A stretch of 64,000 nt of DNA from Verrucomicrobia bacterium UBA3761 (lineage in GTDB: Bacteria; Verrucomicrobiota; Kiritimatiellia; RFP12; UBA1067): NCBI GenBank assembly GCA_002371135.1, contig DFGB01000045.1:5478-69477 (forward strand), given 5' to 3'. Each line of letters begins with the position of its first letter. The first letter of the stretch is position 1. Shown here in pieces: positions 1 to 64,000 of this stretch. A program made the position numbers and the translations under genes. The notes beneath the pieces are model-generated. The model had not been told where the DNA came from, ran no database searches, and worked only from the letters and a program-made list of their open reading frames with translations.

Positions 1-3000
1 TGGGCGTCTTGGCCTTTACAACACGGCCGCCGGCGAGGGTCTCGCCGGTGTGGAAATCGCGCCAGTCGCCAGCAGGGAGCCAGACATCCATCTCTTCGAC
101 GTCGGCCGTCACAGGGCATACGAGAAGATCCGGTCCGAACATGTATTCAGTCTCGAAACCCTTCGGCGCGTCGTAGAGCGGACGCATCATCATCGCGTTG
201 TTCTCGACGACATCTTTCGCAACGCGGAGGATGTACGGCCTGAGCCTCTCGCGCAGGCGGATCTGATCGTTGAGCAGGCGTTCTGTTTCTTCGCCGTAGC
301 GCGAGGGCGTTGTATCGCTGACGAAGCCGTGGACGCGCTGGACGGGGCAGAACGTCGCGAACTGCATCCAACGCACGAGGCGCTTCTTGTAATCGCGGTT
401 CACATACTGGTCGGCAGGGCGGAAGAACCCACCGGCGTCGCTCGTCCAGTATGGGAAGCCGGCCGAAGCGAAGCCGAGCCCCGCGACGATCTGGTTGCGA
501 AGGTCGGACCACTTGTTGCCGACGTCGCCGCTCCACATGACGCACGACGTCCGCGTCTGGCCGGGGAAGGCGCAGCGCGTCAGGACGAGCGGAGTCTCGC
601 CGGGGCGAAGAGCGCGCATGCGGCGGTCCGCCTCCGTATTGACGAGCAGCGGGTAGATGTTGCGATACATGTCGCCCGAGCCCATCGCGAGCGTGCGACC
701 GTGGAGGGCATCGTTCTCCGGCTCGACCGCATCGAGCCACCACGCGTCGACGCCGGTCGAGACGAGGCGCTCCGCGAACCACTTCCAGTATAGATCCGCC
801 ACCGGCTTGTTCGAGAAATCGATCCACGGCGTGCCGGGGATGAAACCCTTTGCATCGTCAAGGGCGCGACGGAACGCGGAATCGCCCTCCGCCTTGGACC
901 AGACGCTGAGCATCACGCGCACGCCTCTCTCGTGGCATTCATCGACCATAGCCTTCGGGTCGGGGAAACGCCTCGGATCCCACTCCATCGAATTCCACGT
1001 GCCGTCGCGCCACCACTGCCAATCCTGCACGATGACGGAAAGAGGGAGGTCGCGGTCCTTGAAGTATCGCATCGCCTTGACGAGGTCGTTCTGCGTGACG
1101 AAGCGCTCCTGGCAATGCCAATAACCCCATGCCCAATCCGGCAACGCGGCGGTGCCGCCGCAGTCCGCGCGGAAATGGGCGACGGCCTCCTCGGGCCGTC
1201 CGGCATAGACGACGTAGTCGGTGCCGCCGGCGACGTCCGAGCGGAACGTCGTTTCGCAGCGGTCGGGGCGGAATGCAAGCGAAACGCGGTCGCCGGAGTC
1301 GGCGACGACGCGCACCTTGTGCGAACCGGCCTTGAGCGCGAGGCGGAAGCCGACCGCCGGCGGCAACCACACGTTCTCGTTGTTTACGACCGCGGCGCCG
1401 TCGATCTCGACATGCTGCATACGCGCCATGTCGCGGCCGCAGTCGAGCATGAACGCGTATTCGCCATCGCCTTCGACGGCGAACTCCCCTTCGAGCGCGA
1501 CACCCCTGCGCCTCTCCTTCGCGCCGCCGCTAGCCGTCGTCACCTCGACTTCACTCGCGGCGCCGTCGCCCGTCTTGCGAAGCTCGACAAAGTCGGTGCA
1601 TTCGTTGAACTCGATCTTGGAATAGTTGTGCCAGTAAAGCCCCCAGCCGCGCGTCGAAACGAGGAACGGCGCCGCAATCTGGGTATTCACCTGCACGAGG
1701 CGGCGCGGAAGATTCCTGACGTCAAGCTGGCCGTCCTGGAACTGGCCGAGCCCGAAAAGCCTCTCGCCCTGCGGCGAATCGAACGCGATCTCCTTGTCGC
1801 CGACGCGGCGCTCGGAGAGAATCGCCTTGCCGGAGACGTCTTCGAACCGCACGAGCCCGGACGCATGCGACACGACGGCGCAAAGTCCGCCGGACTTGAC
1901 GCGGGTAAAATCCCGCCCGCGCTCGACCTCGACCTGCGCCGCGCGGCCTGCGTCGAACACAAGCTCCGGCGAAACCGGCTCCCCGCGCGTCACGCGCAGT
2001 CCGCCCTCCGAGAACGACGACACCTTCACGTCGCCGCGCGCCGTCGCAATCGTCGCGGCCGCGCGGCCGCTGCAAATTGCAACCCTCCCGGGCGGCAAGT
2101 CGTATTCCGCAAGGACGCCGTTCAATTCGATTTTCAGTTTCCCGCCGCCCGTCGAACAGACCGTACAGTCTGTCACAATGCCGTCCTTCCACGCGAAATC
2201 GACCGTCCAGCCGCCGCGTGCGCGGAGGCCCTTCACAGCGCCGTCCGGCCAAGCCTTCGGGAGTGCGGGCAAGATGTCGACAAAGCCGCGGTGGCTCTGC
2301 AAAAGCATCTCGGCGATACCGGCCGTGCAGCCGAAGTTCCCGTCGATCTGGAATGGCGGATGCGCATCAAAAAGATTCGGATACGTCCCGCCGCCGCCGT
2401 GGTTGCGTCCGAGCGGAGAGAGCTGGTTCTGGATCAATTTGAACGCATGGTCGCCGTCGAGAAGCCGCGCCCACAGGCAGACGCGCCAACCCATCGCCCA
2501 GCCGGTCGAAATGTCACCACGCTTTTCAAGCGAAACGCGCGCGGCCTTGAAGAGCTCCGGCGTCTCGGGCGTGATCTGTGCGGAGGGATACAAGGCATAG
2601 AGGTGCGAGACGTGGCGGTGATGGTCGCCCTGTTCGTCAAGGTCGGCGCCCCACTCCTGCAACTGCCCCCACCTGCCGATGCGGTCGGGCTCTAGTTGCT
2701 CCAGGCGCTTCTCAAGCCGTGCGGCGAAATCTGCGTCGCGGCCGAGTTCCTGCGCGGCGGCGATCGCATTGCGCCACACGTCGCGAGCGAGCTGGTGGTC
2801 CATCATGCAGACAGGGTCGAAGCCGTTGGGGCGCCCCCGCACGATGTTCTCCGGCGAATTTGACGGGATGAACGCGAGGCGGCCCGTCTGCGGATTCTCT
2901 ATGGCGAAGGAGTCGTAGAACTCCGCCGCGCCCTTGAGAACGTCATAATGCTCCTCCAGGAATTTCCTGTCGCGCGTGTAGAGCCAATGCTCCCAGACGT

Positions 3001-4368
3001 GCGTCGAAAGCCAAGCGCCGCCGGACGGCCACCAGCCGCATGCAAGATACGTATCGACAGGCCCGGCGACGCGCCAGATGTCCGTGTTGTGGTGCGTCGT
3101 CCAGCCCTTCGCGCCATACATCTCTTTCGCGGCCTTGGCGCCGGTGACGGAAAGCTCGCGTATCATCTTGAAAAGCGGCGCGGCGAGTTCGCCGAGGTTC
3201 GTCGCCTCGGCCGGCCAGTAGTTCATCTCGGTGTTGATGTTCACAGTATACTTCGAGCCCCACGGCGGCTTGAGGCTGTTGTTCCAAAGCCCTTGAAGAT
3301 TCGCCGGCTGGCTTCCGGGCTGCGAGGACGAGATGAGTAGATAGCGTCCGTAGCGGAAGTACAGCGCGGCGAAATACGGGTCGTCCGACGCGGCGAAATC
3401 TGCGAGCCGCGCGTCGGTCGTCTTGTCGGGGAACTTGTCCGGACCGAGGTCGAGCGTGCAGCGATCGGCCTGGGCGCGATACGCCTTGCGGTGGGCGGCG
3501 AAAAGTTTATCGTGTCCGGCGGACGCGAGTTCGGCGAGCCGCGCATGCGCAACGGCGTCCGCGTCGCCGGAGATGTCATCGTAGCGTTTGAAATTCGTGC
3601 CGATCGCGACATAGACCGTCGCCGAGCTCGCATCCTTTACGCGCAGCGCCTCGCCTTCAGCCGAGACAACGCCGTCGCACTCCGCAATCTTGACGAGCAC
3701 CGTGTAGCGCACCTTGCCCGGCACGCCATCCTTGTCCGACGTGACGCCGCGCAAGACGAGCACGCCATCCTCGACCGATATCTCCGCATTGCCGTGCGCG
3801 CGCTCAAGCGATGCGCTGAACGCAAGCGCGCCGCCCTTCCCGTTCTCCGTGCCGAGCACATAGACGAAGCCCCCCTTGCCGAGCGGCGTGAAGGCGACGC
3901 GGGAATGCCGGACGCCATCCGCGCTGAATTCCACGCGGGCGAACGCGTCGTCGAGCGAAAGCGCGCGGCGGTAGTCCTCGACCTTGCCGTCGACACCTTC
4001 GAAATCCAGCTTGAGCGAACCGGGGTATTGATAGTTCATCCCGTGGTTGCGCGCGCCGGGGATGCGCCCGGGATTGGCGACATTCCAGTCGCCTGCGAGG
4101 ATCGCCTTTCTGATATCTGCAAGATGCGCCTTGAAATCTGGATTGACGTTCGAATTCGGCGAACCGCTCCAGACTGTGTCTTCATTGAGGTCCACCCTCT
4201 CGTGTTCCGCGCCGCCCCACACCATCGCGCCGACCGAACCCGAACCCAGCGCAAGCGCCTCCTCCCAGACCGACGCGCTCCTCGAATATTTCAATTCATA
4301 TCCCGCCGCGCCGGATGCCATCGCCGCCGCCCAGCACGCCGCGCACAAAATCGCACCTGCGTTTTTCA
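1..4368 (-). CDS. Multidomain glycoside hydrolase: N-terminal GH95 (alpha-L-fucosidase family) fused in-frame to C-terminal GH31 (alpha-xylosidase/alpha-glucosidase family). The 3' end lies beyond the window; at least 1455 aa are present.
   Basis: I translated the minus strand by hand from ATG 4368..4366 (RBS AAGGAG 7 nt upstream) with no stop to position 1; several stretches including the domain junction near 1981-2280 were re-read base by base. The N-terminus is a signal peptide followed by GH95 motifs (EALALGSGSVGAMVWGG..ERVDLNEDTVWSG; HRHVSHLYALYP; YPNLFDAHPPFQIDGNFGCTAGIAEMLLQS). After about 780 aa come GH31 motifs (VIVQDWQWW..WDPRRFPDP; WWLDAVEPE; WSGDVGNKWSDLRNQI). The ORF track omitted it because it runs off the window edge. 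Confidence 0.8.
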
Positions 4369-4439
4369 TCTTGCCAGTCTCCTTGATTGGATATTCCACG
4401 TATATTCTACCAAATTCCTTCCGCCTTGTCATATACCCG

Positions 4440-4680
4440 AAAGGGTGAAGAGGCCGCGCACGGGAGGACCGCGCTCATGCGCGGCCGAGGCAGGGAGCAA
4501 GAGATACGCTTGGCGCACAAGGAGGCGCGGCTTCAGCCGCGCAAAAACCAAAAGACGGTGCGCGGCTGAAGCCGCGCACCCCTGCTAGGGCATCCGCTTC
4601 GCGGACAGCCTTCGGCTGGGGGATATTCCTTGGCGTTAGTGGCCGCGGCTGACTGCCAACTGCCAACTGCTAACTTCCCA
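4440..4680. repeat. REP/BIME-like repeat cluster 1. It holds hairpins GCGCGGCT-TCA-AGCCGCGC at 4526..4543 and 4561..4578, one ~55-bp conserved unit B in reverse orientation at 4579..4636, and a CCAACTG tandem at 4655..4676.
   Basis: The sequence matches clusters at 11350, 20440 and 55790; the stem is a perfect 8-bp inverted repeat with a 3-nt loop, flanked by CAAGGAGG. Confidence 0.8.
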
Positions 4681-5239
4681 TAAACTCTTCCATCGTCTCG
4701 GAGGTGGAGGAATCGATGCCGGAGCGGCGGAAGACCTTGGCGACGGTGAGGAAGAGGATTTTCATGTCGAGGGCGAAAGAGCGGTGGTCGACATACCAGA
4801 CGTCGAGCGCGAATTTTTCGTTCCAGGAAATCGCATTGCGGCCGTTCACCTGCGCCCATCCGGTGATGCCGGGGCGGACTTCGTGGCGGCGCATCTGCTC
4901 CTTTGAATAGCGCGGCAGGTACCGGACCGGCAACGGACGCGGCCCGACGAGCGACATGGTGCCTGCGAGGACGTGGAAAAGCTGAGGGAGTTCGTCGAGC
5001 GACGTCGTGCGCAGGAAACGCCCGAAGCGCGTGAGACGTTCGGCGTCAGAGCCGCACCCCTCGCGCATCGTGCGCAGCTTCATTATCGAAAACGTCCGGC
5101 CGCCCTTTCCGGCGCGCTCCTGGCGGAACATGACGGGGCGGCCCATCGTCAGCCGCACCCCGAGCGCGCAGACGGCGAGCGCCGCCAGCCACAACGGCGA
5201 CGCGGCGATGACAAGCAGAATATCGACGAGGCGCTTCAT
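4670..5239 (-). CDS. Sugar phosphotransferase of the bacterial sugar transferase family (WbaP/PglC C-terminal-domain-like)
   Basis: 189 aa with an N-terminal TM segment; the motifs RPLPVRYLP..MRRHEVRPGITGWAQVNGR are typical of PF02397. Confidence 0.8.
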   Translation of the reverse strand: MKRLVDILLVIAASPLWLAALAVCALGVRLTMGRPVMFRQERAGKGGRTFSIMKLRTMREGCGSDAERLTRFGRFLRTTSLDELPQLFHVLAGTMSLVGPRPLPVRYLPRYSKEQMRRHEVRPGITGWAQVNGRNAISWNEKFALDVWYVDHRSFALDMKILFLTVAKVFRRSGIDSSTSETMEEFMGS

Positions 5240-5245
5240 CCGGGG

Positions 5246-6667
5246 CTAGCGGACTATCGCCTTGCGCGCTTCGGCCAAGTCTGCAAATTCCCCGCCGGCG
5301 ATCATCTGGACGATGAGGTTGCCGATCGCCGTGCCTTCGATAGGGCCTGTGAAGACTTCGAGCCCGGTCGCGGTGGCGGTGAGGGAGTTGAGATATTTAT
5401 CCTGGCAGCCGCCGCCGACGATATTGATCGAGGTGTACGTCTTGCCGGTTATCGCGGAAAGCGTGGCAATGGCGCGGGCGTAGCAGTCGGCAAGCGAAAT
5501 ATAGACGCACTGCATGAGTTCGCCGATCGTGGCGGGCGCCTTGGCGCCGGCGTCCTCCGCCGCCTGCATCACTTCGCCGATCATCGAAGACGGGTTGAGG
5601 AAGCGCTGGTCGTTGACGTCGACGACGACGTTGTACGGATTGCCGCGCGCGACCATGGAAAGGTCGGTGAACGAATATTGGCGGCCCTTTTCGTAGTCGG
5701 AGAGGCGCGCAAGCGCCTCGGCGGTCGCATCGCCAAGTTTGCCCTCCACGTAGCTGACCCCGTTCAACTCGCGGCGGATGGACTGGATCATCCAAAGCCC
5801 CATGATGTTCTTCAAATAGCGGTAGCGTCCCCACGCGCCGCCTTCGTTCGTGAAGTTCGCGGCGGCGGATTCCGCCGTGGTGATGGCCTCCATGTTCTCG
5901 ACGCCGAGGAGCGACCACGTGCCGCTCGAAAGGTAGACCGCCTTGTCGTCGCGGGCGGGGACGGCGAGATAGGCGCTGGCGGTATCGTGCATGGCGGCGA
6001 GCACCACCTTCGCGCCGCGATATTCGCCGGCCGGCGCGCCGGGCATCTCAAGCCGCCCGAATATCCTCTTCGGGAGGCCAAGCTTTTCGATGAGGTCGAA
6101 ATCCCAATCCTTCTTCGCCGCGTCGAGGAGCGACGTCGTCGAGGAATCGGTATACTCGTGGATGATGTTCCCGGTGAGGCGGTAGACGAGATACTCCGGC
6201 ACCATCAAGAGCGAGGCCGCCTTGGCGAGCTGCTCCGGATGCTCCTTCTTGAGCGCCCAGAGCTGGTAGATGGTGTTGAAACTCGTCTTCTGGATGCCTG
6301 CGCGGGAATAGAGCGCCTCGAACGACATCACATCCCGCTCGATCTCCTCGTCGGCGCCGGCCGTGCGCGTGTCGCGATACGCCACCGCATCGGAGCAGAG
6401 CTCGCCCTTCTCGTCGAGGAGCACGAAATCGACTCCCCACGTATCTATGCCGATGGAATCGATTTGCGCCTTCTCCATCGCAGCGTCTATGCCGGCCTTG
6501 ACGCTTGCGACGAGCTTCTCGATGTCCCAGCAGTCGTGGCCGTCCTTGCGAATCTGGGAATTTTCGAAGCGATAGACCTCTTCAAGGGTTATCTTGCCGT
6601 CTTTGACTGTGCCGAGGATGTGGCGGCCGGAACTCGCGCCGATGTCGATTGCAAGGTAGTTTTTCAT
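5246..6667 (-). CDS. rhaB: Rhamnulokinase (FGGY carbohydrate kinase)
   Basis: 473 aa with IDSIGIDTWGVDFVLLD, YLSSGTWSLLG, TNEGGAWGRYRYLKNIMGLWMIQ and IVGGGCQDKYLN, which match RhaB closely. Confidence 0.8.
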   Translation of the reverse strand: MKNYLAIDIGASSGRHILGTVKDGKITLEEVYRFENSQIRKDGHDCWDIEKLVASVKAGIDAAMEKAQIDSIGIDTWGVDFVLLDEKGELCSDAVAYRDTRTAGADEEIERDVMSFEALYSRAGIQKTSFNTIYQLWALKKEHPEQLAKAASLLMVPEYLVYRLTGNIIHEYTDSSTTSLLDAAKKDWDFDLIEKLGLPKRIFGRLEMPGAPAGEYRGAKVVLAAMHDTASAYLAVPARDDKAVYLSSGTWSLLGVENMEAITTAESAAANFTNEGGAWGRYRYLKNIMGLWMIQSIRRELNGVSYVEGKLGDATAEALARLSDYEKGRQYSFTDLSMVARGNPYNVVVDVNDQRFLNPSSMIGEVMQAAEDAGAKAPATIGELMQCVYISLADCYARAIATLSAITGKTYTSINIVGGGCQDKYLNSLTATATGLEVFTGPIEGTAIGNLIVQMIAGGEFADLAEARKAIVR

Positions 6668-6713
6668 AATTGCAGAGTTTTTAGTGTTTAGAGATCGTGG
6701 ATGGCGCTCGGCG

Positions 6714-7571
6714 TCACCAGGCCAGGGCGTCGAGGGCGTCGTTGAGCATGCGGCCGGCGTTTTCCTCGCGCTCTCTCGCGGTGGCCGAACCGGTGACGAC
6801 GACGATGGCGCGGCGGCCGTCGCGCTCGGCGGTGAGGACGATCGACGAACCCCCGGCGTCGATGTAGCCGGTCTTCATGCCGTCGACGCCGTTGATTTTG
6901 ACTTGGGGCTTCCAGAGAAAGTTGTTGTGGTTCTGGAGATTGAGCATCTCGCCGCCGCGGCCGGGGAGCTGGACATTGGCGATTTTCGTGTATTCAAGCA
7001 TCCGGGGCTGGTCGCGGAGTATGGCGAGCGCGAGCTTGGCGAGGTCCTCGGCGGTGGACTTGTCGAAGGCACGATCCGAGCCTCGCGGCGGGGGAAGTCC
7101 GTTGGGAGAAGCGAAACGCGTGTTGCGCATGCCAAGCTTCGCCGCCTCGTCGTTCATCAAGACGACGAAATTCTCCACGCTGCCGGCGACCGCCTCGGCG
7201 ATCATCACGGCGACGTCGTTCGCGCTCTTGACCATGAGCGCCTTGAGGGCGTTGTCGATAGTCATCGTCTCGCCGACTGCGAGGTCGATCTTCGAGGGCT
7301 GCTCCGCAGAGGAACGCTTCGACTGCACGATTGTATCATCGAGCGTGAAGCGTCCTGCCGCGACGGCCTTTAGCAGCAGCCTGGCCGTCATCAACTTCGT
7401 GCACGAGGCGGGGTAGCACTCGCGCGCGGCGTTGTCGGTGAATAGAACCCGCCCGGTGTCGCCGTCGAGCGCAATCGCGCCCACATACGGCGAACGCCTG
7501 TACGGCGACTGGTGCTGCGCGGGCGGCTCCTTCGCCACCCCCAGCATGAATGCAAGTATCAGAGCCAGCAT
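6714..7571 (-). CDS. D-alanyl-D-alanine carboxypeptidase (serine peptidase S11, PBP5/DacA-like)
   Basis: 285 aa with an N-terminal signal-like segment and the motifs SCTK (SxxK), SAN (SxN) and KTG. Confidence 0.8.
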   Translation of the reverse strand: MLALILAFMLGVAKEPPAQHQSPYRRSPYVGAIALDGDTGRVLFTDNAARECYPASCTKLMTARLLLKAVAAGRFTLDDTIVQSKRSSAEQPSKIDLAVGETMTIDNALKALMVKSANDVAVMIAEAVAGSVENFVVLMNDEAAKLGMRNTRFASPNGLPPPRGSDRAFDKSTAEDLAKLALAILRDQPRMLEYTKIANVQLPGRGGEMLNLQNHNNFLWKPQVKINGVDGMKTGYIDAGGSSIVLTAERDGRRAIVVVTGSATAREREENAGRMLNDALDALAW

Positions 7572-7577
7572 CGATTA

Positions 7578-7745
7578 GAGGGGAGAGAAATTTTCGATTT
7601 GCGATTTACGATTTGCGATTTTTATCTCCCTTGAGAGCGCAGAGTTCGCAGAGAATTTTTCGATTTCCGATTAAACCTCTGCGGCCTCTGCGTTCTCTGC
7701 GGGAGATAAAAATGGGAAATCGCAAATCGTAAATCGTAAATCGTA
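7578..7745. repeat. Nested tandem-heptamer palindrome. Outer arms (CGATTTG/CGATTTA)x4 and their complement (CAAATCG/TAAATCG)x4 enclose inner (CGCAGAG)x2 and (CTCTGCG)x3.
   Basis: Read directly from the sequence; the element lies between the stop of gene 7750..8580 and the start of the carboxypeptidase gene. Confidence 0.85.
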
Positions 7746-7749
7746 AATT

Positions 7750-8580
7750 TTATTTCACATAATGCTTTGTCAGTTTGACGAGCGTCTTCCAGAGTTCCTC
7801 CTGGCTCTTGCACGAGCAGATCGCGTCTTGCGCGTCCTTCTTCTGGAAAGCGTTGACGAGGTCTGCGAGAAGGCGCAGGTAAAATGCGGAGACGGCGACC
7901 GGGATCGCGGAGAGGAACACCATGTGCACCTTCTCGCCTTCCCAGTCGATGCCCTCCTTGCTGACGCCGAGCGCGAGGGTGAGCGCGCCGCCTTCGACGC
8001 CGCGGACGTGCGGGAACGCGAGGCCGTTGCCAAGCGCGGTCGAGAGGATGTTCTCGCGGCTGATGGCGCCGGAGACGAGCGTATCGGCGTTGTCGATGAA
8101 GTTGTGCGCCTCCATCGCCGTCGCGAGTTCCTCGATGGCCCCGTCGCGCGTCGACGAAGAGAGCTCGGGGATCATCAATTCCTGCGCGCTGAAGCGGCAG
8201 ATGCCGACGCGGACCTCGTCGCGGTCGGGCTTTTCGGCGATGTTCTTCGGCGTGTCGTCGCCGTCCGCGAACAGGATGCGCCCGCAGCTGGAGCACGTCA
8301 CGAGGTGCTGGCCGAGGCGGACTTGCTGGTCCTGCGCGGTCGGGATCTGCATGCCGCAGACGGAGCAGGCGCCTTTGGTGCGGGCGGCGAGGACTATGTG
8401 GCTCTTCTTGTAGAGCCGCTCGTAGATCGTGGCGACCTGCGGAGAAAGCCGGCTTTTCAGCTTGTCGATCGAGTCGTTCAAGGCGTCGAGATGGCTGCCG
8501 TCGCCTGTCTGGAAATGTTCGTCGCGGATGAGCACCATCTCCTGGAGCTGGCGCATTATGTTGATCTGGCTTTTCATCAT
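7750..8580 (-). CDS. Fusion protein: N-terminal C4 zinc-ribbon (COG1579-like) and C-terminal PTS EIIA type-2 (PtsN / EIIA-Ntr-like) domain
   Basis: 276 aa; CSVCGMQIPTAQDQQVRLGQHLVTCSSCGRILF is the zinc-ribbon signature and ...LGNGLAFPHVRG... is the EIIA-2 active-site His region. An RBS AAGGGA sits 8 nt upstream. Confidence 0.65.
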   Translation of the reverse strand: MMKSQINIMRQLQEMVLIRDEHFQTGDGSHLDALNDSIDKLKSRLSPQVATIYERLYKKSHIVLAARTKGACSVCGMQIPTAQDQQVRLGQHLVTCSSCGRILFADGDDTPKNIAEKPDRDEVRVGICRFSAQELMIPELSSSTRDGAIEELATAMEAHNFIDNADTLVSGAISRENILSTALGNGLAFPHVRGVEGGALTLALGVSKEGIDWEGEKVHMVFLSAIPVAVSAFYLRLLADLVNAFQKKDAQDAICSCKSQEELWKTLVKLTKHYVK

Positions 8581-8608
8581 AGTCGTAATCCCTTGGTTCG
8601 AAAATCAA

Positions 8609-9046
8609 TCATGCCTCCGCCGGAGCGGGGGCTTTTTTGGCTTTTTTCTTCTTCATCGCCTCGGCCGCCTTTTCGAGTTCTCCCTCCAGCGTGAAGGCGC
8701 GGATGCGGTCGATCGTCTCGGCGGAGAGGATGTGCTCCATCGCGCAGGCATCCTTGTCGGCGGCCTTGGGGCCGACTCCCAGCTTGACGAGGAAGGCGCT
8801 GAGGAGTTTGTGCAGGCTGAGGACGTGGCCGGCCACGCGGCGTCCCTTCTCGGTCAGCTGCACGGGCGAATACGGCTCCTGCTTGACGAGGTCGAGCTTC
8901 TTGAGTTCGTGGATCGCCTTGACGACGCTAGGCATCTTGACGTCCAGGCACTTGGCGATATCGCGGACGCACGCCGGGCGGCCGTCCTTGATGATCACGA
9001 AAATAGTTTCGAGGTAGTCCTCGAGGCTTTGCGTCATTCTATCCAT
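8609..9046 (-). CDS. DtxR/MntR-family metal-dependent transcriptional repressor
   Basis: 145 aa with an N-terminal HTH (LEDYLETIFVI..RDIAKCLDVKMPSVVKAIHELKKLDLV) and a dimerisation region. Confidence 0.8.
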   Translation of the reverse strand: MDRMTQSLEDYLETIFVIIKDGRPACVRDIAKCLDVKMPSVVKAIHELKKLDLVKQEPYSPVQLTEKGRRVAGHVLSLHKLLSAFLVKLGVGPKAADKDACAMEHILSAETIDRIRAFTLEGELEKAAEAMKKKKAKKAPAPAEA

Positions 9047-9079
9047 GTCGGTTGAATTTGAAGTCGTATGGGATGGTGT

Positions 9080-10156
9080 TCACTTGTTGGAACCGAAGGG
9101 GCTTGTCTTCTTCATCAGCTGCGCGAACTTGAGCGCGTCGGCGGCGGCGTCGAGCGTGAAAGGATACGGGGCCGCGGTGCGGACCGTCTCGTAGATATTC
9201 CGCCAGAACGCGCTCTGGCCGTATTCCGTGTGCTTCGAGAGTTCCACGTCGAGTTCGACCACCGGGACGTCCTCGTGCATGTCGTCCATCGAAGGGGTGC
9301 GGACGCTCGAGCGGCGGCGCGGGAATTTGAACTCCGGGTCGATGATGCAGAGCTTGCCTGTGCGCTGTCCGGGGTATACGCGGAATTCGCCGCCCTCGCC
9401 GACGAGGCGGTACGACGGCGAACGGTTGCCGGGCAGCACCGCGCCATTGAATTCTATTTCCGCGGAAATCTGCTCGCGCGTCTTCAGGTTGACGAGCGCG
9501 TAATCCTCCGCGTCGCCGAGGGACGCGACGCGCTTGAGCTCGCTCCACATCTGCACCGGCGGCAGGGGCAGGAGTTTCAAGGCGCGCATGATGAGGTCGG
9601 GCATCGCATAATACGCCGCGCCCCCGCCGAGACGCTTCACGGTGAGCCAATCGTCGCGGCGGATGAAATCTTCCTGCTTGATGCAGATGCGGTGGATTTC
9701 GCCGAGGCGCGGGTCTTCCATCTCCTGGCGTGCGAGAAGATAGTCCGGGTCGAACATCCCGCGGTGCATGACCATGAGACGGTTCTTCGCCTTCTGAGCC
9801 GCGCCGCGGATGAACTGCACTTCGTCCATCGTCAGCGCAAACGGCGTTTCGACGAGCGTCCAGAAGCCGCGGTCGAGGCTGGCCATCACGTGCGCGGCGT
9901 GGTCGGTGGAGCACGAGGCGATGTCGACGAGATCGATATCGCGCTCGTCGAGCATGTCCTGGAACTGCCTGAACATCTTGCAGTCGGGGAAATCGGCGGC
10001 GACGATGTCGCGCCGCTCTTTGAGAAGGTCGCACGCCGCCACGACCTTGAAGAGGCCCGGATGCTCGCGGAAGACGCTGTAGTGATCCGCGAACATGGCC
10101 CGGCCAAGACCCATGAGCGCGACGCGGACCGGCGGGCGGTGGTATTCAGTGCTCAT
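9080..10156 (-). CDS. Gfo/Idh/MocA-family NAD(P)-dependent oxidoreductase
   Basis: 358 aa with an N-terminal Rossmann segment VRVALMGLGRAMFADHY..; the stop overlaps the nrdR start. Confidence 0.75.
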   Translation of the reverse strand: MSTEYHRPPVRVALMGLGRAMFADHYSVFREHPGLFKVVAACDLLKERRDIVAADFPDCKMFRQFQDMLDERDIDLVDIASCSTDHAAHVMASLDRGFWTLVETPFALTMDEVQFIRGAAQKAKNRLMVMHRGMFDPDYLLARQEMEDPRLGEIHRICIKQEDFIRRDDWLTVKRLGGGAAYYAMPDLIMRALKLLPLPPVQMWSELKRVASLGDAEDYALVNLKTREQISAEIEFNGAVLPGNRSPSYRLVGEGGEFRVYPGQRTGKLCIIDPEFKFPRRRSSVRTPSMDDMHEDVPVVELDVELSKHTEYGQSAFWRNIYETVRTAAPYPFTLDAAADALKFAQLMKKTSPFGSNK

Positions 10157-10596
10157 CTTTTCACGATCTCCGTTATTGCGGAAAGAAACTGCGCTACATC
10201 AGTGAATTTCCTGTAGACGCTGGCGAAGCGTATGTAGGCGACATCATCGACGGCGTGGAGCTCGTCCATCACGAGCTCGGCGATCTTGTCGCTCGAAACC
10301 TCTCCGGCATCGAGCGCGAAGACCACGTTGTCGATCATCGTCCTGATCTGCTCGTCGCTGATCGGGCGTTTGCCGCAGGCGCGGCGAATGGCGCGGTCGA
10401 GCTTTTGGCGGTCGAACTCCTCGCGGGTGCCGTCGCGCTTGACTACGAGCACTTCCGCGCCGTCTATTTCTTCATATGTGGTGAAGCGATTGCCGCATAC
10501 CGAGCATTCCCGGCGGCGGCGAATTGCGGCGCCTTCGCGCAAAGTGCGCGAATCGACGACTTTGTCGTTGTCGGCTCCGCATTTAGGGCACTTCAC
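10153..10596 (-). CDS. nrdR: Transcriptional repressor NrdR
   Basis: It starts with GTG at 10596 and an RBS GGAAGGAG; it has the zinc ribbon KCPKCG..CSVCGNRF and an ATP-cone. The ORF-track N-terminal extension overlaps rnfE in another frame and is not real. Confidence 0.85.
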   Translation of the reverse strand: MKCPKCGADNDKVVDSRTLREGAAIRRRRECSVCGNRFTTYEEIDGAEVLVVKRDGTREEFDRQKLDRAIRRACGKRPISDEQIRTMIDNVVFALDAGEVSSDKIAELVMDELHAVDDVAYIRFASVYRKFTDVAQFLSAITEIVKR

Positions 10597-11282
10597 TCTT
10601 TTTTCTCCTTCCCGTTGGGGCACATCGTGCAATGGCGGCAATCGAGATTGACCGGGAGCGGCGCGGGGGCGCCGTGGCGCCGCGCGTTCCATTCAGAAAA
10701 CGCGTTGATGCCCGCGAGCAGAAGCCCGAGCGTGATGAAGCCGCCGGCGGGGAGTATCGCGAGCGTCACGGGTCCGGGGTTGATGCCCTTGACGGCGAGG
10801 TCGCCCCAGATCGTGAGCGTCCCCGCGCCGGCAATCTCCCTCACCGCCGCGATGAGCGCGAGCGCGAGCGTGAAGCCGATGCCCGAGCCTATCCCGTCCG
10901 CGATCGAATCGACCACCCCGTTGCGGCTCGCGAACGCCTCCGCGCGCCCGAGGATGATGCAGTTGACGACGATGAGCGGGATGAAGATGCCGAGCGACTC
11001 GGAGAGTTCCGGCAGATACGCCTTCATGAGAAGATCGATCGCCGTCACGAACGTCGCGATGATCACGATATAACAGGGAATATGCACTGCGGGCGGTATG
11101 ACTTTCCTCAGCGCGGAAACGAGCGCGTTCGAGCAGACGAGCACGAACGTGGCGGCCATTCCCATGCCGAGCGCATTCTCCAGACTCGTCGTCACCGCAA
11201 GCGTCGGGCACATGCCGAGGACCAGCCTGAAGATCGGATTGTTCTTGAAAATACCGTTCCAAAGTGTGAGCCAAGTTTTCAT
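10593..11282 (-). CDS. RnfE/NqrD-family ion-translocating oxidoreductase membrane subunit (orphan)
   Basis: 229 aa with NNPIFRLVLGMCPTLAVTTSLENALGMG and LIVVNCIILGRAEAF, characteristic of RnfE/NqrD. No other rnf or nqr genes are adjacent. Confidence 0.75.
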   Translation of the reverse strand: MKTWLTLWNGIFKNNPIFRLVLGMCPTLAVTTSLENALGMGMAATFVLVCSNALVSALRKVIPPAVHIPCYIVIIATFVTAIDLLMKAYLPELSESLGIFIPLIVVNCIILGRAEAFASRNGVVDSIADGIGSGIGFTLALALIAAVREIAGAGTLTIWGDLAVKGINPGPVTLAILPAGGFITLGLLLAGINAFSEWNARRHGAPAPLPVNLDCRHCTMCPNGKEKKE

Positions 11283-11349
11283 AACACTTGTATTATACAG
11301 TTTTCCGCCGAAAAAAGCAAGTGCGAAATGTTAGTTTGGAATAATGCGC

Positions 11350-11580
11350 GAGTGGGCGCTTGAACGTCAAGGAGGCGCGGCTTCAGCCGCGCCACGCTCG
11401 TTGTCGTCGCTAGGACGTGGCGCTCGGACGTGGCGCGGCTAAAGCCGCACCTCCTTGGCGCTAGGGCCGCGCACGAGGGGGCGCGAGGGGGGCGCTTGAA
11501 CGTCAAGGAGGCGCGGCTTTAGCCGCGCCACGCTCGTTGTCGTCGCTCGGGCGTGGCGCTAGGGCCGCGCGCGAGGGGGC
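11350..11580. repeat. REP/BIME-like repeat cluster 2: hairpins at 11375..11392, 11434..11451 (imperfect) and 11501..11518, with a ~57-bp direct repeat at 11355..11411 and 11482..11538.
   Basis: The motif GCGCTTGAACGTCAAGGAGGCGCGGCTT(C/T)AGCCGCGCCACGCTCGTTGTCGTCGCT occurs twice. Confidence 0.8.
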
Positions 11581-11663
11581 CGCGCTCAAACACAAAAAGC
11601 GCACTGGCGGGAAAGAGAGAGGAACCCGCCAGGCGCAAAAGGGTGTTCTTATGTGTTTTCGCG

Positions 11664-12692
11664 CTAGCGCGAAACGCTAAAGTAGAGCGTGCCGGTGCCG
11701 GAGCCAGAGAAGCTCAGCGGAACGGTCACTTTGTTCGTGTCGCCTTCCTTGGTGGCGGTGGATGCCTTCGCAACTGTGCTAATAGCGTTGGGGGCGCTGC
11801 CGTACTTGATCGTGTAGGTATTGGCGGGCCAGGAGCCGGGGAAGGAAAGCGTGACGGCTTTGTCGGTCACTTGCGCCTGGGTGACGCTGAATGTCGCGCC
11901 ACTGGTCGGCTCGACGCCGGCAAGATATGCCTTAAGGTATGTGAGAGTGGAGTTGGGAATAGTAGCGGTCGCGACATTCTCGGCGGATTTACCAGTCTTC
12001 GTCAAATATGCATTGGGCACTGCGACACCGTCAACCGTAGTCGCCACTGGATCGCCGTTCGCATCGACCTGCGCATACACGTCGAGAGCGTTATTGGCAT
12101 CGTTCTTGACAACGAAATCGTCGATGGACGAAGTGCCGATGGCCTTGACGCTTGTAATGGTGGTCGCGGAAGAATTAGCGAGGTAATACGTAGCCGGCTT
12201 GATGGTGCCGTTCACCGCGAGCTGGAACGACTTGGGCGTGGCCGTGTAGTCAATCGCGACCGTGATGCGCACCCATGCATCCGCATCATACACCGTATCA
12301 TCAATAGTAGTGAACGCGGCAGTGCCGTCAGCGGTCGGCTTGCAGTAGATTTGCAGCTTGCGATCAGGGGCGACGGCGATTGCGAAGAGAGCATCATTGT
12401 TGATCGAGTAGGTCGAAGGCTCATCCTCGAGCGCCGCGATCTTACACATCATGTCGATGATATTAGCGCCAGATTCGCCGCTAATCGTGCGCGTTGCCGA
12501 GCCTTCGAACGCGAGGAATTTGGTATGAGCGGCCGTCGTGGGAAGAATCGCCGACGAAGATGTATACGTCTCCGCCTTGATCTCGCCGCCGGTCCATGCG
12601 TTGCTCTCCTCGAACGTGTCGACGATTGTCGCGAACAACGGGAGGGTTGCGCCTGCTGCAACCGCTACTGCCATTATCGCTGTCTTTTTCAT
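11664..12692 (-). CDS. Hypothetical secreted Thr/Ala-rich protein
   Basis: 342 aa with a signal peptide MKKTAIMAVAVAAGATLPLFA; lower GC than its neighbours; no recognisable catalytic motif. Confidence 0.55.
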   Translation of the reverse strand: MKKTAIMAVAVAAGATLPLFATIVDTFEESNAWTGGEIKAETYTSSSAILPTTAAHTKFLAFEGSATRTISGESGANIIDMMCKIAALEDEPSTYSINNDALFAIAVAPDRKLQIYCKPTADGTAAFTTIDDTVYDADAWVRITVAIDYTATPKSFQLAVNGTIKPATYYLANSSATTITSVKAIGTSSIDDFVVKNDANNALDVYAQVDANGDPVATTVDGVAVPNAYLTKTGKSAENVATATIPNSTLTYLKAYLAGVEPTSGATFSVTQAQVTDKAVTLSFPGSWPANTYTIKYGSAPNAISTVAKASTATKEGDTNKVTVPLSFSGSGTGTLYFSVSR

Positions 12693-12716
12693 TTTTCTTC
12701 TCCTCTCTTGTTGGTT

Positions 12717-15035
12717 TTACAAATCGTTTATGCGGGTGACGTAAAAGCCTTTTTCACCGTCGATCGGCTCGAGGCTCGTCCATACGGTCGTGTAGTTCTC
12801 TTCATCGACCTCAACCTCGCCCGCGACAGGAATTTCCTCGCCGCCGAGTTCCTCCATGCGGCAGACGCGATATGTGGAGCCGGTCCTGTCGATGCCGTTG
12901 AAGACGAGTTCGAGGCGGCCATCGTCGAGAATCCTCATGCCGGTGAAGTTGAAGGGCTCGTCGACTTCCGGGTCGAGGCCGGCGAGGTAGACGTCGCCAA
13001 TCGTGTAGCCGAGGGCGCGGAGGCGCGAGAGCGTGGCAGGGGCGTTGGGGTCGAGGCCGAAGCCGCTGGAGCGCAGCCAGGCGACAGGGATGCCGTCGAT
13101 CGTGGCGGCCGCCGTCTCCGGCTCGTAGCCTTCGACCGTCTTGATGACATCATCAAGCTGGACCGTGCCGTGGACGGAGAGGGACGCGATCTGGTTCCTG
13201 CCAGCCCTGCAAGGATACCACGCACCCGGCGAGACGGGGTTCAAAGGCGAATGGACGCCGGAGGCGGTTTTGCAGGATTCGCCGTCGAGGCGCGGCTGGA
13301 CGAACACATCTCCCGCGGCGTTCGCCATGAGCTTGAACGAGACTCTAACCCAGTCGCCGTTTTCGTAGACCGTGTCGGAGAGCCGCACCCAGCCAGCCTT
13401 GCACAGGAAGAGCATGTGCCCGTCGTCGGCGCACATGAGAGCGCAGATGGAATCGTCGGCGTCGGAATCGTCCTCGTCGGGCTGACGCCTGCGCACCGTG
13501 AGCATCATCTCCACCATGTCGTTGCCGTTCGTGGTGCACGGGAAATCGCACGCGGCGAGGGTCTCGACGTCGAGGACCTGCGTGTGCGGATCGCGGAGCA
13601 TGGGCGTAGACAGCGCGGGGGTTTGGCGCGCGACGACCTCGCCGTCGCCGGTCCAGCGCCCGACTTCCCCATCCGCGACATCCGCGCCGGCGGGATACGA
13701 CTCGAAATTGTCGGCGAAATCGATTGGCGTCTCCACCGTCTCGCCTTCGGTCAGCACCCACTCGAACGTCGCATCTTCCGATACGGCGAACGAAGCGAGC
13801 GAACCGGAGCCCGTCGCCGCGCCGCATTCCCACGCGACATTCGTGCACACCGCCATGTTGTTCGTGTAGCAGGAGGCGTATTCGACGCCATCAAGCACGA
13901 CATCCACCGTCGCGCCGCCGGTGTACCTGTACGGTCCGCCGGAGATGCTCGCTACGCCGCATCCCGGCGCCTCGAAATCTAGCGTCCGCACGTCGATGCC
14001 GGTGAGCTTCATGGTCATCACCTTCTCAGTGCAATTCCCGCCGTCGGCTATGAGCACCAGCGTCACGGAGCCATCGTCAAGCCGAGGGCCGAGGCATATG
14101 CCTTCGTAGTTGGCCCAGCCAACATCCTCATCGAAAATCGCTCTCTTCTTGACTGGTGTATACTCGGCGTCCTTGAGCGAAGCAAACCCCGATATATCCG
14201 TCGCACCGACAGGCAAAACTTCGTATATACGCGTATAAAAAGTCGCGCCCCAGAAGTCGACGCCCCACAATGTCCTTTCAAGGACGAGAAGCGTTCCATC
14301 CGGCAAGGCCACCAACCCAGAAACGCCGCTCCGCCCTTGCGTTTTCCCGTTATAAACCCACGGATCGGTGCCTATCTTTTCCGTAAGATACGCCCACTGG
14401 CCCTTGGCAGTCCAATTATCCGCAGGGCTTTGGCGGGTGAAGCGAGTGAGCCGCACGACCGAACCTGCGGTTTTCGTCGAATTGGTGCCGTCGACTTTCA
14501 ACGCCTCTTCGTTCGCGGTCCACATCGTTTTGCCGTCGCCGGAAATCGTCAACGCCTCCAACGAGAAATTCCCGTAGTAGTTTTTCTGGATGGCGGGGAC
14601 TGGGGCGGAGCGCGTCATTTCGCCGGTGGTAGGATCGAACTCGCGAATCAAGGCGTTCTTCTCCTGGGAAATCCAGACGTTGCCGGATGCGGGGTCGTAT
14701 GCACAGCCCTCCATGTCATCTGATGACTCCATGACCACCCCTGCGCCGATTGTTATGTTGGTCTTCGCGAGCGAGCCGTCGGAAAGATTGATATCGAGCT
14801 TCAGAGGATACAATTTGTTATCGTTGTCGTCGACGGCGTAGAAAAGGTTGCCGCCGGCCCATGTGACGCCGCTGATCTGCTCCGCGCCGTATGTGCCGCT
14901 GGAAGGCCTCGTCGCCTCGCTGACCTTCACCGCCTTGAGCTCGGCGAAGGCGGAAAGGCATGCCGCACCGCAAATTGCGGCGGCAAACATGGTTGCAACG
15001 CCATTTCTGGCGTTAATATAGCAGGCAATGTTCAT
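12717..15035 (-). CDS. Hypothetical large secreted protein (about 772 aa, possible beta-propeller or lectin-like domains)
   Basis: The start was moved to MNIACYINARNGVATMFAAAICGAACLSAFA (signal peptide), because the ORF-track N-terminus is read through the TTGAAAAG repeat. No confident family assignment. Confidence 0.55.
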   Translation of the reverse strand: MNIACYINARNGVATMFAAAICGAACLSAFAELKAVKVSEATRPSSGTYGAEQISGVTWAGGNLFYAVDDNDNKLYPLKLDINLSDGSLAKTNITIGAGVVMESSDDMEGCAYDPASGNVWISQEKNALIREFDPTTGEMTRSAPVPAIQKNYYGNFSLEALTISGDGKTMWTANEEALKVDGTNSTKTAGSVVRLTRFTRQSPADNWTAKGQWAYLTEKIGTDPWVYNGKTQGRSGVSGLVALPDGTLLVLERTLWGVDFWGATFYTRIYEVLPVGATDISGFASLKDAEYTPVKKRAIFDEDVGWANYEGICLGPRLDDGSVTLVLIADGGNCTEKVMTMKLTGIDVRTLDFEAPGCGVASISGGPYRYTGGATVDVVLDGVEYASCYTNNMAVCTNVAWECGAATGSGSLASFAVSEDATFEWVLTEGETVETPIDFADNFESYPAGADVADGEVGRWTGDGEVVARQTPALSTPMLRDPHTQVLDVETLAACDFPCTTNGNDMVEMMLTVRRRQPDEDDSDADDSICALMCADDGHMLFLCKAGWVRLSDTVYENGDWVRVSFKLMANAAGDVFVQPRLDGESCKTASGVHSPLNPVSPGAWYPCRAGRNQIASLSVHGTVQLDDVIKTVEGYEPETAAATIDGIPVAWLRSSGFGLDPNAPATLSRLRALGYTIGDVYLAGLDPEVDEPFNFTGMRILDDGRLELVFNGIDRTGSTYRVCRMEELGGEEIPVAGEVEVDEENYTTVWTSLEPIDGEKGFYVTRINDL

Positions 15036-15148
15036 ATATTCCCCAAGTCGACGTCGAATATTATAGCACATCGCACAACGACTTTCAACTCCCCCAATAT
15101 TGCGTAGTTTCATTCCAAACTTGCATAATTCGCTCATACGGGAGGGGG

Positions 15149-15266
15149 AGTTGAAAAGTAAAAGGTTGAAAAGTTGAAAAGTAAAAAGCGCGGGAGGGCC
15201 ACGCCGCTTTGGAGACAGAGCCGTGCGTTTCAACTTTTCAACTTTTCAACTCTTCAACTTTTCAAC
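15149..15266. repeat. Tandem-heptamer palindrome: (GTTGAAAAG)n array, central spacer, (CTTTTCAAC)n array
   Basis: Read directly from the sequence. The element provides the last codons (VEKLKS) and TGA stop of the BASS transporter gene and creates false ORFs rich in FNFSTFQLF. Confidence 0.85.
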
Positions 15267-16235
15267 CATCTCTTCTCGGGCCCGCCGGGCGACGAGAAGG
15301 TTGAACACGCCTGCCATGAGCGCGCCGGAGATGGAGTGCCAGACGCAAGAGACGGCGGAGGCGACAGCGGCCTCGGGCATCGCGGGGAAGTGGCGCGCGG
15401 CGAGCACCGTCGCAAGGCCCGCGTTCTGCATGCCGACTTCGATCGAAATAGTACGCTTCTTCGCATCGGAGAACCGCGCCGCGACGCCGGTCAGGTAGCC
15501 CAGCGCGTAGCCGAGGCCGTTGTGCAAAAGGACGCCCGCGAACACGAGCGCGCCGCTCGACGCGAAGCGCTCGCCCTGCGCCGAGACTACACCGCCCACG
15601 ATCGCCGCGAGGGCCAGCACCGCCACGCCCGGCATCACTTTCATCGCTTCTCCGTATGCGCGCTTCTTGCCGTAGAGCGCGTTCAGCGCGAAACCGAGCG
15701 CCACGGGCGCGATAGTCACGTAGAGGATGCTCTTGAACATGCCCGCCGCGTCCACGTCCACGCTCTCGCCCGCGAGCCACATCATCAAAAGCGGCGTCAT
15801 CACAGGCGCGAGAAGAGTCGAGACCGTCGTCATCCCGACGGAAAACGCGACGTCCCCCTTGCAAAGGAAGCTCATGATGTTCGAAGAAACCCCGCCCGGA
15901 CAACACCCGACAAGGATGAGCCCCACTCCGACCGCCTTCGGCAGCCCCATCGCATGCACGAGAGTCCACGCGATGAGCGGCATGAGAGTATATTGCGCCG
16001 CCGCGCCGATTGCCATATCGAGCGGACGCGAGAGCAGGATGCGGAAGTCCTCGGCCTTGAGCGTCATGCCCATCGAGAGCATGATGACGCCGAGGATCGC
16101 GGTCTGCGTATCGCCGCGCACCCACGCGAACGTGCCCGGCGCGAAGAACGTCGCGACCGCGACCGCTGTTATGAACGCCGGCGTCCACTTCGCCAGCCAT
16201 GCCGATATCATTTGCAGTATTTTCATATCAGGGCA
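15246..16235 (-). CDS. Bile acid:sodium symporter (BASS/SBF) family transporter
   Basis: GLILVGCCPGGVSSNIMSFLCKGDVAFSVGMTTVSTLLAPVMTP is typical of PF01758; the start is set at MKILQMISAWLAKW. Confidence 0.8.
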   Translation of the reverse strand, partial: CPDMKILQMISAWLAKWTPAFITAVAVATFFAPGTFAWVRGDTQTAILGVIMLSMGMTLKAEDFRILLSRPLDMAIGAAAQYTLMPLIAWTLVHAMGLPKAVGVGLILVGCCPGGVSSNIMSFLCKGDVAFSVGMTTVSTLLAPVMTPLLMMWLAGESVDVDAAGMFKSILYVTIAPVALGFALNALYGKKRAYGEAMKVMPGVAVLALAAIVGGVVSAQGERFASSGALVFAGVLLHNGLGYALGYLTGVAARFSDAKKRTISIEVGMQNAGLATVLAARHFPAMPEAAVASAVSCVWHSISGALMAGVFNLLVARRAREEMVEKLKS

Positions 16236-16237
16236 TT

Positions 16238-17929
16238 TCAAACGAGCCAATTCTCCGCCTTGCGGGAGATAGCATCGTACCACGCTTGCTCGTCTTCAGC
16301 CTCGCTTGCGACAGTCATCGAATATTCACAAAAAGCCCGGACTTTGGCTGGGCTTGGCACGTAGCCGCAATTCTTCGCCTGTGTCAGCATTCCCGCGAAG
16401 CGATCCAGCGTCAACGGTATCACAACAGACTTGCCGCCGTAATGTTTGATGGGAATCCGGTGCAGCCCATAGAAATGCGAAATGGAACTTGGATTTATTG
16501 TCGGCGCGACAAAAAGGCAATATGCCGGCTTGCCGGTCTTTGCCTTAATATCGCCAAGATGTCTGGCCACGGGCTCGCCTTCGGCATCATACTGCCTGTT
16601 GCCCGACATAAGTGTCACTTCAACCGTGACGGTGAAATCGCCATAGTCGCAAATGATGTCTGCATTGTTGCCTGGCGCGGTGGAAAGTGGATTGCCGGCA
16701 TCGTCAAATGTGAAGTTGGCTTTTATATTGCCGCCATCCATCATGGTCATCGCACGCCAAGCGTTCCACTCAAGAGCAAGTGGCGGGTCGTAAACATATT
16801 TTGCTTTGATGTCTTTGAACACGCCAAGAATCTCATCGTATTTTGCAAACGACTTGAGCTCCGTGACCTGAGCGTCGATGACTGCGGCTCGCCGAGCCTC
16901 TTGTGCGTGTTTGATGCGTCGTTTGAGTTCATTCGCACTTTGCCTGCGCGCGTCAGACTCCGAATCGACAGCCCCGCTCCTTACAGCCTTCTTCAAAAGC
17001 GTTTTGCGGTCGTCTGTCAACAGTCTAGGCGCGTCTGCACAGTAAAGATGTTCACAATACGCCGCTTTGTCAACCACAAAAACCGGGTTTCGGTCGACAG
17101 TCCTCAGAATATACTCAACCTCGTCGCGCCGCGACTCGATGATTGAAATCGTCCGTCCCGGATTGCCAATCGTAACGAGACCTGTTGCGCGAAGATAGCG
17201 TACGCAAGCATCGGCATAATCGCGCATATTGCCCGCCTTGGTCTTGATGAATTTTTCAAGACTTGTTTCATGCGACTCGCGTGTCCGAATGCATCCAGAT
17301 GCAATTTCCTGCGCAAACATCGAAGAGACTATGCGCGAACGTTCGCTGCTCAAGAACTTTTTATATTGCCCCTTGCGCGCGACCTTCTCCACTCTGAACC
17401 GGCGAACGGCATCGACAATCGCATCGAAGTCGTGCCAGTCTGTCAGTTGCATGCCGAAGAGGCACAATTCATCAAATGCCAATCGCCCCAACGAATGAAC
17501 AAGCCGGAGAATCTCAAGGTATGGACGAACGCAAAACGTCCTTGCAATCTTCGGATTCGCGATGTGAAATGGCGATGGCAGCTGAAATTTAAGCAACTGC
17601 CGCAAGAGGGCTTCTTCCGCTAAATCTCCATCAAGAAAATTCGCCCCGGCGGATGTAATCGATATTGGGTCGAGATTGACGAATCCCAGAGCCTTGGGAC
17701 CGCGGGTTATGCGGTCTCTTGCGCTCAGAGCAGGGTCTTTCTGATTGTACTCGCCCTCAAATTCTGGAAGTTGGGCGAGACGTTTCATGAAAGAGGCTTG
17801 CAGCGTGGTGTTGGATACCCACCTCGCCCCTGCAAACTCGCGGACGAGCAATTCAATTTCCGGACGCATCTTGAATGGCGTCCTTGGCGATGTCACGAAG
17901 AACAGCGAAGGGCTCTTGATTTTCGCCAT
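16238..17929 (-). CDS. Putative type II restriction endonuclease (563 aa), partner of the Dam-type methyltransferase
   Basis: It follows the methyltransferase gene with 1 nt of spacing (TGAcATG), lies in a low-GC islet, and has no other recognisable family. The specificity is probably GATC-containing, inferred only from the Dam-like partner. Confidence 0.45.
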   Translation of the reverse strand: MAKIKSPSLFFVTSPRTPFKMRPEIELLVREFAGARWVSNTTLQASFMKRLAQLPEFEGEYNQKDPALSARDRITRGPKALGFVNLDPISITSAGANFLDGDLAEEALLRQLLKFQLPSPFHIANPKIARTFCVRPYLEILRLVHSLGRLAFDELCLFGMQLTDWHDFDAIVDAVRRFRVEKVARKGQYKKFLSSERSRIVSSMFAQEIASGCIRTRESHETSLEKFIKTKAGNMRDYADACVRYLRATGLVTIGNPGRTISIIESRRDEVEYILRTVDRNPVFVVDKAAYCEHLYCADAPRLLTDDRKTLLKKAVRSGAVDSESDARRQSANELKRRIKHAQEARRAAVIDAQVTELKSFAKYDEILGVFKDIKAKYVYDPPLALEWNAWRAMTMMDGGNIKANFTFDDAGNPLSTAPGNNADIICDYGDFTVTVEVTLMSGNRQYDAEGEPVARHLGDIKAKTGKPAYCLFVAPTINPSSISHFYGLHRIPIKHYGGKSVVIPLTLDRFAGMLTQAKNCGYVPSPAKVRAFCEYSMTVASEAEDEQAWYDAISRKAENWLV

Positions 17930-17930
17930 G

Positions 17931-18788
17931 TCACACCTCGTAGTTTGTGACGACGTAGTGCGTTGCTTTGGAATGGAATCGATTGCGGATATTTACCGCG
18001 TAATCCTTTGCGTATTCAAACTTCACGAGGTCGCCATAAAGTTCCTCCGTCAATGGTGTATGACCAATGATCATCAACGCACGACAACGCAATTCCCGAA
18101 AAAGTTTGGCAAGCCGGCGATGCTCGGCCTCGTCAAATCCATTTGCCAGTTCCTGATTGCCATAATCGTTGAAAACACAATCATACGGCGGATCAAGATA
18201 CATAAAATCATTCTCTCCCGCCCGCCTGAACGATTCTTCGTAATCTGCGCACAGAATCTCCGTGCGTTGCAGAAGTCGGGAATGTTCGCGTGTGACAAGT
18301 CTGGTGTTGAAATTCTCGTATCTGCCGAACGGGACATTGAAATGCCCCTGCGCATTGAACCGTATCATACCAGAGTATGACGTCTTGTTAATGAAAAAAT
18401 ATAGCGCAGCCCGGGAATATTGCGCCGGAGCAATTCCATTGTATTGGTCGCGAAGTCTATAATACAATTCTTCGTTTGCGTTGGGAATCCGATCTCCCGG
18501 ATGCATTTTCTTTCTCTCTTTGTAATCCGCCTGATTGCGCACATAAATGGCTTCGATTTCTGCCAACTCTCGCGAAAGTTCATCAAAACGATTTCGAACA
18601 TCCCTGTAGAAGTTTATCAAGGGTTCATTTATGTCCCCGATAACCGCATGTTGCGGTGCAAGAGCAAAAAAAGTCGCCCCGCCCCCTACGAAAGGCTCAT
18701 AGTACGTTTCATAATTCTGCGGAATAAACCGTTCATACCGAGGAATCTCCTTGGACTTTCCACCACGATATTTGACAAGTGGTTTCAA
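17931..18788 (-). CDS. DNA adenine methyltransferase (Dam / D12-class N6-adenine methyltransferase)
   Basis: It starts with TTG at 18788 and a strong RBS AAAGGAAAGGAGA; the N-terminus MKPLVKYRGGKSKE matches the Dam start, and EPFVGGGA and DPPY motifs follow. The longer ORF-track N-terminus is rejected. Confidence 0.85.
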   Translation of the reverse strand: MKPLVKYRGGKSKEIPRYERFIPQNYETYYEPFVGGGATFFALAPQHAVIGDINEPLINFYRDVRNRFDELSRELAEIEAIYVRNQADYKERKKMHPGDRIPNANEELYYRLRDQYNGIAPAQYSRAALYFFINKTSYSGMIRFNAQGHFNVPFGRYENFNTRLVTREHSRLLQRTEILCADYEESFRRAGENDFMYLDPPYDCVFNDYGNQELANGFDEAEHRRLAKLFRELRCRALMIIGHTPLTEELYGDLVKFEYAKDYAVNIRNRFHSKATHYVVTNYEV

Positions 18789-19006
18789 GCCGGATCTCCT
18801 TTCCTTTGCAAGGCCGATACAAGGTGCCGCGGCCATCGCAGCAAGCATCCACCCAACGCGCTGCAAAAACTCCCCGCGCGTGATGCCTTGGCTTCTTTGG
18901 CACGATTTTGCCGACGTTCCCATTTCTTCTGTTCTCAAGCCTTTCATAGCCACGACACGAATGCAATATACAATCACAACGCCTATTGCGATTCATGCAC
19001 AACATA

Positions 19007-19040
19007 TTATACCAAAACTCCCCGGTTTCCTCAACCGTGA
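19007..19040 (-). promoter_or_regulatory. Candidate promoter for the methyltransferase/endonuclease operon (TTGAGG-N17-TGGTATAAT on the minus strand)
   Basis: An extended -10 TGGTATAAT matches the family at 21915, 43353, 45524 and 59486; it implies a leader of about 220 nt. Confidence 0.4.
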
Positions 19041-19081
19041 AAGTTGCACATTGCAATTTTCCGTTTCCTCCAAATACCCCA

Positions 19082-19110
19082 TTGACCGGACGATGAGAAT
19101 TTGATACAAT
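19082..19110 (+). promoter_or_regulatory. tRNA promoter TTGACC-N17-TACAAT
   Basis: It sits 29 nt upstream of the mature tRNA 5' end. Confidence 0.55.
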
Positions 19111-19138
19111 ATGTGCCCGTTGCGGTAAACAAGCAATT

Positions 19139-19214
19139 GGCGAGATAGCTCAGTTGGTAGAGCGCAGGACTCATAAGCCTAAGGTCAAGGGTTCGATCCC
19201 CTTTCTCGCCACCA
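19139..19214 (+). tRNA. tRNA with anticodon CAT (Met, or possibly Ile2/lysidine), 76 nt including the encoded CCA
   Basis: GGCGAGATAGCTCAGTTGGTAGAGC.. anticodon loop CTCATAA ..GGTTCGATCC..TCTCGCCACCA has good acceptor, D and T stems. The anticodon stem has only 3 Watson-Crick pairs (CAGGA/GCCTA). Confidence 0.8.
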
Positions 19215-19230
19215 TTCGATTTACCTCCTA

Positions 19231-19259
19231 GTCCAGGAATTTCCTGGACTTTTTTTATT
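19231..19259 (+). terminator. Rho-independent terminator GTCCAGGAA-TT-TCCTGGAC followed by TTTTTTT
   Basis: A perfect hairpin with a U-tract directly after the tRNA. Confidence 0.8.
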
Positions 19260-20413
19260 TATTCTCCGATTGCGACGCGGATGAAGAGCGTGAAAGCGCC
19301 GGAGGGGAGTTCGCGCGCGACGTCGAACGAGAACGTGCCATCGGCGGAAACGGCGGCGTTGGCGATGCAGTCCTTCGAAAACTCGGCGTCGTCGAGTTCC
19401 GAGAGGGACGTCGCGGTCTTCACCTTGATGTCGGACGCTTTGAACGCGGCGAGCAGCGCATCCGACGCCTCCAGCTCGCACGTCAGATGCACAGTCGGGG
19501 TGGAATTGGCGACCGAAACGGAAACGCCCGTGATTTCCAAGTCCGCTTCTTCCGCCGCAGCGGTTATGACGCGCGTTTTGCCATCGTCTAAAAGCGTGTT
19601 AGCGAGCGATGGGGCGATTGAAACTTTCGTCGACGTCGTGCCTGAGCCGTTGCCTATGGGCGAAGAATCGGAGCCTGCGGTCGCCGTCACCGTCCCGCCG
19701 GTTATTGTCACCGAGTCGCATCTTGCATTAGAGCCGCTCGCGCCGCCTATGCCGGCGGAGTACTTTCCGCCCGTGGCAACAACCGTCCCGCCCGTTATCA
19801 ATATGGCGCCGCACTTTGCCAGATTGTAGCCGCCGCCAATGCCACAACCGATCGTCGTCGAAGGCGTTTTTGCCGTCACCGTCCCGCCGTTGATGGTTAT
19901 AGTGCCGCAGTCGGCCGGTTTGGCCGGTTTGCTGGAAAGACCACCCCCACCGCCAATTGCCGCGCCGTATGACGTGGATTCCGCTTCGATTATTCCCCCT
20001 TCAATGACGATATTCCCGGCGGAATTGCCTTGGAACGCGCCTATCGCGGCAGAATTGCTCCCGCCTTTGCAAATCAATTTCCCGTTCCCCTTCTCCCCGC
20101 CTTTTATTGTGAGAGTGCGATTCGCGGCGATGAATATCGCCGGTGTATTCTTAGCGGTAATCGTGTTGACGGTGTCGTCGGCGATTATGAGCTCGGCGTC
20201 GCTCTCAAAATGCAGACCGCCTGAAGTTGTGCTTGATGTCGTCAGCGTCACGTTATCAAGGGTGATGACGCTTTTATCTGTATATTTCGTTGCATAAATC
20301 GTGCCACTGAGCGTATCCTCCGTCGCAAACGCGGCCAGAGCGCCGAATGCGAATGCAAAAAACGCGCAGCCGTGACGCAGCGCGCGGATGAATGAATGCA
20401 ATTGGACTTTCAT
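19259..20413 (-). CDS. Secreted parallel beta-helix repeat protein (adhesin-like)
   Basis: It has a signal peptide MKVQLHSFIRALRHGCAFFAFAFGALAAFA and repeated GGTVTA/ITGGTVVATGG/IGGG motifs; the start is set at 20413, because the ORF-track extension runs into the REP cluster. Confidence 0.55.
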   Translation of the reverse strand: MKVQLHSFIRALRHGCAFFAFAFGALAAFATEDTLSGTIYATKYTDKSVITLDNVTLTTSSTTSGGLHFESDAELIIADDTVNTITAKNTPAIFIAANRTLTIKGGEKGNGKLICKGGSNSAAIGAFQGNSAGNIVIEGGIIEAESTSYGAAIGGGGGLSSKPAKPADCGTITINGGTVTAKTPSTTIGCGIGGGYNLAKCGAILITGGTVVATGGKYSAGIGGASGSNARCDSVTITGGTVTATAGSDSSPIGNGSGTTSTKVSIAPSLANTLLDDGKTRVITAAAEEADLEITGVSVSVANSTPTVHLTCELEASDALLAAFKASDIKVKTATSLSELDDAEFSKDCIANAAVSADGTFSFDVARELPSGAFTLFIRVAIGE

Positions 20414-20439
20414 GCGCGGTATTTTACCATATTTCATTC

Positions 20440-20890
20440 CGGCTGGCAAGCGAGAGGCCCAAAAATTTACGCCAGCGCCAAGGAATATCCCCCAGCCGAA
20501 GGCTGTCCCAAGAAGCGGATGCCCTAGCGCCAAGGAGGCGCGGCTTTAGCCGCGCTAGTCGAGCGAGGGGGGTGCGCGGGAGGGCCGCGCTTCAGCGCGG
20601 CCGAGTTATGGTGCGGCTTGAGCGCCAAGGAATATCCCCCAGCCGAAGGCTGTCCGCGAAGCGGATGCCCTAGCAGGGGTGCGCGGCTTCAGCCGCGCAT
20701 AGACGAACGAAGGGGGGTGCGCGGCTAAAGCCGCGCCTCCTTGGCGCAGACGAAGGTCGAGACTGGCGCAGACGAAGGTCGAGACTGGCGCAAGCGAAGG
20801 CCTCGCTTGGGCGAGAGTTTCAAGTTGCTTCGGGGGCACTCGCCAAACGGTCCGGGAGGGGTGTTTCGCCCCCTTTACGGGGATTGCGCG
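20440..20890. repeat. REP/BIME-like repeat cluster 3: unit B at 20463..20520 and 20616..20676; hairpins at 20538..20555, 20682..20699 and 20719..20736; a 22-bp direct repeat CAGACGAAGGTCGAGACTGGCG x2 at 20746..20789; and the palindrome GGCCGCGCTTCAGCGCGGCC at 20586..20605
   Basis: Read directly from the sequence; it shares peptides with false ORFs 20392..20673 and 55722..55913. Confidence 0.85.
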
Positions 20891-20919
20891 GCGGAGGGTG
20901 GATTTAGTAGCATATTGGC

Positions 20920-21492
20920 ATGAAAATGACATTTATCGCGGCAATATTCCTCGCAGCGGCATCCGGGCTCGCCCAAGGCGCCAAGAACGGCGAAATCTGG
21001 CCGGACGCGGTGACGTGGTGCCGCAAGAACGGAGTTCCGGACATCATCCTCTGCGACGTTCTGATGCCGAAGGAAGACGGCTTCACGGTCCTTGAAAACC
21101 TAAAGAAGGAATTCGACGGCGTGAAGCTCATCTTCCTCTCCGGCATGCCGCGCAAAGGCGACGAGGCGCGCGCCCGCCAGATGGGCGCCTGCGGCTACAT
21201 GCCGAAGAGCGCCGACACGAACACCCTCGCCGACATGATCGCCAAGGTCGCCGAGGGCCTCGTCGATTTCGCGACGGAATCCTACACGAACGAGAAATCG
21301 CCCTTCTCCCCCAAGGAGCGCGAAACCCTGAAGTATCTCGCGCTCGGCAAGACGCGCGAAGAGATTTCGATTATCATGGGATGCGGCATAGAAACGACGA
21401 AGACGCGCGTGACGGAAATCCGCCGCAAGCTCGACGCCGCCAACACCACCGCCGCCATCGCCCGCGCCTACGAACTCGGGTATCTGACGTAA
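20920..21492 (+). CDS. LuxR/NarL-family response regulator with an N-terminally truncated receiver domain (possibly degenerate or a pseudogene)
   Basis: The C-terminus carries a GerE HTH (ETLKYLALGKTREEISIIMGCGIETTKTRVTEIRRKL). The receiver aligns from about beta3 onwards (DIILCDVLMPKEDGF..), but the first ~35 residues with the acidic pocket are replaced by the hydrophobic MKMTFIAAIFLAAASG. An in-frame stop lies 9 nt upstream and the REP cluster abuts the gene. Confidence 0.6.
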   Translation: MKMTFIAAIFLAAASGLAQGAKNGEIWPDAVTWCRKNGVPDIILCDVLMPKEDGFTVLENLKKEFDGVKLIFLSGMPRKGDEARARQMGACGYMPKSADTNTLADMIAKVAEGLVDFATESYTNEKSPFSPKERETLKYLALGKTREEISIIMGCGIETTKTRVTEIRRKLDAANTTAAIARAYELGYLT

Positions 21493-21499
21493 GGAACCG

Positions 21500-21680
21500 T
21501 TGAAAAATAAAGTCTACTTTTCAAGCTTTCCATTTTTTATCGCAGAGACCCGAGAGGCGCAGAGTACGCAGAGAGAAAATTTTTTCGATTGTTTGATTGT
21601 TTTAAGCCTCTGCGTACTCGGCGTCTCGGCGTCTCTGCGATAAAAAATGAAAGGCTTGAAGCAATCGAAAATTCTCTTTG
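21500..21680. repeat. Tandem-heptamer palindrome: TTTTTTATCGCAGAGAC..(CGCAGAG)..centre TTTTTTCGATTGTTTGATTGTTTT..GTCTCTGCGATAAAAAA, plus a small TTGAAAA..TTTTCAA hairpin at 21500..21526
   Basis: It uses the same CGCAGAG/CGATTTG heptamers as the element at 7578..7745 and lies at the 3' end of the regulator gene. Confidence 0.85.
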
Positions 21681-21890
21681 TTCCTGCCGAGGAAACCATT
21701 TTATCTATCTACAGTGCCTAAGCCCCGCACAGCGCCCAGAGCAAAATCATTTGCGTTTCCTGACTTCGCGCGCCAGAGCGGACGAAAGCGCGAGAAAAAC
21801 TTGCACGCACTCTACGCTTTGCGAATGCAAAATGCCGGCTGTTTTGAATTTCCGCAAATGGCCGGCACCGGCGCGAAGCGCGAAGCGCTA

Positions 21891-21920
21891 TTGACCCGGC
21901 GCGAGGCAAAATGGTATAAT
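21891..21920 (+). promoter_or_regulatory. Sigma70-type promoter TTGACC-N18-TGGTATAAT for ilvC
   Basis: A perfect -35 and an extended -10 lie 39 nt upstream of the ATG. Confidence 0.6.
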
Positions 21921-21958
21921 ATGCGACAAACGGAACAAACCCCGTAGAAAGAAGCAAA

Positions 21959-23068
21959 ATGAAGATCAAGTTCGGAAAAACCGTCGAAAACATCGTCACC
22001 CGCCAGGAGTTCCCGCTCGAAAAGGCGCAGGAAGTCCTCAAGGGCAAAACAATCGCCGTACTCGGCTACGGCATCCAGGGTCCCGGGCAGGCGCTGAACA
22101 TGCGCGACAACGGGATCAATGTGATCGTCGGTCAGCGCAAGAACACGAAGGCGAATTCCAGCTGGAACCGCGCCATCAAGGATGGCTGGGTGGAAGGCGA
22201 GACTCTCTTCTCGCTCGAAGAGGCCGCCGAAAAAGGCGACATCATCATGATGCTCGTCTCGGACGGTTCGGTGGGGCAGGTCTGGAAGAAGATCGAAAAG
22301 TTCGTCACGCCCGGCAAGTATCTCTATTTCTCGCACGGCTTCGGCTACGTCTACAACAAGCTCACCGGCATCAAGCCGGCGAAGGGCGTCGGCGTCGTGA
22401 TGGTCGCGCCGAAGGGATCGGGCACGTCGGTACGCCGCAACTTCCTCTCGGGAGCCGGCATCAACTCCTCCTACGCTTTCGAGCCGAACGGCATGAAGAA
22501 GAAAACCGTCGAGGACGTGACAAAGGCGATCGGCATCGCGGTGGGCTCTGGCTACCTCTTCCCGACCACGTTCGAGAATGAAGTGACGAGCGACCTCGTG
22601 GGCGAGCGCGGCATTCTGATGGGAGCGCTCGCGGGCGTGATGGAGGCGCAGTTCTACACTCTGCGCGCAAACGGCCACAGCCCTTCAGAGGCGTTCAACG
22701 AAACCTGCGAAGAGCTCACGCAGTCGCTCATCCGCCTCGTCGACGAAAACGGCATGGACTGGATGTATTCGAACTGCTCGCAGACGGCGCAGCACGGCGC
22801 GCTCAAGTGGCGTCCGCTCTTCCGCAAGGCGACGGAGCCCGTCTTCAAGAAGCTCTACGCGAGCGTGAAGTCGATGAAGGAAGCCAAGGAAGTCATCAAG
22901 GACACCGGCTGCGCGGACTACAAGGAGCGCATGGCCGCGAAGCTCCAGGACATGCACGACTCGGAAATGTGGCTCACGGGCGCCGCGGTGCGTTCGCTCC
23001 GTCCGCACGAAGAGGCCAAGGGCGGCGTCGGTTCCGCCGGCTGGGGCGGCCGCAAGGTCACCAAGTAA
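21959..23068 (+). CDS. ilvC: Ketol-acid reductoisomerase
   Basis: 369 aa with GKTIAVLGYGIQGPGQALNMRDNGINVIVGQRKN (NADP-binding Rossmann fold) and FSHGFG..VVMVAPKGSGTSVRR..SDLVGERGILMG, which is KARI-like. Confidence 0.8.
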   Translation: MKIKFGKTVENIVTRQEFPLEKAQEVLKGKTIAVLGYGIQGPGQALNMRDNGINVIVGQRKNTKANSSWNRAIKDGWVEGETLFSLEEAAEKGDIIMMLVSDGSVGQVWKKIEKFVTPGKYLYFSHGFGYVYNKLTGIKPAKGVGVVMVAPKGSGTSVRRNFLSGAGINSSYAFEPNGMKKKTVEDVTKAIGIAVGSGYLFPTTFENEVTSDLVGERGILMGALAGVMEAQFYTLRANGHSPSEAFNETCEELTQSLIRLVDENGMDWMYSNCSQTAQHGALKWRPLFRKATEPVFKKLYASVKSMKEAKEVIKDTGCADYKERMAAKLQDMHDSEMWLTGAAVRSLRPHEEAKGGVGSAGWGGRKVTK

Positions 23069-23082
23069 AAGACATTTAGCAT

Positions 23083-23225
23083 TGCATTTTGCCATTTAGG
23101 GACCGATCCCGTCGCACCGGTACAAATGAAACAATGGACAAATGGCAAAATGCAATGCCAAATGCCAAATGCAAAATATAAAATGCAACGGGGAAATGGA
23201 GAACGGTGAAATGCCAAATGCCAGG
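23083..23225. repeat. Palindrome with GCAAAAT/GCCAAAT heptamer arrays: perfect 19-bp arms ATTTAGCATTGCATTTTGCCATTT / AAATGGCAAAATGCAATGCCAAAT, then (GCCAAAT/GCAAAAT) tandems
   Basis: It lies immediately downstream of ilvC, and related half-elements occur at 24395..24426 and 25650..25727. Confidence 0.8.
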
Positions 23226-24389
23226 TTTTCCATTCTTTTCATTTTCCTCTTTTCGCTTCTGACGCTTGAAGCGGCGCCAACGATCCGCCTCGTCTACGGC
23301 AAGAGCTGGAGCGAGGCGGGGCGCCGCGTCAAGAAGACGCTTGAATCGGCGGCGTTCAAATCGGCCGCCAAGGGCCGCTACCTCGTCGAATGCGTAGACG
23401 AGAGCGGCGACAAGCCGTCGCCGAAGAATCTCGGCTCGATAAAGCTCCCGGCGATTTTCGTGATATCGGAACAGGGGAATTGTTTTTTTGTAAAGGAAAA
23501 CATGCCGGCCGGCGTGGAAGCCGCGCAGATACTCGCGGCCGTGGAGCGCGTGAACAAAGTCCGGCTCGCGGCGGAAAAGGCCGGCTTCGACACGGCGGAC
23601 AAGTGCGGCGCGTTCCTCGAGCGCATGGAGAAATTCGTCGGCGGGCCGCAGCGCGTAATTTCGAAGGGCTACTACCCAGACATCTTCGACAAGCTCGTGC
23701 GGCTCGACCCGGGCGACTCCACAGGCTGGCAGCGCCACTTTACAATGGGCGACGGCATCGACATCGTAATCAAGGCCAACGAATACCGCGAGAAAGGCGA
23801 CTTCTCCGGCGGAGAAGCGTTCCTCGCCGAAGAATTCAAAAAGCCGCGCAGGCACCTCACAAAAGAGCAGACCCAGGCGCTGTTGATGGCGAAATTCGCC
23901 CTCTACCGCGAAAACGAATCCAAGCGCGACGAACTCGTCGGATTCCTCAGGCGAGTCGCGGAAGTGGGCGAGGACACGCTCTGGGGCACGAGCGCCGTCG
24001 GCTGGCTGAACATAATGAAAGAGCCTCCGCTCTCCACATACTGGGGCTGGCGCAAAGGCGACTTCAAAGGCCCGAAATTCTCGGTTCCCGTGAAGTTCGG
24101 CGCTTCGAGCAGTTTCCCGCGCCAGGGCAGATACACGATTTCGTTCACGAAAACCTCCGGCGTCAATTTCAAAATCGAATCGATTGCGATAATGGCCGGC
24201 AAGGAAGAGGCGGCCGTTCTCAAAAATCCAATCTGCCAAGGCGACACGACCTCGTTCGATTTCGACATGAAGAGGGCATGGCGAGGCAAGATCACCGCCA
24301 TCGTCGTCAATGGCGTCTCGGATCCCGACGGCAACTCCACAGGGCGTATCGACGTGAAGCGCCACATATTGAAAGCGCGCAAGAGCTAG
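23211..24389 (+). CDS. Hypothetical secreted protein (392 aa)
   Basis: The start is set at MPNARFSILFIFLFSLLTLEA (signal peptide) because the ORF-track N-terminus lies in the repeat; no recognisable domain; lower GC. Confidence 0.5.
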   Translation: MPNARFSILFIFLFSLLTLEAAPTIRLVYGKSWSEAGRRVKKTLESAAFKSAAKGRYLVECVDESGDKPSPKNLGSIKLPAIFVISEQGNCFFVKENMPAGVEAAQILAAVERVNKVRLAAEKAGFDTADKCGAFLERMEKFVGGPQRVISKGYYPDIFDKLVRLDPGDSTGWQRHFTMGDGIDIVIKANEYREKGDFSGGEAFLAEEFKKPRRHLTKEQTQALLMAKFALYRENESKRDELVGFLRRVAEVGEDTLWGTSAVGWLNIMKEPPLSTYWGWRKGDFKGPKFSVPVKFGASSSFPRQGRYTISFTKTSGVNFKIESIAIMAGKEEAAVLKNPICQGDTTSFDFDMKRAWRGKITAIVVNGVSDPDGNSTGRIDVKRHILKARKS

Positions 24390-24394
24390 CATGG

Positions 24395-24426
24395 AGATGG
24401 TTGGCATTTGGCATTGCATTGGGTGC
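24395..24426. repeat. ATTTGGC-type half-palindrome (GGTTGGCATTTGGCATTGCATTGGGTGCC)
   Basis: It is related to the repeats at 23083..23225 and 25650..25727. Confidence 0.6.
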
Positions 24427-24643
24427 CAGGTGGCATAAAAAAAATCGGCTCTTCGCACATTTTGGCGGATGCCATGAAGAACAAGCTTGAAGAGATGAAG
24501 CGGGCTATGAGGCGTGGGAATGAGGGATGAGAATGGAGTGTATGGCAGGCTCGGCAGTTTATGCCGACGGAAATCTACTTTATTTTACGGACGATAAACT
24601 TCCTTTTGCGGGAGGATAAATTTCCGCAGAACATGAAGGAGGG

Positions 24644-25645
24644 ATGTCGATGAACTTTATTACCATAGAAGAGATAGCCGCAAAATGGGGCATAACGCCC
24701 CGCCAAGCGCGTTCGTATTGCGCCGGCAATCGCATCCCTGGGGCTATCTTGGAACACGGAGAATGGCGGATACCGGCCGATGCCGGCAAACCGGAACGCA
24801 AGCGGCGCCGGACTTTCCCCACGACCATCCTCGGAGTTCTGGAGGCAGAACGAAGTTCGCGTATTTCCGGCGGACTCTATCATCGTCTCCAGATTGACCT
24901 CGCCTACAACTCAAACCATATCGAGGGAAGCCGTCTTACACACGAGCAGACACGGTGGATCTTCGAGACGAAGACAATAGGCGAAATGGCTTCGGACATC
25001 CCCGTGGATGACATAATCGAGACGGTCAACCATTTCCGCGCCGTCGACAAGGTTATCATGACTGCCACTTCCGCATTGACCGAAGGATACATCAAAAGGC
25101 TTCATGAAATACTCAAAAGCGGCACCTCCGACAGCCGGAAGGACTGGTTTGCCGTCGGAGAATACAAACGGCTGGACAATGTAGTCGGCGAAATGGAGAC
25201 ATGCCCCGCCAAGGACGTACACCATGAGATGGCGAAACTGCTTGCGTGGTGGAAACCGGTCGAAAAAACGTTCGAGAACCTGCTGGATCTTCACGTCCGG
25301 TTCGAGCAGATTCATCCGTTTCAAGATGGCAACGGACGCGTCGGGAGGCTTGTCCTTCTCAAGGAATGCCTGAAATACAACATCACGCCGTTTGTAATCG
25401 CGGAGAATTTCAAACAGTTCTACTATCTCGGGCTTCAGGACTGGCGGCAAGGGCGTCACACGCGGCTCATGGACACTTGCCGCACTGGACAGGACGTGTT
25501 CATCCTTGGATTGCGACAGTTTGGGCATGTGAAGCTTGCGGAAAAAGCCGAGGCCGGTCAAAAGGTCCCGGAAAGACGGAGTGACAGGAAGCAGGAAAGT
25601 GTTTTGATGGAAACAACATTGACAACAGACACTGCCATGCAATAG
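24644..25645 (+). CDS. Fic/DOC-family protein with an N-terminal helix-turn-helix (excisionase/MerR-like) domain
   Basis: It carries the Fic motif HPFQDGNGRVGR and the N-terminal segment ITIEEIAAKWGITPRQARSYC; GC is about 55%, lower than the flanks. Confidence 0.85.
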   Translation: MSMNFITIEEIAAKWGITPRQARSYCAGNRIPGAILEHGEWRIPADAGKPERKRRRTFPTTILGVLEAERSSRISGGLYHRLQIDLAYNSNHIEGSRLTHEQTRWIFETKTIGEMASDIPVDDIIETVNHFRAVDKVIMTATSALTEGYIKRLHEILKSGTSDSRKDWFAVGEYKRLDNVVGEMETCPAKDVHHEMAKLLAWWKPVEKTFENLLDLHVRFEQIHPFQDGNGRVGRLVLLKECLKYNITPFVIAENFKQFYYLGLQDWRQGRHTRLMDTCRTGQDVFILGLRQFGHVKLAEKAEAGQKVPERRSDRKQESVLMETTLTTDTAMQ

Positions 25646-25649
25646 TTTT

Positions 25650-25727
25650 TCAACACAGAGGCACAGAGTTTATCGATTTTATGCCATTGAAATGATGCAA
25701 TGCCAAATGCTAAATGCCAAATAACCG
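25650..25727. repeat. Short repeat block with CACAGAG/TCGATTT and GCCAAATG/GCTAAATG units
   Basis: It mixes heptamers seen at 7578, 21500 and 23083. Confidence 0.6.
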
Positions 25728-27776
25728 ATGTCTGAACTTGCATTCTTCCAGGATCTTGCGATTTTGATGGCGGTGGCGGGATTTGTCGCCGCCGCTTTCG
25801 ACCGTTTGAAATGGCCGAAAGTGCTCGGGTACATCTTCGCGGGGATACTGCTCAGCCGCAACACATGGGGCGGCGCGTTTCTCGTAGACGAAACTTCGGT
25901 GCAGACGATCGGGCAGCTGGGCATCGTGTTTCTCATGTTCTCTCTCGGCCTCGGGTTTTCGACGGGCGACTTGAAGAGCGTGAAAGGCGTGGCGATGCCG
26001 GTGGCGCTTCTCGACGTAGTGATAATGACGTGGACGGGCTACACCGTAGGCACGCGCGTCCTCGGGTGGTCGACGGTGCCGAGCCTGTTCCTGGGCGCAG
26101 CAATTTGCGACTCGGCTACGACCCTGCTCGCCAAAATCATCGGGGAAATGCGCTGGAACGACAGGCCATTCGTGAAATTCGTGATGGGGACCTCGGTCTG
26201 CGAAGACATCCTCTGCGTAGGCCTCATCGCTCTCATAACCGGCGTCGCGAACGGCAAGGGGATGGACGTCTCGTCGCTCGCGCTCTCGCTAGGGGGGCTC
26301 GGGATATTCTTCCTCGCGACGCTCGTCGCCGGGTTCGCGCTTGTGCCGCGGCTGTTGAAATCGGTCGCCAAGCGCGGCGACGACGAAGCGCTCCTCCTGA
26401 CGGTGCTCGGGTTCTGCTTTTTCGTCTCGTATATCGCGTTCAAGTTCGAGTTCTCGCTCGCGCTGGGGGCGTTTCTCGTGGGGGTGATCGGCTCGACGAG
26501 CGACGTGCGCTACAGGCTCAACCGCCTCGCAGAACCGCTGAAGTCGATGTTCGCGGCCGTGTTCTTCGTCTCCATCGGCCTCTTGGTAAACCCCGCGGAG
26601 TGCTTGCGCCACGCGCCGGAGATATTGATGCTCTCGGGAGTCGTGATTCTCGGCAAGTTCCTCAACTGCACGTTCGGCGCGCTTCTCTGCGGCCAGCGCA
26701 TAAAAACTGCGGTGCAGCTGGGGCTGGGGCTCGCGCAAATCGGCGAGTTCGCCTTCATGGTCGCCCTCCTCTACGCCGTCTCGACGGGCGACAGCGCGAC
26801 GCCCATCTACCAGATCGTCGTCGCCGTCTCCATCCTCACGACGCTCGTGAACCCGGTACTGCTGCGCTTCTCGGAACCGTTCGGAGATTTCCTCGAATCA
26901 CAATGCCCCGTGCGCGTGAAGCGCATCCTCGAAGGCTACCGCGAGGCGATAGAGCGCTACACGGAAAACTCCAAGGGCTCTGCCGCTTCGCGCGAAATCC
27001 GCTCCGCAGTGCTGTTCCTCGTCATCTTTTTCGTCCTCGACTTCGCCGTCGCAATCAGCTGCACGATGCTCTCGCAGCGCGGCTGGGGGAACGTCTCGGA
27101 GTTTTTCGAGCTTCACAAGCGCTTCGTCTTCGCGCTCGTATTCAATCTATTCATGGTGGCGGTGCTCGCGCCGATCGTGAAAATATCGCGCAGTCTGGGC
27201 GAGGCGCTCTCCGACGTAATCGTCGGCGCGGGCGACGCCAACTGGCAGTTCGCCCTGCGCCACGCCGTCAAGCTTTTCGCGCTCGTCGCGATCGTGCTCC
27301 TGTGGTTCGCGCAGATGACGATGGTCAACGTCTCGCTCGTGCCGCAGGACAGGACGATGCAAATCGCAATCGCGATCATCCTCGTCGTCGCGCTTGCGTT
27401 CGGATGGAGGTTTTTCAGCCGCGCGTTCGCGGCGGCCTCGCGCCGCATCAAGGAAGCGATCACCGCCGACGAGCACCTGCGCCACGAACGCCCAGACCTG
27501 CCGGAAAACCCGTTCGTCCTCACGGAACCGGCGGAACTCATCCACCGCGTCCACGTGCCGGAGACGTCGCCCGCGATAGGCTCTTCCATCGCGCAGCTGA
27601 ACATCCGCGCCAAGACGGGCGCGAGCGTCTTCCGCGTGATCCGCGCCGGGAAACTCCACCGCAACCCGGGGCCGGGCTGGGTCTTCGCGCCGAACGACCT
27701 CGTTCTCGCCTACGGCGACCACGTCCAGATCGCCGCGCTCAAAGACCTGCTCGGCGTCGTGAGCGAAACGAACTAG
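25728..27776 (+). CDS. Monovalent cation:proton antiporter (CPA2, KefB/NapA-like) with a C-terminal RCK_C (TrkA-C) domain
   Basis: 682 aa, about 13 TM segments, and a C-terminal soluble domain ..VFRVIRAGKLHRNPGPGWVFAPNDLVLAYGDHVQIAALKDLL. Confidence 0.8.
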   Translation: MSELAFFQDLAILMAVAGFVAAAFDRLKWPKVLGYIFAGILLSRNTWGGAFLVDETSVQTIGQLGIVFLMFSLGLGFSTGDLKSVKGVAMPVALLDVVIMTWTGYTVGTRVLGWSTVPSLFLGAAICDSATTLLAKIIGEMRWNDRPFVKFVMGTSVCEDILCVGLIALITGVANGKGMDVSSLALSLGGLGIFFLATLVAGFALVPRLLKSVAKRGDDEALLLTVLGFCFFVSYIAFKFEFSLALGAFLVGVIGSTSDVRYRLNRLAEPLKSMFAAVFFVSIGLLVNPAECLRHAPEILMLSGVVILGKFLNCTFGALLCGQRIKTAVQLGLGLAQIGEFAFMVALLYAVSTGDSATPIYQIVVAVSILTTLVNPVLLRFSEPFGDFLESQCPVRVKRILEGYREAIERYTENSKGSAASREIRSAVLFLVIFFVLDFAVAISCTMLSQRGWGNVSEFFELHKRFVFALVFNLFMVAVLAPIVKISRSLGEALSDVIVGAGDANWQFALRHAVKLFALVAIVLLWFAQMTMVNVSLVPQDRTMQIAIAIILVVALAFGWRFFSRAFAAASRRIKEAITADEHLRHERPDLPENPFVLTEPAELIHRVHVPETSPAIGSSIAQLNIRAKTGASVFRVIRAGKLHRNPGPGWVFAPNDLVLAYGDHVQIAALKDLLGVVSETN

Positions 27777-27809
27777 ACCACTCATTCCAGCCATTCAAGG
27801 AGACCGCCC

Positions 27810-28397
27810 ATGTCCCACCAACACGTCTACGACGAGCCAGAGCCCCAAGAACGCGCAGACTGCGAGGAAGGCGAATACGATGCCGCCATTCTCGCCGGGC
27901 CCGTACCGTCCCGCCTGAAATGCGAAACCGTCATCGACGGCTTGAACCCGGTGACGACCCTCTCGTTCCACCGCATCAACCCGGCCGTCGTGATGCTGAT
28001 CCCCTTCACTTGCTTCTGGAGCGGCGGCTCGATGTACATGATCTACGTCCGCCAGTTCATGGAGCATAAATTCGACCTGACGGGCTCGCTCTTCGGACTG
28101 CCGTTCCTGATCGGCACGATAGCGCTCCTGTGCATCATCGCGTTCATGCTGTTCGGCAAGGAAGTCGTGACCCTCTCGCGCGGCCAGGGCAAGGACTTCA
28201 CGGGCGTGGGGCCGTTCGGCCGCACAAAGCGTTTCACCTACGACCGTAACACGCGCCTCACGCTCTACGAAGGGCGCGCAGGGCTCATCGAACTCAAGAA
28301 CCCCGGCAAAGTGGGGACGACGCGAATATGCAGAAACTTCGACGAAGACGCGCGCGAATACGCCGCCGCCGTTCTCCGCCGGGAGTTCGCGAGATAA
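27810..28397 (+). CDS. Hypothetical membrane protein (2 TM segments)
   Basis: 195 aa with no recognisable motif; spacing to the next gene is 6 nt. Confidence 0.45.
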   Translation: MSHQHVYDEPEPQERADCEEGEYDAAILAGPVPSRLKCETVIDGLNPVTTLSFHRINPAVVMLIPFTCFWSGGSMYMIYVRQFMEHKFDLTGSLFGLPFLIGTIALLCIIAFMLFGKEVVTLSRGQGKDFTGVGPFGRTKRFTYDRNTRLTLYEGRAGLIELKNPGKVGTTRICRNFDEDAREYAAAVLRREFAR

Positions 28398-28403
28398 ACG
28401 CCC

Positions 28404-29267
28404 GTGACCTGGCTCTCCTACATATTCGCCTCTGCGGCGACGCTCGCGCTCTACGACATCTGCAAGAAGCACAGCGCCGCCGGCAACAGGACCTTCAACG
28501 TCCTTCTGCTGACGAGCGCGAGCGGCTTTCTGACCGTCCTCGCGACGCTGGCCGCGACTGGCGGCCTCGCGCCGATGTTCGCCCTCGCGCCGCGCGAATA
28601 CGCGCTCCTGGGCGTGAAATCCACAATCGTCTCGACAAGCTGGGCGCTTGCATACATGGCGCTCAAGACCCTGCCTATCACCGTAATGGCGCCGATCCGC
28701 GCCACGGGACCGGTCTGGACCACGCTCGCGGCGCTCGCCATATACGAAGAAATCCCGAGCGCCGTCCAGGCGCTCGGGTTCGCTCTCGCGTTCACAGGGT
28801 CTTTCGCATTTTCGCTCGCGACGCGCCGAGAGGGCTTTACGCTGCGCTCGAAGGCGATCGTCCTCGCTATCGCGGCAACCCTCGCGGGCTCGGCTTCGGC
28901 GCTCTACGACAAGTTCATTCTGAATTCGCTCAAAATCCCGCCCAAGGCCGTTCTATTCTGGTTCATGTTCGCGATGAGCGTCATCTACGCCATCGCCGTC
29001 GCCGCGACGCGCAAGAGCGACAAAACGCGCTTTGAATGGCGCTGGACCATTCCGTTCGTGGGAGTGCTGCTTGCGATGAGCGACTTCTGCTACTTCTCGG
29101 CGCTGTCGTCGCCGGAAGCGAAAATCAGCATAATCTCCACCATCCGCCGCGTTTCGACCGTGGCGACGTTCGTCATCGGCGGCGCGCTGTTCCGCGAGAA
29201 GAATCTCCTGCGCAAAGGCATCGCCCTCGCGGCGATAATAGCCGGCGTGGTGCTGCTGGCGCTGTGA
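28404..29267 (+). CDS. EamA/DMT-family transporter
   Basis: 287 aa, about 10 TM segments, and a duplicated EamA-like architecture. Confidence 0.7.
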   Translation: MTWLSYIFASAATLALYDICKKHSAAGNRTFNVLLLTSASGFLTVLATLAATGGLAPMFALAPREYALLGVKSTIVSTSWALAYMALKTLPITVMAPIRATGPVWTTLAALAIYEEIPSAVQALGFALAFTGSFAFSLATRREGFTLRSKAIVLAIAATLAGSASALYDKFILNSLKIPPKAVLFWFMFAMSVIYAIAVAATRKSDKTRFEWRWTIPFVGVLLAMSDFCYFSALSSPEAKISIISTIRRVSTVATFVIGGALFREKNLLRKGIALAAIIAGVVLLAL

Positions 29268-29268
29268 T

Positions 29269-29292
29269 GCCGCCATGTATGGCGGCACGCCT
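29269..29292. terminator. Bidirectional hairpin GCCGCCATGTATGGCGGC between convergent genes
   Basis: A perfect 8-bp stem. Confidence 0.5.
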
Positions 29293-29294
29293 GG

Positions 29295-30146
29295 CTATTC
29301 CGCTTCCACCGAAGCCTCGAGCGCGGCTTCGCCGCCGTAGAACTCGTCGTCGTCTTCGTCGTCCGGGTTCTCGGCAAGCCACTCGTCGAGCTTCTCCGGC
29401 GTCGTGATATCCTCTTCGCCGGTGTAGAACTCGATGTTGTCCTGCAAATTCTCGTGCACGGCGGCGTTTTCGGACGCCATAAGCGCCTTGATCGTCTCCA
29501 CCGCGACGGAGTGGCGCATGTTGTTGAGCTCGAACATCATCGAATCCATGACGTCCGGGTCGCGCACGATCTTGGCCGCCTCCAGGAGAATCGCGGCTTT
29601 CTCGCGGTCGCTGAGGTCGGTATCGCCAATCGCCTCTTCCCACTTCTCGATGGCGGAATCGACAACCTCGGAATCGCCGTCGGCGATAAAGCCGACGAGT
29701 TCCGGCAGCGTCGAAGGTCCAAACCAGCCGAGCGCCTCGATCGCGGCGATTTTGATCGCCTTCGGGATGCCGTCGGGCCATTCCTTGGAGGCCTGGAGCT
29801 GCTGGATGAGCTTCAAAAGCTCATGCTCGTTTTCATCATCGAGGGCCTTGCGAATTTCCTCGATCAACGCACGCTGGGCATCGGTGAGATTGGCCTCGTC
29901 GTCGTCGTCGAGGGCGAAAACCGGTTTTTCGCGCGCGGAATCCTCTTGCGTGGCGACTACGCGGAATGTCTTGTTGCCGGATTTAGTCTGGATGCGCACC
30001 TTCTCGGGCTTGGAATTTTTGGCGACCTTGACCGACACGACTTCGAAGTCCGGGTTCTCGGGCTTGGGAGAAAATGCAAGCACAATCGCAGTCGCGCCGA
30101 GTGCCGCGACCACCGCTCCAGCTATTATCCAAAACAGGTTCTTCAT
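29295..30146 (-). CDS. Hypothetical membrane-anchored acidic protein
   Basis: 283 aa with an N-terminal TM segment and an acidic C-terminus (DDEDDDEFYGGEAALEASVEAE); a TATAAT lies 2 nt upstream of the ATG, so it may be leaderless. Confidence 0.45.
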   Translation of the reverse strand: MKNLFWIIAGAVVAALGATAIVLAFSPKPENPDFEVVSVKVAKNSKPEKVRIQTKSGNKTFRVVATQEDSAREKPVFALDDDDEANLTDAQRALIEEIRKALDDENEHELLKLIQQLQASKEWPDGIPKAIKIAAIEALGWFGPSTLPELVGFIADGDSEVVDSAIEKWEEAIGDTDLSDREKAAILLEAAKIVRDPDVMDSMMFELNNMRHSVAVETIKALMASENAAVHENLQDNIEFYTGEEDITTPEKLDEWLAENPDDEDDDEFYGGEAALEASVEAE

Positions 30147-30181
30147 ATATTATAGTATATGCCCGTCTCCAGGAGCAATGA

Positions 30182-30221
30182 CAAAAAAAATTACGGACGG
30201 GGGCGAAGCGCCCCCGTCCGT
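30182..30221 (-). terminator. Rho-independent terminator of groEL (ACGGACGGGGGCG-CTT-CGCCCCCGTCCGT followed by a U-tract on the minus strand)
   Basis: A 13-bp GC-rich stem followed by T8. Confidence 0.85.
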
Positions 30222-30231
30222 CGGGTTGGGA

Positions 30232-31866
30232 TTACATCATTCCATCCATGCCGCCGGGGGCGCCATGTCCGCCACAGTTGCAGGCGTCCTTCTTTTCGGG
30301 AAGGTCGGTGACCATGCAATCCGTGGTGAGCAGGAGACCCGCGATGGATGCCGCGTTCTGGAGGGCGGAGCGCGTCACCTTGGCGGGATCGACAACGCCG
30401 GCCTTCAAGAGGTCGCAGTATTCGCCGGTGCGGACGTTGTAGCCGTTCGTGCCGGTCGCCTTCTTGACGTTGGCGATGACGAGAGCGGCTTCCTGTCCGG
30501 CGTTGTCGACGAGCTTCCTGAGAGGAGCTTCGATCGCGCGCTCGACGATGGACGCGCCGACCTTCTCGTCGCCCGCGAGTTCGAGAGCCGCGATGGCCTT
30601 CTGCGCACGGAGGTAGGCGACGCCGCCGCCGGCGACGATACCTTCCTCGACCGCAGCGCGGGTGGCGTGGAGCGCGTCGTCGACGCGATCCTTCTTCTCC
30701 TTCATGGCAGCCTCGGTCGCGGCGCCGACCTTGATGAGCGCGACGCCGCCGGCGAGCTTGGCGAGGCGCTCCTGGAGCTTCTCGCGATCGTAGTCGCTCG
30801 TCGTATCCTCGATCTGCTTCTTGATCTGGTCGACGCGGGCCTTGATGTCCGCAGACTTGCCGAGACCTTCGACGATCGTGGTGTTGTCCTTGTCGACGAC
30901 CACCTTCTTCGCACGGCCGAGCATGTCGAGCGTGACGGATTCGAGCTTGACGCCGATATCCTCGCTGATGAGCCTGCCGCCGGTGAGGATTGCGATATCC
31001 TCGAGAATCGCCTTGCGGCGATCGCCGAAGCCGGGAGCCTTGACGGCGCAGACCTGGAACGTGCCGCGGAGCTTGTTCACGACGAGCGTCGCAAGCGCTT
31101 CGCCCTCGACGTCCTCGGCGACAATCATGAGCGGACGGCCGGTCTTCGCGACAGCCTGCAGCAGAGGAAGCATGTCCTGGAGGTTGGAAATCTTCTTCTC
31201 GAAGAGGAGGATGAAGGGATTTTCAAGCTCGCACTCCATATCCTCGGGCGAGGTGACGAAGTAGGGCGAGAGGTAGCCCTTGTCGAACTGCATGCCCTCG
31301 ACGACGTCGAGAGTGGACTCGAGAGTCTTCGCTTCCTCGACGGTGATGGTGCCTTCCTTGCCGACCTTGTCCATCGCGTCGGAGATCATCTTGCCGATTT
31401 CCGTGTCGCCGTTGGCGGAGATGGTGGCGACCTGGGCGATTTCGTCGGCCGACTTCACCTTCTTCGACTGCTTGGCGATCGAGTCGACGACTGCGGCGGT
31501 GGCCTTGTCGATACCGGCCTTGAGGGCCATGGCGTTGGCGCCGGCGGTGAGGTTCTTGAGGCCTTCACGGTAGATGGCCTCGGCGAGGAGAGTGGCGGTC
31601 GTGGTGCCGTCGCCCGCGACGTCGTTCGTCTTGGAGGCGACTTCCTTCACCATCTGCGCGCCCATATTCTCGAAGGGATCGGGCAGCTCGATCTCCTTGG
31701 CGACTGTGACGCCGTCCTTGGTAATCTGGGGCGAACCGAACTTCTTGTCGAGAATCACGTTGCGGCCGGAGGGGCCGAGAGTGGAAGTGACGGCGGCGGA
31801 GAGCTTCTCCACGCCCGCGAGGATCTTCTGGCGGGCTTCCGCATCGAATTTAATCTGCTTTGCCAT
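30232..31866 (-). CDS. groL: Chaperonin GroEL
   Basis: 544 aa; [19 protein letters not shown]..; a C-terminal GGM-like tail. Confidence 0.95.
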
Positions 31867-31924
31867 TGTCTTTTTCCTTGAAATTTACTGGAAGGTCTAG
31901 AGAGCCTAGACGATCTGGATGATG

Positions 31925-32212
31925 TTACTTTTCCAATACGCCGAGGAGGTCTTCTTCGCGGACGAGCTGGAGCTTCTGGCCGTCGAGCTTGACTTCCGTG
32001 CCGCCGTACTTGGGCAGGAGGACGGTATCGCCCGGCTTGACGTCGAACTTGAGCTCCTTGCCTTCCTTGTCGGTCTTCTTGCCGACCGCGATCACCTTGC
32101 CCTGCATGGGCTTTTCCTTGGCCGAATCGGGGATGATGATACCGCCGACGGTCTGTTCCTTCTCTTCGATGGGTTCCACGAGCACGCGGTCCCCAAGAGG
32201 TCTGATCTTCAT
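31925..32212 (-). CDS. groS: Co-chaperonin GroES
   Basis: 95 aa; [35 protein letters not shown]. Confidence 0.95.
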
Positions 32213-32249
32213 TTGTTTGGTCCTTTCTGAGATTGAGGTTGAGGTGGGA

Positions 32250-34163
<1,914 letters not shown>

Positions 34164-34246
34164 TGTCTTGTTCCTTTCTGTCATCTAACTGGACTTCAGC
34201 TACGGACTAGACAACAGCAACAGCCGTGCCAATGGGCGAAAACCCC

Positions 34247-34330
34247 CGTTTGTCGCGTTTTGTCGCGCCGTTTTGTCGCAGTGCGACATCAATGCGCGAC
34301 ATTTGCAAGCCAATGTGCGACATACAGCGC
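34247..34330. repeat. Tandem-heptamer palindrome (TTTGTCGCG)x3 followed by (TGCGACAT/GCGCGACAT)x3
   Basis: Read directly from the sequence; it lies upstream of dnaK, overlaps the 3' end of gene 34289..34990, and is not a CIRCE element. Confidence 0.8.
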
Positions 34331-34990
34331 CGCGTCCCAGACGCCACAATAGGCGCTCGCGGTGCGGAGGCGAAGGAAATCCCAGAGCTCCGCAAATGCG
34401 AGATTGGTCGTCGCCGCAAGCCACACGAGCACGACGGCGACATTCGCGACGTAAATGAAGGTCCACGAGAAAATCCGCCCATAGAGCGTTATATCCGGCT
34501 GGCGCGTCGCGAGAGTATCGAGCGTGAACAAGATGTGGAACGCCCACGTGAAAGCGATTGCGAACATCCACGCCGGCAGGCACGGTAGCGGCCGCACGAA
34601 CCACCAAGTCGCCAGCGCCAGCAATATCACTATAAAGGAATAGAACGGGAAGAAATACGGCGCGAGGGTGATGAGGAGGTTCGACTTCGTAAGCCGCACG
34701 CTGCCGCCCGACGCCGCCACGCGCAATTTCGAGGGCTTCGCGAAGAACAAGAGCCCCCACAGCGCATGCGTCAATTCATGCGCGAGCACATACGTCTTCA
34801 TTGGATGCGGCAAGCACACCCAGACGACCAGAAACGCCGCCATCCCCGCGACAAACGCGATCGTCTCCGCGCCGAATACGCCGCCGCCGCGGCCCGCCGC
34901 CGCCCAGACTGCGTCGAACAACACTCTCGCCAGCGCCCAGCAAAACGGGAGCGCCGCCAAAGCAAACAGCATTCGCAGGAAGGCCCGCAT
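34289..34990 (-). CDS. Hypothetical polytopic membrane protein with an HExxH motif (putative zinc metalloprotease)
   Basis: 233 aa with YVLAHELTHALWG and about 6 TM segments. Confidence 0.5.
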   Translation of the reverse strand: MRAFLRMLFALAALPFCWALARVLFDAVWAAAGRGGGVFGAETIAFVAGMAAFLVVWVCLPHPMKTYVLAHELTHALWGLLFFAKPSKLRVAASGGSVRLTKSNLLITLAPYFFPFYSFIVILLALATWWFVRPLPCLPAWMFAIAFTWAFHILFTLDTLATRQPDITLYGRIFSWTFIYVANVAVVLVWLAATTNLAFAELWDFLRLRTASAYCGVWDAALYVAHWLANVAH

Positions 34991-35014
34991 GGCGCCGGCA
35001 GGAGTCCGGGATGG

Positions 35015-35305
35015 TCAATTCTCGAACACGAAAACGAGTTCGCCGGGGTAGACGCGGCGTTTCTGGCGCGCTATCGCCTCCACGAAATCCGCATCCGTCT
35101 TGAAACGCTGGCGGTATTCGGCCAGTTTCGCTATCTCAAGCCGCTTCAACTCAATCTGACGGTTCAGCGCCTCGTCTTCCCTCTTGAGCGACTGCATGCG
35201 GTTGTAAATCGGCCACAACGTCACCCACGCCGCGACGAATATCACGCCCACCATGACCAGCATGATGAACTTGCAGATTTTTTCTTTTAGGCTTTCTTTC
35301 CTCAC
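35015..35305 (-). CDS. FtsB/DivIC-like septum formation initiator protein
   Basis: 96 aa with an N-terminal TM segment and the coiled coil LKREDEALNRQIELKRLEIAKL. Confidence 0.55.
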   Translation of the reverse strand: MRKESLKEKICKFIMLVMVGVIFVAAWVTLWPIYNRMQSLKREDEALNRQIELKRLEIAKLAEYRQRFKTDADFVEAIARQKRRVYPGELVFVFEN

Positions 35306-35431
35306 ACCGCATTATTATAGCAAAATTTTCTTATTTTGGGTATTGACAAAATTCAAAAAAATATGAGACAATATTCCGCAGTTCTCCCCCCGAAAGGGAG
35401 GGCGTTCGTAAAACAAGGAAAACGAAAAGAC

Positions 35432-35788
35432 ATGAAGATCAAAAAGACTACTAAAAAGTCTGCGGAAACTGTGGTAGTCGCCACCAAAGCGGCTCCTTCG
35501 GTAGCCAAGAAGACGGCCAAGCCCGCCGCGAAGTCGGTCACGTTCACCGTGCATGCGGATGCCGGCAAGGCCGTGTTCGTCGCAGGTGAGTTCAACAACT
35601 GGGATGCCACCGCCAAGAAGATGGCCTACAAGGCCAAGGACGGCATCTACTCCGCCACGATCAAGCTCGCTCCCGGCGAGTATCAGTACAAGTTCGTGAT
35701 CGACGGCACGTGGTGCGCCGATCCGGAGAACGTGAACTCCGTCGCGAACGATCAGGGCACGTTCAACTCGGTGGTGACTGTCAAGTAA
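35432..35788 (+). CDS. Small protein with a CBM48 / AMPK-beta-like glycogen-binding domain
   Basis: It starts at MKIKKTTKK with an RBS AAGGAA; ..VTFTVHADAGKAVFVAGEFNNWDATAKKMAYKAKDGIYSATIKLAPGEYQYKFVIDGTWCADPEN.. Confidence 0.65.
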   Translation: MKIKKTTKKSAETVVVATKAAPSVAKKTAKPAAKSVTFTVHADAGKAVFVAGEFNNWDATAKKMAYKAKDGIYSATIKLAPGEYQYKFVIDGTWCADPENVNSVANDQGTFNSVVTVK

Positions 35789-35834
35789 AGCGTCGCATCC
35801 TCTCACGCGAGGCTCCAATTCGCGTGGAAAGCTA

Positions 35835-35870
35835 CGGCACGAGGCCATCAGGCCCCGTGCCGCTTTTTTA
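35835..35870 (+). terminator. Rho-independent terminator CGGCACGAGGCC-ATCA-GGCCCCGTGCCG followed by TTTTTT
   Basis: A hairpin with a U-tract after the CBM48 gene. Confidence 0.8.
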
Positions 35871-35968
35871 AAGGTTGAAAAGTTGAAAGGTTGAAAGGTT
35901 GAAAAGTACAGGGATGACGCGCTTTTCAACTTTTCAACTTTTGAACTTTTCAACTTTTGAACAACTGC
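35871..35968. repeat. Tandem-heptamer palindrome (GGTTGAAAAG/GGTTGAAAG)x4 and (CTTTTCAAC/CTTTTGAAC)x4, of the same heptamer family as 15149..15266
   Basis: It sits between convergent genes and supplies the last codons (LFKS) and TGA stop of valS. Confidence 0.85.
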
Positions 35969-38667
35969 GCGAGCTTTTCGAGCTGGGCGATTTTCTCTTT
36001 GTTGTCGGCGAGTTTGCGGCGGGCCTCGGCGACGACCGCCTCCGGGGCGTGCGCGACGAAATTTTCGTTCGCGAGTTTCGCTTCGGACGCCTTCACGAAA
36101 CCGGAAAGCTTCGCTAGTTCCGCCGCGATGCGCTTGGATTCGGCCGCCTTGTCGACGAGGCCTTCCAGCGAAAGATACACCGTGCCGAACGGCGTGATCT
36201 TGGAGGGCATCGCAAGATCGCTTCCCGCCGGCGCGAACGCGACTTCCTCGGCGCGCATCGCCTTCTTGAGCGAAGAAGCCTCCGCCGCGGCGCGAGCGTC
36301 GTCCGTGGCAATCGTCACCTTGACGAACGCCGCCGGCGAAACCTTGTATTCCGCCCGCAAAGCGCGCACCGCCGTTATCGCTTCCCTCTTCGCGTTCACG
36401 AAATCGTACACCTCTTCTTCAAGCCCCCACGCGGACTTCTCCGCGTCGCTGTAGCCCTTCGGGAATTCCGCGAGCATTATCGTCTCGTCTTCCTTCAGAT
36501 AGCCAAGCTGGTGCGCGACCTCCTCGGTCACGAACGGCATGTAGGGATGCAGGAGGCGAAGCGCCTTCCAGAAGACATCGCGCAAAATCGCGAGCGCCCT
36601 CGCCTTGTCGGGCGCGTCCTTGACGTATTCGACGTACCAGTCGCAAAGCTGCGTCCAGAAGAAGTCGTACACCGCGAGCGCGCCGTCCTGGATGCGATAC
36701 TGCTCCAGAAGCGCGTTCACCTTCCTGCACGCTTTGTCGGTCGCAAGGAGAATGTGCTTCTCGTCGGAAGTCAACTCTCCAGCCGCCATAGTCCCCAGAT
36801 CCGCGACCCTGCCGCACTCTCCTTCCTGCATCTGGAAGAAACGCGCGGCGTTCCAGATTTTCGTCGAGAAATTGCGGCCGATTTCGAACTTCTCCTTGTT
36901 CACCTTCGTATCGCATTCGAGCGACGTGATGAGGGCAATCGAGAAGCGAAGAGCATCGGCCGAATACATGTCGATCAACTCCAACGGGTCGAGCGAATTG
37001 CCGAGCGACTTCGACATCTTCCGGCCTTGCGCATCTCGCACGATGCCGTGGATGACGATATTCTTGAACGGCGGCTTGCCCATGAAGTGAATGCCGGCCA
37101 TCATCATGCGAGCGACCCAGAAAAAGATGATGTCCTGCGCCGTCACGAGATCGCTCGTCGGGTAGTAGTAGTCGAGATCCTTCGTCTTTTCCGGCCAGCC
37201 AAGCGTGGAGAACGGCCACAGCCACGAAGAAAACCACGTATCGAGCACGTCCTCGTCCTGCGAAAGGACGGGCGGCTCGGAGCATTCGAGCCCCTTCGCC
37301 TTCATCAGGGCGACGGCCTTCTTGCGCGCCTCTTCGAGCGTCTCGGCGACCACGGTCTCGCACTCGCCGTCGATGTCGAAATAATACGCCGGGATGCGGT
37401 GGCCCCACCAGAGCTGGCGCGAGATGCACCAGTCCTGGATGTTCTCCATCCAGTTGAAATAAATCTTCGACCAGCGCTCGGGGACGAACTTCACAGACCC
37501 GTTGCGCACAGCCTCGATGGCAGGCTCGGCGAGCGGTTTCATCTTGACGAACCACTGCTTGGAAAGACGCGACTCCACCACCTCGTGGCAGCGGTAGCAA
37601 TGGCCGACCTGGTTGTCGTAGTCCTCGATATGGTCGAGGAAGCCGCCCGCCTCGAGATCGGCGACGAGCGCCTCGCGGCATTTGAAGCGATCCATGCCAG
37701 AATATTTCGCGCCGGCGAGGTCGTTCATCGTCCCGTCACCGTTCATGATGTTGATCTCTTCGAGACCGTGGCGCTTGCCGACGAGGAAGTCGTTGGGGTC
37801 GTGCGCCGGCGTGATCTTCACGATGCCGGTGCCGAACTCCTTCTCCACGTAGTCATCGCTGATAACGGGAATCTCGCGGCCCGTGAGCGGCAGAATCACA
37901 TTCTTGCCCACAAGATGCGCATAGCGCTCGTCCTTCGGGTTCACGGCGACGGCGGTATCGCCCGGCAGAGTCTCCGGACGCGTCGTCGCCACCATCACAT
38001 AGTCGGCGTAAGGCTCGCCGGCGACGCCCTTCGCGCTGCCGACGACGGGATAGCGCACATACCAGAGGTGGCCGTGGTGGGCTTCGTGCTCGACTTCGTC
38101 GTTCGCGAGCGCCGTCCCGCAGCGCGGGCACCAGTTGACGATGTAGTTGCCCTTGTAGACGAGCCCTTCGTCGTAGAGTTGCGTGAACACCTTCGCCACG
38201 GCGCGCGAGCAACCTTCGTCGAACGTGAAACGCTCGCGCTGCCAGTCCGTCGAATTGCCCAGCATGCGCTGCTGGTGGACGATCGTCCCGCCATACTGCT
38301 TCTTCCATTCCCAGACGCGCTCCACAAACGCCTCGCGTCCGAGGTCCTGACGGCGCTTGCCTTCCTTGCGCAACGCCTTTTCGACCACGTTCTGCGTCGC
38401 AATGCCGGCGTGGTCCGTGCCGGGCAGCCACAGCGTGTTGAAGCCGCTCATGCGCTTCCACCTGACGAGGATATCCTGGATCGTCTGGTTCAACGCGTGC
38501 CCCATGTGCAAAATGCCCGTCACGTTCGGCGGCGGGATTACGACCGAATACGGCGTTCCTTCGCCCGGCTCGGAATGAAAATAGCCCTTCTTCTCCCAGA
38601 TAGGATACCACTTGGCCTCGGCGGCCTTCGCATCGTAATGCTTTTCCATGATTGTCTCGTTCTTCAA
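35950..38667 (-). CDS. valS: Valine--tRNA ligase
   Basis: 905 aa with HMGH and KMSKS motifs (PPPNVTGILHMGHAL; KMSKSLGN) and a C-terminal coiled coil; the start may be the MEK at 38649. Confidence 0.95.
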   Translation of the reverse strand: MKNETIMEKHYDAKAAEAKWYPIWEKKGYFHSEPGEGTPYSVVIPPPNVTGILHMGHALNQTIQDILVRWKRMSGFNTLWLPGTDHAGIATQNVVEKALRKEGKRRQDLGREAFVERVWEWKKQYGGTIVHQQRMLGNSTDWQRERFTFDEGCSRAVAKVFTQLYDEGLVYKGNYIVNWCPRCGTALANDEVEHEAHHGHLWYVRYPVVGSAKGVAGEPYADYVMVATTRPETLPGDTAVAVNPKDERYAHLVGKNVILPLTGREIPVISDDYVEKEFGTGIVKITPAHDPNDFLVGKRHGLEEINIMNGDGTMNDLAGAKYSGMDRFKCREALVADLEAGGFLDHIEDYDNQVGHCYRCHEVVESRLSKQWFVKMKPLAEPAIEAVRNGSVKFVPERWSKIYFNWMENIQDWCISRQLWWGHRIPAYYFDIDGECETVVAETLEEARKKAVALMKAKGLECSEPPVLSQDEDVLDTWFSSWLWPFSTLGWPEKTKDLDYYYPTSDLVTAQDIIFFWVARMMMAGIHFMGKPPFKNIVIHGIVRDAQGRKMSKSLGNSLDPLELIDMYSADALRFSIALITSLECDTKVNKEKFEIGRNFSTKIWNAARFFQMQEGECGRVADLGTMAAGELTSDEKHILLATDKACRKVNALLEQYRIQDGALAVYDFFWTQLCDWYVEYVKDAPDKARALAILRDVFWKALRLLHPYMPFVTEEVAHQLGYLKEDETIMLAEFPKGYSDAEKSAWGLEEEVYDFVNAKREAITAVRALRAEYKVSPAAFVKVTIATDDARAAAEASSLKKAMRAEEVAFAPAGSDLAMPSKITPFGTVYLSLEGLVDKAAESKRIAAELAKLSGFVKASEAKLANENFVAHAPEAVVAEARRKLADNKEKIAQLEKLAQLFKS

Positions 38668-38703
38668 TATTTGCTCTCGTGGCTGAATATTATATCATAT
38701 AAT

Positions 38704-38825
38704 GAGGGAAGAGGGAAGAGGGAAGAGGGAAGAGGGAAGAGGGAAGGGGGAAATGTGAAAATGTCTTTGCCGCAGTCGGGCGGATGCCGCCAACCGCCGC
38801 ATCATTTTCACATTTCCACATTTTC
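38704..38825. repeat. (GAGGGAA)x6 microsatellite followed by the palindrome GGGGGAAATGTGAAAATG..CATTTTCACATTTCC
   Basis: It lies in the divergent region between the valS start and the GH43 start; a REP-like hairpin GGGCCGCGCTTCAGCACGGCGCC follows at about 38843. Confidence 0.8.
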
Positions 38826-38917
38826 TGTCGCTCTGGGCTAAAGGGCCGCGCTTCAGCACGGCGCCTACCCGAACGGAGTATTGCCTTACAGGGCCTGGAT
38901 ATGATACAATTCCCGCC

Positions 38918-40273
38918 ATGAAAACCATTCTCATTTTCACGTTGGCGGCTTTGTCCGGCGCGGCCCAGGCGGCGGACGGTGCCCTCATGCCGATCATCCA
39001 GACGAAGTTCACGGCCGACCCCGCGCCGTATGTCCACGATGGCGTCGTATATCTCTACACCACCCACGACGAAGACGACGCCGACGGTTTCAAGATGAAG
39101 GATTGGCTTCTCTACACTTCCACCGACATGGTGAACTGGCGCGACTGCGGCGCCGTCGCCTCGCTCGCCGATTTCCCGTGGGCCCGGAACAAGGAGAACG
39201 GCGCGTGGGCGCTGCAGGTGATCGAACGCGGCGGCAAGTGGTTCATGTATTGCCCGCTGCACGGCAACGGCATCGGCGTGCTCGTCGCCGATTCGCCTTA
39301 CGGCCCCTTCAAGGATCCTCTCGGCCATCCGCTCGTCTGGCAGAAGGAGCATTGGAACGACATCGACCCGACCGTGTGGATCGACGACGACGGCCAGGCC
39401 TATCTCTATTGGGGCAACCCGCACCTCTACGGCGTCAAACTGAACGAAGACATGATTTCGTATTCCGGCCAAATCGTCCAGTTCCCCAAGATACGCGACT
39501 ACCAGGAAGGGCCGTGGTTCTACAAGCGCAACGGACGCTACTACCTCGCATTCGCCTCCACCTGCTGCCCCGAGGGGATTGGATATGCGATGTCCGACGC
39601 GCCGTTCGGCCCGTGGGAATACAAGGGCCACATAATGGACCACACGCCAAAGACGCGCGGCAACCATCCCGGCATAATCGACTACAAAGGCAAGAGCTAC
39701 TGCTTCGGTCTCAACTACGACATCCTCCGCCTCTCCACCGATACGCACCACGAACGGCGCAGCGTCTCCGTGCAGGAAATGGAATACCGCGACGACGGCA
39801 CGATTCCCGAACTTCCGTACTTCAAGTCCGGCAAGTTGACGCAAATAGAGCCGTTCGATCCATACCGCCGCGTCGAAGCAGAAACGATGGCGTGGGGATA
39901 CGGGCTCAAGACGCGTCCCGACGTCCCCCGCACACTGCCGCAAAACCAGATCGTATTTGACGCCGACGATGGCGAATACATCCTCGTAAAAGGCGTGGAC
40001 TTCGCCGGCGGCGCGAAAGAAATGACGCTATCCATCAAGCCGCTCGCGCCTGGCGCCTCGATTGAAATCAGGCTCGACGCGCCGGACGGCGCGCTCGCCG
40101 GCAAGGTTGCGTTCGCGGAAGCGGCGGACGGATTTGAAACATTCACGACGCCGCTCGAAAACGCCTCCGGCGTGCACGACCTCTATTTCGTCTTCCGCTC
40201 GGGCGTCCCCGGCGGCAAGAACCTCCTCGAATTCGACTGGTGGCGTATCGCGCAAATAGGAAGCAGGAAGTAG
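38918..40273 (+). CDS. Glycoside hydrolase family 43 (beta-xylosidase / alpha-L-arabinofuranosidase-like) with a C-terminal carbohydrate-binding module
   Basis: A signal peptide and the GH43 catalytic region ..FTADPAPYVHDGVVYLYTTHDE.. ; a C-terminal beta-sandwich (CBM6-like). Confidence 0.8.
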   Translation: MKTILIFTLAALSGAAQAADGALMPIIQTKFTADPAPYVHDGVVYLYTTHDEDDADGFKMKDWLLYTSTDMVNWRDCGAVASLADFPWARNKENGAWALQVIERGGKWFMYCPLHGNGIGVLVADSPYGPFKDPLGHPLVWQKEHWNDIDPTVWIDDDGQAYLYWGNPHLYGVKLNEDMISYSGQIVQFPKIRDYQEGPWFYKRNGRYYLAFASTCCPEGIGYAMSDAPFGPWEYKGHIMDHTPKTRGNHPGIIDYKGKSYCFGLNYDILRLSTDTHHERRSVSVQEMEYRDDGTIPELPYFKSGKLTQIEPFDPYRRVEAETMAWGYGLKTRPDVPRTLPQNQIVFDADDGEYILVKGVDFAGGAKEMTLSIKPLAPGASIEIRLDAPDGALAGKVAFAEAADGFETFTTPLENASGVHDLYFVFRSGVPGGKNLLEFDWWRIAQIGSRK

Positions 40274-40337
40274 GAAGTAGAAAATTTGCCGCCCGGGCGT
40301 GTCGTACGCATTATCTCCTACTTCCTACCTCCTACTT
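40258..40337. repeat. Tandem-heptamer palindrome (GGAAGCA/GGAAGTA)x3 .. (CTACTTCC/CTACCTCC)x3
   Basis: It sits between convergent GH43 and pectinesterase genes and contains the TAG stop of GH43 and the last codons of the pectinesterase. Confidence 0.8.
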
Positions 40338-41222
40338 GATTTTTATCCACGGAAGGCGGCGCGATGTTTCGGCGCCCGTTCCGGTGCAGTTGTATTCGGC
40401 GAAAAACGCCGTCTTGTCGGTGCCGTCGTTTGGACGCCACTGGCTCCAGCCCTCGGGCTTGATGCAGTCGTCCATTACGCAACCGTCAAACACCACTTGC
40501 GCGTGCGGCCGCCAGGGGCGCCCCAGGAGCGTCTTGACGCCGGGCGCGGCGGTGATGCGGCAACGGCGGAAGAGGAAACCCTCGCGCCCCTCAGGCGTCG
40601 CCGCCGCCGTGATATATCCGCGCAGGAGACTGCGTATCTCGCAGCGGTCGAACACCGCGCGCGACTGGCCGAATATAAAATCGACCGTCCCCTCTATCAA
40701 ACACTCCTCGAAATGCTGTCCGCAATAGCGCGTATACTCGGGCTCTTTCGCCCACTCCTTGACGCCCTGCGAGACATACAGGGTGTCCTGATGGCCGGAG
40801 ATGCGGCACTTGGCCACTTCCACGCCGTCGCCCTCGATGTGCAGCGCGACGGCCTGGCCGACGCCGCGTCCGCCGGCGGCGACATTCGCGTCCGACGCCG
40901 TGTTGCGTATCCAAAGGCCCGCAAGCCGCACATCGTCGGCCTCGACTTTCATCGTCCACGTGCGGAACGTGCCAAGCGCCTCGCCGGCGGAATTCGTGAG
41001 CGAGGCATAGTCGCCCCACTCCACCACCGCCTCGCCCGGCCCTTCGTGCACGATGGCGAGAGCGCGCTTCTCGCGCGGAATCGTCACCTTCTCGCGCCAG
41101 ACGCCATCGGGAAGCGTAATCATATCGCCGGGCTTGGCGGCGTCGATCATCTCCTGCAGCGTCGCCGCGGCGGCGGACGAAACCGCGGCGACCGCCGCCA
41201 GCATCGCGAGCGCCGCCTTCAC
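40332..41222 (-). CDS. Pectin methylesterase (carbohydrate esterase family 8)
   Basis: It has a signal peptide and the CE8 motifs GHQDTLY, DFIFG and LGRPW; a probable GTG start overlaps the paaK stop (GTGA). Confidence 0.85.
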   Translation of the reverse strand: MKAALAMLAAVAAVSSAAAATLQEMIDAAKPGDMITLPDGVWREKVTIPREKRALAIVHEGPGEAVVEWGDYASLTNSAGEALGTFRTWTMKVEADDVRLAGLWIRNTASDANVAAGGRGVGQAVALHIEGDGVEVAKCRISGHQDTLYVSQGVKEWAKEPEYTRYCGQHFEECLIEGTVDFIFGQSRAVFDRCEIRSLLRGYITAAATPEGREGFLFRRCRITAAPGVKTLLGRPWRPHAQVVFDGCVMDDCIKPEGWSQWRPNDGTDKTAFFAEYNCTGTGAETSRRLPWIKIK

Positions 41223-42487
41223 TTCCTTATCACCCTCTTCGCCTTGCCTTCGGAACGCGGGAGCGAACCGACGGGGAACACATCGCCCTTCGGCAGGAAC
41301 CCGAGGCGCTCGCGCAGATGCTTGGCGACGGTGTGGCCGGTGACGCCGGGCTCGGCTTCAACGTTGATCGTCACGTCCGTCATGCCGTCGTGCTCTTCGA
41401 GGATGATCTGGAATTCGTCCTTGACGCCCGGTATCTCCATGAGGGCCTGCTCCACCTGGCGGGGATAGAAGTTGACGCCCTTGACGATGAGCATGTCGTC
41501 GGTGCGGCCCGTGATGCGGTCGAGACGCAGGCTCGTGCGGCCGCATTCGCATTTCTCGCGGCTGACGATGCGCGAAATATCGCGCGTGCGGTAGCGGATG
41601 ATCGGCATCGCCTCGCGGGTGAGCGACGTGAACACGACCTCGCCGTATTCGCCGTCCTCGACGTTCTTGCCGGTGACGGGGTCGATGATTTCGGTGATAT
41701 ATTGGTCTTCCCAGACGTGGATGCCGGCGTGGGCGTGGCAGTCCTGGCCCGTGGTGCCGATGCCGCCCGTTTCGGTCATGCCGTAGATGTCGAAGCACTC
41801 GATGTGGAGGCGGCTCTCGATGCGCTTGCGCATTTCATCGGAGAACGTCTCGGAGCCGAAGATGCCGACCTTGAGCGAAGGAATGTCGTAGTTGCCGTTC
41901 GGGTCGGCGTCGAGCTTCTCGATGATGCGCGGGACGTAGGAGACGACGGAGCAGAAGCCCTTGACGTGGAAGTCTCGCATGAGCTTGATCTGTCGCTCGG
42001 TGTTGCCGCTTGAAGCGGGGACGCAGAAGAGGCCGGCCTTGCGGCAGCCCTGGTAGCAGCCAAACCCGCCGTTGAAGAGGCCGAACGTGGGCATGATCTG
42101 GAACGCGTCGCCGGCCTCGAGTCCCGCCATCGAGAAACAGCGCGCCATGCACTCCGCCCACTGCATGAGATCGCCCTTCGTATACGCCATCACGACGGGC
42201 GTGCCGGTGGAGCCGCTGGACATGTGGAACTCGCGCAGCTCCGAACGGTCCACGCACGACATCTTGAGCGGATACGCGTCGCGGAAGTCGTCCTTCGTGA
42301 GGAACGGCAGTTTCGGGAGGTCGTCGAGCGAAGTCACGTCCTCCGGCGAAGAGACGCCCGCGGCCATGAGGCGCGAGCGGTAGAATTCGTTCGTCCATGC
42401 GCGGCGGAGGGTCTTCACGAGGCCCTTAAGCTGCAACTCGGCAAGCCGCTCGCGCGGCAGGGTTTCAAGTTCGCGATTCCAGAACAT
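41219..42487 (-). CDS. paaK: Phenylacetate-CoA ligase family protein (PaaK / F390-synthetase-like adenylate-forming enzyme)
   Basis: It starts at MFWNRELETLPRERL with an RBS AAGGATAAAGCC; ..SSGSTGTPVV.. is the AMP-binding signature. Confidence 0.75.
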   Translation of the reverse strand: MFWNRELETLPRERLAELQLKGLVKTLRRAWTNEFYRSRLMAAGVSSPEDVTSLDDLPKLPFLTKDDFRDAYPLKMSCVDRSELREFHMSSGSTGTPVVMAYTKGDLMQWAECMARCFSMAGLEAGDAFQIMPTFGLFNGGFGCYQGCRKAGLFCVPASSGNTERQIKLMRDFHVKGFCSVVSYVPRIIEKLDADPNGNYDIPSLKVGIFGSETFSDEMRKRIESRLHIECFDIYGMTETGGIGTTGQDCHAHAGIHVWEDQYITEIIDPVTGKNVEDGEYGEVVFTSLTREAMPIIRYRTRDISRIVSREKCECGRTSLRLDRITGRTDDMLIVKGVNFYPRQVEQALMEIPGVKDEFQIILEEHDGMTDVTINVEAEPGVTGHTVAKHLRERLGFLPKGDVFPVGSLPRSEGKAKRVIRK

Positions 42488-42520
42488 GGCTTTATCCTTG
42501 TTTTTTTGTGGAAATGGCAA

Positions 42521-43114
42521 TCAGGCGCCGGCGGCGGCGCGGCCGAGGTCGAACGCCTTTATGTTGAGGTCGAGGAGTTTCGCCTTCGATCCTGTAAAAC
42601 TCTCTTTCATCGTCGCCTTCCAGGCGTCCGGCGAGAACGGAGTCAACGTGGAGAGCGCGCCCGCGAGAACCATGTTCATCGTGCGCTCGTTGCCGACCTC
42701 CTCCTTGGCGATGCGTGCGGCGTCGACGACGATCGCGCCCGGCAGCGCGGCGCGCATTTTCCCGTCGAGGTCCTCCACCGCCTTCTGCTGGCCGGACGAA
42801 ACCGTAACCGGCACGAGGAACGTATCGGCGACGACCGCGCGTCCTTCAGGCGCGAGGAGATGCGCCCAGCGCAGCGCCTCGAGCTTGTCGAACGAAACGA
42901 GTATGTCGCTCGTCCCTTCCTGAATTATCGGCGAGGCGACGGCGTCGCCAAACCTCACCTGGCTTATCACGGAACCGCCGCGCTGGGCCATGCCGTGAAT
43001 CTCGCTTTTCTTGACGTCCAGCCCTTCGCGGGCCGCGGTCTTCGCGAGCAAATCGCTCGTGAGCAGCGTTCCCTGGCCGCCTACGCCTACAAGGCTTACA
43101 TTTACAGTCTTCAT
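42521..43114 (-). CDS. iorB: Indolepyruvate:ferredoxin oxidoreductase subunit beta (IorB; 2-oxoacid:ferredoxin oxidoreductase gamma-type)
   Basis: 197 aa; MKTVNVSLVGVGGQGTLLTSDLLAKTAAREGLDVKKSEIHGMAQRGGSV. Confidence 0.75.
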   Translation of the reverse strand: MKTVNVSLVGVGGQGTLLTSDLLAKTAAREGLDVKKSEIHGMAQRGGSVISQVRFGDAVASPIIQEGTSDILVSFDKLEALRWAHLLAPEGRAVVADTFLVPVTVSSGQQKAVEDLDGKMRAALPGAIVVDAARIAKEEVGNERTMNMVLAGALSTLTPFSPDAWKATMKESFTGSKAKLLDLNIKAFDLGRAAAGA

Positions 43115-43115
43115 T

Positions 43116-43334
43116 TTACGCCACTCTCTCGACTGTGATTTCCGGGTCGATCTCCTGCAACGCGGTCTCGATGCCCTGCTTGAGCGTCATCATCGCGAAC
43201 GGACACGAACCGCAGTGGCCCGTGAGCTTGAGATACACGACCTTGCCGTCGATTTTCACGAGTTCGCAATCGCCGCCGTCCGCCTGCAGACCGCCGCGCA
43301 ATTCATCGAGCTTCGCCTTGATAGCTTCTTCCAT
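43116..43334 (-). CDS. NifU-like (Nfu-type) Fe-S cluster scaffold domain protein
   Basis: 72 aa; TGHCGSCPFAMMTLKQGIETAL (CxxC) is typical of the NifU C-terminal domain. Confidence 0.7.
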   Translation of the reverse strand: MEEAIKAKLDELRGGLQADGGDCELVKIDGKVVYLKLTGHCGSCPFAMMTLKQGIETALQEIDPEITVERVA

Positions 43335-43352
43335 ATCACTCCTTGTTCGGAT

Positions 43353-43382
43353 TTTTGCCGTATATTATACCATTTGCCCCGC
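43353..43382 (-). promoter_or_regulatory. Sigma70-type promoter TTGACC-N18-TGGTATAAT (minus strand) for nfu-iorB-paaK
   Basis: It is nearly identical to the promoters at 45524 and 59486; an RBS AAGGAGTGAT precedes the nfu ATG. Confidence 0.6.
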
Positions 43383-43461
43383 CATAGGGTCAAGGGGAGG
43401 TGTTGCCGGCAGTGGCAGTCGAGCGGCGCCTGGAGATTCTAGATGCGCCGGCAATAGAAGC

Positions 43462-43488
43462 GCCACGGGCCCGCACGGGCCCGTGGCG
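43462..43488 (-). terminator. 12-bp-stem hairpin GCCACGGGCCCG-CAC-GGGCCCGTGGC downstream of pckG
   Basis: A perfect inverted repeat between the pckG stop and the nfu promoter. Confidence 0.55.
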
Positions 43489-43515
43489 CTTTGCGTTGGG
43501 CTAAATCGCCCGCGC

Positions 43516-45468
43516 TTACTTTTCGAGCGCGGCGGTGACGTCCGCGAGGACCTGGCGCAGCGCGGCCGGGACGCGGCGCGCGTCCTTGTTCACCGCAGTC
43601 GAATCCTTCGACGCCTTCTGGTCGTACTCGTCGTAGGAAGCGCCGACGGTGGCGATTTCCTTTTTCCAGCCTTCCTTGTCGACCTTGAGAATCTCCTTGA
43701 GCATCTCGGGGCAGACGGTGAAGCCGGGCTCGCCCTCGTTGTTGGAGAGGTCGATATCCTCGAACTTCGGGAGGTTGCCGATCGCCGTCTCGTTGGCGCC
43801 GACCTTGCCGTCGATGCGCTCGCAGATCCACTTGAGGACGCGCGAGTTGTCGCCGAAGCCCGGCCACATGAACTCGCCCTTGTCGGACTTGCGGAACCAG
43901 TTGACGAAGTAGATCTTCGGCAGCTTGGTGGGATTGACGCTCGTGCGCTCCATCTCGAGCCAGTGCTGGAAGTAGTCGGCGACGTTGTAGCCGAAGAACG
44001 GGAGCATGGCCATCGGGTCGCGGCGGACCTTGCCGACATCGTTGGAGATGATGGCGGCGGTGACTTCGGAACCGGCGGCCGAACCCATGAACACGCCGTG
44101 GGTCCAGCTCTTCGCCTCGTTGACGAGCGGGATGGTGGAAGGACGGCGGCCGCCGAAGAGAATCGCGTCGATCGGCACTCCGGTGGGCTTCTTCTCGAAC
44201 TTGCCGTTGAAGCCTTCCTTGTCGAGGACGGGGCAGTTGACCGCAGGCGCGGTGAAGCGCGAATTCTTGTGCGCGGCGACGTAGCCCATCTCCTTGACTT
44301 CAGCCTTCGTCATGCCGGGCTTGGGGCCCATGCGGCGCGCGTCGTCGACGCAGCGGTAGCAGGGATTGCCCTTCCAGTCGATGCCTTCCTCAGGCGCGTC
44401 GACGCCCATATCCTCCCACCAGATGTCGCCGTCGGGCGTGAGAACGACGTTCGTGAAGATCGTGTTCTTCTTGCAGGAGAGAAGCGCGTTGGGGTTGGAG
44501 AACTTCGAAGTGCCGGGAGCGACACCGAAGAAGCCGTTTTCGGGGTTGATGGCGTAGAGACGGCCGTCCGCGCCGGGCTTGAGCCACGCGATATCGTCGC
44601 CGATCGTCTCGAGCTTCCAGCCTTCGAGCTTGGGCTGCATCATCGCGAGATTCGTCTTGCCGCAGGCGGAGGGGAACGCCGCCGTGACGTGATACTTCTT
44701 GCCCTCGGGCGAGGTGAGGGTCAAAATGAGCATGTGCTCGGCCATCCAGCCCTGGTCCTTGGCGAGCTTGGAAGCGATGCGCAGGGCGAAGCACTTCTTG
44801 CCGAGAAGCGCGTTGCCGCCGTAGCCCGAACCGAACGACCAGATTTCGCCGTCCTCGGGGAACTGCGTGATGTACTTGTCCTCGATCCTCTTCGCGCAAG
44901 GCCACGCGACGTCCTTCTGGCCCTTCTTGAGAGGAGCGCCGACGGAGTGGATGCAGGGGACGAAATCGCCGCCCTTGTCGAGGAACTTCATCACGGCGTC
45001 GCCGGTGCGCGTCATGATGTCCATGTTCACGACGACGTAGGGCGAGTCGGTGAGCTCGATGCCATACTGCGTGATCGGGTTGCCGATCGGACCCATCGCG
45101 AACGGGATGACGTACATCGTGCGGCCGGCCATGCAGCCCTTGTACGCCTTCTCCATCTTCTTCTTCATCTCGACGGGGTCCATCCAATGGTTCGTGGGAC
45201 CGGCGTCGATTTCATTCTTGGAGCAGATGAACGTGCGGCCTTCGACGCGCGCCACGTCGCTCTCGTGCGAACGCGCCAGATAGCACCCGGGGCGCTTCTT
45301 CTGGTTGAGCTTCACGAACTGGCCCTTCTTGACCATCATCTCGCAGATGGCGGTGTGCTCTTCCTTGGTTCCCTTCACGACCACGATCTTGTCGGGCGTG
45401 CAGATCTTGTTCCATTTTTCAACCCAGGCGGCTACCTTGGGATTCGCGAATTTCGGCATCTTTGCCAT
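43516..45468 (-). CDS. pckG: Phosphoenolpyruvate carboxykinase (GTP)
   Basis: About 650 aa with GTP-PEPCK motifs (FPSACGKTNLAMM; GDDIAWL..; YFVNWFRK); the start is set at MAKMPKF with an RBS AAGGAG. Confidence 0.9.
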   Translation of the reverse strand: MAKMPKFANPKVAAWVEKWNKICTPDKIVVVKGTKEEHTAICEMMVKKGQFVKLNQKKRPGCYLARSHESDVARVEGRTFICSKNEIDAGPTNHWMDPVEMKKKMEKAYKGCMAGRTMYVIPFAMGPIGNPITQYGIELTDSPYVVVNMDIMTRTGDAVMKFLDKGGDFVPCIHSVGAPLKKGQKDVAWPCAKRIEDKYITQFPEDGEIWSFGSGYGGNALLGKKCFALRIASKLAKDQGWMAEHMLILTLTSPEGKKYHVTAAFPSACGKTNLAMMQPKLEGWKLETIGDDIAWLKPGADGRLYAINPENGFFGVAPGTSKFSNPNALLSCKKNTIFTNVVLTPDGDIWWEDMGVDAPEEGIDWKGNPCYRCVDDARRMGPKPGMTKAEVKEMGYVAAHKNSRFTAPAVNCPVLDKEGFNGKFEKKPTGVPIDAILFGGRRPSTIPLVNEAKSWTHGVFMGSAAGSEVTAAIISNDVGKVRRDPMAMLPFFGYNVADYFQHWLEMERTSVNPTKLPKIYFVNWFRKSDKGEFMWPGFGDNSRVLKWICERIDGKVGANETAIGNLPKFEDIDLSNNEGEPGFTVCPEMLKEILKVDKEGWKKEIATVGASYDEYDQKASKDSTAVNKDARRVPAALRQVLADVTAALEK

Positions 45469-45523
45469 AATTGTTCTTGCTCCTTGAATACCCTCTTCGG
45501 GCATGGTTAAAGGTATTGGTGTG

Positions 45524-45552
45524 TATTATACCATTTGCGGCGCGAGGGGTCA
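45524..45552 (-). promoter_or_regulatory. Sigma70-type promoter TTGACC-N17-TGGTATAAT (minus strand) for pckG
   Basis: It shares the consensus with the promoters at 21891, 43353 and 59486. Confidence 0.6.
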
Positions 45553-45599
45553 AGAGGGGTGCGAAGAAATCAAGAGTCTCCGGCGGGGGCGGGCGCCTT

Positions 45600-47774
45600 T
45601 CACAGCAAGTGTTCGCCAGGGCCGAGATCGTGCACGGCGCCGCCTGGCATGACGACGCGCGCGCTCGCGCCTTCCGGGATGCGCGCCTTGAGCCGGAACT
45701 CCCCGTCCTCGAAGCGCCACTCCACCTCCACCTTGCCGCAGGCGGTCTCGACGCCCGCCTCGACGCGCCGGACGCCGCCGACCACGTTCGGTGCGATGAC
45801 GATGCGACTCCCTCCCGGCGCCGCCGGGTCGAGCGAAATGCCCGCGAGGCGCTTCACGAACCACGCCGAAATTCCCGTATAGCATGTGTGGATCTTGCTC
45901 GGCACGTCGCAGCTCCAATACTCCGGCCACGTCGTCTCGCCCTGCGCGAGGAAATAGCCATACGACGGCCGCTCGAGCGACATCAGATGGCGCGCCACGA
46001 TTTCATCGTGCGGCCGCACCTCCGTCAGATACTTGAGCAGAACCGGCAGCCCCGACGAACCCATGCCGAGGTATGGATGGGCCCGCGTGATTTCATCGTC
46101 GAAATGCGCTTCCTGCTCCGCGACGAGTTCCGCTGGCACGACGCCTGTCATCAACGCGAACGCGGTCGGCACCTGCAAACCCATCGGATAGATATGGCGC
46201 TCCTTGTCGTAGAACCGCGCGTGGACTCTCCGCCGCAACGCCGCAGCGTCCGCCGCATAGCGCCGCGCGTCTTCATCGCGGCCGAGCGCCGTCGCGATCT
46301 TCTCCATCGTCGCGAGATTCATTATCCACACGCAGTTGTTGAAAAACCGCGCCTCGGGCGTGTCGGCGAATTCCTTCTTCCCCTCGGCCGTCCCCCAGTC
46401 GCCCAGGAAATTGAGCTTCCCCTGGCGATACGGCGCGAGAATGCCGTCCTTCGCGTGACGTGCGAGGAACGCGAGCCACTTCTCCGCGGCGGGATACACG
46501 GTCTCGAGAACGCTCTTGTCGCCATAGTTGAGATAGTGCTCCCAGGCGACGCTGAGGCCCGCGCTCGACCACATCGGCCCTCCTGCGTGGCGGTTCTCCT
46601 GCGGCGTCGTATGGTGCACCCAGCCGTCGGGCTCCTGCATGTCGCACCACTTGCTTACGTAGTCGGCGAGATACTCCCGGGCGTCGAACGTCGGCAGGTC
46701 GATCCCCCACGCACATGCGAACATCTCCTCGCCGTATCCAAGCCGCTCGCGGTGGGGGCAATCGGATGTGTAGCCCTCCGTGGTGCACATCCGGTATGTC
46801 CAGATGTCGGTCTCGTAAATGCGGTTGAAAAGTTCGTTGTCGCATCGGAAGTATCCAGTGCGGCGCAAGTCGGTGCCGATCGCGAGCGCGGTCGCGTCCT
46901 GCGGCCGCGGTGGCGTCTTGAGCCCGGCGACGGTGAGGTAGCGCCCGGCGAGGTAGTTGAAGCGGTTGCGGAAGACGTCGTTAGTGCCGCGCGCGATGTA
47001 GACGTTCAACTGCGCGAAATCCTGCCGCGTCGCTTCATCGTCGGCGCTCATGAGTTCCACGCGGTCGCCGGGCGCGAGGCCGTTCATCCGGAGTTCCACC
47101 CAGCCCGTGAAATTCGTGGCGAAATCGAACCGCCACGCGCCGTCTTCCATCTTCTCGACTTTCGCCGCCGGCCACGCGGCGAGGATGCGCGTCGGCTCGC
47201 AGCGCTGCGGCGTCACGGCGATGGACGCAGGGACGGCGCACTCCGCCGCCTCGACCCATTCCCCGCGCGCCTCCTCGCGCGCGTCGACGAGTTCTCCGCC
47301 GTTGTCGCGATACTTGCTGTCGCCCAGATTCCGGCAACCCGTCGTACGGCACTGCCACAGCGCCGCCGCGGCCAGAATTTCGCCGCGCACGCTCAGCGCC
47401 GGACGCACTTTCTCTTTGAAATATTCGTATCGCGCCCAACCGGGACCGGTCGCGACCAATATCTCGTTTTCGCCTTCGCGCAGCAGACGCGCGACATCGT
47501 ACGCGACGTAGTTCACGCGGCGCGTAAGCCGCGTCAGCGCCGGCGCGAGGATCCTGTCGTCCGCCTTCACTCCGTTCACGAACAGCTCGTGGTAGCCGAA
47601 CGACGCCACATCGAGCCGCGCCTCCGCAGGCACGCTCCCAAGCCGCACGCTCGTGCGGTATTCTAGATGCTCCTCCGCCTTGGCGGCGGGATGGCGCATC
47701 CACGGCGCATCCCAGCCGGAGGCCTCCGCGACGCACACCAGCAACGCCGCGAAGGCGAAAACGGGCGGGCGCAT
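45600..47774 (-). CDS. Alpha-L-rhamnosidase (glycoside hydrolase family 78)
   Basis: It starts at MRPPVFAFAALLVCVAEASG (signal peptide); 724 aa with GH78 N-terminal, catalytic (alpha/alpha)6 and C-terminal domain similarity; the ATG overlaps the GH27 TGA (TGATG). Confidence 0.8.
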   Translation of the reverse strand: MRPPVFAFAALLVCVAEASGWDAPWMRHPAAKAEEHLEYRTSVRLGSVPAEARLDVASFGYHELFVNGVKADDRILAPALTRLTRRVNYVAYDVARLLREGENEILVATGPGWARYEYFKEKVRPALSVRGEILAAAALWQCRTTGCRNLGDSKYRDNGGELVDAREEARGEWVEAAECAVPASIAVTPQRCEPTRILAAWPAAKVEKMEDGAWRFDFATNFTGWVELRMNGLAPGDRVELMSADDEATRQDFAQLNVYIARGTNDVFRNRFNYLAGRYLTVAGLKTPPRPQDATALAIGTDLRRTGYFRCDNELFNRIYETDIWTYRMCTTEGYTSDCPHRERLGYGEEMFACAWGIDLPTFDAREYLADYVSKWCDMQEPDGWVHHTTPQENRHAGGPMWSSAGLSVAWEHYLNYGDKSVLETVYPAAEKWLAFLARHAKDGILAPYRQGKLNFLGDWGTAEGKKEFADTPEARFFNNCVWIMNLATMEKIATALGRDEDARRYAADAAALRRRVHARFYDKERHIYPMGLQVPTAFALMTGVVPAELVAEQEAHFDDEITRAHPYLGMGSSGLPVLLKYLTEVRPHDEIVARHLMSLERPSYGYFLAQGETTWPEYWSCDVPSKIHTCYTGISAWFVKRLAGISLDPAAPGGSRIVIAPNVVGGVRRVEAGVETACGKVEVEWRFEDGEFRLKARIPEGASARVVMPGGAVHDLGPGEHLL

Positions 47775-49048
47775 CACTCTTCTATCTCCATCAGCACGGA
47801 CGCGTGCGGCGCCAGGCGGCGCGTGTAGCCGAGCGCCGTCACGTCGCGCTCCTTGCCGGATAGATTGAATATCGCGAGGAACCGCCCGCCCTTTGAATTG
47901 GCGGAGACGATTGCGCATTCGTCCTTCGTGCAAATAACCGGTCTGGGCGAACGCCCGTCGCGCTGCGCGGCGAGAATCTTAGAGTCCGTGAGGAGCGCGA
48001 GCGTATCCTTGTCACCGGCGAGCTGCGGCAGGTCCGCGCCGATGAAAAGCGGCGAGCGGCATATCGCGAAAAAGTTCATCAGCGTGCGCTGCTCGTCTTT
48101 CGTCAGACGCGTCTTGCGTCCCGAGGCGGAGTCGAGGCTCCACCAGTGGCCCGTCACGCCAAGCTTGCCGAGCGGAATCATGTCGCAGTCCGGCCACGTG
48201 CCTTCGCGCACGCCCGCCTCCAGCCATTCGCACATTATCGGCACCAGATGCTCGATATGCCCCCACGAATCCCAGACGTCGTTCACGACTCTCCACATGT
48301 TCGCCTTCGTCTGCAAATCCGCGGCCGCCTCGAGAGGCGTTTCGCCCGGCGACGTGGAGAAGACGATCTCGCGGCCGCACTTGTCGATCGCGCGGCGGAT
48401 CATCGCGACTTCCTCCTCGCGATATACAGGCGCGGAAAGATCGTCGCACTTCACAAAATCGACTCCCCACGACGCGTAGAGCTCGAAAATGGAATCGTAA
48501 TATTCCTGCGCGCCGGGACGCTCCGCGAGGACCGTGCAGTTGTCGCGCAGCCAGACGCATTCAACCTTGCCGTCCGTTATCATGTCGCACGTCACGCCGT
48601 CGGCGCCCTTCACCGGAAGCTTCTTCGCGACCGCTTCCTTCGGCACGCCGCGCATTATGTGGATGCCGAACTTGAGCCCCTTGGAGTGCACATAGTCCGC
48701 GAGCGGCTTGAACCCCTTGCCGTCCCTCGCCGACGGGAAACGGTTCGGCGCGGGCAGGTAGCGCCCGAAGGCGTCGAGCGTGTATAGCGGATTCTCCTGG
48801 TTGTAGCCGAGCAGCCCCTCGTTCTGGACCGTCCAGCGGATGTCGCACACGGCATATTCGTATCCTGCGGCCGCGAGGTGCTTGGACTGGAAATCCACAT
48901 TCGCGCGAAACTGCGCTTCATTCACGGCCGCGCCGTAGCAGTCCCACGAATTCCAACCCATCGGCGGAGTCTTCGCCCACGAAGCGAAATCGCCCGCATA
49001 CGCGCCGGCCGCCAGGCCCGCGCACAATAACGTAGTAGTCAGTTTCAT
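47774..49048 (-). CDS. Alpha-galactosidase (glycoside hydrolase family 27)
   Basis: It starts at MKLTTTLLCAGLAAGAYA with an RBS AAGGAA; the motifs PPMGWNSWDCYG and DFVKCDD are GH27 signatures. Confidence 0.85.
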   Translation of the reverse strand: MKLTTTLLCAGLAAGAYAGDFASWAKTPPMGWNSWDCYGAAVNEAQFRANVDFQSKHLAAAGYEYAVCDIRWTVQNEGLLGYNQENPLYTLDAFGRYLPAPNRFPSARDGKGFKPLADYVHSKGLKFGIHIMRGVPKEAVAKKLPVKGADGVTCDMITDGKVECVWLRDNCTVLAERPGAQEYYDSIFELYASWGVDFVKCDDLSAPVYREEEVAMIRRAIDKCGREIVFSTSPGETPLEAAADLQTKANMWRVVNDVWDSWGHIEHLVPIMCEWLEAGVREGTWPDCDMIPLGKLGVTGHWWSLDSASGRKTRLTKDEQRTLMNFFAICRSPLFIGADLPQLAGDKDTLALLTDSKILAAQRDGRSPRPVICTKDECAIVSANSKGGRFLAIFNLSGKERDVTALGYTRRLAPHASVLMEIEE

Positions 49049-49120
49049 GTTTCTCAAGTTCCTTGCTGCGGCGAATATTCTACCATATTGCGCGGAAAAA
49101 CACAAATCGCGCTTTGCCTG

Positions 49121-49777
49121 CTATTCGCCGCCAAGAGCCGCGAGACGCCGCTGCAAGCGCTCGATTTCCCCGCGCAGCCGCGCATTCTCTTCCTTGAGAC
49201 TGGCGATTTCCCCGTTCTGCGCCGTGCGCCTCCCGAGCCGCACGGCCGTCATGCGCTCGCGAATGCCGCCGTTCTCCCGGAAATCATCCTGCTGCGCATC
49301 GATCAACTGCTGCAGCATCCACATCGTCTGGGAAATCACTGTTATCATCGCATTGCAGAATTCCTCCTTGCCGCATCCTTCCAGAAACACCGCCCACCCG
49401 TCCCACTTGGAATGTTCCGCCGCGAACTTCCGCAGCTTCGGCGTCCTCGAATGCCCTGCACCCCAGCGTTCGAGACGATCGAACTTCAGGCAGTCGATAT
49501 AATCTTCGAGAAGCTCGCCAAGCGATGCACGCGCCACATTCGTAAGCTTCAATTGCGTCTCGAGACTTGTGGCGGCCGCCTCGCTGCCCTCGACGATATT
49601 CTGCTTGCAGCTCCTCGCCGCCTGTACCATCTGGTCGACCGTGCGATCCCCGTACTTTGGCAGAAACCGCCGGCAAAATAGCTGCGTCGCCTGGCATATC
49701 ATATCGCTCTTATCGTAGACGATCAGCTTCCGGTATCCGCCGTGCGGATGGATAATCTGTGGATTTCCTGTGCTCAT
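49121..49777 (-). CDS. Four-helix-bundle protein (TIGR02436-like) with a C-terminal coiled-coil extension
   Basis: YRKLIVYDKSDMICQATQLFC..QNIVEGSEAAATS..ASLGELLED matches the four-helix-bundle family pattern. Confidence 0.5.
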   Translation of the reverse strand: MSTGNPQIIHPHGGYRKLIVYDKSDMICQATQLFCRRFLPKYGDRTVDQMVQAARSCKQNIVEGSEAAATSLETQLKLTNVARASLGELLEDYIDCLKFDRLERWGAGHSRTPKLRKFAAEHSKWDGWAVFLEGCGKEEFCNAMITVISQTMWMLQQLIDAQQDDFRENGGIRERMTAVRLGRRTAQNGEIASLKEENARLRGEIERLQRRLAALGGE

Positions 49778-49831
49778 ACTGCGATTTTACCACAATCCCC
49801 CAACTTTGCGCAAGGGGGAAATTTGAGATTT

Positions 49832-50030
49832 TTTGGGAGGGTTGGGAGGGTTGGGAGAATTGGGATAAATTGGGAGGATTGGGATTATTGGGAAAATTAG
49901 GCGCTATAGACTCTCCCAATCCCAACTCTCCCAATCTATCCCAATCCTCCCAACTATCCCAACCCTCCCACAAAAACAAGCGGGCGGGGTTGCCCCCGCC
50001 CGCGCTTCGGGAGGGACGCGCTTCAGCGCG
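49832..50030. repeat. Tandem-heptamer palindrome (TTGGGAG/TTGGGAT)x7 .. (CTCCCAA/ATCCCAA)x7, followed by the hairpins GCGGGCGGGGTTGCCCCCGCCCGC (49978..50001) and the REP-like GACGCGCTTCAGCGCGTC (50013..50030)
   Basis: Read directly from the sequence; it lies between the giant gene stop and the four-helix gene start. Confidence 0.85.
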
Positions 50031-50059
50031 TCCACACCCGTTGTCAAGGCATTCAAGCC

Positions 50060-53000
50060 TCAGCCCTGATCGTCGTCGCCAACCACGACCGCCGGCGCGG
50101 TGGAAATCGGCGCCGTGCCGATCTTGACGTCGATGAAGCCCTGTTCGGTGCCGGGCTTGGCGATTTCAAGCGCCGTGCCGTCGGACTGACCATGCTCCGT
50201 CGCCACGGCCTCGCCGCCGAGCGTGGCGTGGGTCGTGATCAGATAGTAGAGGCCGGCCGGAACCGTCACGCTGGCCTTGCCTTCGGCGTCGAACACAAGA
50301 GCGTCGGCGAGGACGTCCTCGACGAGACCCTCGGCGAAGCCGTCGATCGTCACCGTCCAGGCGCCCGCTTCGCCCACAGCCTTGTAGCTGAAGTAGCTGC
50401 CGTCGAAGCCTTCCACGACCGTGGCCGCGGCTTCCGCGATGGCATCTTCCTCGGTCTCGGCGGTCGACGCATAGGACGACGCAGGGTCGTTCGGATCGAG
50501 CCCGCCGGCGACGAGGTAGAGGCCGGCCGGATTGTCGCCGTCGGCCGCCCTGTATTCGAGCGTGCCATACGCCTCGCCAGCAACCGTGAGGGCGAAGTCG
50601 CCCTTGAGAGTCGCTCCATCAGGAACGGTCACCGGGACTACGCAAACATCAGCCTCAGGCGCTGCTGCCACGTTGACAGTCACAATCTCAAGGCGGTTGT
50701 TCTTGTTGAGAACAAGCGAACCGCTGAAGTTGTCGAGCAACGTAATCTTGTAGGCGACGCCTTTCGTATTGCTCGAATTGAAGAACGTGAGTTTCTTCGT
50801 GCCCGTAACCTTCGAGAACGTGACGAGATACTTGTCAGTAGTATCGGCATAGCCATTGTTAATCACGAGGTCGGATTCAAGGCGAAGGATACCATTTACA
50901 CCTGTCGAATTTCCTGAACTCTTGAAGAAACCACCCTTGCCAAAGCCATTGCTCATAACAAGTGTTTGGCCCGCTCTGTTCACATATGCATTGGCATTGA
51001 ATGCAGTTGTAGGCGCCCAGGCGGCATCATACGTGCCATTCCAGGAGTTCGCGAATTTCGTATAGCCAAGTGCAGTATCCGCATTCGTGAAACGAATTAC
51101 GCCAGTGCCCTTATTGCCCCAAATGCAGGAGTTCGGAACCGTGAGTGTTCCGTCGACGGTTAGTTCGCCGAGGAGGACGACGTTTGCAGCGGTCCATGTC
51201 GCCGAGGAGGCAACTGTGGCGGAAGCGCCAGTGTCGACGTAGATTACCTGCCCGTCGCCGGCATAGTTTGAACCGAACGCGACGCGGCCATTCATGGAAT
51301 TCGCATCAATGGTGACATTGCCGGTGAAGCCGGAGACATCGCCGGTGAAGCTCAAGGTGAGGCGGCTCGTCGTATTGGCGACCGTGAGAGCGCCAGAGCC
51401 GGTCAGCTCGCCGGAGAATGCGACAACCGTATCTGCGCTGTAGGAGCCGGCAAGAGTCAAGCCGTCGCCGACAAGTTCAATACCGCTCGTCACGGGGCCC
51501 GTCAACGTGCCGCTGACCGTGAAGCCGTTGAAGGCGAGCTTCGAGTTGGCGCTCACGTACTTCGAAGGATCGAAGGCGAATGCGTAGTCGCCGCAGACTT
51601 CAAACGTGCCGGCCCATGTTTCGGAGCGGAGTTTCGCGGGAAGCGTGTTCTTGCCCTCGGAATCGCCGTCGGCGTAGAAGAGCAGGTACTCCATCCTGTT
51701 GTCGGCAACGCCTGAACCTATCGCGATGCGACCTTCGCCGGAGATGGTCGAGATACCGTCGAATGCATTGTTCACGGCCGTGCCATCCAGCAGCGTGACA
51801 GTGATGCCCGCAGGAACGACCAGCGTGCCGCCCGTGGCGAGCCCCTGCGTCCAGGGCGTCCAGTTGTTGGCGAGTTCAAGCGTCGCGTCCTCGGGGAAGT
51901 AGTAGCGCGAGCTGCCAAACGTGTAGGTGCCGTCCGTGAGTTTGATTGTCACAGGGCCGACATCGTCGGATGCCTTGACGAAGGTGATGGTATGGAAATT
52001 CGCCTTGTTTCCGCCGAGGTTCTCGGGCGTGAAGTCGCCGGTGAGCTTGACGGTCATGGTCGGATTGCCGCTTGCCGCAAGGGCCGCTGCATACGCTTCG
52101 GCAAACGACGGATACCACGTGTCGTTGACTTTGGCGACGCCGGTTGCGACGGTGTAGAGGCCGGTTGCTTCATCGTAGGCGAAGTAGCATTCGTAGCCTT
52201 CCGGGATGAAGGAAGAGCCGAGAACATCGTCGCCCTTGGTGGGGTCGGCGCCGAACGCACCGCCGTAGACCTTGATCGCGGTGACGTCGTAACTGTTCCA
52301 GACGTTGAGCACTCTGGGAGCGAGTTCGCTGTTCCAGTGATACGTTCCCTCGGCGATGTTCTTGAACGTGCCGCCGTTGATCGTGATGATGGCGCTCGCT
52401 TCCTTCGCCGTGCCCGCGCCGACGTAGACCGTCGCCTCGTAGGTCGACTGGTTGACGAACGTGCCGCCGTTGACGACGATGGAGCCCGTGCGCGCCCAAA
52501 TGGCGATGCCCATATCCTCGGCATCCGCCGTGTTCACGATGGAGCCGTCGCCGGTGATCGTGAGCGTGCCAGTGCCGTTGTTGCAGAGCGTCGCGACGCC
52601 GTCCGAAGTGAGCGTGAAGCCGTTCAAGTCGAGCGTGATGTCGTTCTCGTTCGCGTAGCGGACCGTCTCCGTGACGTTGGCGGTGAGCTTGACCGTCTCG
52701 CCGGCCTTTGCGGCTTCAAGCGCGGCCTGGACCGAGTCATAACCCGTCTCGCCGATCATCGCCGCATAGTAGTGAATCGTGAAGGTATACGTAGTCGGGT
52801 TTTCCTCGTCGTCGGACGTGCAGACGAGCTCCGCCGTGGTGATGGAGGAATCCTTCGAGACGATATCCTTGTCCACCGCCGAAACGACGAGCGTTCCGCC
52901 TGCGAGCGTGTAGGAGTTGGCGTTGGTGACTCCCGAGACATCAAGTTTGCCTGTTCCAACCTTGACGACATCGGGATTGCGATCCGTATTGTCCTTCATC

Positions 53001-55483
53001 CAGCAACCGGTAATCGTATCGTCCTTGCCGAGAGCACCAATCTTTATCGTCTGATGCGCATCGGTGAGATTTGCCGGGACTGTATGGACATATCCGCTCA
53101 GCGAACCAAACTCGAAAACCTGATTCTTTGCATTCTTGTTCCAAGAAATAAATCGCCTATCGTTCTTTTCTCCCTGGTATTCATCGACGATGACTGTCGC
53201 CTTGGAGAAATCGCCCGGATAGAATGTAACTATGTTGCGGGAATTGTTGTCCTTGACGGTCTCGATTGTGCCCGAGAACTCCGATGCATCGCAATTGAAC
53301 GTAGCACCGCCAAAATAAGACTTGCCATTCTGGCGAGTCAGCTTCAGGTAGCCAGAACCGCTGAGTTTGCCGGTAACAGTGATTGTGCGCGAAGATTCAG
53401 GCTGATAGAACTCAGTCGGGTAATCCGCGCTACCAGTGATTTCGACAGGGCAGGAATACGTTGCGCCGCCATCGACTGTCGACATATGAATGGAATTGCC
53501 CAGCGAGAGCGTTCCCGTGCCGCTTATATCGGCAGTGTAGATGACATAATTGCGTCCATTCTGGGTTTCGATTCTAAGCCGCCCGTCAAGACGGATGTCG
53601 GCGGGAATCCATGAAGTCGATGTAACGCCGCGGAGTGTGACATCATTCGCGATAACAATGGTATCTCCGGCCTGAGGCACCACATCCGTAGACTCGCCAT
53701 TCAGAGTAAAGTGGCCGGATGAGGTCAGTTCGCTAATGTAGTGTGTGCCGGAGCCGGGGACATACACATACTCTGCGGCGTTGCGGACGAAGGCGAGGGT
53801 CTTCGTATCGGCGTTGTAGGAGCCGGAGAACGGAGCGACGTTGGTGAACGAAAGCTCGACGCCGTCGGCGAGGGCCACAGTGACATTGGGATAAGTCTTC
53901 GCGGAGTCGGCGGTAAGGGTGGTAGAAGCGAGGAGCGTCACTTCGACGGGATTCTCTTCCGTCGCGGCGGCGACAGCGGCTGCGAGGGCCGTGTCGACGT
54001 TGTAGTAATTGGTGCTGCCGATCGTGGCGACGGGCTCCTGGGAAATTACGATTTCACCTGCGCCTTCGGCCTGGACGAACGAACCCGTGAAGCCGGTGAT
54101 GTCGCCGGTGACATAAAGCTTGCCCGCGCCGGTCCATGTGAGCGTGCCGGAACCGGTGATTTTGGAGGCAACGGTGACGTCGACAGGCGTCGTGACGGGA
54201 TCTTCGCCTTCGACTTCAGTGGTGGTCGTCGCCTCGCATGCAATCGTGCCGCCTGCGGCGTCGACATAGAGATCGACAGGCGCATTGCCTTCCCATTCGG
54301 TCAGGAACCAGCCGCCGGTGGCTTTGAGAGTGCCGCCCTTGAGCGTGACCGTGGCGGAATTGACGTTGCCGGCGCGCTGGAAGTGGTCGGTCGCAAATAC
54401 TGCGTCGGGACCGACGGTGATCGTGGCGTCGCAGGCGCTGCCGTCGGACCAATTGCCGAGGAGCGTCCACTTGCCGGGCGCGCAGGTTACATTGCCCGCG
54501 ATATATGCGCTCGCCGAGACCGTGCTGCCTACGATGAAATCATCCGTGGTGGCATATGTGCCGTTGAACGTGGCCGAACCGGCAGGCACGCGGACATTGA
54601 CGCCGCTCCCGAGAACGCCGCTCTTGAACGTGAGTTCGCCCGCGCCGGTCTTGTAAAGGGTGCCATTGCCGGAGACCGCTGCATTTACGGTGACGGTGGT
54701 ATCGGCGGGAACCTCGATCGTGCCGCCGCCCGTGCCGATCACGACCTTCTGCTCGACAGGCTGCCAAGTGCTGCCGTCTTCGCCGTAGATTGTGCCTGCG
54801 CCCGTCTCCGTCTTGTTGCCGAGAATCGGCGAACCATTCGTATCCTGATGATAGGCAAGCGTACCATTGTCAAGCGTGACAGTGCTATTGCCGTTCAGGT
54901 AGGACTGGATCTGCCATACTGTCAGTTTGCCGCCGTTCTGAATGGCAAGCTCGGCAGTGCCGGCACGCTTGGCGTTCCATTCGCCAAACCTCGTCCATCC
55001 GTTGTCGGTGACGTTTGCGCCGTCTATTATGAGCGTACCGTTGTTGTCCGCATTGGCGACGTTGAGGCCGTTCGCGACGACATTCCCGTTCCGGAACGTA
55101 AGGTCGCCGGAGCCTCCCCAAGCGCCCACATGAAGCCAGCCGAGGGAGAGATTGGACGCCGCGACTTCTTCCGAGCCTTCGGTTTCTTCCGTCGCCTCGA
55201 CTGCCGCCTGGTAGTTGTTTCCGGCGACGACTACGTTCGCCGCTTCGACGTAGAGGCCGTTCGCTATGGAAACATTGCCGGAGACCGCAACCTCGGCATC
55301 GGCCGTGTTGATTACGTAATTTTCGCTATCGGCGCCATTTTGCGACCAGACGTTTTCACCGGTCCATGAGCCGGATGTTCCACCCGACCATATATAGTCA
55401 CCGCCGAAGGCGGTAAAGCCGAAGGCCGCCGCACCAAACAGCGCGACAGACTTCAGCCTGCCTTTCTTCATTCGTGTTCTCAT
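50060..55483 (-). CDS. Giant secreted parallel beta-helix repeat protein (1807 aa, adhesin-like or autotransporter-passenger-like)
   Basis: It has a signal peptide MRTRMKKGRLKSVALFGAAAFGFTAFG and hundreds of G/T/N-rich beta-helix-type repeats (GGTL.., NGG.., TGSG..). No C-terminal sorting motif was recognised. Confidence 0.65.
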   Translation of the reverse strand: MRTRMKKGRLKSVALFGAAAFGFTAFGGDYIWSGGTSGSWTGENVWSQNGADSENYVINTADAEVAVSGNVSIANGLYVEAANVVVAGNNYQAAVEATEETEGSEEVAASNLSLGWLHVGAWGGSGDLTFRNGNVVANGLNVANADNNGTLIIDGANVTDNGWTRFGEWNAKRAGTAELAIQNGGKLTVWQIQSYLNGNSTVTLDNGTLAYHQDTNGSPILGNKTETGAGTIYGEDGSTWQPVEQKVVIGTGGGTIEVPADTTVTVNAAVSGNGTLYKTGAGELTFKSGVLGSGVNVRVPAGSATFNGTYATTDDFIVGSTVSASAYIAGNVTCAPGKWTLLGNWSDGSACDATITVGPDAVFATDHFQRAGNVNSATVTLKGGTLKATGGWFLTEWEGNAPVDLYVDAAGGTIACEATTTTEVEGEDPVTTPVDVTVASKITGSGTLTWTGAGKLYVTGDITGFTGSFVQAEGAGEIVISQEPVATIGSTNYYNVDTALAAAVAAATEENPVEVTLLASTTLTADSAKTYPNVTVALADGVELSFTNVAPFSGSYNADTKTLAFVRNAAEYVYVPGSGTHYISELTSSGHFTLNGESTDVVPQAGDTIVIANDVTLRGVTSTSWIPADIRLDGRLRIETQNGRNYVIYTADISGTGTLSLGNSIHMSTVDGGATYSCPVEITGSADYPTEFYQPESSRTITVTGKLSGSGYLKLTRQNGKSYFGGATFNCDASEFSGTIETVKDNNSRNIVTFYPGDFSKATVIVDEYQGEKNDRRFISWNKNAKNQVFEFGSLSGYVHTVPANLTDAHQTIKIGALGKDDTITGCWMKDNTDRNPDVVKVGTGKLDVSGVTNANSYTLAGGTLVVSAVDKDIVSKDSSITTAELVCTSDDEENPTTYTFTIHYYAAMIGETGYDSVQAALEAAKAGETVKLTANVTETVRYANENDITLDLNGFTLTSDGVATLCNNGTGTLTITGDGSIVNTADAEDMGIAIWARTGSIVVNGGTFVNQSTYEATVYVGAGTAKEASAIITINGGTFKNIAEGTYHWNSELAPRVLNVWNSYDVTAIKVYGGAFGADPTKGDDVLGSSFIPEGYECYFAYDEATGLYTVATGVAKVNDTWYPSFAEAYAAALAASGNPTMTVKLTGDFTPENLGGNKANFHTITFVKASDDVGPVTIKLTDGTYTFGSSRYYFPEDATLELANNWTPWTQGLATGGTLVVPAGITVTLLDGTAVNNAFDGISTISGEGRIAIGSGVADNRMEYLLFYADGDSEGKNTLPAKLRSETWAGTFEVCGDYAFAFDPSKYVSANSKLAFNGFTVSGTLTGPVTSGIELVGDGLTLAGSYSADTVVAFSGELTGSGALTVANTTSRLTLSFTGDVSGFTGNVTIDANSMNGRVAFGSNYAGDGQVIYVDTGASATVASSATWTAANVVLLGELTVDGTLTVPNSCIWGNKGTGVIRFTNADTALGYTKFANSWNGTYDAAWAPTTAFNANAYVNRAGQTLVMSNGFGKGGFFKSSGNSTGVNGILRLESDLVINNGYADTTDKYLVTFSKVTGTKKLTFFNSSNTKGVAYKITLLDNFSGSLVLNKNNRLEIVTVNVAAAPEADVCVVPVTVPDGATLKGDFALTVAGEAYGTLEYRAADGDNPAGLYLVAGGLDPNDPASSYASTAETEEDAIAEAAATVVEGFDGSYFSYKAVGEAGAWTVTIDGFAEGLVEDVLADALVFDAEGKASVTVPAGLYYLITTHATLGGEAVATEHGQSDGTALEIAKPGTEQGFIDVKIGTAPISTAPAVVVGDDDQG

Positions 55484-55789
55484 CTTTTGTTATCCTTTTT
55501 TGGGGTTTTGCAAAAAACACATGCGCCGAGCGCCATGCATGTGCACGGCGATTGTGCATGTATGTTTTTGAAATCGCATCCGGCCTGCCGGAAATGGAGG
55601 AAACGAGCATGGCGCAACGCCCGGCATCCGCACATACGGCCGCCTGCCGGGAGAATCTCGTCTCGTTGCGCTTGTTATAGCACCGTATCAAAAACATTCC
55701 TCCTATCATCATTGTATTTCATTGTATCAAAAATCCTGCGCGGATGTCAATAGGGGATTTTTTGCCAGGGGTCTGCGGCCTTGGGCAAG

Positions 55790-56105
55790 CGCGGACCTTC
55801 CGTATACGGCCCTAGCGCCAAGGAATATCCCCCAGCGGTACGAGCTCGAAACGCGGCTTGAGCGCCAAGGAATATCCCCCAGCCGAAGGCTGTCCGCGAA
55901 GCGGATGCCCTAGCAGGTGTGCGCGGCTTTAGCCGCGCACACCCTCGTTCGACTATGCGCGGCTGAAGCCGCGCCTCCTTGGCGATAGGCCTGCCGCACC
56001 GCCTGCGCTTGACTGGCGCAGAAACGGTGCTCGGCTGGCGCAGAGAAGACGCTCGGCTGGCGCAGAGTCGGAAGTTCGCTAGGGGGCGGTCGGCAATCGG
56101 TCGGG
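55790..56105. repeat. REP/BIME-like repeat cluster 4: unit B at about 55858..55915 with a partial copy at 55816..55835, and hairpins at 55921..55938 and 55957..55974
   Basis: The sequence is nearly identical to cluster 3. Confidence 0.85.
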
Positions 56106-56117
56106 AACGGGATGCCA

Positions 56118-58058
56118 TCAGTATCCGGGGCCGAGGATTTTTTCGACGGTTTCGACGGCGTTGGAGTGGATTTCGCGCATGAGGGGGACGGGAGAGCGCA
56201 GGGTGATCTCCCTGTCGCCGCAGGGGGTGTCGTAGAAGGAAAGTTTCAAATCGGGGGAGTGCTCGAAAAGTTTTTTGTGGTTGGCGCGGATGGCGGCGAA
56301 ATCTGCCTCTATTTCGCGCATGACGTCAAGGTCCGCGTCGGCGGAGATGGAGAGGGCCTTGAGATAGTGCCAGCGCCAGAGGGCGCCGTCGAGCGCGCGG
56401 GTGCAGACGAGATGCGTCTTGAGCCAGGCGGTGCGCACGAGAGCTTCTTCGAGCCAGGGATGGTCTGGCTCGGCGGCGGCGGCCTTGGCGATGTGGCGCT
56501 CCATGGCGGCGACGTCCGCGAGCGCCTTGTCCTTCTCGGCGACGACGCGCGCGATATTCTCCTTCACGGGCGCGAGGGCGGCGCGTCCCTCCGGAAGGAA
56601 CGTACGGTTGGTGTAACGCAAAAGATCCTCGCGGCGGCCGATGGTGGTGGCGAAGCGCGATTCGGTGGGGGCGCCGAGGCCGAGCGGCGAGAACGAGACG
56701 GCGGCGGCGTTTTCGGAAAGCTTGAGCGCGGCGATCATATCCTGCGCGCCCTTGCCGAAACGCGGCGCCGCCCATTCGCGCCACAGCGCGTCGACATCCT
56801 CGCCGGGGTTCCACGTCAGCTGCCGCCAGACGTAGATATTGACGGAGTTGAGGATGTCGTCGAGCGCTTCGTAGTCGCGGTTGTTGTAGCCGCCGGCGTA
56901 GAGACACACTCCGCACTCGGTGCCGACGAGTTCGCGGGCCTTCTGCATGCGCCAGGCGGTATCGTCGACGACCGGCGCGGGCAGCCAGCCGAGACCGACG
57001 GTCTGGCCGGTGATCTGCCACTCTGCGTATTCGACGAATCCGGCCTTCTTCGCCTCGCCGAGGAGACGCGAAAACGGCGGCCGCGGCTGACAGTCGGCAT
57101 TGTAGACCTTCGTCTGGATTATCGTATCCTTCGACGCGGTCCTGTAGACCTCGCCCCAGAGATCGAGCGGTTCGCCGCCCGTGCCGCCGTAGCCGGGCGC
57201 GTGGACCCATTCCTTGCCGAGCCAGTGCGGGCAGCCCGACGACCACGTCCGCACGAGCAGCTTCTTGCCGAGCGGCGCGAGCGCCCCCTCGAAACATTTC
57301 ACGAGAGCGGCGATCTGCGAAGAAAATTTGTCCATGCCGTTTTCGCGGCAGCGTTTGCAATGGCAGTTGAGGCCGTAGTCGTCCCAGAACGTGACGGCGA
57401 CGCCTTCATACGGGACGGAAGAGGCGAGCTCGCGGATCACTCCCGCGCAGAACTCCCATGTCGCCGGCTGGCTCGGGCAAAGGACGCCCTTCTCCCACGA
57501 GCGCCCCGGGTCTTCGGCCCTGCATTCTGGATGCGCGGCGAGGAACGCCTCGCAGCGCGCTCTCCCCCACTTCATCGCGTCGCATCCGTAGAGGAACGCA
57601 TAGCACGGGACGTCGGCCTCGGCGCATTGCTCCGCCATCCCCTTCGGGACGCGGCGCGGCAGCTGGACGACATTCGCGCCCGTGGCGGCGATCCATTCGG
57701 CGACGGAGTGGCGGCGGCCGGTGAAGTTGAGCATGCGATGCGCGAACGCCGGTTCGCGTACCAGCTTCTCGCCCGGCGCGAGGTCGAGCCACCGCGCGGC
57801 CTCGCCAGCGGCATATAAAAGCGAACGCGGCCGCGCGCCTGTGACGACGATGCGGCCACCGCGGTTCTCCGCCGTGTATCCCTCGCCCCCCGCGTCGCGC
57901 GAGATCGTCATGAGGACGTCGCGCGAGCCCGCGGCCGCCTCGACAAGACGCACGGCCTCGCCCGCGGCGGGATGGGGGCAATCCGTCTCCACGGCGGCGA
58001 CTGAGGCGAGAGACGAGAATGCCGCGAACGCGGCTGCGAAGAATGTGCGTTTTGCCAT
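56118..58058 (-). CDS. Hypothetical secreted protein (646 aa; possibly carbohydrate-active, no confident family)
   Basis: The start is set at MAKRTFFAAAFAAFSSLASVAAVE (signal peptide); the ORF-track N-terminus of 118 Arg-rich residues is rejected. Confidence 0.5.
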   Translation of the reverse strand: MAKRTFFAAAFAAFSSLASVAAVETDCPHPAAGEAVRLVEAAAGSRDVLMTISRDAGGEGYTAENRGGRIVVTGARPRSLLYAAGEAARWLDLAPGEKLVREPAFAHRMLNFTGRRHSVAEWIAATGANVVQLPRRVPKGMAEQCAEADVPCYAFLYGCDAMKWGRARCEAFLAAHPECRAEDPGRSWEKGVLCPSQPATWEFCAGVIRELASSVPYEGVAVTFWDDYGLNCHCKRCRENGMDKFSSQIAALVKCFEGALAPLGKKLLVRTWSSGCPHWLGKEWVHAPGYGGTGGEPLDLWGEVYRTASKDTIIQTKVYNADCQPRPPFSRLLGEAKKAGFVEYAEWQITGQTVGLGWLPAPVVDDTAWRMQKARELVGTECGVCLYAGGYNNRDYEALDDILNSVNIYVWRQLTWNPGEDVDALWREWAAPRFGKGAQDMIAALKLSENAAAVSFSPLGLGAPTESRFATTIGRREDLLRYTNRTFLPEGRAALAPVKENIARVVAEKDKALADVAAMERHIAKAAAAEPDHPWLEEALVRTAWLKTHLVCTRALDGALWRWHYLKALSISADADLDVMREIEADFAAIRANHKKLFEHSPDLKLSFYDTPCGDREITLRSPVPLMREIHSNAVETVEKILGPGY

Positions 58059-58081
58059 GCCGGAATTGCCTTTGAGGTTTT

Positions 58082-59449
58082 TCAGGGGGCCATCATGTCG
58101 GAGGAGCTCTTGGGCGCGCCACCGAAATAATACGCCTGGCCGGTCGCGTCCATCACGCTGCGCCAGAGATCGGAGTTGAGCGAAATCTTCTGCCGCTCGA
58201 TCGTCGCGAGTTTGATCGGCACGAGGCAGTAGCTCTCGCCGAGATTGCCGACGACGCAATTCGTGCGCCCGGCCATCGCCGCATGGACCGCGTTGCGTGC
58301 GAGCATGTAGCAGCGGATCGCGTCTGTGCCCTTCGCCGGGACGGAGCGGATCGTGTACGACGGGTCGAAGTATTTCACCGACGACTTGATGTTGCGCGAC
58401 TTCATGTGGCACTCGATGGCCCTCTTCAGAAATTCGCCGATATCCTTCTTGAGGATGTTGCCGGAGGCGTCGCGCACGTCCGGCATGCCTTTGAAAAGCT
58501 CCTGGCCGGCGCCCTCGGCGACGACGATCACCGCGTGGTCCTTGCCGGCGGCCATGCGGTTCTCGAGCGCCGCGAAAAGTCCCTGCGGTCCATCGAGCGT
58601 GAACGGCTGTTCTGGGACGAGGCAGAAGTTGACGACCGGGTTCGCGATCGACGCGTATGCGGCGATGAAGCCAGAATCGCGGCCCATCAATTTCACGAGG
58701 CCGATTCCGCCCGCCGTGCCCTTGGCCTCGACGTGCGCGTTGCGGATCACGTTCGCGGCCTCCGCGACGGCCGTCTCGAAACCGAACGAGCGCCCGACGA
58801 ATTGCAAATCGTTGTCGATCGTCTTGGGGATGCCGACGACGGAAATTTTGAGATTGCGGCGCTTGACTTCCTCGGCGATGTCTCTCGCGCAGCGGAGCGA
58901 CCCGTCGCCGCCGATGCAGAAGAGGATGTTTATATTCATGCGCTCAAGGGTGTCGACCATCTCGTCGGTCGGCTGCTGGCCGCGCGAGGAACCGAGAATC
59001 GTACCGCCGAGTTCGTGGATCGTATCGACGACGTCGGGGTTGAGCATTATCGGCTCGTAGTTGTATTTGGGCGAGAGGCCGGCATAGCCGTAGCGGATGC
59101 CGAAAATCGTCTTGACGCCATAGTCGAACGTGAGGATCTCGACGAGTCCCTTGATGACGTTGTTGAGGCCTGGGCAGAGGCCGCCGGCGGTGACGATGCC
59201 CACGCGCGTCCATGCCGGGGCGTGGAAGATTTTAGGCAGCGGGCCCGCGCGCTCGAACGTCGGCGTGTGGCCGAGGCGTCCTTCGAGATACTTCATGAAC
59301 ATCTCGTTTTCCGTCACGAGAATGCGCTCACCGTCGCGGATGAACTCGTGATGCCGGACGGGCGAATCTATCTTGCACTCCCCAAGCGTTTCTACCTTGC
59401 ACGAATATTCGGCCTGGTTGGCCGCAATCTTGTCGAGCGTCGTGGACAT
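58082..59449 (-). CDS. pfk: 6-phosphofructokinase (long PfkA/Pfp type; possibly PPi-dependent)
   Basis: It contains GGDGS and MGR and starts at MSTTLDKIA with a strong RBS AAAGGAAAGGAG; 455 aa. Confidence 0.85.
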   Translation of the reverse strand: MSTTLDKIAANQAEYSCKVETLGECKIDSPVRHHEFIRDGERILVTENEMFMKYLEGRLGHTPTFERAGPLPKIFHAPAWTRVGIVTAGGLCPGLNNVIKGLVEILTFDYGVKTIFGIRYGYAGLSPKYNYEPIMLNPDVVDTIHELGGTILGSSRGQQPTDEMVDTLERMNINILFCIGGDGSLRCARDIAEEVKRRNLKISVVGIPKTIDNDLQFVGRSFGFETAVAEAANVIRNAHVEAKGTAGGIGLVKLMGRDSGFIAAYASIANPVVNFCLVPEQPFTLDGPQGLFAALENRMAAGKDHAVIVVAEGAGQELFKGMPDVRDASGNILKKDIGEFLKRAIECHMKSRNIKSSVKYFDPSYTIRSVPAKGTDAIRCYMLARNAVHAAMAGRTNCVVGNLGESYCLVPIKLATIERQKISLNSDLWRSVMDATGQAYYFGGAPKSSSDMMAP

Positions 59450-59485
59450 GACCTGCAACTCCTTTCCTTTGGCGAATAGATCTTT

Positions 59486-59514
59486 ATTATATCATTTACC
59501 CGCAAGCGGGTCAA
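59486..59514 (-). promoter_or_regulatory. Sigma70-type promoter TTGACC-N17-TGATATAAT (minus strand) for pfk
   Basis: It shares the consensus with the promoters at 21891, 43353 and 45524. Confidence 0.6.
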
Positions 59515-59571
59515 GGGAGGGCCGCGCTGGAAGCTCTAGATATTCTAGAATTTCCAGGACTTCCAGAGCCT

Positions 59572-60513
59572 CTAGAGAAAAAGCCCTTTAAAATCGGCGA
59601 GGGATTTTACGGAATTGATGCGGGCGCGGATTGCGGCGGCGCCGGGACGGCCGGCGAAATAGCGGAAGATGTGGGTGCGGAGTTTGAGCGCGGCGTAGGC
59701 GTCGGCCGACGGCATGCGCCACGGCGGATTTTTCGCGGCGACGAACGCGTGGAATTCAAGAAGGTATTTGAGATGCGCACGCGGCAAATCTGGCGGCGGG
59801 AGAGAAGCCGCCTGCGACTTGAGGCGGGAGAATATCCAGGGGTCGGCCAAGGCGGCGCGGCCGATCATGACGCCTGCGACGCCGGTCGCCGCCATTGCGG
59901 CGAGGGATGCCGGGTCGCGGACGCTGCCGTTGCCGACGACGGGGATGCGCGAGCGCGAGACTAGTTCCGCGAGACGTTCGAGGTGCACGGGGCCGCCGTG
60001 GAGCTGCGAAGTGTAGCGGGCGTGGAAGACGACGAGCGCCGCGCCGGCGCCTTCGGCTGCGCCGAGGAGTTCCGCCGCCGTGTCGCAGGCGGGATTCGGG
60101 CCGAGCCGCGTTTTGAGCGTGACGGGCAGCGACGTATTCTCCTTCATCGCGACGAGCAGGCGATGGACCTTCGCGGGGTCGGCGGCAAGCGCGGCGCCGG
60201 CGCCCGAGCGCGCAACCTTCTGCATCGGGCAGCCGGCGTTGAGGTTCAGCGCGGAGAAGCGCCCGGGGTATGCGCGGTCGATTTCCCGCGCGGCGAACGC
60301 GACCTCCTCTTCCTTCGCGCCAAATATCTGGCAGACGGGACGCCCTTCGCCGGGAAGCGTCTCGAGGAGGAAACGCGTCGCGGCGTGGCCGTGATAGAGC
60401 GCCGCCGCGCTCACCATCTCGGTATACGTCTCGTCGGCGCCGCCGTCCTTGCAGAGACGCCGGAACGGTGCGTCGGTGAAACCGGCAAGCGGAGCGAGGG
60501 AAAGCGTCGTCAT
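59572..60513 (-). CDS. tRNA-dihydrouridine synthase (Dus family)
   Basis: It starts at MTTLSLAPLAGFTDAPFRRL; 313 aa with a TIM-barrel FMN-binding region and a ..GCP.. segment; the start lies 5 nt after the upstream gene's stop. Confidence 0.8.
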   Translation of the reverse strand: MTTLSLAPLAGFTDAPFRRLCKDGGADETYTEMVSAAALYHGHAATRFLLETLPGEGRPVCQIFGAKEEEVAFAAREIDRAYPGRFSALNLNAGCPMQKVARSGAGAALAADPAKVHRLLVAMKENTSLPVTLKTRLGPNPACDTAAELLGAAEGAGAALVVFHARYTSQLHGGPVHLERLAELVSRSRIPVVGNGSVRDPASLAAMAATGVAGVMIGRAALADPWIFSRLKSQAASLPPPDLPRAHLKYLLEFHAFVAAKNPPWRMPSADAYAALKLRTHIFRYFAGRPGAAAIRARINSVKSLADFKGLFL

Positions 60514-60518
60514 GCGCG

Positions 60519-62093
60519 TCACTCGGAAGCGGGCGCTTCGGCGGCCGGCGGCGGCAGCGGCGTGAGGAACGGGTCGGAATACGGCGCGGCGGGATCGACC
60601 CGCGAGAACGAGACGAACGCCGGCGCGCCGTATGCGGAGTTCACCGTCTTGCCGAAAATGGCGAGGTCGACGCGGTGGCCGGGGGAGATTCTGGCGCAGT
60701 CGAGTTCGATCTTGGCGACGTCCGGCGCGAGGCGCGAGAGCGTCGCGGCGCCGAGGTCGTCGTGGACTACGGCGAACTCGTATTCGTCGGCGCCGGCGGC
60801 TTTGACGATGAAACCTCGCTTCGGCGCCTCCGCGCGCAGGACGAACGCCCATGCGCAGGGCGTAGCGTAGGTGAGTTCAGGGAACGTGCCCGCGTAGTCG
60901 ACCTTCTCCGGCGCGATGCCGGCGATCGTCGCGACGGGCGGGATGTTCGAAGTCTTCAGCGCCGCCGCCATTTTCTTGAGTTTCTTCAAATCGAGGCCGT
61001 TCGGCGGGAAGACGGTCGGATGGGCGCGCTCCGTAAAATAGTCGCTCTCCTTCTTCACCGCCTGGAGCGACGAACGGATGAGCCACTGAATGGTCGGCGC
61101 GAGGAGGCCGCGCTCGACGAGTTCGCGCTTGACGAGCGGCTGGAACGAGCGACTCGCTTCGAGCGCGGCGCGCAGGTAATACTGGTCGCTCCAGCTCGCG
61201 CCCTGCGTCGCGATCCAATACGGCGCGACGGAGTTGAACACGTCGCCGAAGCTGTTGGTGGAAGCGAAGTCGTAATCCTTGACGGCCGGGAAGACCCAGA
61301 ACTGGTTGGAGCGGTAGAAGCGGTGCATGCGGTCGATGTCGCGGCACTGGGTCGTCATGAGAGCGCGCGGCAGCGAACGCCAATACGGCCCCTGCGTGAG
61401 AGCGCGGGAGCAGTTGCCGAAAACGGGATAGGGGAAGAGCATGTTCGGCGTATCGAGGTCGAGCCCGCGCTCGCGGCCGGTGCTGTCGAGGACGACGGGC
61501 GTGAGGCCGGGCCAGTTGGTGCAGACGAGTTTGGAGTGGCCGCCGTCGCGGTTGAAATAGAGGTCGAACGTGTTGCCGCCGGCGGTCGACGGCGCGAGGC
61601 GCATCTTGACGTCGAAGCAGCCCGCGTCGAAATCCCACACTACATTCTGTTCGCCGATCGCGACGCTCCGGCCGGTGATGCCCGTCGCGGGCGTGACGGC
61701 GTTCGGCCCGAGGAGGATGGGCTTGTCGGCCATGTCCTCGGCGTATTCGACAAGTTCGGCGAGACGGCTCTTGTCCGCGACGCGCTTCAAATCCCTGTCG
61801 CGGGCGATGGCCTTTGCATCGCGAAAGCCGAGGTCGATGGCCTCTTCGAGTTCGTCGAGGGCGCGGTCGGAATCCGCATAGTAGGCCAGAGAGCACGCGA
61901 GGTTGTAATGCCAGACCGGGTCGTCGGGCAGGAGCGCTACACCCGCCTTGCACGTCTCCGTCATCGTCTCGGTGTCGCCCTCGCGCACGGCTTCGATGAA
62001 TTGCGCCTTGAGCCGCTCGTGCTCCGGCGCGCGGGCGGGATAGTCCCAGACGGACAAGACGGCGAGGAAGGCGATGGCGAGAAAGTGAAGCAT
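60519..62093 (-). CDS. Hypothetical secreted protein with an N-terminal TPR-like region
   Basis: 524 aa with a signal peptide MLHFLAIAFLAVLSVWDYPARA. Confidence 0.45.
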   Translation of the reverse strand: MLHFLAIAFLAVLSVWDYPARAPEHERLKAQFIEAVREGDTETMTETCKAGVALLPDDPVWHYNLACSLAYYADSDRALDELEEAIDLGFRDAKAIARDRDLKRVADKSRLAELVEYAEDMADKPILLGPNAVTPATGITGRSVAIGEQNVVWDFDAGCFDVKMRLAPSTAGGNTFDLYFNRDGGHSKLVCTNWPGLTPVVLDSTGRERGLDLDTPNMLFPYPVFGNCSRALTQGPYWRSLPRALMTTQCRDIDRMHRFYRSNQFWVFPAVKDYDFASTNSFGDVFNSVAPYWIATQGASWSDQYYLRAALEASRSFQPLVKRELVERGLLAPTIQWLIRSSLQAVKKESDYFTERAHPTVFPPNGLDLKKLKKMAAALKTSNIPPVATIAGIAPEKVDYAGTFPELTYATPCAWAFVLRAEAPKRGFIVKAAGADEYEFAVVHDDLGAATLSRLAPDVAKIELDCARISPGHRVDLAIFGKTVNSAYGAPAFVSFSRVDPAAPYSDPFLTPLPPPAAEAPASE

Positions 62094-62094
62094 G

Positions 62095-62130
62095 AGAGCA
62101 GTTGGCGGTTGGTAGTTGGCAGTTGGTCCT
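62095..62130. repeat. (AGTTGGC/GGTTGGT)x4 tandem heptamer array, which is the inverse complement of the CCAACTG array at 4655..4676
   Basis: Read directly from the sequence. Confidence 0.6.
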
Positions 62131-62209
62131 AAGTTCTAGGTCTCCCGGTGCGACAAGATGAATCTCTCAAATCGCTCTTCCACATTCGCGGTCGCCGGCG
62201 CCTGGACTA

Positions 62210-63679
62210 TCAGCCCAGCTTCATCCAGCGCGGGAGTTTGACCATGCGCGCTTCGCGGCTCTGGTTGGTGGAGAGAGACTGGGAGGTGCCGATGGAGGGC
62301 GACTCGAGATTGGCGAGGCGCGCCATCATCACCTGCTGGCTCGTCGCCTGCTGGCGCTGCATGTCTTCGTTGCGCTGGCGCTCGGCCATGAGATCCTTCT
62401 CGCGCTTGGCGAGGAGTTCCTTCATGTCCTGGAGTTCGCGAGAAAGCTCGGTGACGTCCTTGAGCTTTTCGTTTGCGCGCAGAACTTCCGCCTCGCGGAG
62501 GCGCAGCGTCTCGGAGAGCTCCGCTATTTTGCGCTCGGCGTCGCGCGTCGTGCGTTCGTGGAGGCTCTGGAGGTCTTCGTATTCGCGGCGGATCTGCGCG
62601 GTGCGGGGATCCTCGGGGCGGTTGATGAGCGCCTTGCGGGTCATTTCCTCGATATTGGCGCCGGCGCGTTTGAGGAGATCGTGGCGGCGTTCGAGGAGGC
62701 GGTTCGCGCGTTCGTCGGCCCGGCGGCGATACTCCTCGGTCTCCTTCTTCGCGATTTCGAGCTCGGTGGCGAGTTCCTCGGCCTCTTTGGTCATGATGGT
62801 GTATACGGCGGCCTGGATGCTCGCGACTTCGCTCGCGGTCTGGGGCAGGCGGCGGATTTCGTCTTCGAGCGCCTTGACCTGTTCGCGCAGCATCTCTTCG
62901 CGGCGCGCGGCCTCTTTGGCGGCGGCGTCGGCGACGCTGCGCAAATGCGCCTCGCGCTCTTCGCTCTCCTTCGCGGCGGCGTCGAGCCGCGCCTTCAAAT
63001 CGCCCACGTGCCGCGTCTCTTCCTCGGACAGCGTGTCGAGCCGCTTGCGCAGATCCTCTGAATAGCGCCGCTCTTCATCGAGAAGTCCCTCGAGCTCCTT
63101 TATCCTGCGCTCGTCCACGACAACCTTCTCGACTTCCTTCTCGACGATTTTCTCGACCGGCACTTCCTTGACGACCAGCTTCTCGACGACGCGCTCGATC
63201 GGCACCTCGACGAGTTTCTCGACTATCTTCTCGACCGGCACTTCGACGACCTTCTCGACCTCTACCGGCACTTCGACCTTGATGATGCGCTCGACTACTT
63301 TCGGGGCGGGCTCTTCCGCCGCGCTCTCCGGCTCTTCCGGCGCGGGAGCCGGCGGTGTTTCCACCGCGACCGGCGATTCGGCTTCGAACGGCGGACGCGA
63401 CTCCACCATGCGAGCGGTCTTGGGAAGACGCCCCGACGCGAGAAGCGCCTCGGCCGCGGCCTTGTTGAAAGGTCCGCGCTCCTTGCCGTCGCCGATGTCT
63501 ATCGAAAAGCGCATGTCGAGGAACGGGACGTCCTCGACCTTCCTCCACGTTTCATTGTCCTGCGAAACTTCCTGCCCGGGCTGGATGCGTCCGACTCTGG
63601 CCCATTCGAGAAGCTTGTCGGCCTCGACCGGTCCGAACGTCTCGTCCATCGTCTTGAGATACCACTCTTTTGCACTCAT
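62210..63679 (-). CDS. DUF4339 (GYF-like) domain protein with (V/I)EK(V/I)VEVPV tandem repeats and a long coiled coil
   Basis: The N-terminal segment EWYLKTMDETFGPVEADKLLEWARVGRIQPGQEVSQDNETWRKVEDVPFLD resembles the DUF4339 domain; then come KVVEVPVEKIVEKLVEVPIERVVEKLVVKEVPVEKIVEKEVEKVV and about 250 aa of heptad-rich sequence. Confidence 0.55.
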   Translation of the reverse strand: MSAKEWYLKTMDETFGPVEADKLLEWARVGRIQPGQEVSQDNETWRKVEDVPFLDMRFSIDIGDGKERGPFNKAAAEALLASGRLPKTARMVESRPPFEAESPVAVETPPAPAPEEPESAAEEPAPKVVERIIKVEVPVEVEKVVEVPVEKIVEKLVEVPIERVVEKLVVKEVPVEKIVEKEVEKVVVDERRIKELEGLLDEERRYSEDLRKRLDTLSEEETRHVGDLKARLDAAAKESEEREAHLRSVADAAAKEAARREEMLREQVKALEDEIRRLPQTASEVASIQAAVYTIMTKEAEELATELEIAKKETEEYRRRADERANRLLERRHDLLKRAGANIEEMTRKALINRPEDPRTAQIRREYEDLQSLHERTTRDAERKIAELSETLRLREAEVLRANEKLKDVTELSRELQDMKELLAKREKDLMAERQRNEDMQRQQATSQQVMMARLANLESPSIGTSQSLSTNQSREARMVKLPRWMKLG

Positions 63680-64000
63680 GGCTGCTTCCTCCCGAAAAAG
63701 TTCAAATCAAGACCCGCTCGCTTGGCGGCGAGGATTTCCTTGCGCAATGCATCTTCGAGAAACGCCATCTTCTGGCGCTTCGTGGCGGCGAAAAGCCCCG
63801 GACGCGCGACGCCGGCCGGCTGGACGCGGACGGGCAGATTCTGCCTCGGCGCGGGCGCCGGCGCCGGATTCGCCGCCGCCACGAACACCTGCTTCTCGAC
63901 GACTTTCTCGACAACTTTCTCCACCACCTTCTCGACGACGCGCACGACTTCCACCGGCACCGGCACTTCGACGCGCTTCTCCACCGTCACCACCTTCTCG
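63676..64000 (-). CDS. VEK-repeat protein, partial (5' end beyond the window)
   Basis: It contains (VEKVVEK)n and then a Pro/Ala-rich tail; the frame stays open to the window edge; its stop overlaps the start of the downstream gene (ATGA). Confidence 0.45.
   Translation of the reverse strand, partial: EKVVTVEKRVEVPVPVEVVRVVEKVVEKVVEKVVEKQVFVAAANPAPAPAPRQNLPVRVQPAGVARPGLFAATKRQKMAFLEDALRKEILAAKRAGLDLNFFGRKQP

Follow-up and report, generated by a model that had tools for sequence, protein, structure and literature searches.

Clusters of hairpin-forming intergenic repeats, probably of the REP/REPIN/BIME kind, in a genome of the Kiritimatiellae

What are the groups of palindromes that crowd into a few intergenic gaps of this DNA, and what keeps them there? 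An earlier note on the 64-kb window (the whole stretch of DNA analysed) had described a REP/BIME-like family lying in four clusters and in both orientations. The palindrome GCGCGGCT-NN-AGCCGCGC, allowing at most one mismatch, has 10 matches in the 64-kb window against 0.02 expected from shuffles (positions 4525, 4560, 11375, 11433, 11511, 20538, 20681, 20719, 55921 and 55957), and all of them fall in exactly the four clusters named; only 4 of the 16 intergenic gaps that reach 100 nt contain any. Intergenic DNA makes up 8.8% of the window, and it holds 10/10 hairpins and every module copy found there. The description as mosaic palindromes of the REP/BIME type also stands, given the inverted doublets, the extragenic location, the polymorphism at orthologous loci and the existence of copies outside the window. 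We consider that the clusters probably represent a lineage-restricted family of non-coding, hairpin-forming repeats of the REP, REPIN and BIME kind, known here from four clusters in 64 kb and two sequenced external copies (L011 and L036).

The basic unit is ~29 nt long and consists of a conserved head, CGCCAAGGAGG (in the full unit (C)GCCAAGGAGG), adjoined by an imperfect palindrome, CGCGGCT-TY-AGCCGCG. The palindrome spans 18-26 nt around a 2-nt non-palindromic centre; the 8-nt arms reported earlier are correct, but the loop between them is not three letters long, being a dinucleotide (TC, TT, AA or GA). Read from the head, this loop is T-Y in all ten hairpins, which makes the unit asymmetric. 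Heads in the window read AAGGAGG or …CAGGGGT, and a search for a GT[AG]G foot found no GTAGG in any of the four window clusters. Two inverted units, heads outward, enclose a poorly conserved spacer of 16-40 nt to form a doublet that folds as one long hairpin. Doublets occur in 4/4 clusters with spacers unrelated from locus to locus, and unit orientations alternate in every cluster. Doublets and the larger composites are bounded by terminal inverted repeats with arms of 9-32 nt, and their folds reach z scores of -3.9 to -8.6 as DNA and -5.2 to -6.5 as RNA.

Combined with these units are a few recurring modules, namely a 48-nt module, a 22-nt tandem unit and junctions of CCCTAGC with GCCAAGGA. 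The 48-nt module, TATCCCCC…CCCTAGCAGGGGT (ending in …AGGGGT), is self-folding, with two GAA-loop mini-hairpins closed by a CCCC/GGGG stem, and in three doublets it nests exactly between head and palindrome; it is present or absent independently of the doublet, and its mini-hairpins are broken by mutation in some copies, including that at 20477-20527. The conserved unit of about 55 bp in the earlier description does recur, at a length of 51 nt, in three exact copies where none is expected (4584-4634 on the minus strand, 20624-20674 and 55864-55914 on the plus strand), with a variant at 20477-20527 and a 5' fragment at 55817-55838. The parts are arranged as follows.

4515..4635, minus strand: cluster 1 composite unit; head CGCCAAGGA, then the 48-nt module at 4578-4625
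4557-4580, minus strand: cluster 1 palindrome 1; loop TC on the minus strand, T-rich spacer next
4525-4542, minus strand: cluster 1 palindrome 2; after the T-rich spacer, with inverted head CCTCCTTG
11354..11573, plus strand: cluster 2; one and a half doublets
11365-11392 (plus), 11433-11460 (minus), 11501-11528 (plus): head+palindrome units of cluster 2
20474..20555, plus strand: left part of cluster 3; variant module 20477-20527 (second mini-hairpin disrupted), then the unit 20527-20555
20583..20602, unstranded: variant palindrome in cluster 3, GGCCGCGCT-TC-AGCGCGGCC; same CTTCAG centre, other stem
20613..20747, plus strand: cluster 3 composite unit; degenerate half-palindrome GCGGCTTGAGCGCC, head CGCCAAGGA, 48-nt module 20633-20680; in its right portion (plus strand) palindrome 1 at 20681-20698, a 20-nt spacer and palindrome 2 at 20719-20736 with CCTCCTTGGCGC
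20739..20814, plus strand: cluster 3 22-nt tandem repeat, TGGCGCAGACGAAGGTCGAGAC; ~3 copies, beginning inside the right head
38843..38865, unstranded: imperfect variant, GGCCGCGCTTCAGCACGGCGCC; not recovered as a perfect palindrome of at least 7 bp
50014..50033, unstranded: solo variant palindrome, GGACGCGCT-TC-AGCGCGTCC; just 3' of the stop of the 1807-aa gene
55814..55838, plus strand: cluster 4 5' fragment, head plus module, AGCGCCAAGGAATATCCCCCAGC; also in the relative L029
55853..55984, plus strand: cluster 4 composite unit; head, 48-nt module 55873-55920, palindrome 1 at 55916-55943 (13-bp stem); in its right portion (plus strand) the 18-nt spacer ACACCCTCGTTCGACTAT and palindrome 2 at 55957-55974 with CCTCCTTGGCG
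56011..56075, plus strand: cluster 4 22-nt tandem repeat, TGGCGCAGA plus 13 variable nt; 3 copies

Resemblance between clusters goes beyond these parts. The 77 nt at 4559-4635 in cluster 1 are 100% complementary to 20623-20699 in cluster 3, and within cluster 3 the unit 20527-20555 is a perfect 29-nt inverted repeat of 20719-20747. The composite units of clusters 3 and 4 are direct repeats of 98% identity, and a diverged tail of cluster 3, reaching to ~20870, is homologous to the tail of cluster 4; together the two clusters have ~255 nt of homology in common, so that part of the multiplicity reflects segmental duplication rather than transposition. RNA folds of the cluster 3 composite reach -81.3 and -85.4 kcal/mol (z -5.2 and -6.5). 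In cluster 2, the direct repeat that had been put at ~57 bp is actually 84 nt long, with 90% identity and a period of 136 nt, and the 96-nt doublet folds at -40.6 kcal/mol (z -6.9). The 22-bp repeat is indeed present in cluster 3, but it is not peculiar to that cluster, since it also occurs in cluster 4 (56011-56064). As for the variant hairpins listed earlier, those at 20583-20602 and 50014-50033 are perfect 9-bp palindromes, while the one near 38843 is imperfect and doubtful as a member of the family.

In relatives of ~94.5% DNA identity the clusters recur at the same loci, but not unchanged; the differences amount to direct snapshots of repeat evolution: gain or loss of modules, inversion of a spacer, tandem duplication and change in repeat number. 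At cluster 1, four of them (L021-L024) have the same doublet without the 48-nt module, that is, an empty site; because the hairpin loop changed together with the module, this filled/empty difference is explicable by gene conversion alone. Cluster 2 differs by a 136-nt tandem duplication from its counterparts, which have one doublet plus a different extra module. At cluster 4, the 18-nt spacer in L029 is the exact reverse complement of that in the window with its surroundings unchanged, the 22-nt repeat has 4 copies against 3, and the two sequences diverge at ~55765. The spacers of clusters 1 and 2 are inverted in none of 5-8 relatives. Clusters 3 and 4 also differ by spacer orientation; inversion of the whole segment, loops included, was considered and set aside, as C/T loop alleles together with spacer inversion explain the difference equally well, and for this reason only the inversion between the window and L029 is treated as firm. 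No direct repeat that might mark a target-site duplication is seen beside the units, whether in clusters 1-4 or at either the filled or the empty sites.

More distant relatives, of 71-76% identity, yielded no copies in ~50 kb of non-redundant sequence. An HK-RR locus of ~21 kb, which has no more than an RR gene of 87% identity in common with the window, is likewise free of them, and the copy-free comparison sequence comes to ~70 kb in all; assemblers did traverse the clusters in the closer relatives. Where identity is 71%, the same genes are joined by a 72-nt gap with no repeat. On the sequences compared, the family is lineage-restricted. Among genome contigs, the head+palindrome pattern gave five single matches in unrelated phyla, which we rejected as generic GC-rich hairpins. 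A 20-mer of the module retrieved one true extra copy from metagenome contigs (L011) and one chance match (L012), and viral contigs yielded no copies. At the protein level, a spurious 123-aa ORF across cluster 4 had no matches, whereas a six-frame concatenated peptide query had two marginal ones, both real translations of the module; P0077 suggests a third external copy, at the protein level only. The expectation that the units would not prove to be degraded tRNA or IS remnants was borne out: the search ruled out a tRNA remnant, no Rfam family reached threshold for the clusters, and no similarity of the clusters to plasmids or IS was found.

How the clusters sit among genes bears on what they might do. 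Three of them had been said to lie before very large secreted proteins, but the link is weak, with only 2/4 downstream genes fitting (n = 4): cluster 2 precedes rnfE, and the beta-helix protein adjoining cluster 3 has only 384-392 aa and is therefore not very large. Each cluster lies upstream of the predicted promoter of its downstream gene, identified by eye for cluster 2.

4404..4432, minus strand: predicted GH95-GH31 promoter, ATGACA-17-TAGAAT; between cluster 1 and the gene
11292..11320, minus strand: probable rnfE promoter, TTGCTT-17-TGtTATAAT, by eye; between cluster 2 and the gene, conserved in relatives
20421..20449, minus strand: predicted promoter of the beta-helix gene, TTGCCA-17-TAAAAT; just outside cluster 3
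55721..55750, minus strand: predicted promoter of the 1807-aa gene, TTGACA-18-TACAAT; just outside cluster 4

Since a promoter-like site intervenes between each cluster and its gene, the clusters are probably absent from the mRNAs of the downstream genes. The earlier proposal that the AAGGAGG of the head affects translation as a Shine-Dalgarno element was accordingly abandoned: the motif pairs with CCTCCTT in predicted folds, the nearest start codons on either side are roughly 85-400 nt away, promoters stand in between, and the orientation of the units relative to flanking genes is inconsistent (sense in clusters 1 and 3, antisense in cluster 4). The truncated regulator that cluster 3 was said to abut is real; the response regulator at 20920 has a receiver domain that matches its profile only from position 33, and homology to intact relatives of 199 aa sets in near 21004. 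Breakpoints of strain-specific genes coincide with two of the four clusters, one at the truncated regulator and the beta-helix gene and the other at the 1807-aa gene, which suggests that the repeats may help to shuffle the repertoire of accessory surface proteins.

Several other accounts of the clusters deserve consideration. The doublets could be MITEs, deletion derivatives of an IS with terminal inverted repeats CGCCAAGGAGGCGCGGCT…, and a DDE transposase whose gene lies elsewhere would move them in double-stranded form. The 9-32-nt terminal inverted repeats, the MITE-like size of 96-135 nt and the presence/absence and copy-number variation among strains would all suit such elements; yet target-site duplications are visible at no unit boundary, single head+palindrome units occur alone (20527-20555, 11501-11528), and no parent IS with matching termini was found in the window or in 36 fetched loci. 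Nor was a doublet insertion event seen, as the doublets of clusters 1, 2 and 4 stand at the same positions in relatives, and we regard this origin as improbable. We are slightly more sceptical of the idea that the repeats are selected host elements, serving as terminators or insulators, as stabilisers of mRNA 3' ends or as platforms for nucleoid proteins or gyrase, with the repetition reflecting that function. It is in keeping with the retention of the clusters at the same loci at ~94.5% identity and with the position of three of them between co-directional genes, 3' of a stop codon and 5' of the next promoter. On the transcribed strand, moreover, palindrome 1 of cluster 1 followed by GTCTTTTGGTTTTT scores as terminator-like, and this hairpin with its T-run is conserved in relatives. 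Most hairpins, however, have no T-run, the gene upstream of cluster 2 has a terminator-like hairpin of its own ahead of the cluster, and cluster 4 is antisense to transcription where clusters 1 and 3 are sense. Close strains differ freely in module content, in spacer orientation and in copy number, the module mini-hairpins are mutated in some copies, and the repeat-free 72-nt junction in the 71%-identity relatives also speaks against a selected role.

The strong folding raises a different possibility, that the composite unit is a multicopy gene for a small structured RNA or a cis-regulatory leader. Its fold is strongly stable, closed and three-branched, three copies are 97-100% identical over 77-87 nt, and Rfam returned a weak sub-threshold match to PrrB/RsmZ. 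That match was rejected (20 bits against a gathering score of 44, E 0.018, with GGA motifs paired rather than in loops), and there is no promoter-like site upstream on the unit's own strand, units face neighbouring genes in both orientations, and relatives do without the module at cluster 1. One strand folds as well as the other, which would be expected of a DNA palindrome and not of an RNA, and an RNA gene seems to us very unlikely. Least credible of all is the proposal that pairs of hairpins are invertons, recombinase-driven switches for the adjacent genes for large surface or secreted proteins, even though a related strain has, at the locus of cluster 4, an exact inversion of the stretch that the two palindromes enclose in the window, the same kind of difference separates clusters 3 and 4, and two clusters adjoin strain-specific genes for large proteins. 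The inverted segment is only 16-18 bp long between 9-bp inverted repeats, and known invertases need far longer segments to synapse. No promoter-like motif occurs in it, the downstream genes have their predicted promoters beyond the cluster limits, and the spacers of clusters 1 and 2 are uninverted throughout the 5-8 relatives. The window has no recombinase gene, although master invertases may act in trans, from a gene at some other site in the genome. Inversion of a spacer between short inverted repeats is, in addition, a known outcome of template switching, which explains such cases (PMC8604942).

We therefore return to repeats of the REP kind, for which we suggest the following scenario. The units would be passengers, selfish or neutral, that are maintained and multiply in promoter-distal intergenic DNA. 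Gene conversion would keep their copies alike, and/or an enzyme acting in trans would copy them by recognising single-stranded DNA in its folded form. The likeliest candidate for mobilisation would be an HUH/Y1 (RAYT-like) transposase encoded elsewhere in the genome; this enzyme we purely infer, as the window encodes no transposase, recombinase, RAYT (TnpA_Y1, PF01797) or IS200-type gene. The hairpins themselves could create local instability, leading to spacer inversion through replication template switching, tandem duplication, changes in repeat number and rearrangement breakpoints. Individual copies may have been co-opted, in that palindrome 1 of cluster 1 with its T-rich spacer probably terminates the upstream operon.

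A more adventurous reading, to which we give little credence, concerns the 48-nt module, which might be a miniature mobile element in its own right that hitch-hikes on REP-like repeats. Outside the window, L011 is a solo copy of the module, and in L036 the module lies between GGTAGG and a different palindrome, 240 nt from an empty GGTAGG+palindrome copy; the L036 heads are of the GGTAGG type, unlike those of window units, and some related units there fall inside called ORFs. Insertion of the module would then be specific to one point, the junction of head and palindrome, in two or more repeat families (the AAGGAGG type of the window and the GGTAGG type of L036), and would presumably proceed through the same HUH single-strand cleavage and joining that moves its host repeats. 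If true, it would be among the smallest nested mobile DNAs known and would mark the enzyme's point of cleavage, in a phylum without a described REP/RAYT system.

The family is newly seen, yet it would be an ordinary example of known selfish DNA and is unsurprising in kind. It also explains a practical puzzle: in other, short-read assemblies of the same organism the contigs end exactly at the clusters. The literature searched contained no report of REP-type repeats in Kiritimatiellae, which are not mentioned in a survey of TnpA_Y1 proteins (PMC6006769).

Comparison with known systems places the family among several well-described classes. BOX elements of Streptococcus pneumoniae and Correia/NEMIS elements of Neisseria are modular or TIR-bounded intergenic repeats; the window repeats are similarly small, non-coding, modular and intergenic, with strong secondary structure, a variable number of internal modules and promoters close by, but they lack the TA target duplication of Correia and the boxA/B/C order of BOX. 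IS1397, ISKpn1 and other IS reportedly insert into REPs, as Tobes and Pareja are said to have described in 2006, and the 48-nt module recalls them in occurring only at a fixed head/palindrome position in two repeat families (window and L036). Unlike them, it is 48 nt long, non-coding and not an IS, and its spread may be due to gene conversion and not insertion. In E. coli, BIMEs string together REPs of alternating orientation by means of a few linker motifs. The window clusters resemble them as mosaics of an alternating palindromic unit and a few recurring non-palindromic modules, with a variable number of units per cluster; the sequences are visibly unrelated, also to the enterobacterial Y/Z REPs, and the clusters lie upstream of promoters, whereas E. 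coli BIMEs are mostly inside operon 3' regions.

The closest parallel is with the REPINs of Pseudomonas fluorescens SBW25 and their RAYT transposases (Bertels and Rainey, 2011; PMC3116915, PMC3337134). REPINs are inverted REP doublets with an orientation-marking central dinucleotide, no two spacers alike and tandem arrays (PMC3337134), and canonical RAYT-associated REPs have a conserved 5' GT[AG]G tetranucleotide at the foot of the hairpin (PMC6006769). The window family differs in that no RAYT gene is linked to it, its head is CGCCAAGGAGG in place of the GT[AG]G-type foot, its spacers are short (16-40 nt) and mostly not hairpins themselves, and a 48-nt module is nested inside the unit. In common with SBW25 REPINs it has GC-rich imperfect palindromes with a GGCTT..AGCC-type centre, in which the central dinucleotide (TT/AA in SBW25, TY/RA in the window) marks orientation, and inverted pairs that enclose a poorly conserved spacer and form one long hairpin. 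In both, the elements are extragenic, doublets are tandemly repeated, and some copies have flanking T-runs with a terminator role (predicted in the window). Judged by sequence and predicted folding, the cluster hairpins are built like the REP/REPIN repeats of Pseudomonas and E. coli. The host belongs to a different part of the bacterial tree, and the family would extend REP/REPIN/BIME-type repeats to the Kiritimatiellae, polysaccharide degraders of the gut and rumen within the PVC superphylum.

The palindrome GCGCGGCT-NN-AGCCGCGC occurs ten times in the window with at most one mismatch, against 0.02 copies expected from dinucleotide-preserving shuffles, and a 51-nt unit has three perfect copies where none is expected. 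The occurrence is thus non-random, and the four clusters claimed by the earlier note are confirmed. The window has 16 intergenic gaps of 100 nt or more, and family copies are confined to four of them; intergenic DNA makes up only 8.8% of the window, whose G+C is about 60%. Near-identical RnfE proteins and response-regulator homologues carry names that assign the window to Kiritimatiellae.

Clusters with flanking genes, and copies of the 51-nt unit
4440..4680, cluster 1: sugar-transferase gene / GH95-GH31 gene
11350..11580, cluster 2: 342-aa gene / rnfE
20440..20890, cluster 3: beta-helix protein gene / truncated LuxR-type response regulator
55790..56105, cluster 4: 646-aa gene / 1807-aa gene
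4584-4634 (-), 20624-20674 (+), 55864-55914 (+): exact copies
20477-20527: variant copy
55817-55838: 5' fragment

The unit grammar was derived from an alignment of the three module-bearing units and inspection of every hairpin's flanks. Each elementary unit consists of a head, (C)GCCAAGGAGG, and, after it, the palindrome CGCGGCT-TY-AGCCGCG; it is asymmetric, since the loop reads T-Y from the head in 10/10 copies. Units are paired as inverted doublets, heads outward, across spacers of 16-40 nt that bear no relation from locus to locus; three of the doublets also contain a 48-nt module, TATCCCCCAGCCGAAGGCTGTCCGCGAAGCGGATGCCCTAGCAGGGGT, flanked by AAGGA and by the palindrome. Single-stranded DNA of the module is predicted to fold on itself, a CCCC/GGGG stem closing two GAA-loop mini-hairpins. 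In the predicted fold of the composite, head pairs with inverted head as an outer stem, from which the module and the long doublet hairpin branch separately (z-scores -7.2 to -7.5 as DNA, -5.2 to -6.5 as RNA), the two strands being about equal. Clusters 3 and 4 are homologous across ~255 nt, sharing a diverged tail and a 22-nt tandem repeat in which the word TGGCGCAGA is conserved; part of the family's multiplicity is segmental duplication. The earlier description needs amending in detail: the hairpin is real, with a dinucleotide rather than a trinucleotide loop; the direct repeat of cluster 2 measures 84 nt with a 136-nt period, not ~57 bp; the 22-nt repeat is not confined to cluster 3; and the variant hairpin near 38843 exists in imperfect form.

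Relatives' loci, obtained by exact look-up of protein-cluster members, have ~94.5% nucleotide identity to the window (L021-L030) or 71-76% (L019-L020, L031-L035). Contigs of other assemblies with identical proteins all end at the clusters, as expected of multi-copy repeats in short-read assembly. Strain turnover is seen within the clusters. At cluster 1, four relatives share doublet, position and spacer but lack the 48-nt module; module and palindrome 1 in the window, to judge from their 100% identity over 77 nt to the cluster 3 counterpart, were acquired recently, either by insertion or by gene conversion; gene conversion, with no transposition, would be enough to explain the difference. Palindrome 2 varies there in its loop (GA or TT) among otherwise identical relatives. 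At cluster 2, relatives have one doublet and another GC-rich module adjoining the rnfE promoter, whereas the window has an additional 136-nt tandem copy; at 71% identity, the SBF transporter gene is joined to rnfE by a 72-nt gap. Cluster 4 is present in its entirety in L029, with four 22-nt units against three in the window, but its 18-nt spacer is inverted exactly (ATAGTCGAACGAGGGTGT in one strain and, as reverse complement, ACACCCTCGTTCGACTAT in the other). Both palindromes, the loops and all flanks are unchanged.

The sequences of L029 and the window diverge precisely at the cluster 4 edge nearest the promoter (~55765), where the strain-specific 1807-aa gene starts. The beta-helix (19259-20437) and 1807-aa (50060-55483) proteins are singletons at 90% clustering, and the clusters thus border strain-specific large-protein genes. 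Cluster 3 adjoins a second breakpoint, beside response regulator 20920-21492, which lacks the first ~37 residues and the partner histidine kinase found in relatives (L013, L016); its new 28-residue N-terminus resembles a signal peptide, homology beginning at ~21004. A low-GC (~0.52) restriction-modification segment (16238-19214) next to tRNA-Met (19139-19214), with genes for an AlwI-type restriction endonuclease and for a D12-class adenine methyltransferase, is probably an acquired island. A gene of the Fic/DOC family that also encodes an HTH domain (24644-25645), between a KARI-adjacent gene and a Na+/H+ exchanger gene, is missing from the syntenic region of L019 and L020.

No family member occurs in ~50 kb of non-redundant sequence of the 71-76% relatives or in the HK-RR locus L016-L018, which has only an 87%-identical RR gene in common with the window. 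Within the sampled DNA the family is thus restricted to its lineage. A metagenome collection scan returned one true further copy, a solo module in L011, and a genome collection scan five single hairpins unrelated to the family. The exact 24-mer AAGGAGG+GCGCGGCTNNAGCCGCGC is found once in each of five MAGs from unrelated groups (L003-L007; two Acidobacteriota, Planctomycetota, Gaiella, Elusimicrobiota), above uniform-chance expectation; these are probably convergent GC-rich terminator-like hairpins.

A search with six-frame translations of the units gave two proteins with YPPAEGCPRSGCPSRGAR, the translated module. One of them is encoded on contig L036, where GGTAGG and a different palindrome, GCGCGGACTCCGGCCGCGC, flank the module and an empty GGTAGG+palindrome copy follows 240 nt downstream. 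The window and L036 units belong to different repeat families, and one and the same 48-nt module is thus seen at the junction of head and palindrome in both. Heads of the L036 units are of the GTAG type, a hallmark of canonical RAYT-associated REPs (PMC6006769), which the window units lack. Two adjacent paralogous ORFs of L036 (118-1388; one with DUF3791) contain, in frame and bounded by the conserved motifs WYxYPV and VNELWLFQG, short arrays as well as GGTAGG+palindrome units and the 48-nt module; they could be repeat insertions that keep the frame, like Rickettsia palindromic elements, or the ORFs could be wrongly called.

Tandem arrays of 7-9 nt period (for example TTGAAAAG, TTGGGAGG, ATTTGCGA, CGCAGAG, ATGCCAA and GGGAAGA), set as inverted pairs that would give long imperfect hairpins, are present in many other intergenic gaps. 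The same types recur in relatives, and the CGCAGAG word is common to these arrays and the 22-nt repeat of clusters 3 and 4. The arrays seem to form a further repeat system of this lineage, distinct from the first.

Short-period arrays
Window: 7588-7750, 15146-15274, 21520-21660, 23150-23234, 25695-25723, 35863-35970, 38705-38830, 49829-49975, 4648-4676
Other loci: L029 1-260, L030 1-210, L011, L036

At every cluster, the predicted promoter of the downstream gene falls between cluster and gene.

Promoter-like sites
4432-4404, cluster 1 downstream gene: ATGACA-17-TAGAAT
11320-11292, rnfE (cluster 2): TTGCTT-17-TATAAT, extended -10, read by eye
20449-20421, cluster 3 downstream gene: TTGCCA-17-TAAAAT
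55750-55721, cluster 4 downstream gene: TTGACA-18-TACAAT

The clusters therefore probably lie outside the 5' UTRs of these genes. The proposal that AAGGAGG acts on translation as a Shine-Dalgarno element finds no support, since the word is also paired in every predicted fold. On the transcribed strand of cluster 1, palindrome 1 is followed by GTCTTTTGGTTTTT, a terminator-like arrangement conserved in relatives, and this copy probably terminates the upstream operon. Clusters 2, 3 and 4 have no T-runs, and cluster 4 is antisense relative to neighbouring genes. The predicted -10 of the beta-helix promoter (20411-20449) ends 8 nt ahead of an ATG at 20413, implying a leaderless mRNA or else an incorrect database start (20437). 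At 11341-11370, a weak promoter-like site (9/12 matches) facing rnfE takes its TTGACG -35-like hexamer from the inverted head of the cluster 2 unit (CCTCCTTGACG).

The terminal inverted repeats would suit MITEs, but no target-site duplication was found at the units and no parent IS in the window or fetched loci, which makes this origin unlikely; gene annotation and precomputed Pfam likewise reveal no transposase, RAYT or recombinase gene within the 64-kb window. Conserved cluster position might indicate host functional elements, a reading we consider a little less probable still, given that content is free to vary between strains and the elements are dispensable in relatives. An RNA gene would account for the stable predicted fold of the composite unit, but is very improbable: both strands fold alike, no promoter was found and no Rfam family matches. 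Least credible is an inverton, despite the spacer inversion observed between the window and L029, with no recombinase found nearby in the window; a recombinase is an unlikely cause of that inversion, given a promoter-free segment of only 16-18 bp.

We suggest that the family may be dispersed genome-wide, that its units may be neutral, and that they could be mobilised by a putative trans-acting single-strand DNA (HUH/Y1) enzyme and/or homogenised by gene conversion. The best account of the exact spacer inversion is template switching during replication, from one inner arm to the other (AGCCGCGCA/TGCGCGGCT), a process known to invert spacers of short inverted repeats (PMC8604942). Its micro-evolution is well resolved, and the nested 48-nt module is of some curiosity value. 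From its sequence features, we consider it quite probable that the clusters represent a new, lineage-restricted REP/REPIN/BIME-like family, and the earlier REP/BIME-like classification was essentially right. Published REPINs are inverted doublets of GC-rich imperfect palindromes with an orientation-marking central dinucleotide and spacers that are never alike; doublets may be tandemly repeated and are occasionally co-opted as terminators (PMC3337134). The window clusters match REPINs in all of these features, and as mosaics of modules that recur they fit the BIME concept.
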